Assembly: GCA_031414955.1 (NCBI GenBank)
Contig: JANOQV010000102.1
Span: forward strand, 23,774 to 87,773
From: Pedosphaera sp.
GTDB taxonomy: Bacteria > Verrucomicrobiota > Verrucomicrobiia > Limisphaerales > SIBH01
Length of the DNA: 64,000 nt
Direction of reading: 5' to 3'
Below the pieces are notes generated by a model, which worked only from the letters and a program-made list of their open reading frames with translations, had not been told where the DNA came from and did not search any database. The position numbers and the translations under genes are program-made. Positions within the stretch are counted from its first letter, which is position 1. The number at the start of each line of letters is the position of its first letter. This document shows positions 1-64,000 of this stretch, piece after piece.

Positions 1-345
1 GGCCGTGGGGTCGAGCAGCGCATCGAGTTGCGGGTGCAACCAGAACAACACCGCCAGTGTCACGGCCAGCGCCGTCCATGATATTGCCGCCACACGGAAC
101 CAGCGCCGGGATTTCGCACGGCGCACGGCGACGACCTGCCATGCCAGCGCGACGAGAGTGATAGCACCGAGCACGTTGAGTTTGTTCGTCACTTGCTGCG
201 TGATGAAGCCCTGCCGCACCTTGCTTCGCAGAACGTGGTGTCCGGTCGGCACAACCACCAGCGCGTAGAAGGTGAAGCCGCCCCACCACACGGCGAGCAG
301 CAATAGGACGGACAGGAATCGTAGCCGGGCGAACACTGGCAACAT
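1..345 (-). CDS. Membrane protein, runs off the left edge (partial)
   Basis: Read manually from ATG at 345: MLPVFARLRFLSVLLLLAVWWGGFTFYALVVVPTGHHVLRSKVRQGFITQQVTNKLN... with several hydrophobic helices. Starts 3 nt after the stop of the 348..1607 ORF. Confidence 0.7.
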   Translation of the reverse strand, partial: MLPVFARLRFLSVLLLLAVWWGGFTFYALVVVPTGHHVLRSKVRQGFITQQVTNKLNVLGAITLVALAWQVVAVRRAKSRRWFRVAAISWTALAVTLAVLFWLHPQLDALLDPTA

Positions 346-347
346 CC

Positions 348-1607
348 TCAGAAATTCCAGACGAGGTAGAACTGCCCGGATGGGTTTGGCCCGCCGCGCT
401 TTTCATCGACGAGGGTGCGGCTGATAGATGCCTTGAGCGCCCAATGTTCGTTGAAGGTGTAGATGGCACCGAGCGTGGTCAGCCATTGATGGTTCTCGCG
501 GTCGTCGATGGGCGTGTAGCCAAAAATCTCCGTGCCGAGCGCGAAGTGGCTGTTGAAGTTGTAGAGCGTGCCGACGCCGTAGTAGCCCACGTCGCTCGCC
601 TTCTTGTCGAAGGCCATCTGGTAGCCGACTTCGCCCCAGTTGTAGAAACGCCCGATGTTCTTGCCGAATTGCAGCGGCAGTTGCGCCCGATACACGCCAT
701 CGCCCAAGCCACGGCTTTCATCTGACGTGGGGAAGAATGCTTTGGGCGCGATGCCAACAGCCGGAAACCAACTGTTGGTGTCCTGATTGATGAAGCGCCA
801 TTTGATTTTGAATTCGGTGTCGGCAAAACCCGTCACGCTGGGGCCGGTGCGCGGTTCGAGGATGCGCCCGGCCAACGTGAGGTTCAGCCGCACTTGCGGG
901 ACGATGGCGTAATTCAAATCGAGGATGGGCGCGGCCCACACGTTGCCGCCCGAATTGTGCTCGGCTGCAAAGCCATACTTGATTTCCCAGCCCGGCGAGA
1001 ACTCCGGGTCATCCGTGTAGAATGGGGAATCGGCGCGGGCGTGGAAGGCCAAGGTGGAGAGCGCCAGCATCCAGAAAACCTTCCTGAGTCCCGTCGCCTG
1101 CTTCGGGCGCATCCGCCAGTAAACGACAAGGCCGGTGATAGTCATCACGATGAGCGCGACGCCCCACCCCACGCCCAGAATCATCCCGCCATCGCCGAGC
1201 GCCTCGCCGGAGTGAAGTTTGAGGATGAAAGAATCGTCGTCGTAGTCGTCTTCCTTGACCACGGCGGCGGTGTTGGCGTTGACGACGAACTTGCGGGCGG
1301 ACTTCTCCTTCGTGCCGCCCATGTAGAAGGTGATGGTGGGTGCGTCGCCCTTGAGTTGCCATTGGATTTTGTCGAGCGGTTGGTCGGCTGTCTTGGCGGC
1401 AACCGTGGCTTGGGCCAGCGCCAGCTTCGCGCTCAACTCGGCGGCAGGCGTTTGCGCGGTCACTTTTGAAACCGTGTCGCGCAGCTTCTCGCGCAACGCT
1501 TCTTCCTCGCCAAAAAAGCGCACGCATTCCAGCCAGATGCCGGTGAAGGCCGTGACGATGAAGAACACGGCGGCGACGAGTCCAATCCAACGATGCCATT
1601 TACGCAT
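348..1607 (-). CDS. PepSY-associated TM-helix protein fused to an outer-membrane beta-barrel-like domain
   Basis: N-terminal WHRWIGL and LKLHSGE motifs typical of PepSY_TM proteins. A second signal-peptide-like segment (MLALSTLAFHARA, ATG at 1070) is followed by amphipathic beta strands ending in ...YLVWNF. Confidence 0.7.
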   Translation of the reverse strand: MRKWHRWIGLVAAVFFIVTAFTGIWLECVRFFGEEEALREKLRDTVSKVTAQTPAAELSAKLALAQATVAAKTADQPLDKIQWQLKGDAPTITFYMGGTKEKSARKFVVNANTAAVVKEDDYDDDSFILKLHSGEALGDGGMILGVGWGVALIVMTITGLVVYWRMRPKQATGLRKVFWMLALSTLAFHARADSPFYTDDPEFSPGWEIKYGFAAEHNSGGNVWAAPILDLNYAIVPQVRLNLTLAGRILEPRTGPSVTGFADTEFKIKWRFINQDTNSWFPAVGIAPKAFFPTSDESRGLGDGVYRAQLPLQFGKNIGRFYNWGEVGYQMAFDKKASDVGYYGVGTLYNFNSHFALGTEIFGYTPIDDRENHQWLTTLGAIYTFNEHWALKASISRTLVDEKRGGPNPSGQFYLVWNF

Positions 1608-1750
1608 GACGATTTCTCAGCGGTGCAAGGTTTTGCTTCAACCCCGCGTGTGCTTCGGCGCGACGTGCGCCGGTTGACCACGCTTGCGGGACGGAGAGCA
1701 GCCTGCGCGGGCGCGGCTGTCGCCAACCTGACGCCCAGATAACAAACGTG

Positions 1751-3217
1751 TTATCTGGGGGAGGCGGAGTCGGGAGGGAAGTGAAGGGTGAAATCACTGC
1801 CGCGCCCCACATCGCTTCGCACGGTGACGGTGCCGCCGTGGAGCGACATGATGGATTTCACAATGGAGAGGCCGAGGCCAGAACTGCCGGACTGCTGTGA
1901 CCGGGCCGGGTCGAGACGGTAGAAGCGGTCGAAAATTTTCGGAACGTGCCCGGCGGCGATGCCGGAGCCGGTGTCACTGACCGTGAGTTCAACGCTGCCG
2001 TCGCGCTGCGGGCTGGCGCAAAGGCGAATCGTCCCGCCGCGTGGTGTGGCGTTGAGCGCGTTTGCCAGCAGATTGCTCACGGCCTGCCGGAGCAGCGTGG
2101 GGTCGGCTTCCACCATCGCCTCACCCTCGCAGGTGACTTGCACGCCACGGTCATCCGCGAGCGCCTCGTAGTATTCGCGCACGGCCTCGATGGCGGCACG
2201 AGCGTCGCATGTGGAGAGGGAGACGCTCGCCGCCGGGCTGTCCGCCCGCGCCAGAAAGAGCAGATTCTCGATGAGCCGGGACAGGCGGGCGTGTTCTTCG
2301 AGGCTCGATTCGAGCACGCGCCGGTATTCTTCCGGCGAGCGGGTTTGCGAGAGGGCCACGCCCGCCTCGCCGCGCAGGTTGTTGATGGGCGTGCGTAGTT
2401 CATGCGCGAGGTCGCCGGAAAATTGCGATAACCGTGCGAATGAATCTTCCAGCCGGTCGAGCATCCGGTCGAAACCCGTGGCGAGTGCAACAAGTTCCTT
2501 GGGCCAGCCGTCCGCCACGATGCGCTCGTGCAACTGGCTTGCGCTCACGCGCTCCGTGGCCTGCGCCATTTCCTCCAACGGCTGCAATCCCTTCCTCGCG
2601 ATGAACACACCGGCGGCGCAGGAGAACAACATTCCGACCACCACGAGGGCCAGCAGTCGGCGGCGAAAGCCCACCATCAACGCTTCATCATTCGTCGCAT
2701 CCAGCGCAATCTCGATGAGGAACTGCTCGCTGCCAGCGGTGCCCACCTTGGCCCATGCCGACATCAGACGCAGTGACCTGCCGCCACTCAAATTCAATTC
2801 GATGCCTTCTTGTGGCAGGTCATCCGCGCTCGCGGGACGGGGGAACCTTGCGCCTGCCACGAGGTTGCTCATCCCCGGCGACTCGACGACCGGTTCGCGC
2901 TTCGAGTTGAGAACGCGCAAGTAGTATTGCAAGGGTCGCGGACTTGCGCCTGACGATTGGGCTTCCTCCTTGAGCAGCACCGTCTCCTGCGGGCGCTCGC
3001 GCAGCAGAGTTCGCAGCACGCGAATTTTGTCGGCGAGGAAGGCGTTGTCCTCGCGGTCGAGATTTCCCACGAGCGACCAATACAGATACGCCGTGGCCAG
3101 CACGAGCATCAGAAAACTCGACGCCGCGTAGAGCACCGTCAGCCGCCGGGAAATCGACCAGTGGCGGGCGTGGCGGCGCGGGGAGCGCAGGTTATTCGGC
3201 ACGTTCTTCGAGGACAT
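1751..3217 (-). CDS. Heavy-metal sensor histidine kinase (CusS/CzcS family)
   Basis: Two TM helices, HAMP region, H-box [14 protein letters not shown]-box NLLANA, G-boxes DTGSGI and GLGLSIV. Confidence 0.92.
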
Positions 3218-3869
3218 AGCCGACACCGCGCACGGTATGAATGAGTTTCTGCGGGAACGGGTCGTCCACCTTCAAGCGCAGACGGCGGATGGCGACTTCC
3301 AACACGTTCGAGTCGCTGTCGAAGTTCACATCCCACACCTGCTCAACGATGAGCGTGCGCGAAAGCGGTTCGCCTTGGCGGCGGACGAGCAGTTCCAGCA
3401 GCGAAAATTCCTTGGCGGTGAGGTCGAGTTTCGTCCCGGCGCGGAAGGCTTTGCGCCGGGGCGAATCAAGTTGCAGGTCGGCCACGCGCAGAACCTCGGC
3501 CTGCCGCACCGGCCCGCGCCGCAGAATCGTCCGCACTCGCGCCAGCAGTTCGGTGAAGTCAAACGGCTTGACCAGATAATCGTCCGCGCCCAATTCCAGC
3601 CCCTTCACCTTGTCGTGAACCATTTCCCGCGCCGTGAGGAACAGCACGGGCGTCTGCTTGCCCGCCCTTCGCAGCGCCGTCAGAATCGACCAGCCATCGC
3701 ATTCCGGCAGCATCACATCGAGGATGATGAGGTCGTTCTCGACCGTGAGCGCCTGATGCAGCCCGTCGTCGCCACGCGAGCAGACCTCGACCGTGAAGCC
3801 GTTTTCCGAAAGCCCCTGCCGGAGATAAGCCGCCGTCTTGGCTTCGTCTTCAATGACCAGCGCACGCAT
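3192..3869 (-). CDS. Heavy-metal response regulator (CusR/CzcR family, OmpR type)
   Basis: [30 protein letters not shown]. Overlaps the kinase start. Confidence 0.93.
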
Positions 3870-3968
3870 GTTGTCGTCGAGAGTATCCATGCGCTGGCTG
3901 AATGACAAACCTGCTGCTTCGGGTCGACAAGCTCGTCCCCGGCGGGTGCCCCCGTGTATTGTCTGGCG

Positions 3969-4505
3969 ATGAAGCTCTGGAAGAAGTTGCTGCTCGGTCT
4001 GCTCGCCCTCGTCGTGCTGTTGATGGTGGTTGGGTTCTTCCTGCCGTCACGCGCCCGCGTTGAGCGCGGCTTGAACATCCGGGCGACACCTGAAGTCCTC
4101 TTCCCGCGAGTCGCCACACTCACACGCTGGCCCGAATGGACAGCATGGACGACCAACCGCTTCCCGGACATGCGGACAAAATTCTCAGGAGCAGCGTCCG
4201 GCGTGGGCGCGGTGATGATGGCCGAGGGCAAGAGCAGCGGCGACGGCACCGTGACCATCACCCGCGCCGAGCCAGCCAAGGGCATCGGGTATGACCTCGA
4301 CTTCGAGCACGGCACGCAACTCTTTCACGGCAGCATCACGTTCAACACGACGAACGACGGGACGAAGGTTGTGTGGGTCGTCGAGACGGACATGGGCGCG
4401 AACCCGTTCAAGCGATGGGCCGGACTCGTGCTCGACAAACTCATGGGCGGCGACATGGCCGCAGGGCTGGGGAACTTGAAGCAGCAGGTCGAGTCCGTGA
4501 AGTGA
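3969..4505 (+). CDS. SRPBCC/polyketide cyclase-like protein with N-terminal membrane anchor
   Basis: N-terminal TM helix, WPEWTAW, C-terminal [13 protein letters not shown] helix typical of SRPBCC. Confidence 0.8.
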
Positions 4506-4536
4506 GTCGGTTTCTGAGAATCCACACCGGCACATT

Positions 4537-5586
4537 TCAATGCGTGTGCCGGTGATGAATGTCCGGGTAATGCGGATGCGTGTGGACAAGTTCCTCGTGA
4601 TGGTGCCGGTGCGTGTGCGGTTCGCCGGGTGGGTCATCTGGGCCGTGGACGTGCTGGTGGTGTTCGTCGTGCGTGTGCAGGTGCTCGTGCTCCATCGGTT
4701 CGTGCTGGTGTTCGTGACCATGACGTTCAGTGAGATGGAGCCAGACACCGAGCGCCATGAGCACGGCGGCGGCGATGAAGCCAATGGTCAGCATGTCGCC
4801 CAAGAACAAAATGGAGATGGCCGCGCCCACGAACGGCGCGATGGAAAAATACGCGCCTGTCCGCGCCGTGCCGATGTGCCGGAGCGCCAGCACGAACAAG
4901 GTCAGACTCACGCCGTAGCCGAAGAAGCCGACCACGCCGGTCGCCAGCAGTGATGACGCGGCGGGCAGTTTCGCACCGAGCGCCAGTGCCAGTCCCGTGT
5001 TCACGCTGCCCGCGACCAGTCCCTTGAGCATCGCGATTTGCACCGGGTCGCCCGCTGAAACTTTGCGGGTGAGATTGTTGTCGATGGCCCATGCAAGGCA
5101 CGCACCAACGATGGCCAGCGAACTCCACGGCACACCCGTTGTCGGTCGGCCAGTCCACGACAGGCTCACTCCACCGGCGGCGATGAGCGCCATGCCGAGC
5201 GCGATACGACGGTCGAAGTTTTCCTTGAAGACGAACCATGCCAGCAACGCCGTGAGCACGCCTTCGAGGTTGAGCAGCAGCGACGCGCTGGACGCCGGAG
5301 TTGCGGCCAGTCCCCACATCAGCAGCACTGGGGCAATGACACCACCGGCGAGAATCGCGCCTGCCAGCCAAGGCGCATCCTTGCGAGTCAGCGCCGCTTC
5401 ACGTCCAGCCGTGTCACTGCGGCGCGAGCGCAGAAATGAATACACCGCCAGCCCGACGCCGGAGCCGAGGTAGAGCAGTCCGGCCAGCATCAGTGGCGTC
5501 ATCTGCGGGAGCAGCGACTTCGCCAGCGGCGTGCTCGCGCCGAAAAGCAGCGCGGCCAGCAGTGCATAGAGAACGCCTTTGAACAT
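4537..5586 (-). CDS. EamA/DMT transporter with His-rich C-terminal tail
   Basis: MFKGVLYALLAALLFGAS..., about 10 TM helices, tail HEHLHTHDEHHQHVH...HYPDIHHRHTH. Confidence 0.88.
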   Translation of the reverse strand: MFKGVLYALLAALLFGASTPLAKSLLPQMTPLMLAGLLYLGSGVGLAVYSFLRSRRSDTAGREAALTRKDAPWLAGAILAGGVIAPVLLMWGLAATPASSASLLLNLEGVLTALLAWFVFKENFDRRIALGMALIAAGGVSLSWTGRPTTGVPWSSLAIVGACLAWAIDNNLTRKVSAGDPVQIAMLKGLVAGSVNTGLALALGAKLPAASSLLATGVVGFFGYGVSLTLFVLALRHIGTARTGAYFSIAPFVGAAISILFLGDMLTIGFIAAAVLMALGVWLHLTERHGHEHQHEPMEHEHLHTHDEHHQHVHGPDDPPGEPHTHRHHHEELVHTHPHYPDIHHRHTH

Positions 5587-5624
5587 CACAGTGATACTCG
5601 CATGAAGATGCTTGCTCCGCACGC

Positions 5625-8600
5625 TTACTCCACAACCGGCGCGGGGCCGGTGGAAGATGTGGCGGTCACACGCTTCTGCTTTTCGACCCAAGCGTAAAGC
5701 ACCGGCAGCAGCACCAGCGTCAGAAACGTGGAACTCAGGATGCCGCCGATGACGACCGTGGCGAGCGGCCTTTGCACTTCCGCACCCGCGCCGGTCGCAA
5801 GTGCCATCGGCACGAAGCCGAGCGAGGCCACGAGCGCGGTCATCAACACGGGACGCAACCGCGTGAGTGAACCTTCGATGACGGAATCGCGGACGGACTT
5901 CCCTTCTTCGCGAAGCTGGTTGAAGGACGAAATCATCACGAGGCCGTTCAGCACCGCCACGCCACTGAGAGCGATGAACCCGACCGCCGCCGTGATGCTG
6001 AACGGCATCCCGCGCAGCCATAGCGCGAGGACGCCGCCGGTCACGGCCAGCGGGATGCCAGAATAAATTAGCAACGCCTGCCGCAGCGAACCGAAAGCGA
6101 GGAAGATGAGAACGAAGATGAGCACCAGCGCCGAGGGCACGACGACGGCGAGCCGGGTGCGGGCTTCCTGCAAATTCTGGAACTGTCCGCCGAACTCGAC
6201 GAGGTAGTTCTCCGGGAATTTTACCTGCTCCTTGATGCGCTGTTCGGCGGCGTGGACGAAGCCTTCGATGTCGCGGGTGTTCAGGTTCACCATCAACGCG
6301 GCGCGGCGTTGTCCGTCGTCATGTTGAATCGGCTCGACGGTTTTCAGCGTCGAGAACCCGACCAGCTTGCCGAGTGGAATGAGGCCCGTCTCGCCCACGC
6401 GCACGGGCAGTTTTTTGATTTGCTCGTCGTCCACTCGAAGTTCCTCCGGCATCCGCACGATGATGTCGTGGCGCTTATTGCCTTCGACCACGGTTCCGGC
6501 GAACTGCCCCGCCAGCGCGGCATGGACGGCCTTGTTCACTTCTGCCGCTTGCAGCCCGTAGCGTTGCAGCGCGTCGTGGTTCACGTCGATTTGCAACTGC
6601 GGCGTGCGGCCTTCCGTCTCGAACTCGACCTGTGCTGCGCCGGGCGTCTTCTCAAGGATGCCCTTGATTTGTTCAGCCAGCATTTCGAGCACGTCGTAGT
6701 CGTTGCCGAAAACTTTCACCGCCAGTTCCGCCTTGGTGCCTTCGAGCATTTCGTTGAACCGCATCTCGATGGGCTGCGCGAACAGGATGTTGTAGTCCGG
6801 GTTGATTTTCTTGAGCGCGGCCTCGATGTGCTCGCGCAACTCGGCTTTGTTCTTCGGACGGCCCGGCGTCTTCGGCCAGTCGGCGAGCGGCTTGTAGAAA
6901 ATGTAAACGTCGCTTTCGTTCGGCGGCATCGGGTCAGTGGCGATGTCGCTCGTGCCGATGCGGGTGAAGACGCGGGTCAATTCTGGAAACTCCTTGGCCA
7001 GCATCCTCTCGACTTCGATGTCGGTGCGAAGGGATTCCTCCATGCTCATCCCGACCGGCTTGTAGAGCATCGAAGTGATGGAACCTTCGTCGAGCTTCGG
7101 CACGAACTCCGCGCCGAGCCGAGTGAACAACCAGAGCGAACCAGCGAAGAGCACGACTGCCGCAACCACCACCAGCCAGCGCAGACGGAGGGCGAACATG
7201 AGCGTCGGTTCATAAAGCCGCTTCACGGCGCGAATCATCACGTTGTCCCCTTCGTGAATGTGGCCGCGCAGCAAAAACGAACAGAGCACGGGCATCAACG
7301 TCAGCGCCAGCAAGAGCGCCCCGGCCAGCGCGAGCATCACGGTGAGAGCCATCGGGTGGAACATTTTCCCCTCGATGCCGGACCGCGCGATAATCGGAAT
7401 TTACACGACCGTGATGATGACGATGCCGAAGAACATCGGCGTGCCGACCTGTTTGCTGGCGGCGAGCACGGTCTTCATGCGCTCTTCCTCGGTGAGCGTG
7501 CGGCCAAGCTGGTGCTGTCGTTGGCCAAGCTGGCGAACGATATTTTCCACGATGACCACCGCGCCGTCGATGATGAGTCCAAAGTCAATCGCACCGAGGC
7601 TCATCAAGTTGCCGGAGATGCCGAAGCGAGCCATGCCCGTGAGCGCGAACAGAAACGAGAGCGGAATGGCGGTCGCCACGATGAGCGCAGCCCGCCAGTT
7701 GCCCAGCAACAGAAGCAGCACCACGACCACGAGCACCGCGCCCTCGAACAGATTCGTTTTGACGGTGTGAATGGTGCGGTCGATGAGTTCGGAGCGGTCG
7801 TATTGAATTGTGATTTCCACGCCGTCCGGCAGCTTGGTTTGAATCTCGGCCAGCCGCGCCTTCACCCGCTCGGCCACTTCGCGGCTGTTCTGGCCCGCGA
7901 GCATCATCGCGGTGCCAATGACCGTCTCGTGACCGTCGAGCGTGGCCGCGCCGGTGCGGAACTTCGTCCCGGTCTTCACTTCGGCCACGTCCCTGACGAG
8001 CAGCGGCTTCACGCCCGCGCCGAACTTCAATGGCAGTCGGGCGATGTCCTCGGCGCTGGTGACGCGGCTGACGGCGCGGATGGTGAGTTGCTGCCCGCCC
8101 CGGCTGATGATGCCGCCGCCCGCGTTCTCGACGTTCTGCGAAACGAGTTCGGCCAGTTCGCTGAACGTCATGCCTACGGCTTCCAAAGCTTCGGGTTTAG
8201 GCTGGATGACGAACTGTTTCTGATAGCCGCCGCTCTCATTGATGTCGGCGAGGCCATGCACGGTGCGGAGCAGCGGCTTGATGAGATAGGTCTGGATTTC
8301 ACTCAACTCGATGAGCTGCTCCAACTCGGTCGCGGGCTTGTTCGTCGCGTCCGCACGATACTGGACGTTGTAGTAAAGAATCTCGCCGAGTCCGGTGCTG
8401 ATGGGCGCGAGCTTCGGCGACGCGCCGGTGGGCAAACGCTCCGCCACGCCCTGCAACCGTTCCGCCACAAGCTGGCGGGCGCGATAGATGTCGGTGCCAT
8501 CGGCGAAGTTCAGCGTCACCTGTGAAAGTCCGAACTTGGTCAGCGACCGCATTTCTTCCACGCCGGGCAGACCGGCGAGTTCACGCTCGATGGGCTGCGT

Positions 8601-8795
8601 GACGAGCTTCTCCGATTCTTCGGCGGCGAGCGCCGGGACTTCCGTGTTGATTTGCACCTGAACGCCGGTGATGTCCGGCACGGCATCAATCGGCAGGTGC
8701 AACGCCGACCAAAGGCCCGTGCCAAACAAAGCCACGGCGACCAACAGAACGAAGGCGCGTTGGCGTAGGGCGAACTCAAGAATGCGGTCAATCAT
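5625..8795 (-). pseudogene. czcA: CusA/CzcA heavy-metal RND permease interrupted by one in-frame TAA (7401-7403)
   Basis: ORFs 7401..8795 and 5625..7364 are in the same frame. The junction reads IITVV*IPIIARSGIEGKMFHPMA. Motifs DAVPDIT, GAIDFGLIIDGAVVIVEN, RLRPVLMTA. Confidence 0.88.
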
Positions 8796-8816
8796 AACGG
8801 TGGATAAGTTTCGGGT

Positions 8817-9878
8817 TCACTTGGGCAGATGCCGCAGAGCTTGCAGGGCGAGAATGCAGCCAATGACGGCCAACACCGCGCAACTGGCGTATGGCAGCCT
8901 GCGAGTCAGCGGGCCGAGCCACGTCAGCTTCTTCGTGGCGTGCTTCACCGAAAGCGCGGCGAGCGTGCCGACGCCGACCAGCGTGAGCGCGAGTCCGACG
9001 CTGAACGCCAGCACGAGCGCGAAGCCGAGGGCGAACTCCTTGAGTTGCAGACAGACGAGCAGCACGGCGAAGGCGGACGGGCACGGCAGCAAACCGCCGG
9101 TCAGGCCGAACAGCACAATCTGCCATGTGGTCACGCGCCGGTTGGCGAAGCGCCGTTCGAGTTCGGCGGCGTGCGCGCGGGCGTGTTCGTCGTCGGGTTC
9201 ACCGTCGGCGTGATGGTGCTCCGCGAAAACTGTCGTCAAGGTGCGGTCGCCTTCGGTGTCAGGCACGACGAGTGTGAGCGAAAATTCATGCGGCTCCGGG
9301 ATGGCGCTGGTGGATTCGAGGAAGCTCTCCCGCTGCCGGAAGGCGAACGACTGCGTTGTCCCATCGGGCCGTGTGGTGACGAGCGTCACCCGTTCCGGCG
9401 CGGGCAGCGGCACGTCTCGGAAGCGAAGGCGGAAGCACGGCGGGATGCCGTCCTCGAAGATGGACAATTCCGCCGCGCCACTTTGCAGGGCGAAGACTCG
9501 TGATTCATCGCCGTGATGATGGTGAACGTGCGGTGCGCCTTTTTCGCGGCGGATACGCCAGAACATCCAAGCCGCCATGACGATGACGATGAGTCCCGTG
9601 GCGAGTTGAAAATACGCCTCGGTATCCTCGACCTTGAAACGGCCCGCGTAGTGCAGGCCCACCAAGGCCAGCCCCCAGATGACCGCCGTGTGCGACGCCG
9701 TGGCGGACAGGCCGAGCAACACCGCCTGCCGCACCGTGCCGCGAATGGAAATGATGAACGCGGCCATCATCGTCTTGCTGTGGCCCGGCTCCATTCCGTG
9801 CAGTGCGCCCAGCAGCACCGCGCTTGGAACGAACAGCCAAGCGTGGCCGCTAGTCAGCAAATTTTGAAAAGAAGTCAT
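8817..9878 (-). CDS. rcnA: Nickel/cobalt efflux transporter, RcnA-like, with an inserted soluble domain
   Basis: LGALHGMEPGHSKTMMAAF, His-rich loop, GLTGGLLPCPSA. Confidence 0.82.
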   Translation of the reverse strand: MTSFQNLLTSGHAWLFVPSAVLLGALHGMEPGHSKTMMAAFIISIRGTVRQAVLLGLSATASHTAVIWGLALVGLHYAGRFKVEDTEAYFQLATGLIVIVMAAWMFWRIRREKGAPHVHHHHGDESRVFALQSGAAELSIFEDGIPPCFRLRFRDVPLPAPERVTLVTTRPDGTTQSFAFRQRESFLESTSAIPEPHEFSLTLVVPDTEGDRTLTTVFAEHHHADGEPDDEHARAHAAELERRFANRRVTTWQIVLFGLTGGLLPCPSAFAVLLVCLQLKEFALGFALVLAFSVGLALTLVGVGTLAALSVKHATKKLTWLGPLTRRLPYASCAVLAVIGCILALQALRHLPK

Positions 9879-9882
9879 GGCG

Positions 9883-11271
9883 TCATTTCTCCTTCTTGTC
9901 GGAAATGGTCAGCGGGAGCGGCAGACCAGTGAGCAGTTCAAGATTCTGACCCGCTTCCAGCGCCTCGCGCTTGGTGTCGAGCAGCGCCTCGACGGCTTCG
10001 AGATATTGCTTCTGCAACTCCACGTAGGTCGCGATGGGCACCGCGCCGAGCCGGTAGTGGCGGTCGGCCAGTTCCGCCGCCTTGCGGAATTCATCCGCCG
10101 ATTCAGGACGCCACTTCGCCATCTCGCCGAGCTTGGTCTGATACGTGAGCGCGTTCTCGACCACGCGCCGCTCGATGTCGCGCTGCGTGACCAGCAGCGA
10201 AGTCTCAGCCTGCTTCTGCCGCGCCGTGGCCGTCTCGACGCTGCCCTTGTTCTTGTTCCAAAGCGGCAACGGCACCGAGACACCAATGCCGACTTGCTGC
10301 TCGCGGTCGCCCGCCCGCTCCTGCGAAAAATACGGCCCGACCGTGAACGCCGGATACTTCTCCTTCTGCGCCAGCGACACCTTGAAGCCCTGTTGTTCCA
10401 ACTCCACACGGCGCATCTGCAACTCGAAGTTGTTCGTCTGCGCCGCCGCCAGCAGCGCGTCCATCTCCGGCGCGGCGGTGAACGCCAGACCCGCCGGTTG
10501 AATTTTCATCGCCTGCGTCCACGGCACGCCGCGCAGTTGATTGAGTTCGAGCATCGCGGCCTGCGTCGCCAGCGTGGCCTCACTCGACTTGCGTTTGAGC
10601 GTGAGTTCCGTCGCCTCGATGATGCGCGTTTCTAGCAGCGGCGTCAGTCCAGCCGGGTCGCGTTGCACCATCACTTCGCGCAACTGCTGGAAACGGTCGG
10701 CCACTTCCTGCGCCGCCGCCGTCTTCTCCTGAGCGGCGAACAAAGTGTAAGCCAGTGTGCGTGTCCGCGCCGCCAGCGTGGCCTTGAACTGCGAGAGGCC
10801 GAGTTCCGCCACTTGCATCTGATGATTGGCGATGGCCTTCCGCAGCGGGATGCGCCCCGGCCATTCAATGGTCTGCTGCACGCTCACCGACCACGCCACG
10901 CCCTCGGCGGACAGTCCGCCGCCGCGCACGCTCTTTTGTCCGAGCGTCGAGGACAGTTCGGGATTGGCCCACGCCGCAGCGGTGCGACGCTCGCCCTTCG
11001 CGGCGGCGATTTCAGCGCGGTAGAAGTTGAGTTCAGGATTGTGCTCCACGACATCCGCGACCAGCGCCTCAAGCGCGGTGGACGGCGCGTTGGTGCTGGC
11101 CGGTGACGGCTCCGCGCTGTTGGAAACTGAGACGCCGCCCAGTCCGGTCAGCCACACGGCGACCAACCAGCGCGAGCAGGAAAGTTGAACAAAGATTCGA
11201 TTCACAAATGCAAAATGGTTTCTCGCCTTGATGGAATCCGCCCGGAACATGGCTCCGCCTGCAAGGCACAC
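9883..11271 (-). CDS. TolC/CzcC-family outer-membrane efflux protein (start uncertain)
   Basis: NPEL repeats, SVPLPLWNKNKG, YRLGAV; located in the efflux operon. Confidence 0.85.
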   Translation of the reverse strand: MCLAGGAMFRADSIKARNHFAFVNRIFVQLSCSRWLVAVWLTGLGGVSVSNSAEPSPASTNAPSTALEALVADVVEHNPELNFYRAEIAAAKGERRTAAAWANPELSSTLGQKSVRGGGLSAEGVAWSVSVQQTIEWPGRIPLRKAIANHQMQVAELGLSQFKATLAARTRTLAYTLFAAQEKTAAAQEVADRFQQLREVMVQRDPAGLTPLLETRIIEATELTLKRKSSEATLATQAAMLELNQLRGVPWTQAMKIQPAGLAFTAAPEMDALLAAAQTNNFELQMRRVELEQQGFKVSLAQKEKYPAFTVGPYFSQERAGDREQQVGIGVSVPLPLWNKNKGSVETATARQKQAETSLLVTQRDIERRVVENALTYQTKLGEMAKWRPESADEFRKAAELADRHYRLGAVPIATYVELQKQYLEAVEALLDTKREALEAGQNLELLTGLPLPLTISDKKEK

Positions 11272-11327
11272 AGGCAGAAATGGGCTTCACACGCCGAGCA
11301 ATCAGCGTGTCGGAACAGGGGGAAGGA

Positions 11328-11765
11328 TTAGGCGAAGGGCGGAGCGCGGGGCTGTCGCGGGCCGGGCGGTGATTCGCCCGGTGGACGGATGCGCTCGAAG
11401 ACAGGAACCGGTGGCTGCGGCTGCGGCTCAGAGACGAGAATTGAATTGACCGCAGGCAGAACGAAGACGGCGAGGGCCGACGCACTGGGCGCTTTCACCG
11501 ACGCCGTGAAAGTCAGCGTGTGGTCAGAGGCGCGGTGCGGTGTGTGATGGTCAGAGTCCGCGTCATCGTCGCCATCATCATGTCCATCGTGATGCAACGC
11601 GGAGTCTGCGACCGAGGCCAGCGAGTCTTCGAGATGCCTCTCGGTCGCGAGATGGATGGGAATGAAACTGACGTAGAAAGCGAACAGCAGCGCGACGAAA
11701 AGACGACCCCACCAGCCCGCCGTATTCGGCGTGCAGCGTGAGTGAAATGAAGCGCGTGCGGTCAC
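11328..11765 (-). CDS. His/Asp-rich leader protein with C-terminal Pro-rich RAPP motif (DUF2946/CutF/CruR-like)
   Basis: Hydrophobic N-terminal segment, HHDGHDDGDDDADSDHHTPH, and C-terminus PPGPRQPRAPPFA, directly upstream of the efflux operon. Start chosen at GTG 11765. Confidence 0.7.
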   Translation of the reverse strand: MTARASFHSRCTPNTAGWWGRLFVALLFAFYVSFIPIHLATERHLEDSLASVADSALHHDGHDDGDDDADSDHHTPHRASDHTLTFTASVKAPSASALAVFVLPAVNSILVSEPQPQPPVPVFERIRPPGESPPGPRQPRAPPFA

Positions 11766-11881
11766 AATCAACGAGGCGAAGGTATCTGCCCAGCCCGTGC
11801 AGCGTCCACCACCGAAATCGAAAACCGGGCCGAGCTTGCGGGACTTGACCGCAGAGCTTGCGTCGAACACATAGGGAGAGC

Positions 11882-12829
11882 ATGTCCTTCGACCGGAACC
11901 GCATGAAGCAGGCAGCCGCCTCGCTGGCCGAGCGCGGCGTCTACATCGGCACGTCGTCGTGGAAATATGCTGGCTGGCGCGGGTCGCTCTACGACGAGTC
12001 GCGCTACGTCTACAGAGGAAAGGTCGCGGAGTCGCGCTTCGAGAAGCAGTGCCTCGCCGAGTATGCTGAGGTCTTCAAGACCGTTTGTGTAGACGCGGCC
12101 TACTATAGATTTCCCGACCGCCGCTACCTCGAAGGCATGGTGTCGCAGGTGCCTTCGGATTTCCTGTTCGGCTTCAAAGTCACAGATGAAATCACCATCA
12201 AGAGGTTCACCAACCTGCCACGCCACGGCATCCGCGCAGGCAAACCGAACGAGCACTTCCTGAACGCTGACTTGTTCGCTGCTGCGTTCGTCAAACCGTG
12301 CGAAGAGTTCCGCCAGAACGTCGGCCTGCTCATGTTCGAGTTCAGTCATTTCTATCCGACCGACTTCGCCCGTGGCCGTGATTTCGTAGACGCGCTCGAC
12401 CAGTTCCTCGGCAAGATTCCGAAGGGCTGGCCTTACGGCGTCGAAATCCGAAACAAGACCTTCCTGCATCCCGATTACTTCTCAGTGCTGGCCAAGCACA
12501 CCGTCGCCCACGTCTACAATTCATGGGCCGACATGCCGCCCGTAGACGAGCAGATGGCGATGGCGGGCAGCCTGACGAACCCTCATCTGTGCGGCGCGAG
12601 GTTTCTCCTGCGGCCCGGTCGGAAGTATCAGGAGGCCGTTGACCTGTTCAGCCCTTACGACCGCGTGAAAGAGCCGAACACCGAAGTTCGTGCCGCCGGG
12701 GCCAAGCTCATCAAGGGAGGCGCTGCCGCCGGAAAAGAAAAACGGAAGACGCTCATCTACGTGAACAACAGAATGGAGGGAAATGCACTGGCCACGATTG
12801 AGGCGATGGTCGAGCAGGCCGAAGTCTGA
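11882..12829 (+). CDS. DUF72 (YecE-like) TIM-barrel protein
   Basis: YIGTSSWKY..W, FKTVCVDAAYY, FGFKV...IT, VEIRN, IYVNN motifs. Confidence 0.88.
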   Translation: MSFDRNRMKQAAASLAERGVYIGTSSWKYAGWRGSLYDESRYVYRGKVAESRFEKQCLAEYAEVFKTVCVDAAYYRFPDRRYLEGMVSQVPSDFLFGFKVTDEITIKRFTNLPRHGIRAGKPNEHFLNADLFAAAFVKPCEEFRQNVGLLMFEFSHFYPTDFARGRDFVDALDQFLGKIPKGWPYGVEIRNKTFLHPDYFSVLAKHTVAHVYNSWADMPPVDEQMAMAGSLTNPHLCGARFLLRPGRKYQEAVDLFSPYDRVKEPNTEVRAAGAKLIKGGAAAGKEKRKTLIYVNNRMEGNALATIEAMVEQAEV

Positions 12830-12885
12830 CTCGATTTCTTGCAACGACTCACTGAAACTGTAGACGAGAATTGATTCGCGGACGT

Positions 12886-13203
12886 ATGCCGAAGACGAAG
12901 AGGAAGCCCATCGAAATGCCCATCATGCCGGAGATGTGCGCGACGTGTCCGTTCCGGGAAGACAGGGACGGCGTGGACGAAGTTCGCACCGGCGTCATGC
13001 AGCGCGTGCTCAACGAAGGCAGCCAGACCTGTCATTCGACCGGCATCGCCAACGGGGAACCGCACGACTCCCACCTGTGCCGTGGAGCCAGAAACTTTCA
13101 GTTGGAGGTTTTCGCCCGCATGGGCGTGATTGAAGAACCGACCGACGAGGCATGGGACAAGCGTTGCCAGTCGATGGGCTTGCTCAAGAGCGCAACTTCT
13201 TGA
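12886..13203 (+). CDS. Small Cys/His-rich putative Zn-binding protein
   Basis: CATCPFR...TCH...LCRG pattern. Confidence 0.6.
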   Translation: MPKTKRKPIEMPIMPEMCATCPFREDRDGVDEVRTGVMQRVLNEGSQTCHSTGIANGEPHDSHLCRGARNFQLEVFARMGVIEEPTDEAWDKRCQSMGLLKSATS

Positions 13204-13520
13204 AGCGGGGTGCGCGGTCAGAGCAACCGTTCCACGACATCAGCCGGGCTGGCCGCAGAAGTGATGGCTTGCTGAATCCGCGTCAGGTCTTTGGCGATGC
13301 TGACTGGGAGATTGGAGGTCGCGGCGACTGTCAGGGGGCTTCCCTTCCGGCGACGCGGCGGATTTTTTCTTCTGTGGTGAGTTTGCACCAATCGTGCGGC
13401 TAAATTCATACGTTAAATACGAGTCTGGTTCCTTCCAGCACGGCATCGCCGTGAACAGCGGAAATCGGTCGAAAATTGCCCCGACATCGTTTGGAACGCA
13501 AGCCGAGTTCCACGGATGGA

Positions 13521-13563
13521 TTGACACTCCCAAAACGAGGGATACCGTAAGCCCTTACGGTAT
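13521..13563 (+). promoter_or_regulatory. Sigma70-like promoter with overlapping palindromic operator upstream of lexA
   Basis: TTGACA (13521-26), a 16-nt spacer, TACCGT (13543-48). Perfect inverted repeat ATACCGTAAG-CC-CTTACGGTAT (13542-13563) covers the -10 and the ATG. Confidence 0.65.
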
Positions 13564-14185
13564 GCCTGAACTCACGGAACGACAGCAGCAAATCGTCGAT
13601 TTCATCGACCGGCAGCAGCACAAGCGGGGCGTCACGCCTACGCTCACGGAGATTGCCGCTCACTTTGGTTTCCGCAGCGTGACGACCGTGGCCGACCACT
13701 TGCGCCTCATCCGGCAGAAGGGCTTTCTGACCGGCGGCGAGCCGGGCCAAGCGCGTTCCTTGCGCGTTATCTCTCCCCTGCACGCCCTCCGTAAGCGGGT
13801 CGTGGACATTCCTGTCTACGGCTCCATCCCCGCCGGGTTCGCAGACGACCGGAAGCAGGAGGCGAAGGGCTGCGTGTCCATTGACATCGAGACGCTGGGC
13901 ATCAAACCGACGCCACGCACGTTCGCGCTCGAAGTCCGGGGCGACTCCATGATTGGGAAGTGCATCATGGACGGCGACCTCGTGGTGCTCGAACACGGCA
14001 TGACGCCGCGCACGGGCGACGTGGTTGCCGCGCTCATCGACAACGAGAGCACGCTCAAGACCTTTTTGCTCAACCGCAGCAAGCCGTTCCTCCGCGCTGA
14101 AAACCCAAAGTTTCCCGACCTCATCCCGGCGCACGAGTTGGTGATTCAGGGCGTCATGGTCGCGCTCATTAGAAAACGGAAATGA
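13562..14185 (+). CDS. lexA: LexA repressor
   Basis: LTERQQQI wHTH, IPAG cleavage site, VRGDSM (Ser) and TLKTF (Lys) catalytic dyad. Confidence 0.92.
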   Translation: MPELTERQQQIVDFIDRQQHKRGVTPTLTEIAAHFGFRSVTTVADHLRLIRQKGFLTGGEPGQARSLRVISPLHALRKRVVDIPVYGSIPAGFADDRKQEAKGCVSIDIETLGIKPTPRTFALEVRGDSMIGKCIMDGDLVVLEHGMTPRTGDVVAALIDNESTLKTFLLNRSKPFLRAENPKFPDLIPAHELVIQGVMVALIRKRK

Positions 14186-14191
14186 GTCTGA

Positions 14192-17100
14192 GTGCCCCGC
14201 GTCATTGTCCATCTCGATGCCGACGCTTTCTTCGCGTCGGTGGAACAAGCTGCCGACTGCCGCTTGCGCGGCAAGCCCATCGCGGTCGGCGGTGAGAAGC
14301 GCGGCATCATCGCCTCAGCTTCTTACGAAGCGCGAAAGTTCGGCGTCTACACGCCCATGCCCACAGTCCGGGCACGGAAGTTGTGTCCCAAGCTCATCGT
14401 GCTGCCCGGCGACTTCGACAAGTATGAGCACTTCTCCCGCTGGATGTTCAGCTACGCGCAGGACTTCACGCCGGACGTGGAGATTGCCAGCATCGACGAA
14501 GGCTACTTCGACCTGAGCGCCGTGCGGAAGCCGCCGATGACCGTGGCGGAAACCATCCGCACGGCCATCCGACAGTCGCTCAAGATTTCTGTCAGCGAGG
14601 GCGTCGGCAGCAACAAACTCGTCAGCCAGATTGCCTCGAAGCTGACCAAGCCCTGCGCGTTCAGTGAAGTGCCCGCTGGAAACGAAATCTCATTCCTCCA
14701 TCCACTGCCGAACAAGTGGCTGCCCGGCGTCGGCCCCGCGACCGCGCAGCGTCTTAATGCTGCCGGGCTGGCCTACATCCGCCACATCTCGGCGACGCCC
14801 ACGGACATGTTGCACATGCTGGTGGGCAACATGGCCCCCGCGCTCAAGGCGCACGCGGATGGCATCGACGAGCGCCCGGTGATGCCGATGAGCGCACCAG
14901 CCAAGTCCTACGGCCAGCAGCAGACCTTCGACGCGGACATCACGGACGAAGAGTTTGCCGAGGCCGTGCTCCGGCGCATGGCCGATGACCTGATGGCCAA
15001 GGTGCGGGCGGACGGCAAGAGCATCCGCACGCTGACCGTGAAGGTGCGCTACAACGACATGGGTGAAGACCAGTGCGGCGAGAGCCTGCTGGAACCGACC
15101 GACCTCGAAACGGATTTGTATGGTCGTCTACACGTTCTCTTCCGTCAGGCGTGGAAACGGCGCGTCAGCCTGCGGCTCGTCTCGCTCAAGCTCTCGAATG
15201 TCTACGACGGCATCTTCCGCGCTGAACTCGCGCTCGAACGGTCAGCCGACCAGCACGACGCCCGGCGGCGCGTGGCCCAAGTTGTAGACGAACTTCGTCG
15301 CACACGCGGGCGTGAGGTCATCCTGCGCGGGCACGACTTCCGGTTACGCGATGCGCCGATGGACACCGCGAAGTTTTTGGAACAGCAGAGCGTGATGAAG
15401 CCTCGTGCGGTCGTGCGCGTGCCCATGCGCCGGGTCACACCGACCAGCTACGTGCCCCTGAGCGTTCACAGCGCCTATTCATTTCTGAACTCCACGCTCA
15501 CCGTGGATGCCATCGTTGCGCTGGCGAAGAAGCGCGGCCTGTCCGCCGTGGCACTCGCGGACGCCGGGAACTTGCACGGCGCGGTGGAGTTCACGCAGGC
15601 AGCGAAGAAGGCAGGAATCAAACCCATCCTCGGTGCAACTGTGCTGGTCGATGGTCAGGCCGCACACTTCTACGTTCAGAACACGACCGGCTATCACAAC
15701 CTCTGCCGTCTGCTTTCCACGACCACGCCGCACGCCGAATCCGACGAGGACTCCACCGAGCCGCGCCATGTGCGTCTTCGTCTACAAGAGTTGCATAGCC
15801 TGAACGACGGGCTGATTGCGGTCAGCGCGGACATGCGCCTGTCTACAGTTTTCGGTGAGCGGTTCTATCGCGCAGTGATGGACGTAGACGAAGCGAAGTT
15901 GGCCAGAGGTTCGCGCTGCGTTGCCGCTCTGTCTGTTCACTACGCCGAGAGTGCTGACCGCTGGAAGTGGAACATCGTCCAGTCCATCCGCACGCGCACG
16001 CTATTGCGGCAGGCGCATCCGGGCAAAGTGCTCGACGGCGACTTTCATCTGCGAACCCCGGCGGAGATGACGACGCTGTTCCGGGATTTTCCCGATGTGC
16101 TGACGAACACGTTCGAGTTGACCGAGCGTTGCACGTTCGAGCTACCGCTCGGTGCGCCGCAGTTCCCGGCGTTCAAGCCGGAGGATGGTTCAACGTCTCG
16201 CGCCTTCCTGCGGAAGCTCGTGCTCGAAGGACTGCACCGCCGTTACCGCGACCGGGCCGACGTGATGCACGCGCAGGTGGACGAGGAACTGGGCATCATC
16301 GCCGAGGTCGGCTACGAGGACTACTTCCTCGTGGTCTGGAACATCCTGCAAGAGTGTCGGCGGCTCGGCATCGAGTGGATTACCCGTGGCAGCGCGGCGG
16401 ACTCGCTCGTGTGCTACTGCCTCGGCATCTCCGACGTGTGCCCTATCCGGTTCGACCTCTACTTCCGCCGCTTCTTGAACAAGGAGCGCATGGCCATGAA
16501 GAAGCTCCCGGACATCGACATCGACTTCGCCCACGACCGGAAGGACGACGTGGTGGACATCATCTTTGGAATTTACGGTCGTAAATTTGCGGCAGTAGTC
16601 GGCGGCTTCTCCACTTTCCAAGCGCGGTCGGCGTTTGCCGAAGTGGCCAAGGTGCTCGGCGTCGCGGAGCGTGAAGTGCGGAAGTTCACCGACCACTTCC
16701 CGTGGAGCTTCGGCGGCGGCTGGGTGCCCAACGAGCCAACTCCGAGCGGCGGCATGGGCCTGATGGAGATGCTCAAGGCCAGCCCGGAGAACCGTGACCT
16801 CCCGTTCGACGAAGAGCCTTACCGCACGGCGTTGCTCATGGCCGACTTCCTCGACGGGATGCCGCGCTACCCGAAGATGCACCCGTGCGGCGTCGTGCTC
16901 TCCTGTCAGCCGATGCTCGAACTGACGCCGACGTTCACATCGAACAAGGGCTACCCGACCACGCACTTCGACATGGATGCGGTCGAGGCCATCGGGCTGG
17001 TGAAAATTGACGTGCTCGCGCAAGGCGGTTTGGCAGCGATGCGCGATGCAAAGCAGTCGCTCGCCCGAAGCGGCATCGAGGTTGACCTTGCGAGACTGGA

Positions 17101-18544
17101 ACCGTGGCAGGATAAGAACGTCTGGGAGATGCTGGCCAGTGGCGGCTCGCGTGCGGTGCATCACATCGAGTCACCGGCGATGATTGGACTCTGCCGTCAG
17201 TGCAACGTGCGCGACATCGACGGACTCGTGGCCATCGTCAGCGTCATCCGGCCCGGCGCGGCCAACGAGGGGAAGAAACAGTCATTCGCACGGCGTTACC
17301 AAGGACTCGAACCCATCACGTATCCGCACCCGTCGTTGGAGGCGTGTCTCAGGAGCACGTTCGGGCTGGTGGTCTACGAAGAGCACATCCTGCAAATGTG
17401 CGAAGCCTTCGCCGGACTTCCTCCGGGTCGCGCCGACGTGTTGCGCCGTGCTCTGGCGAAATACAAGGAGCCGCTCATCGAGGAAATCCGCCGCGAGTTC
17501 TTCTACTGCGCGAAGGCACGCGGCCATGACGACGAGAAGACCGTCGAGGTCTGGAATCTGGTGCGTGGTTTTTCAGGCTACGCCTTCTGCAAGGCCCACA
17601 GCACGGCGTATGGCGTCGAGGCGTATCAGAGCGCGTGGCTCAAGCGTTACCACCCGGTCGAGTTCATGGCGGCGGTGCTGACCAACGGCAAGGGCTTCTA
17701 CCACGCTCTCGTCTACGTCCTCGAATGTCACCGGCTTGGCATAACGATGCTGCCGCCGTGCGTGACCAGTCCCGGCCCGCAGTTCTCCGTCGAAGGACAA
17801 TCCATCCGTGTGCCGCTGACTCGCGTGAAGGGACTCACCGAGCGCACGACCACACGCTTCTTGAGTGAGCATGGCCGTGGCCCGTTCACGTCCATGTCTG
17901 ACTTCTACCGGCGCGTCACGCCGACACCGGACGAGATGGAGTCGATGATTCGGGTCGGTGCGTTCGATTGCTTCGGCAAGACGCGCACAGCGCAGTTTTG
18001 GGAATCACGCCATCTGCACCAAGCCTTCGGCGAAACGTCCGCGCCCGGTCAGGGCTGGCTCCTGCCGCCGCCCGCGACCGACCGGCTGCCTGCGGTGCCG
18101 TTGCAGGAGCCGACACGCCGCCAACGTCTTGAGTGGGAAACCGAACTGCTCGACTTCACGGCCAGCGGTCATCCGCTCGAACTCCACGACCAAATCGCGT
18201 GGAACACCTACTGCCCGGTGAACCGGCTCGGTGAGCACATCGGCCAGCAAGTCGTGACCTGCGGCCTCATCATCGAACAGCGCACGCACCATCAAATCAC
18301 CGGCGAGCCGATGAAGTTCCTCACCTTGTCTGACTGGACGGGCATGGTGGAGACGGAACTCTTCGCGCCGACGTATCGCAGTTACGGACTGGCGACCGTG
18401 CGCTACCCGGTGCTCGAAGTCACCGCGACCGTGGAGCCGTTTGAAAACGGGCGCGGGTTCTCGCTGCGCGTGCTGCACGCCGGGAAGCCACGAGCAGCGT
18501 CTACTGGCGCATCAGCTTCACCCGTGATTGAATCGCGCCCGTGA
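14192..18544 (+). CDS. Fusion of a Y-family polymerase (DinB-like) and an error-prone Pol III alpha (DnaE2-like)
   Basis: N-terminal HLDADAFFASVEQ, SYEARKFGV, SIDEGYFD. C-terminal PHP (VHSAYSF), RGSAADS, LPDIDIDF, KIDVLAQ, FCKAHSTAY and OB fold, all in one uninterrupted 1450-aa frame. Confidence 0.9.
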   Translation: MPRVIVHLDADAFFASVEQAADCRLRGKPIAVGGEKRGIIASASYEARKFGVYTPMPTVRARKLCPKLIVLPGDFDKYEHFSRWMFSYAQDFTPDVEIASIDEGYFDLSAVRKPPMTVAETIRTAIRQSLKISVSEGVGSNKLVSQIASKLTKPCAFSEVPAGNEISFLHPLPNKWLPGVGPATAQRLNAAGLAYIRHISATPTDMLHMLVGNMAPALKAHADGIDERPVMPMSAPAKSYGQQQTFDADITDEEFAEAVLRRMADDLMAKVRADGKSIRTLTVKVRYNDMGEDQCGESLLEPTDLETDLYGRLHVLFRQAWKRRVSLRLVSLKLSNVYDGIFRAELALERSADQHDARRRVAQVVDELRRTRGREVILRGHDFRLRDAPMDTAKFLEQQSVMKPRAVVRVPMRRVTPTSYVPLSVHSAYSFLNSTLTVDAIVALAKKRGLSAVALADAGNLHGAVEFTQAAKKAGIKPILGATVLVDGQAAHFYVQNTTGYHNLCRLLSTTTPHAESDEDSTEPRHVRLRLQELHSLNDGLIAVSADMRLSTVFGERFYRAVMDVDEAKLARGSRCVAALSVHYAESADRWKWNIVQSIRTRTLLRQAHPGKVLDGDFHLRTPAEMTTLFRDFPDVLTNTFELTERCTFELPLGAPQFPAFKPEDGSTSRAFLRKLVLEGLHRRYRDRADVMHAQVDEELGIIAEVGYEDYFLVVWNILQECRRLGIEWITRGSAADSLVCYCLGISDVCPIRFDLYFRRFLNKERMAMKKLPDIDIDFAHDRKDDVVDIIFGIYGRKFAAVVGGFSTFQARSAFAEVAKVLGVAEREVRKFTDHFPWSFGGGWVPNEPTPSGGMGLMEMLKASPENRDLPFDEEPYRTALLMADFLDGMPRYPKMHPCGVVLSCQPMLELTPTFTSNKGYPTTHFDMDAVEAIGLVKIDVLAQGGLAAMRDAKQSLARSGIEVDLARLEPWQDKNVWEMLASGGSRAVHHIESPAMIGLCRQCNVRDIDGLVAIVSVIRPGAANEGKKQSFARRYQGLEPITYPHPSLEACLRSTFGLVVYEEHILQMCEAFAGLPPGRADVLRRALAKYKEPLIEEIRREFFYCAKARGHDDEKTVEVWNLVRGFSGYAFCKAHSTAYGVEAYQSAWLKRYHPVEFMAAVLTNGKGFYHALVYVLECHRLGITMLPPCVTSPGPQFSVEGQSIRVPLTRVKGLTERTTTRFLSEHGRGPFTSMSDFYRRVTPTPDEMESMIRVGAFDCFGKTRTAQFWESRHLHQAFGETSAPGQGWLLPPPATDRLPAVPLQEPTRRQRLEWETELLDFTASGHPLELHDQIAWNTYCPVNRLGEHIGQQVVTCGLIIEQRTHHQITGEPMKFLTLSDWTGMVETELFAPTYRSYGLATVRYPVLEVTATVEPFENGRGFSLRVLHAGKPRAASTGASASPVIESRP

Positions 18545-18723
18545 AAGCACTCGACGAACTGTGCAAGGCCACGGGCACCTGTGCCGATGAATGGGAGTTC
18601 CTCGATGGCCCTGACAGCGGGTGCGGCGTGGATTACTGGCTCAAGCACAAGCCGACCGGCAAGGAAGCCTACGTCAATGATGACCAAGGCCATGTGAAAG
18701 TGGACTGCGAACTTGCTGGTTGA
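18541..18723 (+). CDS. Small acidic hypothetical protein
   Basis: GTGA overlap with the polymerase stop; typical codon usage. Confidence 0.5.
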   Translation: MKALDELCKATGTCADEWEFLDGPDSGCGVDYWLKHKPTGKEAYVNDDQGHVKVDCELAG

Positions 18724-18747
18724 ATCTACGAAAGCGAGAGACGACGT

Positions 18748-19137
18748 ATGCCCCAAGACCAAGAAACAGGAGCAGCAGGAGACGCCTTCGGTCGCCAGAC
18801 TGCGCCACTGATTGCACAAGCCATCGGCGCGACGATGCGAGGCGGCGCGAGCAATGAAGCGGATTTCAACGGGCAGCGCATCGTCATAAAGTGTGCCGGA
18901 CAGAAGACGCAGAGTGTCGGGGTTACTTACCAGATGCTCGACCGTCTTGACGCCATCATCGCTGCGTTCGAGCAGGGCGACGGTGCGTTCGAGGTCATCT
19001 CGTTGCCAGCCGACGTATACCGTCAACGCATGACTGAAACGCAAAGTCGTGGTGCATCTGCGGGCGCAGTCGGCATCGTCACGAAGAGCGTTTTCATTTC
19101 CGATGGACGCCCCATCTCAACTGTCCGTCCGCACTAA
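18748..19137 (+). CDS. Hypothetical protein
   Basis: 129-aa ORF with globular composition continuing the + strand operon. Confidence 0.55.
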   Translation: MPQDQETGAAGDAFGRQTAPLIAQAIGATMRGGASNEADFNGQRIVIKCAGQKTQSVGVTYQMLDRLDAIIAAFEQGDGAFEVISLPADVYRQRMTETQSRGASAGAVGIVTKSVFISDGRPISTVRPH

Positions 19138-20592
19138 TCATCGCAATTCCCCACGGCACCCCAGCGCGAACATCTTCGCGCCGATGCGGCAGAGCGCCTC
19201 GTGATACTCGCTGCTGAGATGGTCGAGGCTCTCGTTGTGCCCGAACTCGTGGATGATGAGTTGCACCACGTCGTCGGTGATGCCGCGCTCGAACCAGTCC
19301 GCGCCGAGCCGGAACTTGTTAAAGACCAGTTCGCCGCCGGGGCCGTAGGACGCGCCGCCGAGATGGTGAGGCGTGGAACAGAACTTCACGACAATCGAGC
19401 GGGACAAAACTTTGTCTGCCACACGCTGCGCGAACACGGCGACCTCGCGCATCCCGTCCGTCCACTTTGATTCGGGAATCCATTCACGGAACACGGCGGC
19501 GTTCGGGTCGTCTTCACCTGTCCAAACTTTCGGGCCGGGCGTCACCTGACCGGCGGGCTTGATGGCTTCGGCGCTCTTCACGTTCTTCCACGCGCTCGCT
19601 GACATCATGCCGCCGTGGACGACCGTGTAGCCCTCACTGACCGCGAGCTTGTTTGCCTCCGGGTCTGAGGGGTCGAAGGCCACGCGCTTTTCGCCGAAGC
19701 GTTGGCTCACGTAGCTCTGGACGGCCTCGGAGGTGCAGTCAGGTGAAGTCATCGCTGTCTCGGCCCACTCGCTGTTCACGTCCTCCGGGCCAAGAAGTGC
19801 GTGCATCTGATTGAAGACGCCCACGCGCACTTGCCGGAGAAATCCCGGCGGCACGTTCTCGCGGTCGATGGTGAGCGGCACCTTCTGGCCGATGTCGTAG
19901 TGCCACTTGTCTCCCGTCTCCACGACCGGGATGCCCATTTCGTAAAGCATCGCCGTCTCGCCGGGCTGCGGCGTGAAAAGCCGCACGCTCGTCTCACGAT
20001 TCACCCGGCGGAGAAATCCATCCGCGCTCGCGACCTCCGTGGGTAACGTGGTGGTGAACTGCTGCAACTCACTGCGAGGTTCAAGCGTAGTGCCGTTGAA
20101 CACCGTCTCGATGCCCGCCGGGCAAATCAGCTTCCTCACCTGATGCTCGACAGCGCGGCACTCGTCCTCGGTCATCCGCAGCAGGCACTCGATGCGGCTG
20201 CCGACCGGCTGACGTGTCCGTAGTGTGTGCCGACCATCGGCATCGAAACGGATGCCGCCCTTGGTCGTGCGGATGGTCACTTCATCACTGATGGCCAGCA
20301 CGAGCTTCTCGCCGAAGTTGAAGCGTCCGCGCTGCTGCGGGTTGGACTTCTTCGCCGACTCGGCGAAGAGCGTGAAGGCGTGGCTCAGGTCGTGGAAGCC
20401 TTCCGGGGCATCGTCCTCGACGACCAGCAGCACCCGGTTGCGGCCACGGTATTCGAGCGTCGCGCTGACCTTGGTGACGCCGGATTCATCCCACGCATTT
20501 TGGACAAGCTCGAACAGGACGAACTCCTTGCCCTTGCGTTCAAGAATTCGCGCCAGCCCGTGCTTATCAACTTCAAACCAGTTCTTCATCAT
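19138..20592 (-). CDS. GHKL (Hsp90/MutL-like) ATPase with C-terminal HExxH zincin-like domain
   Basis: ELVQNAWDE, VEDDAPEG, RGRFNFGEK; C-terminal IIHEFGH...DH. Confidence 0.75.
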   Translation of the reverse strand: MMKNWFEVDKHGLARILERKGKEFVLFELVQNAWDESGVTKVSATLEYRGRNRVLLVVEDDAPEGFHDLSHAFTLFAESAKKSNPQQRGRFNFGEKLVLAISDEVTIRTTKGGIRFDADGRHTLRTRQPVGSRIECLLRMTEDECRAVEHQVRKLICPAGIETVFNGTTLEPRSELQQFTTTLPTEVASADGFLRRVNRETSVRLFTPQPGETAMLYEMGIPVVETGDKWHYDIGQKVPLTIDRENVPPGFLRQVRVGVFNQMHALLGPEDVNSEWAETAMTSPDCTSEAVQSYVSQRFGEKRVAFDPSDPEANKLAVSEGYTVVHGGMMSASAWKNVKSAEAIKPAGQVTPGPKVWTGEDDPNAAVFREWIPESKWTDGMREVAVFAQRVADKVLSRSIVVKFCSTPHHLGGASYGPGGELVFNKFRLGADWFERGITDDVVQLIIHEFGHNESLDHLSSEYHEALCRIGAKMFALGCRGELR

Positions 20593-20773
20593 CCATACAT
20601 TTTACCAGAGGCGTTTTGGAAAAGTGGTGGATTTGGCTGGTTCCATTGGTGCAAACCCTTGCCAGCACAGTGCGAAAATAAACCGCTTGACGGGTTTTGA
20701 GCGGAATCCGAACAGGGTAAACGACGGCAACAAATCGGGCAAATGAGTCAGGTGCGCCGCACGCTCACTGATG

Positions 20774-21991
20774 TCACTTTGCGGCTCGACGGAAGAAGCC
20801 GTCCGGGTCGAAGCCGGTGTCCTTCAACGCTCGCGCCCGAAGCGCGGTCGCCACGAAGGCTTCATCCTCAGCAGCGGCAGCCAGAGCTTCGTGAACAAGC
20901 AGCACGCCGGGTGTGCCCAGTTCGTCAGCGCCAACGCGACCGCGCTGGACGTGCCACGGCAGCCACGCACCGGGTCGAGCGTCGGCTGGCGGCTCACTGT
21001 CGTTGCAGACGTAGGCGTCTTCGTTCAGCACGGAGCGCAACACAATCACCGAGGCACGCTGCCCTGCTTCGGGCAGGTCGCTGGTGTGGCGGACGAGTGA
21101 CTCAAGCCACGGGTCTGGATTCACCGGGTCGAAGGGCGTGCTTGTTTTCCAATTCCAATCGAGTGGGTTCATCAATGTATCGAGGTCGAGGCCGGTGACG
21201 GACACAGCAGGGTCAGCCAAGTCCGGCACACTGCTATCGAAATCGTAGCGACGCGGGCCGAGGGCGTGAATCAGGTCAGTGCCGAACGCGAGCGCGTGCT
21301 CCACGTCCGCGAGCTTCACGAACTCGTCGTGGCGGTGCCAGTTGTAGTAGCCCGCAGACACGTTCAGGCAGCACAGGCCAAACCTGCCCCCAATCGCCTT
21401 CACGTCCGAAAACGGATGGTGCTGCCAATTCAACGCCCCGTGACGGCACATGACCGGCAGCGCGGCGGTGATGAAGTCGCCATCGTTTGGAAATAGGCGC
21501 ACTCCGCCGGACGTGTAGCTGACGAGTCCGCGACCGGGACAATCGAACTCGATGACGTAGCCGACACGCTCGAAAAAATCCGGGTCTGCGTTGCGCGAGC
21601 CAACACAGCCCACTTCTTCTGCCGCGAAGAGCGCGACCGCGATGTTGTCGAAGCGTTCGAGCAGTTCGAGGCAGATGAACACCCCCGCCTTGTCGTCGCC
21701 GCCGATTCCGGTGCGCCGACCGGCTTCATCAAAGCCGACGAGCAACCCGCCGTGTTGAACGATGCAGGCCGGAGCGGAGCGATGAACGGTGTCGATGTGC
21801 GCCGCCACGCACGGGAGAAACTCGGAGTCTCCTTTGGTGATGTAGACGTTATTGTGTTCATCGACGCGGCAGCAAATACCAGAGCGCGGCCCCAACTGTT
21901 CAACGTGGCGAACAATGAACTCGACCATCGCCTTCTCCTGATAGGAGGGCGATGGCACAGCCAACAGATTCTTCAAAAGTTCAACGCGCAT
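20774..21991 (-). CDS. M20/M28-family metallopeptidase with unrelated C-terminal extension
   Basis: AHIDTVH, GGDDKAG, AEEVG, EFD, GYYNWH metal-ligand motifs; about 130 extra aa starting near MNPLDWNWK. Confidence 0.78.
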   Translation of the reverse strand: MRVELLKNLLAVPSPSYQEKAMVEFIVRHVEQLGPRSGICCRVDEHNNVYITKGDSEFLPCVAAHIDTVHRSAPACIVQHGGLLVGFDEAGRRTGIGGDDKAGVFICLELLERFDNIAVALFAAEEVGCVGSRNADPDFFERVGYVIEFDCPGRGLVSYTSGGVRLFPNDGDFITAALPVMCRHGALNWQHHPFSDVKAIGGRFGLCCLNVSAGYYNWHRHDEFVKLADVEHALAFGTDLIHALGPRRYDFDSSVPDLADPAVSVTGLDLDTLMNPLDWNWKTSTPFDPVNPDPWLESLVRHTSDLPEAGQRASVIVLRSVLNEDAYVCNDSEPPADARPGAWLPWHVQRGRVGADELGTPGVLLVHEALAAAAEDEAFVATALRARALKDTGFDPDGFFRRAAK

Positions 21992-22015
21992 AGGCCAAGA
22001 ATCATCACACGCCTG

Positions 22016-22402
22016 TCAACTCGGTCGCCGCTTGGCAATTCGGAACTTTGCCGTCACACGGCCCGTGTGCAGCCGCAGTAAATACCCGTCACGGCGCACC
22101 GTGAACCCGATGCTCCTGACGACACGCTGCACGGCCACGCGCACGTCGCGCACCGAAGCGTATTGCGGAATCCGCCCAAGCCTCATCATCAGATGCACCG
22201 GCCTGTCGATTCGGTCGCATTTGATTCTCACGTCCGCGAAGCCTGCGGCATCTAGGGAGTGTTTGAGCGCACCGTGAGGAACCAGCGCGTCCACGGCGCT
22301 GGTGTCGTCGTCCGGGTCTGCCGGGTCGGCTGTCCAGTCGATTTCCTCGTTCGTGTCCATGTGTCGGTGCCGTGGGCGCTGAATCGCGCCCTCACGGGTC
22401 AT
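22016..22402 (-). CDS. Hypothetical protein (start possibly 22360)
   Basis: Fills the gap in a run of minus-strand genes. Confidence 0.5.
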   Translation of the reverse strand: MTREGAIQRPRHRHMDTNEEIDWTADPADPDDDTSAVDALVPHGALKHSLDAAGFADVRIKCDRIDRPVHLMMRLGRIPQYASVRDVRVAVQRVVRSIGFTVRRDGYLLRLHTGRVTAKFRIAKRRPS

Positions 22403-23399
22403 CCATCTTCGGAAAGCGGTAGAGGTATTCCTCCGGCACCCCCGCCCTCAGTTCCTTGAGCAGAGCATTGAGCCTGCGGTGATACTGAATGACTTTGGTG
22501 CGTTCGGGTTCGGCGGTTGGGATTTCGGAATCCTCCCACACTTTGAGAACAGCCGTGGCCATCTGGGATTGAAACCAGTAGACGCGATTTGGTTCGTAGC
22601 CTTGCCGATTAAGCCAGACCCGGCATGTGGCGAGATAGTTCGTGATGTCGGTGAATCGTGCGTCAGTCAACGTGCCCGGCTCGGCAGTGAGCACCTTGTA
22701 GATGTAGGAACCGCTGGACAGGGTGAACTGGCCGAGCAGCCAGCGCGTGGCGAAGCTCGTTCCGTGATTCCGAAGAACAACCACCATCTCGTTGGTCGAT
22801 GATTTGGCGTCGAAGCCAGATTCCGAAATCAACTGCACCGCGCAGTCGGCTGCCGTCATTTCGTTTGTCTCTTCGATTGAAGTCGAAGCGCCTTGCTTGA
22901 GCAGCAGGGCCACGATGTTGGTGTTCCCGCGACGGACAGCCCAGTGAAGCGCGGTGCTGCCGCTGGTGTTGGTCAGGTTCACGTCCGCCTTCTTCGCGAG
23001 TAATGCTGCGAGGACGGCGACCTGCTGCCGCTCCGCTGCGGCAATCAGAGGCGTCGAACCGTCCGTCGCCGCCGCGTTCACGTTCGCGCCACGGTCGAGA
23101 AGCATGGTCACCACCCGCAGATGACCGCCGAGCGCGGCAGCGGCCAACGGTGTAACGCCAGTGGCCTCGCGTGAATCCGCCGCCATGCCCGCGTCGAGAA
23201 ACAACTTCGCAGCCGTCAGGTCGCCGTTGCCCGCGCTCCGCACGAAGTCCTGCGGCGTGTATTGCAGATTGAGCGCGGCAAGTTCCTTGCGCGGTTCCTT
23301 CACCGCTTTGTCTGGTGAGCGCCCGCAGCCGGTCAGCGCGAGCGCAACCGCGACCGTGAACAGCAGGCAGCGCATGATGTTTGTGGGTCGTGTCATCAT
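22392..23399 (-). CDS. Ankyrin-repeat lipoprotein
   Basis: Lipobox LTGC; repeats GVTPLAAAA, GSTPLIAAA, GSTALHWAV. Confidence 0.85.
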   Translation of the reverse strand: MMTRPTNIMRCLLFTVAVALALTGCGRSPDKAVKEPRKELAALNLQYTPQDFVRSAGNGDLTAAKLFLDAGMAADSREATGVTPLAAAALGGHLRVVTMLLDRGANVNAAATDGSTPLIAAAERQQVAVLAALLAKKADVNLTNTSGSTALHWAVRRGNTNIVALLLKQGASTSIEETNEMTAADCAVQLISESGFDAKSSTNEMVVVLRNHGTSFATRWLLGQFTLSSGSYIYKVLTAEPGTLTDARFTDITNYLATCRVWLNRQGYEPNRVYWFQSQMATAVLKVWEDSEIPTAEPERTKVIQYHRRLNALLKELRAGVPEEYLYRFPKMDDP

Positions 23400-25315
23400 G
23401 GCGAGGTCACCTTGTAGAACTTCTTCGGAGTTCCAATGGTCGCCGAGTCAGGGATGTCATTCGTGCCGCCGGTGTAGGGCACGCTTGGCCACGACACCCA
23501 GTTGGTCAGATTGGTGGATGACGAAAGCGTGATGTCGTGCCCCGTCTGGCCTTTGACGCGCACGCGCATCGAACCGTCGTTCTCACGAACGATACCGACG
23601 AACTCCGGTCGCTTGCACAGGCCGTCGCTGCCCGCTGCGTATACGGCCCTGACTTCCTTGGCAGTCAGGACGCGATTGAACACTTGAAGTTCGTCTACCG
23701 CGCCGAGCAGGTAGTCGGTGTTGACTGCCGAATCGCCCTTGCGACCTACCGCGAGCGCACCGCTCGACTGCGTGACCAGCGGGCCGCTGGTTGAGTTCTC
23801 CGCTGCGCCATTGCGGTAGAGCGTCCACGTTCCTTGGTCGTAGGTGAACGCGACGTGTTGCCAGACTCCTGACTGCGCCGCGTTGGTCGAGTGAACTGCT
23901 TCCCCGTTCTGATTGCCTGCCATGAAACGGCCATCCGCTCCGAGATACAGACCCCAGTTCCAAGCATCGGATGTCGGGGCTTTCACTGCGATGGCTTGGA
24001 AGCGCCCGTCCGGCTGGGGCAGCACCCACACCGCGACGGTGAACTTGCTGCCGCTGCTAAAATCCAAGCTGGCGTGGTGCGGAATCCGAACGTAGTTGCC
24101 CAGCGTGTTCAGGATGAAGCCGGAGCCGACCTTGCCCGCGCCGAACGCGAGTCCACCCTGCGCGGTGCCGTGGTTCACGCCTTGGATGTCAATCGCATTT
24201 CCGTCAGCCGACCACCATCCGACCATGCCGACCGGCGAAGGCACGCAGTCTGACCTCAAAGCTGCGGACGAAGCGGGGACGGCACGCCAGATGGCGAAGT
24301 AGGGCGAGGGCTTTCCACCTGCCGCCAGAAAATTTCCACCGACGTAAACGCGGTCGCCGCTCTTGGCGATGGCCCGCACGGCTGGGGCGAGATTCGTTCC
24401 ACCCACTCCGCTGCCGAGCGCCGACCAGCCGTTGGTGCCGCGCACGGCGATGTTCGCCGTAGGCACGCCGTCCATGCTGGTGAATGACCCGCCCGCGTAA
24501 GTGTTCACGCCGTCCGGCCACACGCTCCAAATTGAACCGACCGGCGTCCCCAGCAGTGTGGACGTGCCGAGCGCGGAATTGCGTCGCCGGAGCCAAGGAG
24601 AAAATTCGTAGACGAAAGCACCATCTCCCTTGATGGCTCCCGGCACTTGTCCGCCGGACAGGACTTCCGGCCAGACCCCACCTTGAAAAAGCCAGAGGTA
24701 GTTCTCTACCTGCCGGTTGACGCGGGCATAGAGGGCGTCGGGGCCGAACGCGAGTGACAGGACTTGAAATCCGGGCGTCGGCGCGGACGTGTCATAATCA
24801 GAGCCGCTCCATCGAACGAGGTAGGACGCTTGAAGCGAAAACCCCAAACCCGCACGGGTGAAGTCACCCCCCGCGTAGACACCATTGTCGGGGCCGACTT
24901 CGAGACAACGCACCCAGCCATTCACTCCGCCCTGCATGAAGTTCCATGAGCCGCTCTCCCAGTAGGCGATGTTGTTGGCTGGTGCTCCACCTGCCGACGT
25001 GAACGCGCCGCCCACGTAGACGCGCCCGTTGTGGATGGTCATGGCCGTGACCAGACCGCCGCCAATGCCGGAACCGAGGGCCGACCAGTTCGTGCCGTCC
25101 CATCTGGCAATGTTGTTGACCGACACCTGCCCGGCCTGAGTGAACTGTCCGCCAACGAAGACTTCGTTGCCGCTGACGGCGATGGCCCAAACCGGGCCGT
25201 TCAATCCATTCGTGGCAAACCGTCCGTCCCAGTTGTCGTCGTCTCCGGCACGCACAGAGGACGTGGCGATGACGAGCAGGAGGGTGAGAGCAAATTGTCT
25301 TGTCGTGATTTTCAT
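23396..25315 (-). CDS. Secreted beta-propeller-repeat plus LamG-like domain protein
   Basis: Signal peptide; repeated V(F/Y)VGGxFTxAG..NNIA.W..WSALGSG units; WQHVAFTY and GAVDELQVFNRVLT (LamG); C-terminal SSTNLTNW...KFYKV domain. Confidence 0.85.
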   Translation of the reverse strand: MKITTRQFALTLLLVIATSSVRAGDDDNWDGRFATNGLNGPVWAIAVSGNEVFVGGQFTQAGQVSVNNIARWDGTNWSALGSGIGGGLVTAMTIHNGRVYVGGAFTSAGGAPANNIAYWESGSWNFMQGGVNGWVRCLEVGPDNGVYAGGDFTRAGLGFSLQASYLVRWSGSDYDTSAPTPGFQVLSLAFGPDALYARVNRQVENYLWLFQGGVWPEVLSGGQVPGAIKGDGAFVYEFSPWLRRRNSALGTSTLLGTPVGSIWSVWPDGVNTYAGGSFTSMDGVPTANIAVRGTNGWSALGSGVGGTNLAPAVRAIAKSGDRVYVGGNFLAAGGKPSPYFAIWRAVPASSAALRSDCVPSPVGMVGWWSADGNAIDIQGVNHGTAQGGLAFGAGKVGSGFILNTLGNYVRIPHHASLDFSSGSKFTVAVWVLPQPDGRFQAIAVKAPTSDAWNWGLYLGADGRFMAGNQNGEAVHSTNAAQSGVWQHVAFTYDQGTWTLYRNGAAENSTSGPLVTQSSGALAVGRKGDSAVNTDYLLGAVDELQVFNRVLTAKEVRAVYAAGSDGLCKRPEFVGIVRENDGSMRVRVKGQTGHDITLSSSTNLTNWVSWPSVPYTGGTNDIPDSATIGTPKKFYKVTSP

Positions 25316-25351
25316 GGTCGTGGCTCTTGGCGAAGCAAGATGACCACGGCC

Positions 25352-25494
25352 AAAAAAGGAAGGGGCGCGAACTCAACGCGCCCCCACGAGAGGCACCGAG
25401 AAGCGCCTAGTGCAGAGAGCACGCCAAGCCGCGCCCGATGGGCGCGTGCTGGCGGCTGGGCCTCTGCACTGTGAAAATTCTCGGTTTTCTCGTG
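25352..25494 (-). promoter_or_regulatory. Structured leader: long nested hairpin followed by a terminator-like stem and U-tract
   Basis: Pairings 25385-91/25488-94, 25395-402/25478-85 and 25409-17/25462-70. On the minus strand this is followed by GGGGCGCG-TTGAGTT-CGCGCCCC-TTCCTTTTTT. Confidence 0.55.
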
Positions 25495-25669
25495 AGGCCG
25501 TAGCCGTAGCTACGCAAATTTATCTGTGTTTGTTTACATGATGTGAGTCCGCCCCGACATCGGGGCACTGGAAAGTTGTATACGCACTTGGCTCTGGAAA
25601 CAAGGATGCCGTCGCCTCGGTGAAATCGTGCGCTTGTCTACGCCCTCGCCTCTTGTTCAACTCGTGTCC

Positions 25670-26788
25670 GTGAAAGTCCAAAAATCGACGGTCATCAACT
25701 TCCGCATTACCGGAAGCGAAGAGCAGCAGCTTGCGACCTACATTGACGACACGCTGAACTCGCCAGACAAGGTTGCCCGAAAGCTGATGCTCGATGCGCT
25801 GCGCGTCAAAGAGCAGGAGCGAGAAGCCGCCGCCTTCGACACGGACACTGCCCCCCGAACCACGCTTTTGGAAGGTGACGCTCTGCGGATTGTTTCTCGG
25901 CTTCCCTCGCGGGCTTTTCAAACGTGCGTTACTTCGCCGCCCTACTGGCATCAGCGCGACTATGGCAACCACCCGGAACAGCTAGGTCGGGAGAAAACAC
26001 CGGAGCAGTTCGTCAACCGGCTGGCCGACATCTTCTCCGAGGTTCACCGAGTTCTGACCCCGGATGGAACTCTCTGGGTGAACATCGACGACACTTACTG
26101 GCACAAGCAGCTTGCGGGCATCCCGTGGATGCTGGCGCTTGAGATGAAACGCCGGGGCTGGCTCTGGCGCTCAGAAATCGTCTGGGCCAAGGCGAGCACC
26201 CCGGAGGCAGTTCGCGACCGGCCCACGCGGGCGCATGAACCAGTGCTGATGTTCGCAAAGCGCCGAAAGTATTTCTACGACTACGAGGCCATGCTCGAAC
26301 CGCACGACAATCCGTGGGCGTTGGATTGTATACAGAAAGCACAACAGCAGGGTGTGGCCGGCAGGCCGCGCAACAATCCGTTCGACAAAGATGGTCGCTA
26401 CGAGAACGGCAAGCGCGGCATCACGCGAGCCGAGTATGGCGCGATGATGAATCCAAACGGGAAGAACCGGCGCGACGTGTGGGCCATCAACACGGATAAG
26501 TTTCGCGGCCCGCACTCCGCCGTGATGCCCGTCGCGTTGGCTGAACTTTGCATCAAGGCGGGAAGCAGACCGGGTGACACGGTGCTCGACCCGTTTGCCG
26601 GTGTGAGCACTACCGGTGTTGCAGCACTGAATCTCGGTCGCAAGTTCGTCGGCGTGGAACTCCTGCCCAAGTTCATCGAACTCGGCAGGCAGCGGCTTGC
26701 GGAAGTCAAAGTCACGGCCAATGGCCACGCACGGGCCGGTCGCGGCCTCGTTCGCGTAGACAAAACGAAAGCCGTCCCCCGCCGGTAA
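25670..26788 (+). CDS. Orphan beta-class N4C/N6A DNA methyltransferase with N-terminal RHH-like domain
   Basis: TSPPY (motif IV) precedes VLDPFAG (motif I); N-terminal VINFRITGSEEQQL strand-helix pattern. Confidence 0.85.
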   Translation: MKVQKSTVINFRITGSEEQQLATYIDDTLNSPDKVARKLMLDALRVKEQEREAAAFDTDTAPRTTLLEGDALRIVSRLPSRAFQTCVTSPPYWHQRDYGNHPEQLGREKTPEQFVNRLADIFSEVHRVLTPDGTLWVNIDDTYWHKQLAGIPWMLALEMKRRGWLWRSEIVWAKASTPEAVRDRPTRAHEPVLMFAKRRKYFYDYEAMLEPHDNPWALDCIQKAQQQGVAGRPRNNPFDKDGRYENGKRGITRAEYGAMMNPNGKNRRDVWAINTDKFRGPHSAVMPVALAELCIKAGSRPGDTVLDPFAGVSTTGVAALNLGRKFVGVELLPKFIELGRQRLAEVKVTANGHARAGRGLVRVDKTKAVPRR

Positions 26789-26815
26789 TGTGAACTCAAT
26801 GACGGCTGCGTCACG

Positions 26816-27319
26816 TCAGGCCGGAGGGGCAGCGTCGTAGGGCAGGCCGAAATACTGGAACACCGCCCGCGTCCGCTCTTCAACCAGTTGCTCGAACACC
26901 CCGCCGCGCTCGCACATCACGTTCATGTGGCCAAAGTCGCGGGCGAGGTAGTGCAGAAGCTCGGTCGGCTCGAACTCGACTTGCACCTGCGGTCGGTCGT
27001 CCACCTTGAGCGCGGTGATGCTGTTCATGCAACAGCACACCATCGTTCGCAGCGTGTCCGTTTCGAGGGTGCAGAAATACAACCAGTGCGGCCACGCCTT
27101 GTGGAACTCAGCGTAGAAGCGACGAACCTCCGGGATGCAGTGAAGCTCACGCGGGTCATCGTCGTAGCCGTCCACACAGAGCACCATGCTGCCCATCATG
27201 CCACGGAGACGGCGACCCGTGGGCAGCTTCTCCGGCGCGTGCAAGCTCAGGAAATGGGAAAAGTCGCCACGCTCCACTTTCGACCGGCTGAATGTGTAGA
27301 CGATGAAGTCGGTGACCAT
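26816..27319 (-). CDS. DUF1817/CRR6-like protein
   Basis: GYDDDPRELHCIPEVRRFY...WPHWLYF resembles the CRR6/DUF1817 signature. Confidence 0.65.
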   Translation of the reverse strand: MVTDFIVYTFSRSKVERGDFSHFLSLHAPEKLPTGRRLRGMMGSMVLCVDGYDDDPRELHCIPEVRRFYAEFHKAWPHWLYFCTLETDTLRTMVCCCMNSITALKVDDRPQVQVEFEPTELLHYLARDFGHMNVMCERGGVFEQLVEERTRAVFQYFGLPYDAAPPA

Positions 27320-27372
27320 GACGCTCGAAATCTTAAACCGCGTGTCAACCGACAGAAACGTCCGGCCCTGCC
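27123..27372. repeat. 250-bp direct repeat, copy 1 (upstream region plus 5' half of the CRR6-like gene)
   Basis: Colinear with 28130-28379; about 19 mismatches by manual count, mostly at third codon positions. Confidence 0.92.
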
Positions 27373-27500
27373 GGGTTGCCGCGTCTTCACCACCGCGTCC
27401 TCGCTGAGTTGATTGCCCAAGCAGTGGTTGCAGACCGTTGTCAGTCCGCTGGCGGTGAGGCGGAACAACTCCGGGAGGCCGTCTTTGCGCTCGGCCCAAG
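27373..27500 (-). pseudogene. Fragment paralogous to the C-terminal part of ORF 30091..30702
   Basis: WAERKDGLPELFRLTASGLTTVCNHCLGNQLSEDAVVKTRQ versus WAEAKDGLKPLYSLSQDSLLKVCRVMLNNELLEWDAVAKWRQ. Confidence 0.65.
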
Positions 27501-27534
27501 CCCCCGGAGTTCTCATCTCCGGGGGTTTTGTTTT
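27501..27534 (+). terminator. Intrinsic terminator-like hairpin
   Basis: CCCCCGGAG-TTCTCAT-CTCCGGGGG followed by TTTTGTTTT. Confidence 0.5.
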
Positions 27535-27869
27535 GGGGGCAAAATGCCAAGGGCCAGCGCGAGTTTGGGCAAACCTTCGGCATAGCCAATCTCGATGGTG
27601 CAGGCGGGTTCACCTTCCTCGCCCCCCTCATCTTCCTCGTCAGGCTCAAATTCGAGCACAGTCACGGTGACCGGGAATTCCATTCCGCCGTGCTTAATCG
27701 TGGCCGGGCCATTCGCAAGTTTGGTGTCGGACTCGGCCAAAAGCGATTCGTCGGAAACATGCCATGTGTTGTCTTCCTCAAAGCCCTCGGCGGGCCGGTA
27801 AGAGACTTCGGAAAGTTTGGCGGTCACGACGCCTTGGCGTAGGTCAAGTTTCGGCATGGCCGAAATCAT
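27513..27869 (-). CDS. Acidic hypothetical protein
   Basis: MISAMPKLDLRQG...EPDEEDEGGEEGEP..., within a lower-GC insert. Confidence 0.55.
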   Translation of the reverse strand: MISAMPKLDLRQGVVTAKLSEVSYRPAEGFEEDNTWHVSDESLLAESDTKLANGPATIKHGGMEFPVTVTVLEFEPDEEDEGGEEGEPACTIEIGYAEGLPKLALALGILPPKQNPRR

Positions 27870-28326
27870 AAATCTGAGGGTTGTCGAAGGATAGAGATTC
27901 TGTCGCTGACCATTGCTCCCAGCCGAACAAAAACTCGATGTCGTATTCTTCAAGCGACCTCCGCACGACCTTCTTGAATCTGGCATCACGAAAAAGCAAC
28001 GGGGCGCGACCATCCTCCCAAACGAAGTTGTTCCGCCATTTCTCCTGCTCCTGCTTAGACTTCGGCAAGCCCGCCAACCGAACGGCATCGACAATTCCCA
28101 TGTGACGGGTCAGTCGGCTTTTCGCGAGGCGAACCTCTGGGATGCAGTGAAGCTCACGCGGGTCATCGTCGTAGCCGTCCACGCAGAGCACCATGCTGCC
28201 CATCATGGCGCGAAGTCGACGGCCCGTGGGCAGCTTGTCGGGCGCGTGCAAACCGAGGAAGTGAGAAAAGTCCCCGCGCTCCACTTTCGACCGGCTGAAT
28301 GTGTAGACGATGAGGTCGGTGACCAT
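27844..28326 (-). CDS. Chimeric ORF: CRR6-like N-terminal half plus unrelated C-terminus
   Basis: First ~66 aa nearly identical to 26816..27319, diverging abruptly after IPEVR. Confidence 0.6.
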   Translation of the reverse strand: MVTDLIVYTFSRSKVERGDFSHFLGLHAPDKLPTGRRLRAMMGSMVLCVDGYDDDPRELHCIPEVRLAKSRLTRHMGIVDAVRLAGLPKSKQEQEKWRNNFVWEDGRAPLLFRDARFKKVVRRSLEEYDIEFLFGWEQWSATESLSFDNPQIYDFGHAET

Positions 28327-28379
28327 GACGCTCGAAATCTTAAACCGCGTGTCAACTGACAGAAACGTCCGGCCCTGCC
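28130..28379. repeat. 250-bp direct repeat, copy 2
   Basis: See copy 1. Confidence 0.92.
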
Positions 28380-28413
28380 CTGTTCACGGCTTCTCGGCTA
28401 CGGAAGTCGTTTC

Positions 28414-28779
28414 TCAATGGCCGCCGGTCACCGTGTAGCCAGCCCGGCGCAGGTCTTCCGCTACATCCATTTCCATCTGCACCGCCGCGTCGAAGGGCAT
28501 CGGGTTCAAGTGGGCGTAGAGTTCCGGCAACAGACGCAGGCCGTAACGCTTCACGACCCACGCGGACTTGATGCCCGCCTTGTGATTGGCAAACCGTTCG
28601 TCCGGCGACAACCCGGTCATGCCGACGTAGACGCACGACTTTTTCGGGTCACGCTTGGGATTCGCGGCGCGCACTTTCCTGTGCTTGCCCGCAGCAGGGT
28701 CGAGCAGCACGACGTAGACATTGTGATGGTGCTCCGGCTGAGGTTTTGGACGAAGCGCCTTTAGCGTGCGGCGCTTCAT
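28414..28779 (-). CDS. GIY-YIG-like small nuclease
   Basis: VYVVLL...VYVGMTG...RFANH...E pattern. Confidence 0.72.
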   Translation of the reverse strand: MKRRTLKALRPKPQPEHHHNVYVVLLDPAAGKHRKVRAANPKRDPKKSCVYVGMTGLSPDERFANHKAGIKSAWVVKRYGLRLLPELYAHLNPMPFDAAVQMEMDVAEDLRRAGYTVTGGH

Positions 28780-29036
28780 CGACTGGAAAGGACGCCTTGC
28801 TTGCGGACAGAGCGGCGCGTTCGCTTCTGTCGCCCGAACGTGAACAGTTCAACAACTTCGACTCTCATCACCTTGGCAAACTTTTCCAGCCCGGCCACGG
28901 AAGGCGCGTTGACGCCGCGCTCGACCAGACTGATGAACTCCACCGAGCAGCCGACCGCCTTCGCAAGCTGCACCTGTGTCAGTTTCCGTTCCCGGCGAAG
29001 TTCTGCGATGCGTGTGCCGAGTTTCTCTTGAAGCAT
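28776..29036 (-). CDS. XRE-family HTH regulator
   Basis: IAELRRERKLTQVQLAKAVG...ISLVERGVNAPS; ATGA overlap with the GIY-YIG gene. Confidence 0.88.
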   Translation of the reverse strand: MLQEKLGTRIAELRRERKLTQVQLAKAVGCSVEFISLVERGVNAPSVAGLEKFAKVMRVEVVELFTFGRQKRTRRSVRKQGVLSSR

Positions 29037-29230
29037 GAGATTGCCATAGCACACAGGGGAGTCCGATTGCAAAGTAGCCAAACTACGGGCTGCCGTGAGC
29101 GTGGTTGCCTACGGCTCTGCGGCTGCTGTCGAACTTCCGTGGGCGAATCCATGACGATGCTGGCATGACCGACCAGAGAAGTCGGTTTGCCAGCATCGTC
29201 GCATCACAGCCGACTGGCTGAGATTTCTTG

Positions 29231-29794
29231 CTAATTCAGGTCTGCTCGGTTGCCCACAGTTTTTATGCCTCTCACGTTCAGATTGGCCGTGTGTTCTTCG
29301 ACAGCTTCCTGCAAGAAGCGGACGACTTCGGTATCGCCAGTGAATTGTGGCAGTGGCGAAGCGGTAAGCATCCAGCCGGATTCTGTTTTTCTCCCGCGCA
29401 CGACGCCGAGCACTTCGCCCTGTTTGAGAAGGCGTGGGAGCGAAGATTCAAACAAATTGAAAACCAGATGCGGATAGGCGGTGAGCGGATGTCTTGTGGG
29501 CTGAATCCGCAGCACCAGCCCAGCCGTGGGGCAAGACTTGGATTCCTTTCGCAGAAGGGCAACCATGCTTCTCACGTATTTCTCCCGTCCCGAAAGAATT
29601 CTTTGCACGTCCGCTTTCCGATAGTTGAAGCCACTGCCCTTCTTGCGAAAGCGAATCTTTTTCTTGAGCCGCAGTAACGGCAGTTCGGTCGAAGGCACGC
29701 GAAGCGCCTCTACAACTTCCTTGCCGGTCAACCAGTCGTTGGACTGGTCAGAGATGGACTTGGTAACGATGGCGTTGAGTGAGCGGTTTTTCAT
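29231..29794 (-). CDS. Excisionase-like HTH fused to an unknown domain
   Basis: NDWLTGKEVVEALRV...IRFRKKGSGFNYRKADV; lower GC. Confidence 0.6.
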   Translation of the reverse strand: MKNRSLNAIVTKSISDQSNDWLTGKEVVEALRVPSTELPLLRLKKKIRFRKKGSGFNYRKADVQRILSGREKYVRSMVALLRKESKSCPTAGLVLRIQPTRHPLTAYPHLVFNLFESSLPRLLKQGEVLGVVRGRKTESGWMLTASPLPQFTGDTEVVRFLQEAVEEHTANLNVRGIKTVGNRADLN

Positions 29795-30090
29795 AATCAG
29801 TTTTTGTGTCTACTGGTTTTTGCTTCAAGGTGTCGGCACCGGGGGGAGCAATTCACCCCCGGTGCCGTGTCCCCAACTTTGAAGTGCTCACGGTTAGGCC
29901 ATGCCGTCGCGACTTGATGCTGACCTGAACACGCTCGGTGTCCTTTTCATCTACCGGCTTTTGCTCCGCCGTCTCGCTCTGCACTCGACCACTGTCGTTG
30001 GTGACGTGGTGAGTAAACCACATGGGCGGTGAGTTGCCGTGGACAGGATTCGTATACGGATTCTTGTCCACTTGTGGGAAGCGATGGATT

Positions 30091-30702
30091 TCAGCGCCTC
30101 GTCCCGTATACGGACGCGGCTGGCTTTGCCCTTCTGTCCACTGGCTCAAACTTCCAACCTTTACTTGTCCACGTCGCTTCGAGCTTCTGGCGCTTGAATG
30201 GTTTGAGCTTCAACCGCTGCCTCCACTTGGCCACTGCATCCCATTCCAAGAGTTCGTTGTTGAGCATGACCCGGCAGACTTTCAGGAGAGAATCCTGCGA
30301 GAGCGAGTAAAGCGGCTTGAGTCCGTCCTTGGCTTCGGCCCAGTGGGTGACGAGAAAAGCAGCGACGGCAGGATGCTGAGGTCGAGTGAGACTTTCCCAG
30401 CCCTTGGTCTTGTCCGCGAGCAACCGCCCAAGGCTGATGAAAAAGGCATGGTCGTTCCGCTTGACTGCATCCGCGATGACTTCTGGATACGGCGAGCCTC
30501 TGAGGTCGCGCACCGGGTCATACTGGATGGCCCACTGCAACCGGAGCGCAGCTTCCTGCTGCGGCGTCCGGCGCTTACGCTTGAGCATCTTGAAGAACGA
30601 CCCTGCCAGTCCATAGTTCGTATACAGGAATGACTGGGCTGCATCCGCCGAGGCTTTGATTTCCGCCAGTTCCTTTGGAGTGATGGGGCGTGACTTGGGC
30701 AT
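30091..30702 (-). CDS. Hypothetical protein
   Basis: 203-aa ORF with a paralogous fragment at 27373-27500. Confidence 0.6.
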   Translation of the reverse strand: MPKSRPITPKELAEIKASADAAQSFLYTNYGLAGSFFKMLKRKRRTPQQEAALRLQWAIQYDPVRDLRGSPYPEVIADAVKRNDHAFFISLGRLLADKTKGWESLTRPQHPAVAAFLVTHWAEAKDGLKPLYSLSQDSLLKVCRVMLNNELLEWDAVAKWRQRLKLKPFKRQKLEATWTSKGWKFEPVDRRAKPAASVYGTRR

Positions 30703-30729
30703 CGACGTTGACTCCGCAGTTTGCCTCGT

Positions 30730-30918
30730 CTACGCCTTCCTGCTACGGAGCTTGGTAACGTCGGCTCGCGAATACATGAAGGCGTTGCCATTCTTCGTGA
30801 AGCGCAGCTTCCCTTCGACCCGCAGGTGCATCAACTCGCAGGACTCGACACCCAGCGCCCTCTCGACCTCCTTGCTGGTCAGCCAGTCGTTGGGTTTCTC
30901 GGCCTTGTCCATGTTCAA
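30730..30918 (-). CDS. Small excisionase-like HTH protein
   Basis: NDWLTSKEVERALGV...LRFTKNGNAFMYSRADV; paralog of the N-terminus of 29231..29794. Confidence 0.65.
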   Translation of the reverse strand: MNMDKAEKPNDWLTSKEVERALGVESCELMHLRVEGKLRFTKNGNAFMYSRADVTKLRSRKA

Positions 30919-33900
30919 CTAGGTGTGGAGGACGACGCCTGCTTCAAAGCCTCGACGACTTGCGCGAGGAAGTCGCTGTCTACGAAAGGCACCTGACCGA
31001 AAATAATTTCGGGTGCGCCTTCGAGCTTCGCGGCGAGATGGCCCTTTCCGAGAAGACGCTCCGCGCCTTTTTCACCGAGCGCGATTTCGGACGTGCCTTC
31101 GCCGTCCACGCGGAGCACGAGTCGATTGCCGAGGTTCGCACGAAGCTGCATCGGCATCACGTTGGCGTCCGGGCGCTGCGCTGCGAAGACCAGCGAGATG
31201 CCTGCGGCGCGGGCCTTCACGCCGAGTCGGCCAACGATGTCCGACACGGCATCTGAGTATTCTGGCGTCATCATCCATTCGGCGAACTCGTCATGGATGA
31301 CCCAGAGAAAAGGCAGGCGCTCGGTCGCGGTCGGCTTCTTGTTCAGGTCAAAGATGTTTGAAACCTTGTTCTCCTTGAGGACGGTGTAGCGCCGGTTCAT
31401 CTCAGCGACGAGTTCATTCAGCTTTTGGATGGCCGTGTCCTGCGCGTCGATGATGCCGCCTTGCAGGTGGGGCAAGCCCTCGAACGCGAAGTAGTCCACG
31501 CCCTGCTTCGGGTCGATGAGCACGATGCTCGCCTGCGCGGTCGTGTTGGTGCAGGCGATGCCCAAGATGATGTTCTGCATCAACACGGACTTGCCGCTGC
31601 CGGTAGAGCCAGCGATGAGCGTGTGCGGCGCGTTGGATTTCGGGGAAATAAACAGCGGGCTGCTGTCTTCCTCGCGCACCGCAATCAGCAAGTCGTGATT
31701 ACCGTTCGTGCAGTTCGGGTTCCAGTTCTTCCACACGTCAGGCAGATGCAGCACACGACGGTTCGGGCGAGCGATGGCGATGGACACGATACCGGGTTCA
31801 GCACGAACGGAGATGACGTTCAGCCCGTGAGTGGTCAGGAATTCCGAACGCCGCTTGAGCACCTGCTCCACCGTGAGGTTGGCGCTGCCTTGGAATTTCA
31901 ACAGCGCCGCGTTGGGCGTAAGCGCCTTCGTCAGCAACTTCGATTGAAGCTGGAACTGCTGCAACGCGCCTTTGCACTTGCTCTCAACCTGACGCAGCCA
32001 TTCCTCGTCGGCGGCGCTGTCTTGTGAACCGCCCTGATAACCGGCGACGAGCTGGCCCACCTGCGGGAACGGCCATGTGCCACTGGGCGCGGCTTGAGGT
32101 GCCGGTGTGGGTGCAGACGCGAGAGCGGGTGCCGGAGTTGGTGTGGGCATTGCAGGAGTAGTTGGGGTTGTCGGCTGCGACGAACCGCTGCCGCCTGAGC
32201 CGGGCGCGATGCCGCCAGTGTTCGGTTCCACGTCCACAGTGCGGCGGTGAACAATCTGGATGCGGTCTGATGGCTTGCGGTAGGTCTGCTCAGTCCAGAT
32301 GTCGCTGCCTGCGTTCGCTTTTCGGATGGCCGTTGGGTTCGCATCCTTCGCGTAGCTCAACACCAACTCGCGCAGCCGTGCTCGCGAGAAGACTTCCTGC
32401 CACGAGTCATCGGACTCTGCCACGGTTACGAAGTCGGAGCACTCCGGCGAATCCGATGGGCCGGATACGAAGACGTGCGAGTAGCCGCGCATGTGAATGC
32501 CGCACTCACCGCAACGCACGGCCTTTCGCCATGCGGACAAATCAATGGGCGAATTCGCCGGAAACTGGATGCCGTTCAGCATTAAGTCGGAGAAGCGTGA
32601 CAGCCACAGGTCACGGTCGAGCCGCTGCGGGTCACCGAAGATGGCGTCGTGGATGCGACGAACCGTGTCGCGCAGTTGCTTCTGCGACTCCTTCCGCTTG
32701 GCGGAGAGGCTGGCGTGGTCGATGTATTTGGACTCTGCCACGATGACCGCCAGTTGGAGTTTTCCATCCGGCGTCTGCTCCGGCGTGAGCGCGAGGATGT
32801 CGGCAATCTGTTCTTCGCGCTGGCCCAACCACTCGGCGTAGTCATCGAGGAAATACCAACCGAAGCGCCGCGTCGCACCAAGCTCGTGACGAATCATGTA
32901 GCGGCTGAGGACGACGCCCATCAGTTCACTGGCATTGCGCCCACGCTTGGCGGCACGCAGCACGATGTCGCCGGAGATTTCGTTCGCGTCGTTGATGAAC
33001 TTCTCGGTCAGGTCTTTGCACTCGGCATCGCTCAACTCAAGGTTCAAGTCCTTCACGCGGCCCAGCACCATCGAGCGCAGCAGACTTAATGAAGCCGTCG
33101 AAGAAATGAGAATGTTGCGCCCCTGCGTCGCGCCCTGCTTGTAACGGATGACCTTCACGTTCTGGTTCATCAGTTGGCGGCGGTCGAGAAGCTCATCGTA
33201 GTTCACCACCCAGTTTCCAAGGTTGTGAATCTCTTTGAAGATGCTCGCGGTCTGCGGGTCGTTGAAGTCGAGTTTGCGGGCCGGGAGCAGGCGCTTGCCT
33301 TCAACGCAATCCCAGTCGCCCCGGATGAACGTCGTCAGCGCGGTGATGAACGACCAGCCCTCTTTCATTTGCACGGGACAGCACAGGTAGACGACGGATT
33401 TCATGTCGTCGCTCGGCGAGGGACGCCGCCGTGACCAGCGGGCCGGGATGAAGGTCGCGGACTCCACAGGCACGCAGGTTTCCGTATACCACTCCATGCC
33501 CGCGTGTCGGGCGATGACATCCTGCAAGAACACCATGTCCGCCGGAGGGCCGTCCTTCGGGTCGGGCACAGGCGCTTGGTCGGCCATGATGCCGATGCGG
33601 AGCCGGGCCATGAAATCCTTCGCGGCCTCGCTGGACACAAACGAGTCTACGTCCGCGTCCGAGGACTCGATGATTTTCTCGTAGAGTTCACGCAGCTTCG
33701 CTCCATCGCGGTGACGGAGGATGATTTGGCAGCGCATGTCATCCTCGTCCTCGTGAAGCTCGTTCATCTTGTCTACGAGCGAATACGGCAACCGCGCCGA
33801 GTCGCAGTTGTAGAGGACGACCGAGAGGTTGGCCCGCTCGTGCGGGTAGAGGGACAGGAACCGCTTCGTCAAATCCACGATGAGCGTGGATGTCTCCGCC

Positions 33901-36191
33901 GGACTTTCGTTCGTGTCGTCGTAGCCGTCGTTGCTGATGACCGGGGACTCGTGAAGACTGTAGTCGAGATGATGGTCGGTCAGCGAAAGCATCTCCGGCT
34001 TCTTGTCGTGCCAGCCCAAGACGATTTCCGGGTAGTAGGGATGCGCGAGTTCCGCCTCAAGCTCATTGAAGAACAGCGGCGCGTCGCCGAAGAAAACATT
34101 TTCAGCCGTCAACAAATACCGGAGCAGCGATGAGACTTGGAGCGCCTTGTTCGCCATCGCCGAGAGCCGAAGTGGATGCCACGGCGCGACGATGGCGGTG
34201 ACACGACCGCCGTCTACAATGACGGAGCCGATTTGCAGTAACGGACGCAGCAGGCTCTCGCGGTTGCGGTCGCCCTTCGCGTCCCGGCAGATGGCATCGA
34301 GCAACACACCATAGTCTTCGGCCTGCTTGACCATCCCCGCGCAGGCCAGCCCGTCCTCGGCGAAGCCCTTCACCGCCGCTTGGTAGCTCTGCTGGAATGC
34401 TTGAAACAAAGCCAACAGCTTCGCGCCAGTCGCCTCGGACACGAGTCCGTCCTGCTGGGCCTTGATGAGATTCGCAGGCCAGAGCAGAGAGATGTCGTTC
34501 TCCTTTTTGTAGGTGGAGACGAACGAGCCACGGTCTTGACCGTAGGCGGGATAGAGCGTGCGGACGTTGCGGAGGTCGAGCGACTGGTAGCGGCCCTTGC
34601 CGCTCACTGGTTCCCGGTTCACGCGACAGAGCATCAGCGGATGGTCGGCGAGCCGCAGCCAATCACCGGGAAACTCGCTGGCGATGGAGTTCGGGTCATG
34701 CGACCAGACCAGTTGCTTGAAGTAGGTGTCCGTCGTCCCGGTGGAAAGCTCGACTTCGAGTTCAATCAGGAACTTCAACTGCAACGCGGCCTTGGCGGCG
34801 GATGCGTTGCGGAAGGGCTTCGTTGCTCTCCGCCACTGGTCGGTCAACGCCTCGAAGTTCAGCAAGTCGCCAACGTCCCATGAGACACGATTTCCAAAGA
34901 GCGCCTTCAATCCGTGATAGCGGCGGGCGAAGAACAGTCCGGCATCTTCGTTGAGTTCCTTGAGGTCTTTCTTCGTGCGCCGGTCGCAGGTGATTTTCAG
35001 ACGACGCTTGGACGATGGCGCGTCGTCGTGGTCGAACAGACGCTCCAAGCAAAGCGTGAGGCCAATCAGGAAATCCTCCGTCTCGATGGGCGCACCGAAG
35101 ATGAATCTGTCCCATTTAGACTTGAGCGCCGCCAACTCTTTGAGTTCGTTCCGGTGCCGACGATAAAAGTCTTCGTCCTCATCCTGCGCTTCGGTGCGGT
35201 TGTTCTCCCGGAGGCGCTCAAGGTAGTCGCGTTCGTCCGCCGTCAGGAGCGACTCATCGCGCTCCTCGTAAAATTCGAGCGTGGCTTTGCCGAGGTTGAA
35301 CTTCTCCTTTTTCAAGCCGTCGAACAACGGCTTCACCATTTCCCACTCGCAGTGAGCAAGGTCGGCAGCCTGCTGGTTCCACCCGCTCGCGGCAGCGATG
35401 AAGGCTTGAATGGTCGGGTGAATCTCGTCCGGGATGGATTCCTTCACCTTCACGAACGACTCCGACAAATCGTCTTCGAGCAGCAACGCTTGCGTCGGAG
35501 TCTGCTTCACAAGGAAGCACGCTCGCTTCTTGATGACCTGCGCGAAAAGCGCCTTCCACCGGGACGTGTGACCGGCGTTCTTTGGCGTGAGTGACGAAGC
35601 GAAAGCCGTGTCTTTCGGGACTTGCAGCGCGGGCAAGGCCACGCCCAGCGCGGCAAGCACGGGCTGACCGTCCTCGATGGCCACGCGGGTTTGCAAGATG
35701 TAGGCGGCAAGCCGGTCGAGGGCGAATGAACGGACTTCCAGCAGACCTTCCAGCGCCTTCACCCACCAATGCTGATGGTCGTCGAGGATGGGCAGACCCT
35801 CGGCAGCCCAGTTCACCCAGAGCGCAGGATGTGCGAGAAGTTCCGGTGCGCCAATCGGCACCAGTTCTTTGAGCGACTGCTCTTCGTCGTCGCCGGTGTT
35901 GGCTACGAGCAGAGCGGATTTCGCGCATGAGGCGTTTCGGAAATACGTCGTGCGCTCATTCGTGAGGATGTGCGCGGGCAACCCGTGTTCACCGACAAAG
36001 TGGATGGGCAGTTTGATGTCTACCAGCGCAGCGAGCGAAGCATCGTCAAGGATGGCCTTGGCGACCGCAGCCGTCTGGTCGGCGCTCAGGCAATCAAGTT
36101 GGTAACGGGCGACGCCGGTCGAATCATCTTCTGTGAGACGGTCGCGCAGATAACTCGCGACGACTTTGCCAATGAGTTGGTCGCTGGTCAT
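30915..36191 (-). CDS. sspH: SspH/DptH-like large protein with C-terminal FtsK/HerA ATPase
   Basis: Walker A AGSTGSGKS, Walker B VIHDEFA, AQRP, GAERLLGKG; upstream PD-(D/E)xK-like DILAL...ESK. Last of a three-gene set following sspBCD. Confidence 0.7.
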   Translation of the reverse strand: MTSDQLIGKVVASYLRDRLTEDDSTGVARYQLDCLSADQTAAVAKAILDDASLAALVDIKLPIHFVGEHGLPAHILTNERTTYFRNASCAKSALLVANTGDDEEQSLKELVPIGAPELLAHPALWVNWAAEGLPILDDHQHWWVKALEGLLEVRSFALDRLAAYILQTRVAIEDGQPVLAALGVALPALQVPKDTAFASSLTPKNAGHTSRWKALFAQVIKKRACFLVKQTPTQALLLEDDLSESFVKVKESIPDEIHPTIQAFIAAASGWNQQAADLAHCEWEMVKPLFDGLKKEKFNLGKATLEFYEERDESLLTADERDYLERLRENNRTEAQDEDEDFYRRHRNELKELAALKSKWDRFIFGAPIETEDFLIGLTLCLERLFDHDDAPSSKRRLKITCDRRTKKDLKELNEDAGLFFARRYHGLKALFGNRVSWDVGDLLNFEALTDQWRRATKPFRNASAAKAALQLKFLIELEVELSTGTTDTYFKQLVWSHDPNSIASEFPGDWLRLADHPLMLCRVNREPVSGKGRYQSLDLRNVRTLYPAYGQDRGSFVSTYKKENDISLLWPANLIKAQQDGLVSEATGAKLLALFQAFQQSYQAAVKGFAEDGLACAGMVKQAEDYGVLLDAICRDAKGDRNRESLLRPLLQIGSVIVDGGRVTAIVAPWHPLRLSAMANKALQVSSLLRYLLTAENVFFGDAPLFFNELEAELAHPYYPEIVLGWHDKKPEMLSLTDHHLDYSLHESPVISNDGYDDTNESPAETSTLIVDLTKRFLSLYPHERANLSVVLYNCDSARLPYSLVDKMNELHEDEDDMRCQIILRHRDGAKLRELYEKIIESSDADVDSFVSSEAAKDFMARLRIGIMADQAPVPDPKDGPPADMVFLQDVIARHAGMEWYTETCVPVESATFIPARWSRRRPSPSDDMKSVVYLCCPVQMKEGWSFITALTTFIRGDWDCVEGKRLLPARKLDFNDPQTASIFKEIHNLGNWVVNYDELLDRRQLMNQNVKVIRYKQGATQGRNILISSTASLSLLRSMVLGRVKDLNLELSDAECKDLTEKFINDANEISGDIVLRAAKRGRNASELMGVVLSRYMIRHELGATRRFGWYFLDDYAEWLGQREEQIADILALTPEQTPDGKLQLAVIVAESKYIDHASLSAKRKESQKQLRDTVRRIHDAIFGDPQRLDRDLWLSRFSDLMLNGIQFPANSPIDLSAWRKAVRCGECGIHMRGYSHVFVSGPSDSPECSDFVTVAESDDSWQEVFSRARLRELVLSYAKDANPTAIRKANAGSDIWTEQTYRKPSDRIQIVHRRTVDVEPNTGGIAPGSGGSGSSQPTTPTTPAMPTPTPAPALASAPTPAPQAAPSGTWPFPQVGQLVAGYQGGSQDSAADEEWLRQVESKCKGALQQFQLQSKLLTKALTPNAALLKFQGSANLTVEQVLKRRSEFLTTHGLNVISVRAEPGIVSIAIARPNRRVLHLPDVWKNWNPNCTNGNHDLLIAVREEDSSPLFISPKSNAPHTLIAGSTGSGKSVLMQNIILGIACTNTTAQASIVLIDPKQGVDYFAFEGLPHLQGGIIDAQDTAIQKLNELVAEMNRRYTVLKENKVSNIFDLNKKPTATERLPFLWVIHDEFAEWMMTPEYSDAVSDIVGRLGVKARAAGISLVFAAQRPDANVMPMQLRANLGNRLVLRVDGEGTSEIALGEKGAERLLGKGHLAAKLEGAPEIIFGQVPFVDSDFLAQVVEALKQASSSTPS

Positions 36192-37726
36192 CGGGCCTCC
36201 GCGTGATACGGGTTGACGACGTAAGCGCAGCCATCCGACAACCGGCGCAACAAGCCCAAGCTGCCGAGCCGCTGTTCAAGGCGACGCGAGTTGCCCTGAA
36301 ATGCCTTCTTATCGAACTCATCCTTCGAGAGCACCTGCTCGGCCTGCTTGTCCCCGAAGACCAATCCGTATCGCGAGTGTAGACGAGCAAGGAACTGATG
36401 AAGCTCGATGCGCTTTTCGACGTTGGCGAACAGGAGCGTCTTGAGCAGCGCGTCCGTTGGTGCGTAGCGCAGCTTCACGGTGCCGCGCTTTGACACGAGG
36501 CCGATTTCACGTCCGTAGTTGCGGTGGATGTTGGCAACGTGCTGGCGATGGCGCTTCATGGCATCTTGACGAAGCCGCGAGATGAGTTCTCCGGCATCCG
36601 ACGGGCCGTCGTAGTCCTCACCCCAACGCACTTGCTCTTTGAGAATCCGTCTACACTTCTCGAACGCTCCACTCTCGGTGATGGCCCGCTGCCAGTCGCC
36701 GGACTGCTCGATGTTGTTGATGAAAGTCTCAACGGCCTGTGCGGGCAGCAAGTTGTTCGACTGGTAGAGTTCGCAGGAAACCTCCCTGACGAGCGTCTTC
36801 TTCGGTGCGACCACTTCACAGATGAGCGTGAGCGGCGTGGGCGAGGCGAGAAGCTGTCGTGAAACGGTCAACTGGTATTTCAGCAGGTGCAGCCCGGCCA
36901 GATTGACCAGATGCGGATACACGTCGAAACCCGGAATGTTCAGCCGCAGCACGGCCAGCCAGTCGTCGGCAAGGTCATCGAAGCACGGGTGGCTTGCGTA
37001 AGGCAGAAACGCATTTGCGCGTTCGTTGCTGATGCCTTCGTCAGCGGTCGGTTGCAGGCACCGGATGATGGAATCCCATGTCTTGTCCGTCTTCGCCAAT
37101 CGTCCTTTGAGAGCGGCAAGAAGCTCCTGCTTGCGGCTCGTGCGGGAGAGCATCAAGTAGAGCATCTCGCCCGTCCTGCCGAAGAAGCGCCGGTCATTGG
37201 TCGAGGCGTTGTTGTCCAAGTCCTCGTAGAGACAATCGCGGCCATACGGAAAAACGAACTTCGATGTCCACCGCTTGTTGCTGTTCACTTCAAGGCTGGT
37301 CGAGCGCACCAACGACACGACTTCGCAAAAATCCTCGAACGAGTGGAAGTGGTCTTCGAGGAAGCCGAACTCCGGGTGATTGAGTCCCGTCGCCGCCGAC
37401 TTCATCCGCCGCAGCCATTCATCCCAACGGTTGGCGTCGTTGGGAAACGCCAGCCTGATTTCTGGCAGATGCGGATTGTTGAAGAGGATGTTCCGAAGGT
37501 AGAGCCGGTGAGCAGCGCGATACTTCAACTCGTTCGGTCTGCCCTGTTCGTCAAAAGCACGGCCCTTGTCGTCCTCGTGTGTGAACACGTTCAGGAACTC
37601 AAGGAACACAAACCACGGCAACTGCTCGTCGTAAAGGCGGTGTCCCCATATCGCCTCGTCCACCCACATGGAGGACGATTGCTCCAAGCTCTCCGGCGGC
37701 GGCAAGGTTTGTGGCAGCGCGTTCAT
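36188..37726 (-). CDS. sspG: SspG/DptG-like protein
   Basis: IWGHRL, RYAPTDALL, C-terminal LGLLRRLSDGCAYVVNPY; lies between the F- and H-like genes with ATGA overlaps. Confidence 0.65.
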   Translation of the reverse strand: MNALPQTLPPPESLEQSSSMWVDEAIWGHRLYDEQLPWFVFLEFLNVFTHEDDKGRAFDEQGRPNELKYRAAHRLYLRNILFNNPHLPEIRLAFPNDANRWDEWLRRMKSAATGLNHPEFGFLEDHFHSFEDFCEVVSLVRSTSLEVNSNKRWTSKFVFPYGRDCLYEDLDNNASTNDRRFFGRTGEMLYLMLSRTSRKQELLAALKGRLAKTDKTWDSIIRCLQPTADEGISNERANAFLPYASHPCFDDLADDWLAVLRLNIPGFDVYPHLVNLAGLHLLKYQLTVSRQLLASPTPLTLICEVVAPKKTLVREVSCELYQSNNLLPAQAVETFINNIEQSGDWQRAITESGAFEKCRRILKEQVRWGEDYDGPSDAGELISRLRQDAMKRHRQHVANIHRNYGREIGLVSKRGTVKLRYAPTDALLKTLLFANVEKRIELHQFLARLHSRYGLVFGDKQAEQVLSKDEFDKKAFQGNSRRLEQRLGSLGLLRRLSDGCAYVVNPYHAEAR

Positions 37727-39621
37727 GGCATGATTTCAACAGCCCGTGGGTCGGGCGTTCCTTGCTCGGTCAGAGATAGCAGCGTGAGCGAAATCGTGGA
37801 ACCCGCTGGTGCTTCTTCCTTGGCCTGACGCTTGGCGTAGGTGGCAATCAGCTGACTCTTGAACGCGAGCAAATCTTCGTAGCACTCCTTGGAGAAGCTG
37901 GCGGGCAGAGCGCCTTCCACCGCGATGCGCGACAGGAACTCGTAGCGGATGAGCGTCAGGTTGAAGTCTGCGAAACTGTCCGGCGTGAAATAGACGGACA
38001 GCAGCACCCGCCCGCTGGGCGGGTCAAAACGCAGCATCACTTTCTCGCCCTTGCTCGGCTCTACCGACACGCGTTCCACGAGGATGCGGCTCACCTTGGC
38101 CTGCGAGTAGTTGCCGCTCGTCGCCAAGAAAAGTTCACGGTCGCTATTGATGAGCATTCCCGTGAACACGCGGTTCAACCCCTTGACCAAGCGAGACACG
38201 AGCGGGCGCTTCACCACCGCGCTGCGTTTCAGCACGTCTACGATTTCTTCGAGGTATTCGCCGGCGAATCGGAACACGGTCAACTCCCACAGCTTCAACT
38301 CGCGCTCGGCCTCCTTGGGGATTTTGAAGAACAGTCCGCGGCGCTGGGCCACGAGCATTTGCAGAAACGCCTTGTCCTTGTCCTCATCCTCACTCGTGCC
38401 CTCTATGTATTCGTGTTTGGCGGCGTAGAACCGTTCGTCAGCACCATAGAACTTGTCCTGCTTGACGAAGGTCTTGAAGTAGCTGCCTAGATGTTCGTCG
38501 CCATCGCCGAAGATGAGCAGGTTGTCTACGCGGTTCGATGTCTCGTAGCCAATTTGAAACCGCTCCAAGAAATCAAAGATGGTGATGGACTGCCGCCGGA
38601 TGTCCGAGAGGTTCGCGCCGAAGATGTTGTTCTAGAGACTGGCCTTGGAGACGGTGCCGGCCGCGATGAGCTTCGGCACGTCGCTTGGCAGCATCAAATG
38701 CTGGCTGGCATCAGGATGACCGAGTACAGCGTTGGAGAGCAGCAGGAGAATCTGGCGCACTGGAACGTGAAGGCCATTGTGGTCGCACAATTCCAGCAGC
38801 GACCGCAGCCGCGCTTTGACCAACGGCGTGCCGAGCAGTTCGTAGTTCTGGCGGATGGGGCACTTCGGCCCGAACACGTCGTTCTCACCGGGCACGCCCT
38901 GCTTGAGTTCATCCCAGCCCGGATGAGCGAGGAACTTCTCGATGGCGCGGTCGAACAACTCGGCGGAACTGGCGCGGCTCAGGTTAAAAAATCGTAGACG
39001 CACTCCGGGTTGCTCCTGCCGGTCTTCGACCAATAAGTCCTCGAACACCTGCCGCGCCCGCTTCACGTCATCGGTGTCCTTCAAACGCCGGAAGGACTCA
39101 ATGAGTTGCCCGTCGTTGGCCGCGATAAGAAAAATCTCGTCCGCCTCGGCGTTGAACAACGAGTGGCAGAACTTTTGGAGCAGTGCCTCCTTGTCTACAT
39201 CCCACTCCGCTCCTTGCTGCGGTGCCCAACCGCTCAAGTCGCGAATGAAGTGAATTTGAACAGAACGGTACAGACTGGGTTCTTGGGAGTCGGGCCACTT
39301 GGCCCTGTCTTTGGGATAGTGGAAGCGGATGGTCAGGTAGGGGTTGTCGGATGCCCAGTCTTCTTCCTTCCCTTGGAGTGCCTTCCAAACCTGCCGACAC
39401 AAGTGCGTTTTGCCGTCACCCGCCGTGCCGGTCAGGATGACCGAAACGGGGTCAGCCGTAGCCTGATTGAAGGAGTCTGCGATGCGCTTCTGATACGGAT
39501 GCTCAAAGTCGATAGGGGCGATTCCCTGACGACGAGCCGACCGCTGAATCGTCTCGTCATACATGTTGTCATTCCGAGGCACCGGCCCGTAGTGACGAAG
39601 GAATTTCAGCCAGCTACTCAT
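37723..39621 (-). pseudogene. sspF: SspF/DptF-like P-loop protein interrupted by an in-frame TAG (38632-38634)
   Basis: ILTGTAGDGKTHL, IAANDGQL. The junction reads KASL*NNIFGANLSDIRRQSITIFDFLERF; both ORFs share one frame (1899 nt total). Confidence 0.68.
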
Positions 39622-40283
39622 TTATCCAAGCTCCGGCTCACGCATTTGCTCACGGCATCGGCAAAGTGTTGGTGAACGGAATCGTCCGTGGAGAAACCAC
39701 GGGCCTTTTTTGACGTGAAGTAAAGGCAGCCTAAAGCTGCATACCCCGCCTTTTTCGACTTCTTCTTCAACTCATCGAAGTCGTCCTTGGTGCAACATTC
39801 CGCGAAGAGGAAGGTGTTCTTCACGCCGAACTCTTTCATCTCTTTCGGATAGTCAGTGTCGACAGCGGTCAGGATAGACTTGCAACTGACAATCGCATGC
39901 GCCTTGGCAGCGTCGATGAATCGAAAATCCATTACGGGGTGTTCCTCGCCGTTCCACTTATCTACGTATCCCTTTTCGTGAATGATGATGTCGCATTCGC
40001 GGGAGCATGTGGCTCTATCCTTGTTCAGAAGGTGTCCCCAGCTTACTTCTACATTCTGGCCGGACAGCATCCCGCGAAGGATGTAGATTACGCGGGCCGA
40101 CAGGCGCAACCCTCGCACGAAGCGGAGGATTTCACCTTCGCGTTTTCCGGGTGAGACGCGAACATCCGGCGGTGATAGACGAAGCCCTTGAAACTCGGTA
40201 GCAAGCTGGTTGAATTTGCCGTAAGCCAAGTGCGCTCCAAATTTGTGCGCTGGACTGCCTTTCTTTTTTGCCACTTGGGTCAT
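39618..40283 (-). CDS. Putative PD-(D/E)xK-like nuclease (DUF6602-like)
   Basis: GKREGEILRF...SRECDIIIH...AIVSCKS pattern; lower GC. Confidence 0.55.
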   Translation of the reverse strand: MTQVAKKKGSPAHKFGAHLAYGKFNQLATEFQGLRLSPPDVRVSPGKREGEILRFVRGLRLSARVIYILRGMLSGQNVEVSWGHLLNKDRATCSRECDIIIHEKGYVDKWNGEEHPVMDFRFIDAAKAHAIVSCKSILTAVDTDYPKEMKEFGVKNTFLFAECCTKDDFDELKKKSKKAGYAALGCLYFTSKKARGFSTDDSVHQHFADAVSKCVSRSLDK

Positions 40284-40963
40284 GCGTTCTTCGATGAGGA
40301 AATAATTGTCTGGATGACATGGGTGACCGGAGTGCCTAATTCCTTCGCCGCCTCGCCAAGCGCCTCCTTGCCCTTTCGAGTCAACACTAGCCGACCCAGT
40401 GCGCCTTGAACTTCGACGCGGAGAATATCATCTCGCGGTATCTGCTCTTGAAACGCTCTAAGCAGGCTCGCCTCGTCGTGAGAACCGCGAATGACAAATT
40501 CGGCGATATACTCCCTTTGCGTCTTACTCCGCTTGACGCGCTCCAACACATCCTTCATGGAGTCGCTGACGCTTTGGTTCAGTTCAACAATCGCCCGGAC
40601 GTCAGAAGTGTCGATTTCTCCAGCAGCCAGAGCCTTCGCAACGACGTTTTGGTCGCCTGCCGAAATCTTGGCCAAATGCGCCGCTGCATCAACACTGTCC
40701 AGCACGCGGCGCTCAAATAGCTTCTGCACTGCCTTGGAAAGCTGTGTAACGGCGGAAAACTGCTTGAGCATTTTGGCAGAGAGGCCAATCCGTTCGGCGA
40801 CCGCTGCGTGACTTCCCAACGTCGCGACCGCCAACTCCAATTTGTAGGCGATTTCAGTCAGCGGGAACGGACGCTTCTTGCTTCGAGTGGAGGCGATAAG
40901 CACAGCGATGGCCTCATTTAGCTCCTTCTCGCTCGCCTTGCCTCCGGATGGACGCGACTTCAT
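40280..40963 (-). CDS. ParB/KorB-type HTH protein lacking the N-terminal CTPase domain
   Basis: AVAERIGLSAKMLKQFSAVTQLSKAVQKLF...AAHLAKI resembles the ParB HTH region; ATGA overlaps on both sides. Confidence 0.6.
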   Translation of the reverse strand: MKSRPSGGKASEKELNEAIAVLIASTRSKKRPFPLTEIAYKLELAVATLGSHAAVAERIGLSAKMLKQFSAVTQLSKAVQKLFERRVLDSVDAAAHLAKISAGDQNVVAKALAAGEIDTSDVRAIVELNQSVSDSMKDVLERVKRSKTQREYIAEFVIRGSHDEASLLRAFQEQIPRDDILRVEVQGALGRLVLTRKGKEALGEAAKELGTPVTHVIQTIISSSKNA

Positions 40964-41790
40964 GCCACGAAACCTTGATTCGTCAGCCAATCACTCAGCA
41001 CTTTGGCGGCTAACTCATCAGGCTCCATGTCCATCGACTTGGTAGCCTTTACGAGTGCTTTGCGAAGTTCCTCTGGCAGACTGATGATAAGGTTTTCCTC
41101 GACATGCTGCTTCATCGCGTGGTCAAGAATGTCCTCAGCCGATGCCTTGCGGTCGCGTTCTCCGTAAAAGACAAGTCGGCGCTTTTGGTGAGCAGTTGGC
41201 TTATACTCCATGATGAGTTCCAGCAGTTCCTCAGCCTTGTCCAAATTGTCTTGGGCTGCCCGTATTGCCCTCTTCACGTCGGCGGGAGAAACCTTGTGAG
41301 CTTTGAGCCAACCCTTCATTGCGGTCGTCGCCCGCGCTTCAATCAAAATGAAATCGCGAACTTTCCTCAGCGATAGTCCAGTTTCTTGCGACACTTTGCG
41401 GTCGTTTTTCCCGAACTTGTTGTAGAGATAGGTCACAGCTTTTGCTGTGTCATCATACTCAAGTTCGAGGCGCTGCATGTTTTCTACCAGCGAGCGGACA
41501 ACTGCCTCGGTTTGTGTCAGGTGCCCCACGAAGACTGCTTTAATCTTTGGCCATTCGAGAATCTGCTTGTGGGCCAAGAATCGACGCTGCCCGGAAATAA
41601 GCTCGTATGGAGGTTTGCCGAATTCGCCCATCAACACCACCGGCTGCAACAAGCCATGCCGTTTGATACTTGCGGCGAGTTCATCAAGGTCTTTTGTCGC
41701 GTCGCACAAGCGAACATTGTCGTTACTAACTTCAATGTCCTTTAGCGGAACCTCGAAGATTGCAGATACCTCGTGCTTGGGTAAGCTCAT
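40960..41790 (-). CDS. ParB/Spo0J-like protein (ParB_N CTPase + HTH + RHH-like tail)
   Basis: NVR, LAASIKRHGLLQPVVL, YELISGQRRFLA, SLVENMQRLEL. Confidence 0.85.
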   Translation of the reverse strand: MSLPKHEVSAIFEVPLKDIEVSNDNVRLCDATKDLDELAASIKRHGLLQPVVLMGEFGKPPYELISGQRRFLAHKQILEWPKIKAVFVGHLTQTEAVVRSLVENMQRLELEYDDTAKAVTYLYNKFGKNDRKVSQETGLSLRKVRDFILIEARATTAMKGWLKAHKVSPADVKRAIRAAQDNLDKAEELLELIMEYKPTAHQKRRLVFYGERDRKASAEDILDHAMKQHVEENLIISLPEELRKALVKATKSMDMEPDELAAKVLSDWLTNQGFVA

Positions 41791-41796
41791 AGTAAT

Positions 41797-42606
41797 TTAG
41801 AGTTGGCAAATCAGGCACGCCTTTGGGCCGTCGTCCTCTTCCTCCATCCCGGCCAGCACTTCGACGAGACGCTTGTTGCCACGGTTGGCTTTCCTGCGTT
41901 CCTCGTGTTCGGCGTAGCGACGCTTGATGCCCTCGATTGTGGCTGGCCTGCGTAGCTCGCTCAACGGCATCCCCTGAATCCAAGTGAAGGTCTTGCCGGG
42001 GTCGTCCGTGACCTTCTCGTATTTCATCGCCGCCTCGAACTGTTCGGGATGAGCTTCGAGCAATCGCACCCACTCAATCGGGCGTTGGAAAAAGCAGAAG
42101 TAGCAACCGGAGTGCGTCCGGCCCCACTTGAGATACGGAGGCATCCCGATGCCGCTGTCCTCCAAAATCTTCATCACGCCCGCGTAGCCGATGCCGTCTT
42201 CCTTGAACGGGAACGTCGGCTTGATGTTCGGCTTCGTGCTGATGTAGCCTGTCCTGTCTTCGTCAGCGCGGATGCCGACGTAGCTGACCACCGGCTCATC
42301 GCCGACGTATTCCTCGAAGGGCTTTAATTTGAGCAATTTCGTACACCAACGCATCTGCGGCGAAGGCAGGTAGCCGCCGAACACGTCGAGCCAGTGGTCA
42401 AATCCGGCCTTGGCGTTGAGCCTCACAATCTTCTTGCCCAAGAACGCCTCGACGCGGTTCAGGTATTCATACGTCTCGGTCAACTCCTTGTCGGTGTCGC
42501 AGAAGACGTATTCCATGTCCTTCACCCGGTCGCGCATGTAGAGCGCGAGGGCAGTGCTGTCCTTGCCTCCCGACATGCAGAGGATGTGCCGTGTGAGTTT
42601 GCTCAT
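41797..42606 (-). CDS. sspD: PAPS-reductase-family phosphorothioation protein, SspD-like
   Basis: SGGKDS, RWCT, GIRADE, SGCYFCF, C-terminal CLIC. Confidence 0.8.
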   Translation of the reverse strand: MSKLTRHILCMSGGKDSTALALYMRDRVKDMEYVFCDTDKELTETYEYLNRVEAFLGKKIVRLNAKAGFDHWLDVFGGYLPSPQMRWCTKLLKLKPFEEYVGDEPVVSYVGIRADEDRTGYISTKPNIKPTFPFKEDGIGYAGVMKILEDSGIGMPPYLKWGRTHSGCYFCFFQRPIEWVRLLEAHPEQFEAAMKYEKVTDDPGKTFTWIQGMPLSELRRPATIEGIKRRYAEHEERRKANRGNKRLVEVLAGMEEEDDGPKACLICQL

Positions 42607-45600
42607 GGTTTTGCTTTTTCAACTTTCTCCAACTTCGACCAGATGGCGCGTGATGCTGCGGCCAGACCGAGGCGCTTGTCCTTGGTCAGCAGTGCTTCAA
42701 ACTCAGTTTGCAGTTCCCGAAGTCGATTCTCTTCGTCCGCTGCGACATGGATGACCTGCTCATGCTCTGTGCCGTTGGCCTGCGTAATGGCGAGCCGAAT
42801 GCCCACGCCGTTCCTCGACGGTTTGCCGTCTACGAACACGATGCTCTCGACACGGTGAAAGCGTGTGGCCAGCGGAGCGAGTTCCTGAACGAACAAATCA
42901 TCTTCGGCGTCGTGCCACTTCGCAGGCGGCTTGAGCGCGAGGTAGCTGCCAAGCGATTCAAGCCAGTCGGACTCCGGCAGGTTGTCATCCATCAGCCGGA
43001 GGCAGAAGGCCCGGAGCTTCGGCTCGTTGACGCCGAGCACGACCTGCTCTGAGCGACGCGCCAGTGCCGACCGGAACTGCTGAAAGGAACCGGGCAGGTC
43101 GAACGCCTCGCGCAGCAATTTCCGTAGACGCTCCTGCAATTCCGGGAACGCGGCCCGCAGTTCATCGAGCGCAGTCTTCAATCCACGGATGAAAGCCTGA
43201 ACCTCCTTGCTTGCGGCGGTGTTGGCCGGGAACGGCTCGAACCCGCACGCTTTCGGCAGGTCGCTGAACAAAAGCTTTGAAGGTTCACGCGCCGCGAGGA
43301 TGGCGTCGCGCACGGCCAGCGCAGTAGACGAGAGCTTCTTGGTGTTGTGAACGTAGGCAGGCAGTTGGGCCACAAAAACGCAGAGCGGCTTCACCACATC
43401 CAGCAGCTCCGTGCGCCGTTCACCAGTCGGCTTGACCTCCAACACACTGAGCAGCTTCTCGAACAGTTCGGCACGGACACCCTCAATCTTGCAGTATTGA
43501 ATCTCGAACCGTTCCGGCTGTTTGGTCAGCACGAGCATGTGCTCGCCGGTCATCTCGCGCAGGAAGCTGCCATCCTTGTAGAAGGCAACGTCCTGTTCAT
43601 GCGCGATTGCGAACGCGGTAAGCAGCAAGGGGATCATTCCGTCGCGCACGCCGAATGGCGGATGCCGCAGTTCGGCGAACAGTTCGGAAATTTTGACGCG
43701 GGCATCCGGTTGGCTTTGCACTACGGCTCGAATTTTTCTGAGCGTGGGCAAGACGTTGCACTTCTTGTCGCGGTTGCCGTGTGGCTCGCCAATGCGCCAA
43801 CCGCCATCATGCTGCTGATGAATTCCCGTGTTCAACAAGACGGAGAGATACATGCTCATCTCCGGCGGCTTCTTGTCTGGATTCATGCCCAGCAGCGGCG
43901 ATTTGCCATCCGTAAACATCTTGAAGACGAGTCGCATCCGCGCCGCCGCCGCCGCCGAACTTAGGTTGCGTCGGTTGACGAGTTCGTTGTGGATGTGCGG
44001 TGCGTCCTCAAACGTGAGGTCACAGATACGCGATAGTTCAGCGAGCAGGTGGCGACCGTCTTTGACTTCGAGCGTCTTGCCCTGATGAAACCACGCGAGC
44101 GAAGTGCGTTCACCGAACTGTTTGAATCCGACCTGCGCCTGAATGCGGCGGTCCAACTGTGCTCGTGCGGCCTGACGCTGCCGCGAGACTTCCTCGCGAC
44201 CGTACTTGTCTCCGTTCAGTTCTGGCGTGCTCGTCGCGACCCAATCCCATCGCTGAACTTCCTGCACCAGGCCAGTGAGGTTGCTCAATGGCTGAGGCAC
44301 CGCCACAAGCCAGTTCCGACGTGCGGCGACCTCGTTCTGTTTCGCAAATTCAAGGGCCACGCTGCGCTCAGTTCCGGTTTCGCAGAGGGGCACGATGATG
44401 ACGCCATCCGCTCCGCCATCCTGCGCCGCGACCAATCCCGGCAGTTCAGCAATCGCGCAATAGCGCACATCGAAGTGTCGCAGGTTGCCGGTCTCGATGT
44501 AGTGCCTTCGGGCGACGATTGGGCGTGATTCGAGGTGCTGCTTGATGATTGATGCGACGCGCCGAGGCGTTTGCACTGCGCGTCGTGCATCGTCCAAGGC
44601 ACGTTCAAGATCAACTGAGGTGTGTGGCCACAGGCAAAACCCGCGACCACGACCACGGTCGTAAAGCACACGTTTGACCCGTTGCAGCTTTTCCAATGCG
44701 GCCCTGACCTGACGCTGCTGGGTGTGGTCTTCACCAGCCACGGCGCACACGATTGTCTCTTCGGACGCCAACAGGTCATCGTTGAGTAGATTCAGGAGGC
44801 CAACGGTTTTGAGTATCTGGATGTGAAGCGGTTCCTCGGTCGCGTAGCTCTCGATGACCGACTCGATTAGGCTCCAATGACTTCGGAAGCTGGCAACCGT
44901 CAGCTTGTGTCCGAAGTTAGTTCGCACGTAATCGAACAGGTTGCTGAGACGATACGGCTCCGCATTTTGCAGACGCTGCTCGCTGAAAGCCTGCAAACCG
45001 AACGGCTCGTTTGATAGGAGGAAGCTGAACAGGGAACGCTCGTTCTGTCCGAAGCGTTTGAACACGCGAATGAGAACGGGCAGCACCGTGGGATGCAGCG
45101 GATAAAGCCGTGCCGCCAAATCCACGAGCGGCTGTCGTTGGGCTGCGCCGAACCATCCGAGTTCGACGGCGCGTTGCATCGCATGACGCAACGGGGACTG
45201 CTGCCCCTTCGGTATGTGGTCAACCTGCACGTTGAGTGCTGAGGCGATGAGATGTCCGACCTGCTCAACCGGCTGATTGAAAACAATTTCCTCGAAGCGC
45301 CCCGCAACCTTTTCCCACTCGCGCTGTGCAGACTGATTTAGCTGGTCGGCGTAGGCGTTGAATCCTTGGTGCAACAGGCAGACGAGGAACAGCGGCTCGT
45401 TGCCGCTGCGCGATGCTGCTTCGGCCAACTTCTGCAACAGGAACACATCCTGTCGATGCGGACTGAGCGCGGCGAACTCAAGGAACTTGCCCAACTCGTC
45501 TACAAGAATCAGGAGGCCGTTGCCCTTGCCATCGGCGATGACTTGGGAATTCGCGTCGAGGATGGCCTCAACAATCTGCTCATCGCTCGGCTCAGTCTTC

Positions 45601-46070
45601 GCTTTGAGCAGTCGCTCAATCACTTCTGCGGGCTTCGCGTTCGCGCCTCTTTTGTAGACGGACGCGATGGCGCTGTGCAGAGCAGTGAGGATGGAAGTGG
45701 CGAGCGGCTTACGGGAGCAGGTGACGAGCACTGGCAGATAAACAGGCCGCGCCACGCCGAGCTTCTTGAAATCGAAAGCCCGCACAATCTGCGGCGCTTG
45801 CCTGTTGTCACGACCGGCAAGGACATTCGCGACCAGCAGAGCGAAGCTGGATTTCCCGGAGCCGTAATCGCCGGTGACGCGCCACGCCCTGCGCCCAGAC
45901 TTTGGCCGAAGGCCGTCGCTGATGCGCTCGCAGCACTCCTGAACAAAGTCAGTCTTCACGTAACCGGAAAGTGCAGCCGAGTCCTGAAAGTCGCGCTCAA
46001 GCTGAACCGAACGCAGGAACCGGCTCTTGATGTTGAAAACGTCTACAATGCGTCGTTCGCCCATGTTCAT
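42603..46070 (-). CDS. sspC: SspC/BrxC-like large P-loop ATPase
   Basis: RSVQLERD, GDYGSGKSS, LVDELGKFLE, YPLHP, QNERSLFSFL. Confidence 0.78.
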   Translation of the reverse strand: MNMGERRIVDVFNIKSRFLRSVQLERDFQDSAALSGYVKTDFVQECCERISDGLRPKSGRRAWRVTGDYGSGKSSFALLVANVLAGRDNRQAPQIVRAFDFKKLGVARPVYLPVLVTCSRKPLATSILTALHSAIASVYKRGANAKPAEVIERLLKAKTEPSDEQIVEAILDANSQVIADGKGNGLLILVDELGKFLEFAALSPHRQDVFLLQKLAEAASRSGNEPLFLVCLLHQGFNAYADQLNQSAQREWEKVAGRFEEIVFNQPVEQVGHLIASALNVQVDHIPKGQQSPLRHAMQRAVELGWFGAAQRQPLVDLAARLYPLHPTVLPVLIRVFKRFGQNERSLFSFLLSNEPFGLQAFSEQRLQNAEPYRLSNLFDYVRTNFGHKLTVASFRSHWSLIESVIESYATEEPLHIQILKTVGLLNLLNDDLLASEETIVCAVAGEDHTQQRQVRAALEKLQRVKRVLYDRGRGRGFCLWPHTSVDLERALDDARRAVQTPRRVASIIKQHLESRPIVARRHYIETGNLRHFDVRYCAIAELPGLVAAQDGGADGVIIVPLCETGTERSVALEFAKQNEVAARRNWLVAVPQPLSNLTGLVQEVQRWDWVATSTPELNGDKYGREEVSRQRQAARAQLDRRIQAQVGFKQFGERTSLAWFHQGKTLEVKDGRHLLAELSRICDLTFEDAPHIHNELVNRRNLSSAAAAARMRLVFKMFTDGKSPLLGMNPDKKPPEMSMYLSVLLNTGIHQQHDGGWRIGEPHGNRDKKCNVLPTLRKIRAVVQSQPDARVKISELFAELRHPPFGVRDGMIPLLLTAFAIAHEQDVAFYKDGSFLREMTGEHMLVLTKQPERFEIQYCKIEGVRAELFEKLLSVLEVKPTGERRTELLDVVKPLCVFVAQLPAYVHNTKKLSSTALAVRDAILAAREPSKLLFSDLPKACGFEPFPANTAASKEVQAFIRGLKTALDELRAAFPELQERLRKLLREAFDLPGSFQQFRSALARRSEQVVLGVNEPKLRAFCLRLMDDNLPESDWLESLGSYLALKPPAKWHDAEDDLFVQELAPLATRFHRVESIVFVDGKPSRNGVGIRLAITQANGTEHEQVIHVAADEENRLRELQTEFEALLTKDKRLGLAAASRAIWSKLEKVEKAKP

Positions 46071-47131
46071 CCCTCCTGCCGGTAAATCTCGTTGAGCAAA
46101 TCGGAATTCTTGCGCTGGCCCTGCCGTCGCACAGTTTGCAGGTTGGCCGACTCTGCATAAGAGAAGAAGTTCTTCGTCTGCCGCGCCAGTGCGTCCACCC
46201 GCGTCCTGATGTCGTCCTCCGGCAATTTGAAAATCTGACCGGGACTGCCGTGGCCGTGGGCAACTTCACGGAGGGGCAAGCTGTTCTCCGATGCCTCGTG
46301 GCGTTTGTTCCAGAAGTCGTTGAGGGCGTAGACGAAAAGTTCAGGAGTGATGTCAGGTTTTTCTTCCCGCCGAAAAGCGTAGACGGGTTCGGCGCGTCCC
46401 TCACCCTTGTCCACGGGACGCTCGCCCACGCGGATGATGAGTCCCAACTCGGTGAGCGGGGAGTCGAGGTTGTCTTCTTGAACCTCACCCTTCCGTCCAC
46501 GAGTCGGAAAGTAGCTGTGGAGGAACGTGTCCCAGTGCTGGTCGATGGTGACTCGCGAGAGCGTTTCATCCTGCCGCCCGGCCTCTTTTTGCATCGCACT
46601 GATGACGACGCTGGGCACCAATTCCGGCTCTTGCCAGCGGTTGAGCAGGTAGTCCCATGCGAGCAACGGACTCTTTACGTCGGTCGAAAGATTCCAGTGG
46701 ATGAGCCAGAGGGTGCGAATGTCCTCCATGAACTCGTCATGCCCGCCCTCGCCCAGCAGCGCCCGGCCAAAATCACTTACGGCGTGCCCTGTTCCTTTGG
46801 TGGTGGTTGTCACCACACCCGCAACTTGCGCCCAAAACCTGATTGAACGGGCCATGTTCTTTCCCACGCCGAGGGCGACCATCGTGTCATCTTCCTCCTT
46901 GGCGGTGAACAGCTTGGGGTTGGCCTGCAAGCCGCGCACGGCCTTGGGCAACCAAGTGTAACGGCACGCAAAAGACTCGTGCCCGGAAATGCGGTATGGC
47001 GTTGTGGCGGTCATCCGTTCAGCGGTTTCAGAGGGTGAGGATGTTCTGCGGCCAGAACGGTGTCCAGAGCCGATTCGGAAAGCAGGCGGTTCCGAGAACC
47101 GCGTTCGATTTTTCATCTTCGATGCACTCAT
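46067..47131 (-). CDS. sspB: DUF4007-family protein, SspB-like (start may be 47014)
   Basis: SGHESFACRYTWLPK, LGVGKNMARSIRFW, TLWLIHW, DSPLTELGL. Confidence 0.8.
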   Translation of the reverse strand: MSASKMKNRTRFSEPPAFRIGSGHRSGRRTSSPSETAERMTATTPYRISGHESFACRYTWLPKAVRGLQANPKLFTAKEEDDTMVALGVGKNMARSIRFWAQVAGVVTTTTKGTGHAVSDFGRALLGEGGHDEFMEDIRTLWLIHWNLSTDVKSPLLAWDYLLNRWQEPELVPSVVISAMQKEAGRQDETLSRVTIDQHWDTFLHSYFPTRGRKGEVQEDNLDSPLTELGLIIRVGERPVDKGEGRAEPVYAFRREEKPDITPELFVYALNDFWNKRHEASENSLPLREVAHGHGSPGQIFKLPEDDIRTRVDALARQTKNFFSYAESANLQTVRRQGQRKNSDLLNEIYRQEG

Positions 47132-47221
47132 TCGCGCCGTGACCCTAGCAGGCGAGGTCGGTCAAATACCGTCCTACCCCTGAACAGAAAAAGAGGGAAT
47201 TTCAGGGCCGTGAGGGCGCAA

Positions 47222-47794
47222 CTACGACCAGCCCAAACCGCGATTCAGCGTGTCGTCAGCAATCCCCATCGCCGCCAAGAGCAAACCGGCCTGCGCCTTG
47301 AGCGCGGGCGGCGCTGCTTGAGGCGGAAGGATTTCGGCGAACCTTCCCTCGAAGTTGCTGAACTCCGGCATGTCGGATACGCCGAAGCCGAAGAAACCTC
47401 CAACGTCCGTGCGGATGATAGGCAGAAACTTTTGTCGTTTTGCGCCCCGCGCTTCCCCGGCCAGCACGACAATCTCCTTGCGGTCGATGGCCTCGGACGG
47501 CGCTTCATCAGGGTCGAGTGTTTCGCCCGGCGCGGCCATCTTCATCCACGATTCCAGAATCAAGACCACGGCAGTCGCGTCGTTGGCGATACAGATGAGG
47601 CGGGCGGTGTTCGCGAAGTTATTTTTGGCGCGGTCATCGCCCATCGACTCAGGCAGGTAAAACAACAAGCCCTTTGGCGACACGGCCATGACGGTGGGCG
47701 GGACGCGGCCAGCTTGCCGCATCGAGAACAGTGCGAAGTCCTCGGCCTGCGCGAGCAGGTCGTCGAGCGTCGTTGGTGTCTGGCCGGATGGCAT
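47222..47794 (-). CDS. Hypothetical protein
   Basis: 190-aa ORF with typical codon usage. Confidence 0.6.
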   Translation of the reverse strand: MPSGQTPTTLDDLLAQAEDFALFSMRQAGRVPPTVMAVSPKGLLFYLPESMGDDRAKNNFANTARLICIANDATAVVLILESWMKMAAPGETLDPDEAPSEAIDRKEIVVLAGEARGAKRQKFLPIIRTDVGGFFGFGVSDMPEFSNFEGRFAEILPPQAAPPALKAQAGLLLAAMGIADDTLNRGLGWS

Positions 47795-47945
47795 CGCTGC
47801 CTGTGAGCTTTCAGAATGTGCGTGGGGTAGGCAAGCGCCACGGCGACGACTCGGCCCGAAAGCGAAACTTCCCTGTCATGCCGAACGTGGGACGCCATCT
47901 CGTCCCGCTACCATGATTCCATAGCTCCGCGCACGTATTTACATC

Positions 47946-48935
47946 ATGGTCATGTCCTTCATTGTCGGCCCGGAGCAATCGCCCACCAGTTCCACGGGGA
48001 ACAAGCCGAAGCCGCCTCCGGCGTTGTGCCAGCGTCTCGGCCAGCACTGCTCTGAGCTAATCGACTACCGGCTTCTGTATCGGCTTCATCATCAGACCGA
48101 GCCAGAACACATCTGGTCGCTCATCAGCAAGGTCGTCGCGTTGGAGCAACCGCGCTGCCGTCGCCAACGTGACCAGTGGCGGCTGTTCGCGTATGAGCGG
48201 GTCAAGATGATGTTGCGCGTGGGCATTGCCGAGCGCGTGCAGCGCCACTACGTCCGGGTCGGGCCGCTCATCCCTGAGTGGCGTCGCGATGTGGGGAGTG
48301 CGCGGCTGCGGCCTGTGGGACGGCGACCGTCCCGCAGGAAGGAAATGCGAAAAGCGCCGAGAATTGGCGCTTACGCCAAGGTGCCGGTGCTCGAAAACCG
48401 AAAGCGTATCGAGCCGCCTGCTGCGCCTGTAAATCACCCCGCACACCGAGAACCCGATGCGGCGGTGATGCCGAACGAGAGCACACCGCATCAGGCGCAG
48501 TCCGTGGCTCCGCTGGACGTTGGTCTAGCCGCCAAGCGGCTTGCGGCGCACCGGTGGGAGCTTAGTCATCGCTTCATCCTGCCGCTGCACGGCCAGCGGG
48601 TTCGTGCCCATCAGGCAGTGCTACTCCCTGATGGCACCGAGGCCCGGCTCGTCGCTTCCTTAAAGGGAACTGTGGTCGTCTGCGTCGGTGATGTGCTGCG
48701 GCTGGATGAAAACGAAATCCTGCGCCGTCGCGAACACGAACTCCGGCTCATCAAGAATTCGAGCGCGGTCGCGCTTGGTCGCAGGAAGCTGGGACGACGT
48801 GAGTGCCCAAGTCCACGCAAGGCTGAGTCGTGCAGAATCAACGGTCGGCGTCCTGTGCGCCCCGGTTCACGACCTCGCGGACGGCCAACAGGTAAGCGTC
48901 AGGCGGACTTTGTGGCTTCCGTCAGTGCAGGGTGA
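47946..48935 (+). CDS. Hypothetical basic protein
   Basis: 329-aa ORF with no recognisable motif. Confidence 0.4.
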   Translation: MVMSFIVGPEQSPTSSTGNKPKPPPALCQRLGQHCSELIDYRLLYRLHHQTEPEHIWSLISKVVALEQPRCRRQRDQWRLFAYERVKMMLRVGIAERVQRHYVRVGPLIPEWRRDVGSARLRPVGRRPSRRKEMRKAPRIGAYAKVPVLENRKRIEPPAAPVNHPAHREPDAAVMPNESTPHQAQSVAPLDVGLAAKRLAAHRWELSHRFILPLHGQRVRAHQAVLLPDGTEARLVASLKGTVVVCVGDVLRLDENEILRRREHELRLIKNSSAVALGRRKLGRRECPSPRKAESCRINGRRPVRPGSRPRGRPTGKRQADFVASVSAG

Positions 48936-49348
48936 AATTTCAGACCTCGGTAGCCACGGACGAAACGACCGTGCTCGCCACGAACCGAGCACGACAACTT
49001 TGACCCGAAGAGGCGGAGCATTATGGGCGGCAGCATCCGCCGCACCTGTGCGGTGGAAAGTTGATGTCCTTCATCTGAGAGCACCGCGCAAAGCCCCTCC
49101 GCCATTGCGGAAGCTGCGAAGCCCTCGTTGCCCTTGCAAAAGGTCGCGAGCAGTTCAGCTTCCACGAGCTTTTCATGTTCAGGCCGAACCGGTGCGGTGG
49201 AGCGTGGCTGGGACGCGGCATCGAGGTCGCAAGCTACGGCCTCAAGTTGTCCAGCGACCTGCGTCAGCGCGTCGAGAATGGTGGCGAGCTGATGAACCGG
49301 GACGCCTGCGTGTCCCGCCAGTGATGATGATGCGTTGCTCATGGACAT
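48899..49348 (-). CDS. Hypothetical protein, possible winged-helix C-terminus
   Basis: Ends ...RFVRGYRGLKF, similar to wHTH wing segments of mobile-element proteins. Confidence 0.45.
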   Translation of the reverse strand: MSMSNASSSLAGHAGVPVHQLATILDALTQVAGQLEAVACDLDAASQPRSTAPVRPEHEKLVEAELLATFCKGNEGFAASAMAEGLCAVLSDEGHQLSTAQVRRMLPPIMLRLFGSKLSCSVRGEHGRFVRGYRGLKFHPALTEATKSA

Positions 49349-49545
49349 AACTACGAGGGTCGCGTCCGACGACGGGACGCACAGCCAAGCGCGGTGTCCC
49401 GACCGCGTGGCCGACAACGCAAGGCACCCTCGGTTCCACGGGAAGCTGCACTTATGGATGTCGACGCCGGAGACTGAACACATCAAGTCTCAGCCAAGTC
49501 GCTTGCCTGAATTCACCACAAGTTTGCGCTCGTCGTCAGAAGGCG

Positions 49546-50814
49546 TCACGCAGTCACCCGCAGAGCTTGTTTGCTCAGGGCAATCTTCTCCTTCAACGTA
49601 AGCGGGCGCTTCGGCTCCAACTGAACGGGTGCCGGAGGCAGTTGCTCCGACTGCTTCGTTTCGGGTTCGGCCTGTTCACTCTCAAGCGACAGTTTCACTT
49701 CGGCGGCGTCACGTCGGAGGAACTCGACACAGAAGGCATCAAAGTTGCCCGCGACTGCCATGTAGTGCCCCGTATGGAATACGTGCCGAAGCGCGGCGAC
49801 GTATACGCCAGAGGTCGGCTCCGAAGTGCGGAGTGCAGTGAGGTCTTGTTCAAGCCGTGGCCGGTCTGCGTCAGGCAATGTATACTTTTTACGGAAAACG
49901 GGCAGTGCCAGTCCGGCAGGCTGAGTGACGGGGGCGTGCCCGCTCTCAGCGGACTGCTCAACGTCACGGACTCCATCTTGTGCTTTACGGGACGATTGGG
50001 CTGCATCCTCGGTTGCGGTTTCTTTGTTGCCTACGAGGCTCAGAGCCACCGACTCGACGCCCTCGCTAGTCGTGACCACGCGGACTGCGAAAAACTCTGA
50101 GCAGGCCGATGCCGCCGCTGCCTGCATCTCGACGGCAGAAACGCCAGATGCTTTCGCATACTCACGTTCAAGGAACTGCGTCAGCGCCGCCTTGAACACT
50201 TGAGCGTCGAACTGTGCTGCCGGTGCCGAGGTCTTGTCGTCCGCGACTGACGGTGACTCCGGTTCAGGCGCATCTGCTGGTGCCGCCGCTGCTGCCCTCG
50301 TGGCCTTCTTGGGATGCGCGTCTAGCTTCGACCGCACAAAGTTCCCGGCATCCGCGCTGGTCATTGTGGGAGTGATTTCCCCGGCCTTGATGCCCCGTTC
50401 GATGACCGCCACTTCCAGTGCCGCCAGCTTGTCCAAGCTGCGAAGGCTGTTCGGCAAAATCGAGCAGTTGCTCGGATTTGAAAGCGCGGGGTGCGCGGCG
50501 ATACGCATGAACATCTCGGCTGTTCGCTGGTCGGTTCTCACAAGCCTTGATTTGAACATCGCTCCGAAGCCGCCGTGTCCAAGCGCCTTCTTGGCGGCGA
50601 TAAGTTCGTTGCCCAGCGCGAGGATTGCTTCCTGCCCCTTGCGAAGTCGCTGGTTTATTTTGTCGGCCCATTCTGCTTGAGCCGCATCTAAAACAGATGG
50701 GGTAAGGCCCGTGGGTTCGGTTGGTATGGCGGTCGATGCCGCTGCTTTTGTTTTCTGGATTACCGGCGCAACGGGGTGCGCCAGCTTCGGTGTGTTGGTT
50801 ATGTTAGATTTCAT
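49546..50814 (-). CDS. DUF3102-like mobile-element protein
   Basis: LGNELIAAKKALGHGGF...RTAEMFMRIA. Confidence 0.65.
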   Translation of the reverse strand: MKSNITNTPKLAHPVAPVIQKTKAAASTAIPTEPTGLTPSVLDAAQAEWADKINQRLRKGQEAILALGNELIAAKKALGHGGFGAMFKSRLVRTDQRTAEMFMRIAAHPALSNPSNCSILPNSLRSLDKLAALEVAVIERGIKAGEITPTMTSADAGNFVRSKLDAHPKKATRAAAAAPADAPEPESPSVADDKTSAPAAQFDAQVFKAALTQFLEREYAKASGVSAVEMQAAAASACSEFFAVRVVTTSEGVESVALSLVGNKETATEDAAQSSRKAQDGVRDVEQSAESGHAPVTQPAGLALPVFRKKYTLPDADRPRLEQDLTALRTSEPTSGVYVAALRHVFHTGHYMAVAGNFDAFCVEFLRRDAAEVKLSLESEQAEPETKQSEQLPPAPVQLEPKRPLTLKEKIALSKQALRVTA

Positions 50815-50868
50815 GTCATCTTGAAGAACTGGCCTGATGGCCTGCGCGGTGGAAAAATCTTCATGCGG

Positions 50869-52407
50869 TCATCCATTTGCACCGGAGCCAGCGGCATCGC
50901 CTCTGACTTCTTCGTTCCGGCGCAGCACCTCGTCACGCAGCACCTTCTCGGCGGTGGATTCCTTCTGCGGCTGGCGCTTCTGTTTCAAAGCAGCCCGTTT
51001 CGCTTTCTGCTCCTTGCGCCAAGCCGTGATGGAGCCAGCGCCGATATAGCCGGGCGAGTTGCAGAAGAGATTTCCAAACCGACGCGGGCTGCGGACGGAC
51101 ATGATGACCTCGGCGTTCTGGAAGAGATGGTGGTCGAGGTCGGCGTTCAACTTGGCGATGTCCGCCCCGCCGTTGGCCAGCCTGACGTAGCCGGTCACGT
51201 AGTCCATCGGCTTGAACATGTAGTAGAGCCAGCGGTTGACGGCGGCTTGGCTTTCGAGCGGCGCGATGTGCAGGTCTGGGTAGAGGCAGCGGCCACACGG
51301 CTGCTCGCTGTATACACGCTCGAACAATGCAAACATGGCCTTGGCCTGCTCGAATTCGATTGGTTCGGACGAGTTGAACAGGTCGTGCGTGTTCGGCGTG
51401 ATGTGATGCGACAGGAAGTGCCACGCAATTTCACGGCTGGCCAACGCGCCCGCGTGTATACCCACGCTCTTCAAGATGCTAACGTATTCCTCGGTGAAGA
51501 TGAACGTGGCGTTGTGACAGGCGACCACGGGGTTATCTACGCCATCCGCTTCTCCATGCTGGACGGTCAGGTTGCCTGCGCGTGGCATCCCCTTGTAGGG
51601 ATTGAAGCGCAGCGCCTTTTCCGTCTTCCCCGTCTTCCGGTCAGCTTTCTCGATGACGAGACGCAAGCCCGCATGGTCAGGGTTGCGGCGGAAGCTGAGG
51701 GTGATTGCATACCAGAACGGAGCCTTCACATAAACATGCCCGTATTCGTATACGGCGGGCTTGTAACGCAGCATGTCGGCGCACTGGATGCAGTGGTCGG
51801 GTAGCTGGCAGAAGTTGCCTTTCACGCCACACATCGCCATGCGCTCGCCGTGACCCCACGTCTCCGACAGCAGGCTGATGCCGATGCGCTCGCGGTAGAA
51901 CTTCTGGCCCTGCATCCACTTCGACCAGTTGTATCCTTTGAGGAAGCGGAGCAGGCGAGCACGCAGGTCGAAGTCGAGGTTCTTGTTCCGCAGGATGTCG
52001 TGCCAGCGCGAGCGGTTCACACATTGCAGTGGCAGCGGGCAGTCTGCTCCGGCCTCTGATGCGTCTGCCTCACGGAGCCACTTCTTCTCTGACCGCTGCA
52101 AGAACTCCGTCTCCGTGTCGAGGTCTGCGAGCTTGGCCAGCATCGCGTCCTCGTCACCGCAGTCAGGGAGCGCATAGTGCAGTGTGGAGGACGGTGCGGG
52201 GGGACATTCCTTTGATGAACATAGACTAGCTCCTGCCGTGCCAACATGTGGGGCTTGGACATTGTGAGGGGCATCATCGCCCTTCACCGACTCCGGCGGA
52301 GAGGTCGCCGCGCAGCCGGTTGAAAGGCCGAGAGTAGCAGCACCGGCTCCGCCCGGAGGCGGACACGGCTGCGCGGCTAAATTGTCGTCTCGCTGACTGC
52401 TACTCAT
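50869..52407 (-). CDS. Rolling-circle-type HUH replication initiator (Rep_1-like); true start may be 52143
   Basis: Cys cluster MCG..FC..HCIQC, motif 1 AITLS, variant motif 2 HITPNTHDL, motif 3 YMFKP. Confidence 0.6.
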   Translation of the reverse strand: MSSSQRDDNLAAQPCPPPGGAGAATLGLSTGCAATSPPESVKGDDAPHNVQAPHVGTAGASLCSSKECPPAPSSTLHYALPDCGDEDAMLAKLADLDTETEFLQRSEKKWLREADASEAGADCPLPLQCVNRSRWHDILRNKNLDFDLRARLLRFLKGYNWSKWMQGQKFYRERIGISLLSETWGHGERMAMCGVKGNFCQLPDHCIQCADMLRYKPAVYEYGHVYVKAPFWYAITLSFRRNPDHAGLRLVIEKADRKTGKTEKALRFNPYKGMPRAGNLTVQHGEADGVDNPVVACHNATFIFTEEYVSILKSVGIHAGALASREIAWHFLSHHITPNTHDLFNSSEPIEFEQAKAMFALFERVYSEQPCGRCLYPDLHIAPLESQAAVNRWLYYMFKPMDYVTGYVRLANGGADIAKLNADLDHHLFQNAEVIMSVRSPRRFGNLFCNSPGYIGAGSITAWRKEQKAKRAALKQKRQPQKESTAEKVLRDEVLRRNEEVRGDAAGSGANG

Positions 52408-52774
52408 GGGAACCTTTCAAGTTCGTGCTCTAACTACACACGGTAAGAACGCAGGCCGTGATGAAGGCCGGGAAGAAATGTGCGTATACAAGTTGCGCGA
52501 TGGCTCTATACGCACATGAAGTGTCGAACCCGGAGGAAGTCGTTGCTCAACCTGATGGGCTGTGGGCAAAGCAAGCGACGGCTGTTGGCTTCGGCTCGTG
52601 GTGGGGTTGGACACTGCTACAGCCGCACGCGGCGGTCATGGAAAGCACCGCGATGGGGTTGAATTCAATCGTCGGCGACGAAATAGGGACGGCCACAGCG
52701 GCTTGCAAATGTATACCGTTCCAAGCCTCATCGGCGCAGTTCTATTGGCCGTGAATTTTGAAGCAAGTTTTGCC

Positions 52775-53017
52775 ATGAACGGTTCGGTCGCGCCTATGCC
52801 CTTCGCGGTGGGTGCTGTTCCATTCGAGCACAGGATGCTCACGAAGCAGGAAACGGCGGAGTATTTCCGTGTCGAGGAACGCACGATTGAAACGTGGATG
52901 AAGGCGCGACTCATCCCCTACATCCGTATCGGCCACACCGTCAGGTTCAGGATGTCAGACCTGCTGCTCGAACTCGACCAGCGGTTCCGTGTCCCTTCAA
53001 AGCGGCGGGTGCCTTGA
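52775..53017 (+). CDS. Excisionase-like HTH_17 protein
   Basis: LTKQETAEYFRVEERTIETWMKARLIPYIRIGHTVRF; convergent with the integrase. Confidence 0.8.
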   Translation: MNGSVAPMPFAVGAVPFEHRMLTKQETAEYFRVEERTIETWMKARLIPYIRIGHTVRFRMSDLLLELDQRFRVPSKRRVP

Positions 53018-54248
53018 CGGGCTGTTCGAGTTGCACGATGACATCATCCCGGCCATCGGGTCGAACCGAGAACCACTTCACGGCCTGTTCCTTGGTCACG
53101 CACTTGAGGTAATTCTGGGTAATCACCTTGGGCGAGTTTCCGGCTTCGATGGACGTTTTCTGGATGTCGTCCGATTCAGCTACCCTGTAGCTCACGAAGC
53201 TGTGCCGCAGGCCGTTCCGCTTCCACTCCACGCCTGCCACTGTCGCCAGCTTTAACAATTGGTTTCCGTAATTTGCGTATTCGCAGACTGGGCCGGACTT
53301 GCGGGCGTGTGGCATCAGCCACGCCTTGAGGTTGGCGTGCATGGTCACAAATCGACGCACGCGGGTCTTGGTTATCGCCTTGCGAACTTCGATGTGGCCC
53401 TCCTGCATCTTCACGTCCGCCCAATCCAAGCGCCGGATTTCTTCCGAGCGCAGTCCGGCGAAGGCACCAATGGCGACGGCGGGCAGCAAGTCCTCTTTGG
53501 CTGAGGCAAGTAGTGTCTGAATCTCGGCAGGATTGAAGACCTCGACCTCCCCTTCATCCTCCGTCTCCTTTTCCACGTCCAAAACGCTTCGGTGCGACTG
53601 CGCGACGTAGCCGCGCTTCTTGGCGAAATTGACCAGTGTTCCGACAACGAGGCGGAAGTTGTTGGTAGACCTCGCGCTGAGGCTCAGGGATTGCAGGAAT
53701 CGTTCAATGTCCGCGCTGGTGACGTTGGCGATGGGGCAGGCGAAGGCGTCTCCAAACCTTGTCAACCGCAGCCGCAGGTCTTTGATGTAGAGGGCCGACC
53801 TGCCCTTCTCCTTCTTCGCGGCAAGCAATTCGTCCACGACCTCCGATACGCGCTTATGGACAATTCCGGCAGGCTGCTGAACAGCGAACAGTTTGGCCGC
53901 TTCAAGCAGGGAAGCGCCGTTCAGAAGTTTGGTGGCCTCCACAAACTGTTGCACCGCCACGTCGAGGCCGACGCCAAGCGGACGCAGCATCTCGATGGCT
54001 CGTGCGTAAGCGGCCCGCTCGTGTCCATTGAGTGTGAGCACGTCCATCTGCCCACGCGCCAACTTTTCGACAACCTCGTCGGCGTGCGCCTTGGCATCCT
54101 CGTATTTTGAAAACGTCGGGCGGACGCGCCTGCGCTCGGCGTCGTAATAGCAGAGCGTATACGACTCACAGCCCTTGCTCGGCGTCGCGTAGATGGTTAC
54201 GCAGCACGAACCGCGTTTGACGCGCAGCGGAAATTTCAGTTCTGCCAT
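52947..54248 (-). CDS. Tyrosine recombinase/integrase
   Basis: AGLRSEE (R), ITKT (K), NGLRHSF, AGNS, NYL (Y); adjacent to the tRNA 3' end. Confidence 0.92.
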   Translation of the reverse strand: MAELKFPLRVKRGSCCVTIYATPSKGCESYTLCYYDAERRRVRPTFSKYEDAKAHADEVVEKLARGQMDVLTLNGHERAAYARAIEMLRPLGVGLDVAVQQFVEATKLLNGASLLEAAKLFAVQQPAGIVHKRVSEVVDELLAAKKEKGRSALYIKDLRLRLTRFGDAFACPIANVTSADIERFLQSLSLSARSTNNFRLVVGTLVNFAKKRGYVAQSHRSVLDVEKETEDEGEVEVFNPAEIQTLLASAKEDLLPAVAIGAFAGLRSEEIRRLDWADVKMQEGHIEVRKAITKTRVRRFVTMHANLKAWLMPHARKSGPVCEYANYGNQLLKLATVAGVEWKRNGLRHSFVSYRVAESDDIQKTSIEAGNSPKVITQNYLKCVTKEQAVKWFSVRPDGRDDVIVQLEQPVKAPAALKGHGTAGRVRAAGLTS

Positions 54249-54289
54249 ACGTCCTCCAAGAACGTGATGGTTTGAAAAATTCCGGCCCC

Positions 54290-54310
54290 AACTGTCAGGA
54301 AACTGTCAGG
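54290..54310. repeat. Tandem AACTGTCAGG x2, candidate integrase arm-type sites
   Basis: Exact 10-mers at 54290-54299 and 54301-54310, between the integrase start and the tRNA. Confidence 0.6.
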
Positions 54311-54368
54311 TAAGGGGTGTCGACACGGCTTGTGTCCGTGTAAGTGCTTGCAATTAAGGCTGGCAGAT

Positions 54369-54442
54369 TGGAGCGGGTGAAGGGAATCGAACCCTCGTCT
54401 CAGCCTTGGGAAGGCCACATTCTACCATTGAACCACACCCGC
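54369..54442 (-). tRNA. tRNA-Gly(CCC)
   Basis: GCGGGTGTGGTTCAATGGTAGAATGTGGCCTTCCCAAGGCTGAGACGAGGGTTCGATTCCCTTCACCCGCTCCA: cloverleaf, TTCGA loop, encoded CCA. Confidence 0.96.
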
Positions 54443-54499
54443 GTCCGCACGTGGACACTTCATACCAGTGCCCCCGCTGCGACCGCAAGTTCCATCCTG

Positions 54500-55240
54500 A
54501 GGTTATCATTCGTGGGTGCGCACATCAGTTTTGAGACGGGGCGACTGAGCGGGCGTGAGGGAACTGATGATGCCCTCGGCCATGCCGCCGAAAAAATCCC
54601 CGACTCCTCAAGGCCTCGTCGCCACTTTAACTCCAGAACCGGCCCGTCCGTTAGCAGCGCACTTGTTCTTGCGGCCTGTCGATTCCATCGCCCTGCTGTC
54701 GGAACGTTTGCCTTTCTTACTGGCCGGGCCTTAGTCCGGCCGTTCACGGTGGGTTTGCAGGTGTTACTTCTGGCAGACGACGGTTTCTCGAACCGGGCCT
54801 TCCCCGCGTGCCCGGCCTTGCTCCAGTCCAGTCATGACTTCGCCACTGACTTAGGCCGGGAGTTTGTCCGGCAGCGGCTGGAAGCAGGGTTTCGCCACGC
54901 TGCAGCCTGCCACGGCCCTCCCGATCCGGGGCGCATGGCTTCAATCCAGAGCGGTGTTTGCAGCGGCTCCACCCAACCACGGGTCTGGCGGAGCCGCGAC
55001 TTACCATCTCCGGCAGGCCAGACTTTTGTCACTGGCATCGCTCAGGGCGACGCCCAGCAGCGGGCCTTTGCCACACGACGTGTCATCGCCCCATTTGAAC
55101 CTTGTTTGACTGGGATGATAATCGGCGTGGCATTTTTTCCTGACGGAAGTCATTCGGCACTGTCTTGCAGGCGTAGTGAGCCGGTTTCACAGATCGATCT
55201 CAGCAGTCCACGACCGCTTTTTCCAAGTAGGCGAGAAGTC
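54500..55240. ncRNA. Candidate large multi-hairpin ncRNA (boundaries and strand approximate)
   Basis: No convincing CDS; many local stems, e.g. GGCCGG..CCGGCC ~54722-41, CGGTT..AACCG ~54781-95, GCGGCTCC..GGAGCCGC ~54963-97. Confidence 0.4.
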
Positions 55241-55276
55241 GAAATCAAACTGCGGGGAGAATTCCTGAGGCAGTTG

Positions 55277-55295
55277 TTGCATCATCTTGATGCAA
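55277..55295. promoter_or_regulatory. Palindrome TTGCATCA-N3-TGATGCAA, candidate transcription-factor site
   Basis: Perfect 8-bp inverted repeat in the intergenic region downstream of pyrD. Confidence 0.35.
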
Positions 55296-55374
55296 GCAAT
55301 GCTCGGGCACCTGAGAATGATCAGGATCGGAGCTGACACGGTCGTGCGAGTTTGGCGGCGTCGCCATCATCCAG

Positions 55375-56469
55375 TCACGCTCCGGTGCCCACGGCCTGCT
55401 GGAGTGAGGTGAAGCCCCGACGGCGCAGACGCCGGGCCAGCCCGCGCACGATCTGCCGGGCCAGGGCCGGGCCTTCGTAAACCAGCCCGCTGTAAATCTG
55501 CACCAGCGACGCGCCGGCGGATATTTTCTCCCATGCATCATCGGCATTGAAGATGCCGCCGACGCCAAGGATGGGGAGCGCGCCGCGCGTTTGCCGGTGG
55601 ATGTGGCGAATAACCTCGGTGCTGCGCGCGCGCAACGGACGGCCGCTCAATCCACCTGACTCGGAGTAAATTCGGCGCGTGGCTTCGTCGCCCGGCTCGG
55701 GCCGGGTGATGGTGGTATTGGTGGCGACTAGGCCAGCCAGTTTGCGCGTGCCCACCAGTTCGATGATCTCGTCGAGGGCAGCGAAGTCCAGGTCGGGCGC
55801 GACCTTCACGAGCAGGGGCTTGGGATCGCAAGCGTTGACCTCCTGGAGCGCGGCGAGAATTTCGTCCAGCGCGGCCCGGTCCTGGAGCCGGCGCAGGTTG
55901 GGCGTATTGGGCGAACTGACGTTCACGACGAAGAAGTCGGCCAGGGGGCGTAACAATCGAAAAGAACTGGCGTAATCTTCGGCGGCGTTTTCATTGGAGG
56001 TGACTTTGGATTTGCCGAGGTTGATGCCCACCGGGTGTTTCGGCCAGCGGCCCGCGTCGCGCCACTGGCGGAGCTTCGCCGCCATCGCTTCCGCGCCGGG
56101 ATTGTTGAAACCCATGCGGTTGATGAGCGCCTCGTCGCACCGGGCGCGGAACATTCGCGGCGCGGGATTGCCCGGCTGCCCGTGCCAGGTTACGCCGCCC
56201 AGTTCGGCAAAACCAAAACCCAGCGCCTCCCACGCGGGCACGGCGGCGGCGTGCTTGTCCATGCCGGCGGCCAGTCCGACCGGATTGGGAAAGCGCAGGC
56301 CAAACAAATCGATCGGGAGCAAGGCCGAGCCGTAGAGAATGGAGAGCGCCCGACACAGGGGCGGCGAACCGCTCACCCAGGCCAAACTCGCGATGGTACG
56401 GTTGTGGATGCACTCCGAATCCTGCGTAAACAGGGCGGGGCGAATCAGGCGGCGGTAAGACCAGCTCAT
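55375..56469 (-). CDS. pyrD: Quinone-dependent dihydroorotate dehydrogenase (class 2)
   Basis: NPVGLAAGMDK, INRMGFNN, NVSSPNTPNLR, VKVAPDL, GGLSGRPL. Confidence 0.95.
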   Translation of the reverse strand: MSWSYRRLIRPALFTQDSECIHNRTIASLAWVSGSPPLCRALSILYGSALLPIDLFGLRFPNPVGLAAGMDKHAAAVPAWEALGFGFAELGGVTWHGQPGNPAPRMFRARCDEALINRMGFNNPGAEAMAAKLRQWRDAGRWPKHPVGINLGKSKVTSNENAAEDYASSFRLLRPLADFFVVNVSSPNTPNLRRLQDRAALDEILAALQEVNACDPKPLLVKVAPDLDFAALDEIIELVGTRKLAGLVATNTTITRPEPGDEATRRIYSESGGLSGRPLRARSTEVIRHIHRQTRGALPILGVGGIFNADDAWEKISAGASLVQIYSGLVYEGPALARQIVRGLARRLRRRGFTSLQQAVGTGA

Positions 56470-56688
56470 GCGCGGAAAGGTTGCGGGTTCGAGCTTGAAG
56501 GTTGCAAGTTGAAGGTTCGGCAGGGGCAGATTCGTTTCTGCCCCGCGGAATCTCCGACCAACTGGTATCGAACCCACGGACAGGAATTGGCCGAGACGCA
56601 TTTCTTCCCACAGTTTTGTTGCGACCGGGTGGCATTTCTATTTCAACGGGCGGGCCTTAGAAGGCAAGAGCCTGTTTACTAAACTGGC

Positions 56689-56952
56689 ATGATCGGAAGA
56701 AGTCATTTTTACATTGGGGTGATCGCGCTGGGCGTATGGTTGGCCTCTCCGTTCGAGGCGGCTGCCTACATCGACCCCGGGAGCAGCAGCTATCTGTTCC
56801 AACTCCTCATCGGTGGCCTGACGGCGCTGGCGTTTTTCTTTGGCAGCATCCGGCGGAAGGTGAGAGCGGGTTATCAATGGCTCTTCCGCCGCCGCCCGAG
56901 CGCCGGACCGGCACCACTCCCACAGGACAAGGCGACGGCGCGCGATGTCTGA
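56689..56952 (+). CDS. Small membrane protein with AYIDPGS motif
   Basis: Signal-like N-terminus, AYIDPGSSSYLFQLLIGG plus TM helix; overlaps the next gene. Confidence 0.65.
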   Translation: MIGRSHFYIGVIALGVWLASPFEAAAYIDPGSSSYLFQLLIGGLTALAFFFGSIRRKVRAGYQWLFRRRPSAGPAPLPQDKATARDV

Positions 56953-58381
56953 AGTTAAGACCGACCGGAACTCTTCCGCCTCCACCGCCTTCGAACACAG
57001 GCGTGAACTCACGCCGGTTCCTTCCTCGTTCCGCGATCCGTCCGGTGGCGTGGTCTTTGACGGGCGCGATTATCTGAGGCTAGTTCGGCCCGCCTATCAG
57101 CCGCACTACGACCGCCTCATGGCCTCGGGCCTGCACCGGGAACTGGTTCAGGAAAACCTGATCGTGGCGCATGGAGAGCTCCCCGCCCAGGCCACGCCCG
57201 ACGTTTACAAGCTGCTTCGCCCCGAGCAGGTGCCGTTCATTTCGTATCCGTACGAATGGTGTTTCAGCCAGTGGCGAGACGCCGCGCTGGCCACGCTGCG
57301 CATTCAGGAACTCGCCCTCGAGCGCGGCCTGACCCTCAAGGATGCCAGCGCCTTCAACCTCCAGTTCGTCGAGGGCAGGCCCAAGCTGATCGACACGCTG
57401 TCCTTCGAAACGCTGGGCGAACCACGGCCGTGGGCGGCCTACGGACAGTTCTGCCGCCACTTCCTCGCCCCGCTGGCCTTGATGAGTTATCGCGACGTGA
57501 GGCTCGGCCGACTGCTCCAGACGCACCTGGACGGGGTGCCGCTGGACCTTGCCAGCAAGCTGCTGCCCTGGCGAAGCCGCTGGTGTCTCTGGCTCCGGGT
57601 GCATCTGCACTGGCACGCCGCGAGCGAGCGGCGCTTCGAACATTCCACGCGGGCGGAAGCCGCCAAGAAATCCTATTCAGCCAATGCGCTGCGCGGACTG
57701 GTGGCCAGTTTACAAAAGGCGGTGCAAGACCTCCCCGAACCAGCCGAGGGCCGGGTCTGGTCAAATTACTACGACGAAACGGTCACCGGCGGCGATTACG
57801 TCGCGCACAAGCAACGGCTGGTCGGGCAATGGTTGCAGGAAATGAAACCGCGTTCGCTCTGGGATCTCGGAGCCAACACGGGATTATTCAGCCGTCTGGC
57901 CGCCGCGCAGGGTGTGAACACGATTGCCTTTGATTCGGATGCCGCGTGCGTGGAGCGGAATTATCAGGCCGCGCGCCAGGACGGCACTCACAACCTGCTT
58001 CCGTTGCTGATGGATCTGACCAACCCCACGCCCGCGCTCGGCTGGGAAAATACCGAACGCATGGCGTTCGTCGGGCGCGGCCAGCCCGAGGCTGTGCTCG
58101 CCCTGGCCCTGGTCCATCATCTGGCCTTGGGCAACAATCTGCCGCTGGATCGCATCGCCCGCTTTTTCGCCGGGCTGAGTTCAAATCTGATCATCGAGTT
58201 CGTGCCGAAGAACGATTCCAACGCGCAGAAGCTCCTGCGCGTACGCGAGGACATTTTCCCGGACTACACCCAGCAGGAGTTTGAGCGGGCCTTCTCGGCT
58301 TGCTTCACGATTGTGCAGACTGAGGCGATGTCGAACTCAAATCGTGTCCTCTACCAGATGGCACGCCGGGCGGCCTCATGA
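56945..58381 (+). CDS. NoeA-like protein: kinase-like N-terminus plus class I SAM methyltransferase
   Basis: SFRDPSG, SYPYEW, LKDASAFN, WDLGANTG, LALVHHL. Confidence 0.8.
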   Translation: MSEVKTDRNSSASTAFEHRRELTPVPSSFRDPSGGVVFDGRDYLRLVRPAYQPHYDRLMASGLHRELVQENLIVAHGELPAQATPDVYKLLRPEQVPFISYPYEWCFSQWRDAALATLRIQELALERGLTLKDASAFNLQFVEGRPKLIDTLSFETLGEPRPWAAYGQFCRHFLAPLALMSYRDVRLGRLLQTHLDGVPLDLASKLLPWRSRWCLWLRVHLHWHAASERRFEHSTRAEAAKKSYSANALRGLVASLQKAVQDLPEPAEGRVWSNYYDETVTGGDYVAHKQRLVGQWLQEMKPRSLWDLGANTGLFSRLAAAQGVNTIAFDSDAACVERNYQAARQDGTHNLLPLLMDLTNPTPALGWENTERMAFVGRGQPEAVLALALVHHLALGNNLPLDRIARFFAGLSSNLIIEFVPKNDSNAQKLLRVREDIFPDYTQQEFERAFSACFTIVQTEAMSNSNRVLYQMARRAAS

Positions 58382-59826
58382 ACAAGCTTCCGCCCCTCAC
58401 GCCGTTCCTGGTCAGCACCTTCTTCGTGCTGGTGAACCATCGGGAATTGCAGCCCTTCGTGAAGTGGGAGGAATTGCTCGGAGTGTGGACGCTGGCGCTC
58501 GCCATCACCTACGCCGGGTTCCGGTTGGTGTGTTGTTTCGTCAAAGATATCCGCAAAGCCGGGTTGCTCACCGTGCTGCTGGTGCTTTTCTTCTGCTTCT
58601 ATGGGGACTTCGACCACAGCTTGAAACGACTGGTGAACGGGTGCGGCTGGCCGGCGCTGGCGCACGCTCACTTCCTTGCGCCAGTCTTGCTGACGCTCTT
58701 TGGGGTGGCGGCGGCGGCGGTCTTGCGCACGCGCTGGCCGCTGCTGCGCTTGAAGGCGGTACTCCGCGTCTTCTTGGCCGGAATGATCCTCGCGACCGTG
58801 CTCCTGCTGCATCTCTTTCCCACCCAGTTCGTTTCCCGCCGCGATCGACCGCGCGAAGTAGATGAGCACGGCCCGTTCACCCAAATCAACCAGCGTCCCG
58901 ACATCTACTACATCGTCCTCGACTGCTACACGAGCACGGAGAACCTGAAAAAATTCTGGGGTTATGACAATAGCAGCTTCACCGCGTTTCTGGAGTCGAA
59001 CGGATTCTTCGTGGTGCCTGATGCCCAGGCGAATTACGACATGACTCCTCGCTGCATGGCCAGCGCGCTGAACATGGCGCACATCCAGAGGCCGGCCGAG
59101 GGCCTGAGCGAATGGGGCCGGGTCAACCGCATGTGCGAAATCATCGACCTCGCCTCGGCCCCGCAAAAGCTGCGGGAAAACGGCTATGAGATCGTGAACC
59201 TTTCGCTCTTCGATGTCGCCGGCCAGCCGCAATTCTACAACAACGCCCCGATCGATTACCTCTCGCTGCTGGATTTGATGCGCCTCAAATCCCTTTTCGG
59301 CTATGCGGAAAGCTGGTGGAAGCGGCAGCACATGGCTGATTTGCACTTGAAGATTTTTCAGCGACTGGCCGAGGCCGCCGCCGTCCCCCACCCGGCCCGG
59401 CCACGTTTCATTTATGCGCACATCCTGGCCCCGCACTACCCTTACGTCTTCCATGCCGGGGGGAAGCGCTCTGGTCTGGTCTCCAATACCGGCACACCCC
59501 AGGAGTATCTCGAACAATTGAAGTACGTGAATCACCTCACCACCAACGCCATCGCCACGATCCGGGCGCGCTCCAAGTCGCCGCCCATCATTGTGCTCCA
59601 GGGCGACCACGGCTTCCGGGCTTTGCCCGCACCGAATCAACACGAGTCGGCCCGGAAGATCCTGAACGCCTACCACTTGCCCGGTGGCTCACGCGACTGG
59701 GTCTATGGCGGCATCACGCCCGTCAATACTTTCCGCGTGATTTTTAACCGCTACTTCGGAGCGCACTACCCGCTCGTGCCAGACGAATTTCATCACCGCA
59801 ACGACACGCTGCCGTTGAGTCCGTGA
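58378..59826 (+). CDS. Membrane-anchored sulfatase/LTA-synthase-like protein
   Basis: N-terminal TM helices, PDIYYIVLD, PHYPY, LQGDHG, TPVNTFR. Confidence 0.8.
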   Translation: MNKLPPLTPFLVSTFFVLVNHRELQPFVKWEELLGVWTLALAITYAGFRLVCCFVKDIRKAGLLTVLLVLFFCFYGDFDHSLKRLVNGCGWPALAHAHFLAPVLLTLFGVAAAAVLRTRWPLLRLKAVLRVFLAGMILATVLLLHLFPTQFVSRRDRPREVDEHGPFTQINQRPDIYYIVLDCYTSTENLKKFWGYDNSSFTAFLESNGFFVVPDAQANYDMTPRCMASALNMAHIQRPAEGLSEWGRVNRMCEIIDLASAPQKLRENGYEIVNLSLFDVAGQPQFYNNAPIDYLSLLDLMRLKSLFGYAESWWKRQHMADLHLKIFQRLAEAAAVPHPARPRFIYAHILAPHYPYVFHAGGKRSGLVSNTGTPQEYLEQLKYVNHLTTNAIATIRARSKSPPIIVLQGDHGFRALPAPNQHESARKILNAYHLPGGSRDWVYGGITPVNTFRVIFNRYFGAHYPLVPDEFHHRNDTLPLSP

Positions 59827-60061
59827 CGGCAGCCGCAGGGGCGAGCGCGGTCAACCAGGGACATGCAATTCCCGTCGCCCCTTGGCGCCCACTTCCGTCC
59901 AGCCTCAGGCTGATGCCAAAACTCTACTTACTCACACGGGATTCCGGCTTTTTCCCGGTTGCGCCAGCGGTGCAATCTGTTTCTATTCCCGTCCCGGATT
60001 GGATGGATTCGCTGGCCTGAAGTGGGTCGTCGTTACCCTCGCCTTTCCGGGGAGATTAAAT

Positions 60062-61744
60062 ATGAGCGAGACCACCGCGACCGTCGAGACACCGAAACCG
60101 ACCCACAACGAGGTCATTAAGGCCGCCATCCCCACGCTGGCCGGCAACATCGCCGCCACGGTGGCGAGCGGCACGGATCAGTTCGCCGCCGATGACCAGC
60201 AGTTCATTAAGTTCCACGGCATCTATCAGCAGGACGACCGCGACCTGCGCAAGACGGCGAAGAAATTCATGATGATGATCCGCGGGCGCATTCCCGGCGG
60301 CGTGATGTCGCCGGCGCAGTGGATCACCTTCGATGATCTCGCGACGACTCACGGCAACAACACGTTGCGCATCACCACGCGGCAGAGCATCCAATTTCAC
60401 GGCGTCGTGATGTCGGGGCTGGGCGCGCTGATCAAAAAGATCAACGAGTCGCTGCTCTCCACGCTCGCGGCCTGCGGCGACGTGAACCGCAACGTGACGG
60501 CTTCCTGCACGCCTTCGCAAACCGAAGCGCGTGCGGAGATGATGAAGGACTGCCATCGCATCGTGGACGCGCTCGCGCCGAAGACGAAGGCGTATCACTC
60601 GATCTGGATCGACAACGTGCAGTTGAAACTCGACGACGCGGAGAACAAGGACTTCGTCGATCCGCTCTACGGCCAGACCTACCTGCCACGCAAATTCAAG
60701 ACGGCGTTCGTGCTGCCGCCCGTGAACGACATGGACATCTTCACGAACGATCTCGGCTTCATCGCCATCGTCGAGAATGGGAAACTCGTGGGCTACAACC
60801 TCTGCGTCGGTGGTGGCATGGGCCGCAGTCACGGGAACGCGGAAACCTACGCGCGCCTCGCGGACGTGATTGGCTACTTCCCGAAAGAACACGTCGTGGA
60901 AGTGGCGAAAGCCGTGTTGACCATTCATCGCGATTTCGGCGACCGCACCGACCGCAAGCACGCGCGCCTGAAATACGTCGTGGCCGAGCGCGGTGTAGAA
61001 TTTATCCGTGAGCAGGTCAACCAGCGCGCGGAAATCAAACTGGCCCCGGCGCGCGACTACCATTTCACCACCACCGGCGATGTCTATGGCTGGCACAAGG
61101 CGCTGGACGGCTCGTGGTTCTTCACACTCTTCGTCGAGACCGGCCGCATCAAGGAAGCGAAGAAACTCGCGCTGCGCAAAATCGCGGAGCAGTTCGCGGA
61201 CGTAGAATTCCGTCTCTCCGCGAACCAGAACGTCCTCGTCGCCAACGTCGCCGAAGCCGACAAGGCCGCCATCAATGCCGTCTTCGCCGAGCACGGCGTG
61301 AAGACCGACGCTCAGGCGAGCGTGCTCCACGCCGCGTCGATGGCCTGCCCGTCCCTGCCGACCTGCGGACTCGCGCTCGCCGAGTCCGAGCGCATGTTGC
61401 CCGGACTCGTGGACCGCATCGAAAAGCTCTGTGTCGAGGCCGGACTCGCGGGCGAGGAAATCATCATCCGCTCGACCGGCTGCCCGAACGGCTGCGCGCG
61501 CCCCTACATGGCGGAGATGGCCTTCGTCGGCAAAGCCCCCGGCCGCTACCAACTCTGGCTCGGCGGCAACGCCTCCGGCACCCGCCTCAACCGCGTCTTC
61601 AAAGACGTGATCAAGGAAGCCGACGTGGAAACCGAACTGCGCCCTCTCCTCACGCGCTTCGGGAAGGAGCGGAACAGCGGCGAGCGTTTCGGCGACTGGT
61701 GCGACCGGGTGGTGTTGAAGGAACAAACGACGACAGCAAACTGA
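60062..61744 (+). CDS. cysI: Sulfite reductase hemoprotein subunit
   Basis: KFHGIYQQDDRD, ACGDVNRN, LPRKFK, CPSLPTC and GCPNGC siroheme/FeS motifs. Confidence 0.95.
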   Translation: MSETTATVETPKPTHNEVIKAAIPTLAGNIAATVASGTDQFAADDQQFIKFHGIYQQDDRDLRKTAKKFMMMIRGRIPGGVMSPAQWITFDDLATTHGNNTLRITTRQSIQFHGVVMSGLGALIKKINESLLSTLAACGDVNRNVTASCTPSQTEARAEMMKDCHRIVDALAPKTKAYHSIWIDNVQLKLDDAENKDFVDPLYGQTYLPRKFKTAFVLPPVNDMDIFTNDLGFIAIVENGKLVGYNLCVGGGMGRSHGNAETYARLADVIGYFPKEHVVEVAKAVLTIHRDFGDRTDRKHARLKYVVAERGVEFIREQVNQRAEIKLAPARDYHFTTTGDVYGWHKALDGSWFFTLFVETGRIKEAKKLALRKIAEQFADVEFRLSANQNVLVANVAEADKAAINAVFAEHGVKTDAQASVLHAASMACPSLPTCGLALAESERMLPGLVDRIEKLCVEAGLAGEEIIIRSTGCPNGCARPYMAEMAFVGKAPGRYQLWLGGNASGTRLNRVFKDVIKEADVETELRPLLTRFGKERNSGERFGDWCDRVVLKEQTTTAN

Positions 61745-61750
61745 TCGCGC

Positions 61751-62665
61751 TTGATGAAAGTCCCGCAGCCATTTCCCTACCAGGGCAGCAAGCGCCATCT
61801 CGCGCCGGCCATCCTGGGTTATTTCTCTGAAGGCGTGGCGACGCTCATCGAGCCTTTCGCTGGGTCGGCGGCCATCACGCTCAATGCGGCGGCGCAGGAA
61901 TTGGCGGAGCGGTTCGTCATCAACGACTTGAACGAGCCGCTGATGGATTTGTGGCGGGCCATCATCGACGCGCCGGAAAAACTGGCGCGGCAATACGAGG
62001 CGTTGTGGAAGGCGCAGCACGATGACCGGCGCGGCTTTTACGTCACGGTGCGCGAGGAGTTCAACCGACGCGGCCAGCCCGACCGACTGCTCTACTTGCT
62101 CGCGCGGTGCGTGAAAGCCGCCGTGCGCTACAACGCGAATGGCGAGTTCAATCAAAGCCCGGACAATCGCCGCACCGGCATGCTCCCCGCCACGATGCGA
62201 GAGAATCTGATCGGCGTGGCGCGTCTGCTGCAAGGGCGGGCGGAGTGCGCGTCGCGCGATTACAAGGAAGTGGTCGCGCAGGCCACGGCGCGCGACCTCA
62301 TCTACATGGACCCGCCATATCAAGGCGTCTGCGGCCAGCGCGACCCGCGCTATTTGAAGGCCGTGCTGTTCGAAGAATTTGTCGAAGTGCTGGAATCGTT
62401 GAACGCGCGGGACATCAGCTATCTCGTGAGCTACGACGGGCGCACGGGCGCGCGGGTGCATGGCCGTCCGCTCCCGGCGCGGCTGGGCCTGCAACTGGTG
62501 GAACTGGACGCGGGCCGTTCCTCGCAAGCGACGTTGCTGGGCCGAGATGAAGTCACCGTCGAGTCGCTCTACATTTCTCCGGCGCTGGCGGCACGGCTGA
62601 ATCTGCGCCGCCGTTACCCGCGCCGCGCTGCCGAACAACTCGCGCTCATGGAGGGCAAGCGATGA
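61751..62665 (+). CDS. Dam/D12-class N6-adenine DNA methyltransferase
   Basis: PFPYQGSK, EPFAGSAA, INDLN, YMDPPY. Confidence 0.9.
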   Translation: MMKVPQPFPYQGSKRHLAPAILGYFSEGVATLIEPFAGSAAITLNAAAQELAERFVINDLNEPLMDLWRAIIDAPEKLARQYEALWKAQHDDRRGFYVTVREEFNRRGQPDRLLYLLARCVKAAVRYNANGEFNQSPDNRRTGMLPATMRENLIGVARLLQGRAECASRDYKEVVAQATARDLIYMDPPYQGVCGQRDPRYLKAVLFEEFVEVLESLNARDISYLVSYDGRTGARVHGRPLPARLGLQLVELDAGRSSQATLLGRDEVTVESLYISPALAARLNLRRRYPRRAAEQLALMEGKR

Positions 62666-63402
62666 GCAAGCCCAAGCTGCCCGCCGCGTTCGTGAAACTG
62701 TGCCGGGCCGTGACCGCGAAGCGTCCGAAGACGGTCATCGATCACGTCCTCAAACACGGCTTCATCACGACGGAAGACTTGAAGGAGAAATACGGCTACA
62801 ACCATCCGCCGCGCGCTGTCCGCGACGTGAAGGAGCACGGCATCCCCATCGAGATGTTTCGCGTGGTAGGCGGTGACGGACGGAAGATCGCGGCCTACCG
62901 CTTCGGCGACTCGAAGAACCTGCGCGTCGGACAACAGGCCGGACGCACGGCCTTGGGCAAGGAACTCAAACAGGAGTTGGTCAAACTGCACGGCGTGCGG
63001 TGCGCCATTTATTTAGAGCAATTTCCCAAACGCGAGTTGCAGATTGATCATCGCGTGCCGTTTGAAGTCCTCGGCGACGCCCGCACCACCGCACAGAAGG
63101 CCGAAGACTACATGCTGCTCTGTGGATCGGCGAACCGCGCGAAGTCATGGTCGTGCGAGCACTGCGTAAACTGGATCGAACTGAAGAAGCCGGAGATTTG
63201 CCGCTGCTGCTACTGGGCCTACCCGGACAGTTACACCCACATCGCGATGCGAGAGGCGAGACGCGCCGACCTCTTGTGGACCGGGCAGGAAATCGAAGAC
63301 TACGAGCGGCTGAAGCAGCGGACTATTCAGCTTCAGAAAAACATCCCTGCGTACGTGAAGGAAATCGTGGCGGAACATCTTCGCGACAAAGAGAAGAAGT
63401 AA
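62662..63402 (+). CDS. HNH endonuclease with N-terminal HTH, probable cognate restriction enzyme
   Basis: LQIDHRVP...LLCGSANRAKSWSCEHC; ATGA overlap with the MTase. Confidence 0.8.
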   Translation: MSKPKLPAAFVKLCRAVTAKRPKTVIDHVLKHGFITTEDLKEKYGYNHPPRAVRDVKEHGIPIEMFRVVGGDGRKIAAYRFGDSKNLRVGQQAGRTALGKELKQELVKLHGVRCAIYLEQFPKRELQIDHRVPFEVLGDARTTAQKAEDYMLLCGSANRAKSWSCEHCVNWIELKKPEICRCCYWAYPDSYTHIAMREARRADLLWTGQEIEDYERLKQRTIQLQKNIPAYVKEIVAEHLRDKEKK

Positions 63403-63409
63403 AAATTAA

Positions 63410-64000
63410 ATGACTCCTGAACAAATCACCCAAGCCAACGCCGAGCTGCGCCACAAGTCCGCGCTCGACATCGTGAAGTGGGCCGTCGCGCAGGCGAATG
63501 GCCGCGCCATCGTCTCGACGAATTATCGTCCTTACGAGGCGGTGATTCTCCACCTTGTCACGCAGGTGCAGCCGGACATTCGCGTGCTCTGGGTGGACCA
63601 CGGCTACAATCGCGCTGCCACTTACCAGCACGCCGAGCAGCTCAAGGCGCAGCTCAAGCTGAACATCCACGCTTACATCCCGAAGCTGACCGCCGCGCAT
63701 TACGACGCCGTCCACGGCGGGATGCCGGAGCCGACGCCGGAGAACGAGGAGCGCATCAAAGCCTTCAGCACCGTGATGAAACTGGAGCCGTTCCAGCGCG
63801 GCATGAAGGAACTCGCGCCCACCGTCTGGATCACCGCGCTCCGCAAGGTGCAGAACCCGAACCGCGCCGGACTCGACATCGTGAGCCACGACGGAAATTT
63901 TGGTTCCCTGAAAGTCAGCCCGGTCTTTTACTGGAGCGACGCGGAGATGGAAGCCTACTTGAAGCAGCACCACCTGCCGAACGAGTGGGATTACTTCGAC
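63410..64000 (+). CDS. cysH: PAPS/APS reductase, partial (runs off the right edge)
   Basis: Read manually from ATG 63410: MTPEQITQANAEL...LWVDHGYN...KLEPFQRG...WITALRKVQ...KVSPVFYWS; follows cysI. Confidence 0.85.
   Translation, partial: MTPEQITQANAELRHKSALDIVKWAVAQANGRAIVSTNYRPYEAVILHLVTQVQPDIRVLWVDHGYNRAATYQHAEQLKAQLKLNIHAYIPKLTAAHYDAVHGGMPEPTPENEERIKAFSTVMKLEPFQRGMKELAPTVWITALRKVQNPNRAGLDIVSHDGNFGSLKVSPVFYWSDAEMEAYLKQHHLPNEWDYFD

Follow-up and report, generated by a model that had tools for sequence, protein, structure and literature searches.

Three genes, here called the trio, lie inside a phosphorothioate (PT) operon in the window, by which we mean the whole stretch of 64,000 nucleotides that was analysed. 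PADLOC places sspB, sspC and sspD upstream of them and sspF, sspG and sspH downstream (Table 1). An earlier note on this DNA had pointed out ATGA overlaps (40960-63, 40280-83, 39618-21) and a gap of 6 nt between the sspD stop and the start of gene 1, and all of these are present in the sequence; no sigma-70-like promoter was found in 39300-47600. As that note had also seen, the trio is lower in GC (0.51, 0.56 and 0.53 for genes 1, 2 and 3) than the ssp genes (0.575 to 0.60), the genome standing at 0.62. We reject this as a mark of recent insertion, since the GC of the trio was below that of sspC in 30/30 loci and the low value is therefore a trait of the family. The order sspD-trio-sspF is common to loci of several phyla, which leaves the idea of a local event in which the genes were spliced into the operon unsupported. 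The window also contains an integrase beside tRNA-Gly, and no direct-repeat att site for a tRNA-Gly island was found on this contig.

The reported stop codon in sspF is real, being an in-frame TAG at 38632-38634 (codon 330), where homologs have Tyr (9/15) or Phe (6/15). Contigs from sequencing runs X1 and X2, which belong to one study and one of which may be the source sample, show no differences at the TAG. The weight that had been put on this stop is not borne out, because the trio also lies beside sspF without such a stop in other loci, and sspFGH was absent from 18 and present in 9 of the 27 ssp loci with the trio. The stop is therefore incidental to the trio, and we reject it as the reason for the presence of these genes.

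Table 1. Genes of the PT operon in the window and the basis for their assignment
Feature	Position	Strand	Size or basis
sspB	46067..47131	-	PADLOC SspB E 3e-102
sspC	42603..46070	-	PADLOC SspC 1353 bits
sspD, PAPS-reductase-family PT writer subunit	41797..42606	-	PADLOC SspD E 1.7e-111
Gene 1, orphan ParB-family protein	40960..41790	-	276 aa; Pfam ParB_N, TIGR00180
Gene 2, ParB-type HTH without NTPase domain, plus C-terminal RRM/ferredoxin-like domain	40280..40963	-	227 aa; AlphaFold2 model
Gene 3, NucC-fold PD-(D/E)xK nuclease candidate	39618..40283	-	221 aa; Foldseek, VIA
sspF, in-frame TAG inside	37723..39621	-	PADLOC and sequence
sspG	36188..37726	-	PADLOC SspG E 7e-195
sspH	30915..36191	-	PADLOC SspH 2183 bits; FtsK domain

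A ParB-family pair and a candidate nuclease

Gene 1 matches Pfam ParB_N (E 2.9e-13) and TIGR00180 (74.6 bits, above the model cut-off), has a ParB_N plus HTH architecture and is nearest to Noc, ParB and Spo0J among solved structures. The full ParB read here earlier stands as far as the ParB_N domain, the GQRR motif and the HTH are concerned, whereas the RHH-like tail is only a sequence pattern that neither Pfam nor the ESM Atlas confirmed (best ESM Atlas score 0.81, a lead only). Residues R27, Q49, G67-Q68-R69-R70, E103 and N104 are invariant in 97/97 homologs. The canonical ParB motif is GERR, and Q68 sits at the position of the catalytic Glu, E93 of Myxococcus ParB; among the residues of ParB for CTP hydrolysis, the Gln is kept (Q49) and the Glu is replaced by the invariant Q68. 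Gene 1 resembles the CTP-dependent clamps ParB, Noc and KorB in its ParB_N domain, its HTH and the invariance of most nucleotide-binding residues, but it differs from them in the Gln at the catalytic Glu position, in an obligatory partner gene that lacks the NTPase domain and in having neither ParA nor a ParA-binding motif. The motif was found in 0/97 homologs, and a deviant Walker A scan returned no ParA in the window, just as the earlier note had stated, nor was a ParA-type Walker A found in 41 trio loci. A separate canonical parB lies elsewhere in the same genome. Gene 1 matched ParB_N instead of GmrSD_N (DUF262) and had no match among the PADLOC DndB models, and none of the three genes matched the PADLOC SspE model.

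Profiles of genes 2 and 3 gave nothing significant against the sequences of solved structures, and fold searches were therefore needed for both. The AlphaFold2 model of gene 2 (pLDDT 91) aligns over residues 8-124 with Spo0J (1vz0; VIA Z 11.7, rmsd 2.8, 110 aligned), and every top Foldseek match is a DNA-binding domain of ParB or Noc (best E 2e-3). This agrees with the description of gene 2 as a ParB HTH without the CTPase domain; the tail, which had been thought to be of the RHH type like that of gene 1, models instead as an RRM/ferredoxin-like alpha/beta domain (residues 149-225 against an RRM, VIA Z 6.5). Genes 1 and 2 align weakly with each other (hhalign probability 11%, E 0.0026). A predicted complex of the two scored 0.48 compared to 0.00 for the best control, on a scale whose calibration at <=0.60 had the mark reached by 18/157 solved and 2/215 mismatched pairs, with at least 94% of contacts agreeing across runs and a partner pLDDT of at least 82. 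The model lends weak support to the heterocomplex proposed earlier, and its score may reflect likeness to ParB dimers.

The model of gene 3 (pLDDT 92.5) has NucC as its best structural match, both by Foldseek (7zgw, E 3.4e-8, TM 0.60) and by VIA (6p7p, Z 14.9, rmsd 4.3, 181 aligned), followed in VIA by BbvCI (10.6) and NgoMIV (10.4). The PD-(D/E)xK-like core with SCK in place of ExK is thus upheld by fold and by the presence of S133-C-K135; a match to DUF6602 was weak. E96, D98, K135 and E162 are invariant in 115/115 homologs, and S133 is kept in 113/115 and is never E. Together, D98, S133-C-K135 and E162 form a candidate site of the PD-xxK-E type, E162 ending the strand that follows the SCK strand in the model. 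In the PD-xxK-E variant of restriction enzymes (NgoMIV/Cfr10I), the relocated second carboxylate lies downstream of the Lys in sequence and at the active site in space (PMC551604). NucC is an effector of type III CBASS and type III CRISPR systems, and its motif is IDx30EAK (10.1101/694703, in part); gene 3, at 9-13% identity to NucC, has CD-x34-SCK and the invariant downstream Glu instead. It also differs in its surroundings: a scan of 143 flanking proteins at E<=1e-15 showed neither a CD-NTase nor a Cas10, the enzymes that make cA3 for NucC, and SMODS and TIGR02577 found no cyclase or Cas10 in its own genome (95.9% complete).

Conservation of the trio and its link to known or putative PT writers

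The trio is a conserved three-gene module that apparently has no name. It recurs in 72 loci of 8 bacterial phyla, related by descent so that the counts are not independent, and the order gene 1-gene 2-gene 3 was kept in 72/72 loci holding all three. Close gene 1 loci from GTDB (n=26) had gene 2 in 26/26 and gene 3 in 24/26; gene 3 loci (n=80) had gene 2 in 63/63 and gene 1 in 47/47 of those with room for it. PADLOC 2.0 (library of 2023) gave no system match and only weak hits (gene 1, best E 7.6e-4; gene 3, PD_DExK at E 0.003; gene 2, none), and we found no description of the module in the literature searched, which covered a minority of subscription papers. One candidate report, 10.64898/2026.07.06.735840, was rejected, as ParB serves there only as a reporter. 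The trio is patchily distributed, with no gene 3 detected in 60 relatives and no gene 2 in 300 genomes of the phylum. Among 72,556 plasmids, there was no gene 1 match at E<=1e-15 and no gene 3 match at E<=1e-5, and the gene 1 matches in viral contigs were 6 distant ParBs (26-36% identity). No RNA dataset carrying the trio turned up among the sequencing runs searched, a result that is uninformative on expression. A quick tree, from which 13 rows (>=92% identical, same context) were dropped, puts the sspD-linked copies mostly in one clade; it has a long outgroup branch, and we therefore claim no direction of transfer.

In 40 of the 41 well-flanked loci (flanks of 1.5 kb or more on both sides), the trio has a PAPS-reductase/PP-loop gene no more than 5 kb away, directly adjacent in 37; after clustering at 70% identity this holds for 32/33 clusters. 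The reading of the trio as a stand-alone system is therefore unsupported. The partner is SspD in 27 of the 40 loci, a zinc-finger PP-loop protein in 11, DndC in 1 and another PAPS-reductase in 1 (L011); the zinc-finger proteins and that of L011 were labelled from the trio loci themselves and are putative PT writers only, and counting SspD and DndC alone gives 28/41. For comparison, sspD was present in 8/300 genomes of the same phylum. None of these 8 had the gene 1 family, so SspBCD works without the trio. One further locus precedes a DUF4007/PglZ (BREX type 4-like) cluster.

A sister clade has homologs of gene 1 (hhalign 100%) and gene 2 (98.7%, E 3e-16) followed in 48/53 loci by an MBL-fold (metallo-β-lactamase) protein. 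DndC or SspD lies within 5 kb in 34/42 of these loci, and neither does in 8/42 (6/18 clusters at 70% identity), with the restriction that many MBL loci look alike and the counts are not independent. No locus has the NucC-fold and the MBL-fold effector together. Cultured carriers exist for both types, Haloferula sargassicola NBRC 104335 (L016) for the NucC type and Ramlibacter rhizophilus CCTCC AB2015357 (L031) for the MBL type.

Possible roles of the trio

What remains of the earlier interpretation is the conserved module, the nuclease fold and, weakly, the complex of genes 1 and 2, and what falls away is the splicing in, the stand-alone function, the RHH tail of gene 2 and the weight on the sspF stop. 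We tentatively favor the reading that the trio is an optional, PT-gated defence effector that works like SspE and DndI but is split over three chains, which we consider to have a fair chance of being right while falling short of an even one. Genes 1 and 2 would form a DNA-binding complex in which gene 1 binds a nucleotide, most likely CTP and possibly ATP or GTP, and the Gln at the catalytic Glu position would slow hydrolysis and give a long-lived clamp. PT marks on host DNA would set this switch, as for SspE and DndI, and the complex would recruit or oligomerise gene 3, taking the place of the cyclic-trinucleotide signal of NucC, with the DNase then cutting invading DNA or killing the infected cell. 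The linkage of the trio to writers is an association, short of PT sensing. Ssp marks are single stranded and in CCA while Dnd marks are double stranded, so a single sensor for both needs explaining, and the PT-sensing tyrosine pocket of SspE and DndI belongs to DUF262, a family to which gene 1 does not belong.

Known systems share parts of this design. SspE (of SspABCD-SspE) and DndI (of IscS-DndBCDE-DndI) are PT-regulated NTPase-nucleases (PMC11662687, in part), and like the trio they pair a ParB-superfamily NTPase with a nuclease and are optional additions to a PT writer, the trio here lying directly after sspD. The DGQQR motif of the ParB-fold ATPase in DndI resembles GQRR of gene 1, and the motif position matching Q68 is a Gln in DndI, which hydrolyses ATP (PMC11662687, in part). 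In contrast, SspE and DndI are single DUF262 (GmrSD_N) plus DUF1524 HNH chains, while the trio has a ParB_N plus HTH NTPase, a second HTH protein and a separate PD-(D/E)xK chain, with no HNH. SspFGH (PMC8092258, in part) is likewise a three-gene, PT-linked module of the same operon, without homology to the trio. DndB, DpdB and the 5mYOX-associated ParB are, like gene 1, ParB-fold proteins tied to DNA-modifying enzymes, but they have no dedicated nuclease partner.

It is also conceivable, if rather unlikely, that the ParB pair senses not PT but a by-product of infection, such as nucleotide depletion, degradation of host DNA or inhibition of the writer, and frees the nuclease for abortive infection, staying beside PT operons as their protector. 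The NucC fold is that of a largely non-specific, cell-killing DNase (10.1101/694703, in part), nucleases standing alone near Dnd genes have been proposed as suicide backups (PMC10853773, in part), and a DNA-bound sensor freed by genome damage exists in PANGU (10.64898/2026.04.06.716658, in part). An intact trio lies beside a frameshifted sspC in L013 and a frameshifted sspD in L124, so that cells may survive losing the writer, unless the frameshifts are assembly errors. However, sensing of metabolism or damage alone would need no linkage to PT writers as tight as that seen here, and next to the trio clusters there are few further defence genes and no methylases of restriction-modification systems.

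The pair could instead serve the writer, by targeting, activating or transcriptionally limiting the PAPS-reductase enzyme in the manner of DndB, DpdB and the ParB activators of phage T-dioxygenases, with gene 3 as a restriction enzyme that the mark would keep from cutting and trio plus writer as a compact restriction-modification system; we regard this as unlikely. The usual scanning subunits are missing from 23 loci in which a zinc-finger PP-loop gene comes straight after the trio and the stretch available contains neither sspBC nor dndBD, and from 29 of the 34 MBL-clade loci with DndC, these 29 having DndC+GmrSD and not dndBCDE. ParB activators of DNA-modifying enzymes have been demonstrated (PMC13229309, in part), and NgoMIV-type enzymes are the next-best structural matches of gene 3. 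The function of SspBCD without the trio speaks against such a role, as does the absence of a shared operator or parS-like palindrome within 260 nt upstream of 22 gene 1 starts, and genes 1 and 2 keep a nuclease-fold gene in both clades.

That the trio is a PT-independent defence module, located in the same hotspot as PT operons merely because the island is inherited from a common ancestor, seems improbable to us. The patchy spread and the concentration of sspD-linked copies mostly in one clade are in its favor, and so are the several MBL loci without a writer and L106, where no PAPS gene lies within 3 kb upstream or 10 kb downstream. Yet the link holds over different writer families, in both clades and in positions that vary by locus (upstream, downstream or convergent), while sspFGH, a MORC-like ATPase and PbeA come and go as neighbors. 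The canonical ParB architecture of gene 1 and the integrase in the window might suggest that the trio partitions or maintains an integrative element, with an addiction nuclease. This is very improbable, given that no ParA-type Walker A was found in the window or in 41 loci and no ParA-binding motif in 97 homologs, that a canonical parB lies elsewhere in the genome, and that 72,556 plasmids gave no match and viral contigs only distant ParBs.

If the trio is a PT-gated effector, it would bear on a gap in PT biology, since most Ssp writers are without a known effector: of 2,678 sspBCD modules, 196 had sspFGH, 199 had sspE and 36 had both (PMC8092258, in part). How sparse, uneven PT marks allow self to be told from non-self was left open there, with PT density along the molecule as one possibility (PMC8092258, in part), and a long-lived ParB clamp joined to a nuclease is a candidate reader of PT density that, at 2.2 kb, is clonable. 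The trio would also place a NucC-fold enzyme under control without a cyclase, and its loci point to the zinc-finger PP-loop protein as a possible new writer. A bolder proposal, to which we give only a small chance, is that a nucleotide-driven ParB sliding clamp acts as an immune reader that scans long DNA for PT density and directly turns on interchangeable nucleases, NucC-fold or beta-CASP-like, instead of the cyclic-nucleotide signal of NucC, and that together with the zinc-finger PP-loop enzyme it makes up a new, minimal four-gene sulfur restriction-modification system without SspBC or DndDE.

The trio within the ssp operon

The three open reading frames, their ATGA overlaps and the 6-nt gap to the sspD stop are borne out by the sequence, and PADLOC identified the flanking genes as sspB, C, D and sspF, G, H, with no convincing system-component match for any of the three trio proteins. 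As the earlier note had claimed, genes 1, 2 and 3 are lower in GC (0.51, 0.56 and 0.53) than the ssp genes (0.575-0.60), and since the trio also lies below sspC in 30/30 homologous loci, the low GC is a family trait. The stop codon reported in sspF is present as an in-frame TAG at 38632-34; homologs encode Tyr (9/15) or Phe (6/15) at this codon, and the site is spanned with zero differences by contigs of two runs, which come from one study and one of which may be the source.

The ssp cluster is probably carried on an integrative island, given the integrase next to tRNA-Gly and the excisionase-like gene. No direct-repeat att site was found on this contig; 60 nt comprising the 3' part of the tRNA-Gly and its downstream flank were found again on contig C33. 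The Dam-type methylase and the HNH-like gene are a possible type II restriction-modification pair.

Coordinates of the trio and of other features of the window
Feature	Position	Strand	Remark
LexA-like gene	13394-14185	+	sequence pattern; upstream of DinB-DnaE fusion
DinB/IMS Y-family polymerase domain fused to DnaE-type polymerase III alpha	14192-18544	+	1450 aa
N6/N4 methylase	25628-26788	+	separate
Two neighboring ORFs	26816-28326	-	~60 codons near-identical, local duplication
Gene 3	39618-40283	-	
Gene 2	40280-40963	-	
Gene 1	40960-41790	-	
Excisionase-like HTH_17 gene	52562-53017	+	
Tyrosine integrase	52947-54248	-	adjoins tRNA-Gly(CCC)
tRNA-Gly(CCC)	54369-54442	-	
Dam-type adenine methylase and HNH-like-motif gene	61751-63402	+	overlapping; HNH-like gene 246 aa

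Homolog searches returned 554 proteins for gene 1, 84 for gene 2 and 151 for gene 3, and we fetched 80 of 250 loci from GTDB (gene-1 alignment) and 80 of 213 from metagenomes (gene-3 alignment). The GTDB set consisted of 26 close loci, 53 distant loci and one truncated locus that was left out (L044). Gene 2 occurs in 26/26 and gene 3 in 24/26 of the close loci; in those of the 80 gene-3 loci that had room, gene 2 was found in 63/63 and gene 1 in 47/47. The gene order is identical in 72/72 loci, and the trio thus recurs elsewhere as a conserved module. Its named hosts belong to the Planctomycetota, Verrucomicrobiota, Acidobacteriota, Myxococcota, Nitrospirota, Bacteroidota, Thermodesulfobacteriota and Bacillota, together with one archaeal bin, possibly a case of misbinning. 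The module has a rare and patchy distribution: searches of 60 relatives did not find gene 3, and searches of 300 phylum genomes did not find gene 2. In two loci from bins labeled Akkermansia muciniphila (L002 and L003) it is decayed: gene 3 is deleted, gene 2 is frameshifted, and gene 1 (76% identity) is intact. The sspC and sspD of L003 are broken too, and its sspFGH look intact.

Predicted activities of the three proteins

Gene 1 encodes a ParB_N plus HTH protein whose nearest solved structures are Noc and ParB. Its description as a full ParB holds for ParB_N, the HTH and the GQRR motif; an RHH tail was looked for and not confirmed. Invariant in 97 homologs are R27, Q49, G67-Q68-R69-R70, E103 and N104, with Q68 at the alignment position of the Glu in GERR. 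According to a study of Myxococcus ParB (10.1101/2021.05.05.442810), this Glu (E93) is the proposed general base, and E93A shows slow hydrolysis, closure without parS and wider spreading, which by analogy would make gene 1 a slow, long-lived clamp. Counting against this, PMC11662687 has DndI hydrolyzing ATP with a DGQQR motif, and according to PMC12704722 CTP, ATP or GTP may be bound by ParB folds.

In the confident model of gene 2, an HTH domain of ParB type (Spo0J match with Z 11.7, rmsd 2.8, 110 residues) is in keeping with its proposed identity as a ParB lacking the CTPase domain; the tail, likened in the earlier note to that of gene 1, is modeled instead as RRM/ferredoxin-like with a middling Z of 6.5, and similarity to gene 1 is weak. 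Complex prediction weakly supports pairing of genes 1 and 2 (0.48 against 0.00 for the best control, contacts agreeing to at least 94%, partner pLDDT at least 82), passes scoring as low as this being seen for 18/157 solved and 2/215 mismatched pairs.

The nuclease fold suggested for gene 3 is recovered in its predicted model, for which NucC is the best match (Foldseek E 3.4e-8; VIA Z 14.9, rmsd 4.3, 181 residues), followed by BbvCI and NgoMIV. E96, D98, K135 and E162 are invariant in 115/115 homologs, and Ser stands at -2 from the Lys in 113/115. Gene 3 thus has SCK where the NucC active-site motif, as given in 10.1101/694703, is IDx30EAK. SCK would nevertheless be compatible with an active enzyme, because NgoMIV and Cfr10I are described in PMC551604 as having a PD-xxK-E variant, in which the carboxylate is relocated. 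Unlike in NucC systems, neither a cyclase nor a Cas10 turned up in a set of 143 flanking proteins (one per family, within 3 kb) or in the organism's own genome.

Linkage to phosphorothioate writers

Well-flanked trio loci (1.5 kb or more to each side) numbered 41 of 106, including L003 with its lost gene 3. A PAPS-reductase/PP-loop gene, the type of the phosphorothioate (PT) writers, lies within 5 kb in 40/41, the exception being L106, and is adjacent in 37; the link holds in 32/33 clusters at 70% identity. These genes are SspD in 27 loci, DndC in 1, another type in 1 and, in 11, a zinc-finger type defined from these same loci. As background, sspD occurs in 8/300 phylum genomes, and the gene-1 family in 0/8 of those. 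The association is therefore one-sided: the trio is nearly always found with a writer-type gene, and writers are rarely found with the trio.

The zinc-finger PP-loop protein is unnamed and 300-370 aa long; its N-terminal part resembles a CxxC zinc finger, and the motifs RWCC and ECWCG are conserved. Representatives match Pfam PAPS_reduct and, weakly, SspD/BrxP, making it a putative PT writer only and a candidate new DNA sulfur-modification enzyme. Its gene lies directly 3' of the trio in 23 loci (L017-L022, L024, L026, L141-L159; e.g., L017:3754-4770); sspBC/dndBD are missing from the surrounding stretch in 23/23, many stretches being short.

The next gene after the trio is sspF in 9 of the 27 ssp loci; the remaining 18 carry an 800-aa MORC-like ATPase (11), PbeA (3) or neither (4). 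The GHKL/MORC-like ATPase (L008:12215-14614 and 11 other loci) is unmatched by PADLOC and follows the trio where sspFGH are missing. PbeA follows sspBCD and the trio in L012, L124 and L125, with PbeC too in L012 and L125, an Ssp-Pbe pairing. In the short locus L109, the trio is upstream of a DUF4007/PglZ cluster. The sspD-trio-sspF junctions are insertion hotspots. Inserts at these junctions include a TIR plus DEDDh exonuclease (L096:6118-7786), a DUF262/NsnA-like protein plus Ser/Thr kinase (L127:379-2437) and a Mrr-type nuclease (L005:10226-11665).

The 53 distant GTDB loci have homologs of genes 1 and 2, and in 48 the third gene encodes a ~340-aa MBL-fold protein with weak SNM1A/DCLRE1A likeness (E 0.027), whose motifs can be read as those of a beta-CASP nuclease. 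GQRR belonged to the pattern by which this clade was searched, and its presence here does not count as independent evidence. Of the well-flanked loci, 34/42 (12/18 clusters) have DndC or SspD no further than 5 kb away. The commonest layout, dndA-dndC-GmrSD-SNF2-g1-g2-MBL, recurs as an operon in many phyla without dndB/D/E (L030-L079). In a quick tree the NucC and MBL clades separate, each with SspD- and DndC-linked members. In Nostocaceae (L071-L073, L080), the MBL-like domain of the third gene is shortened and joined to a long alpha/beta-hydrolase-like region, and no writer gene was found in the surrounding stretch.

A possible PT-gated effector

The constant element is a ParB, a ParB-HTH and a protein with a nuclease fold, next to a PP-loop writer, with effector and writer both exchangeable. 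The simplest reading, which we favor tentatively, is that the trio is an optional effector gated by PT, much like SspE/DndI, from which it differs in that its parts belong to different families; switch, adaptor and nuclease would be split onto separate chains. That the trio is a guard set off by infection damage or writer inhibition seems rather unlikely. It is also unlikely that the ParB pair serves the writer and gene 3 is a PT-blocked restriction enzyme, although this is attractive for the four-gene zinc-finger loci lacking sspBC/dndBD in their often short stretches; an intact trio beside a frameshifted writer gene in L013 and L124, which may be assembly errors, argues slightly against simple PT-blocked restriction. 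A mere hitchhiker is improbable, and a partition system hardly credible: a ParA-binding motif is present in 0/97 gene-1 sequences, neither the window (as noted earlier) nor the 41 loci yielded a ParA-type Walker A, and a separate canonical parB lies elsewhere in the genome.

The trio is absent from the text passages seen of PMC10853773, PMC12839542, PMC12704722, PMC8092258 and PMC11662687, and we found no description of it in the literature. The principle of a ParB-fold NTPase and a nuclease beside a PT writer is already known from PMC11662687. A NucC fold working without a cyclase and under ParB control would be new.
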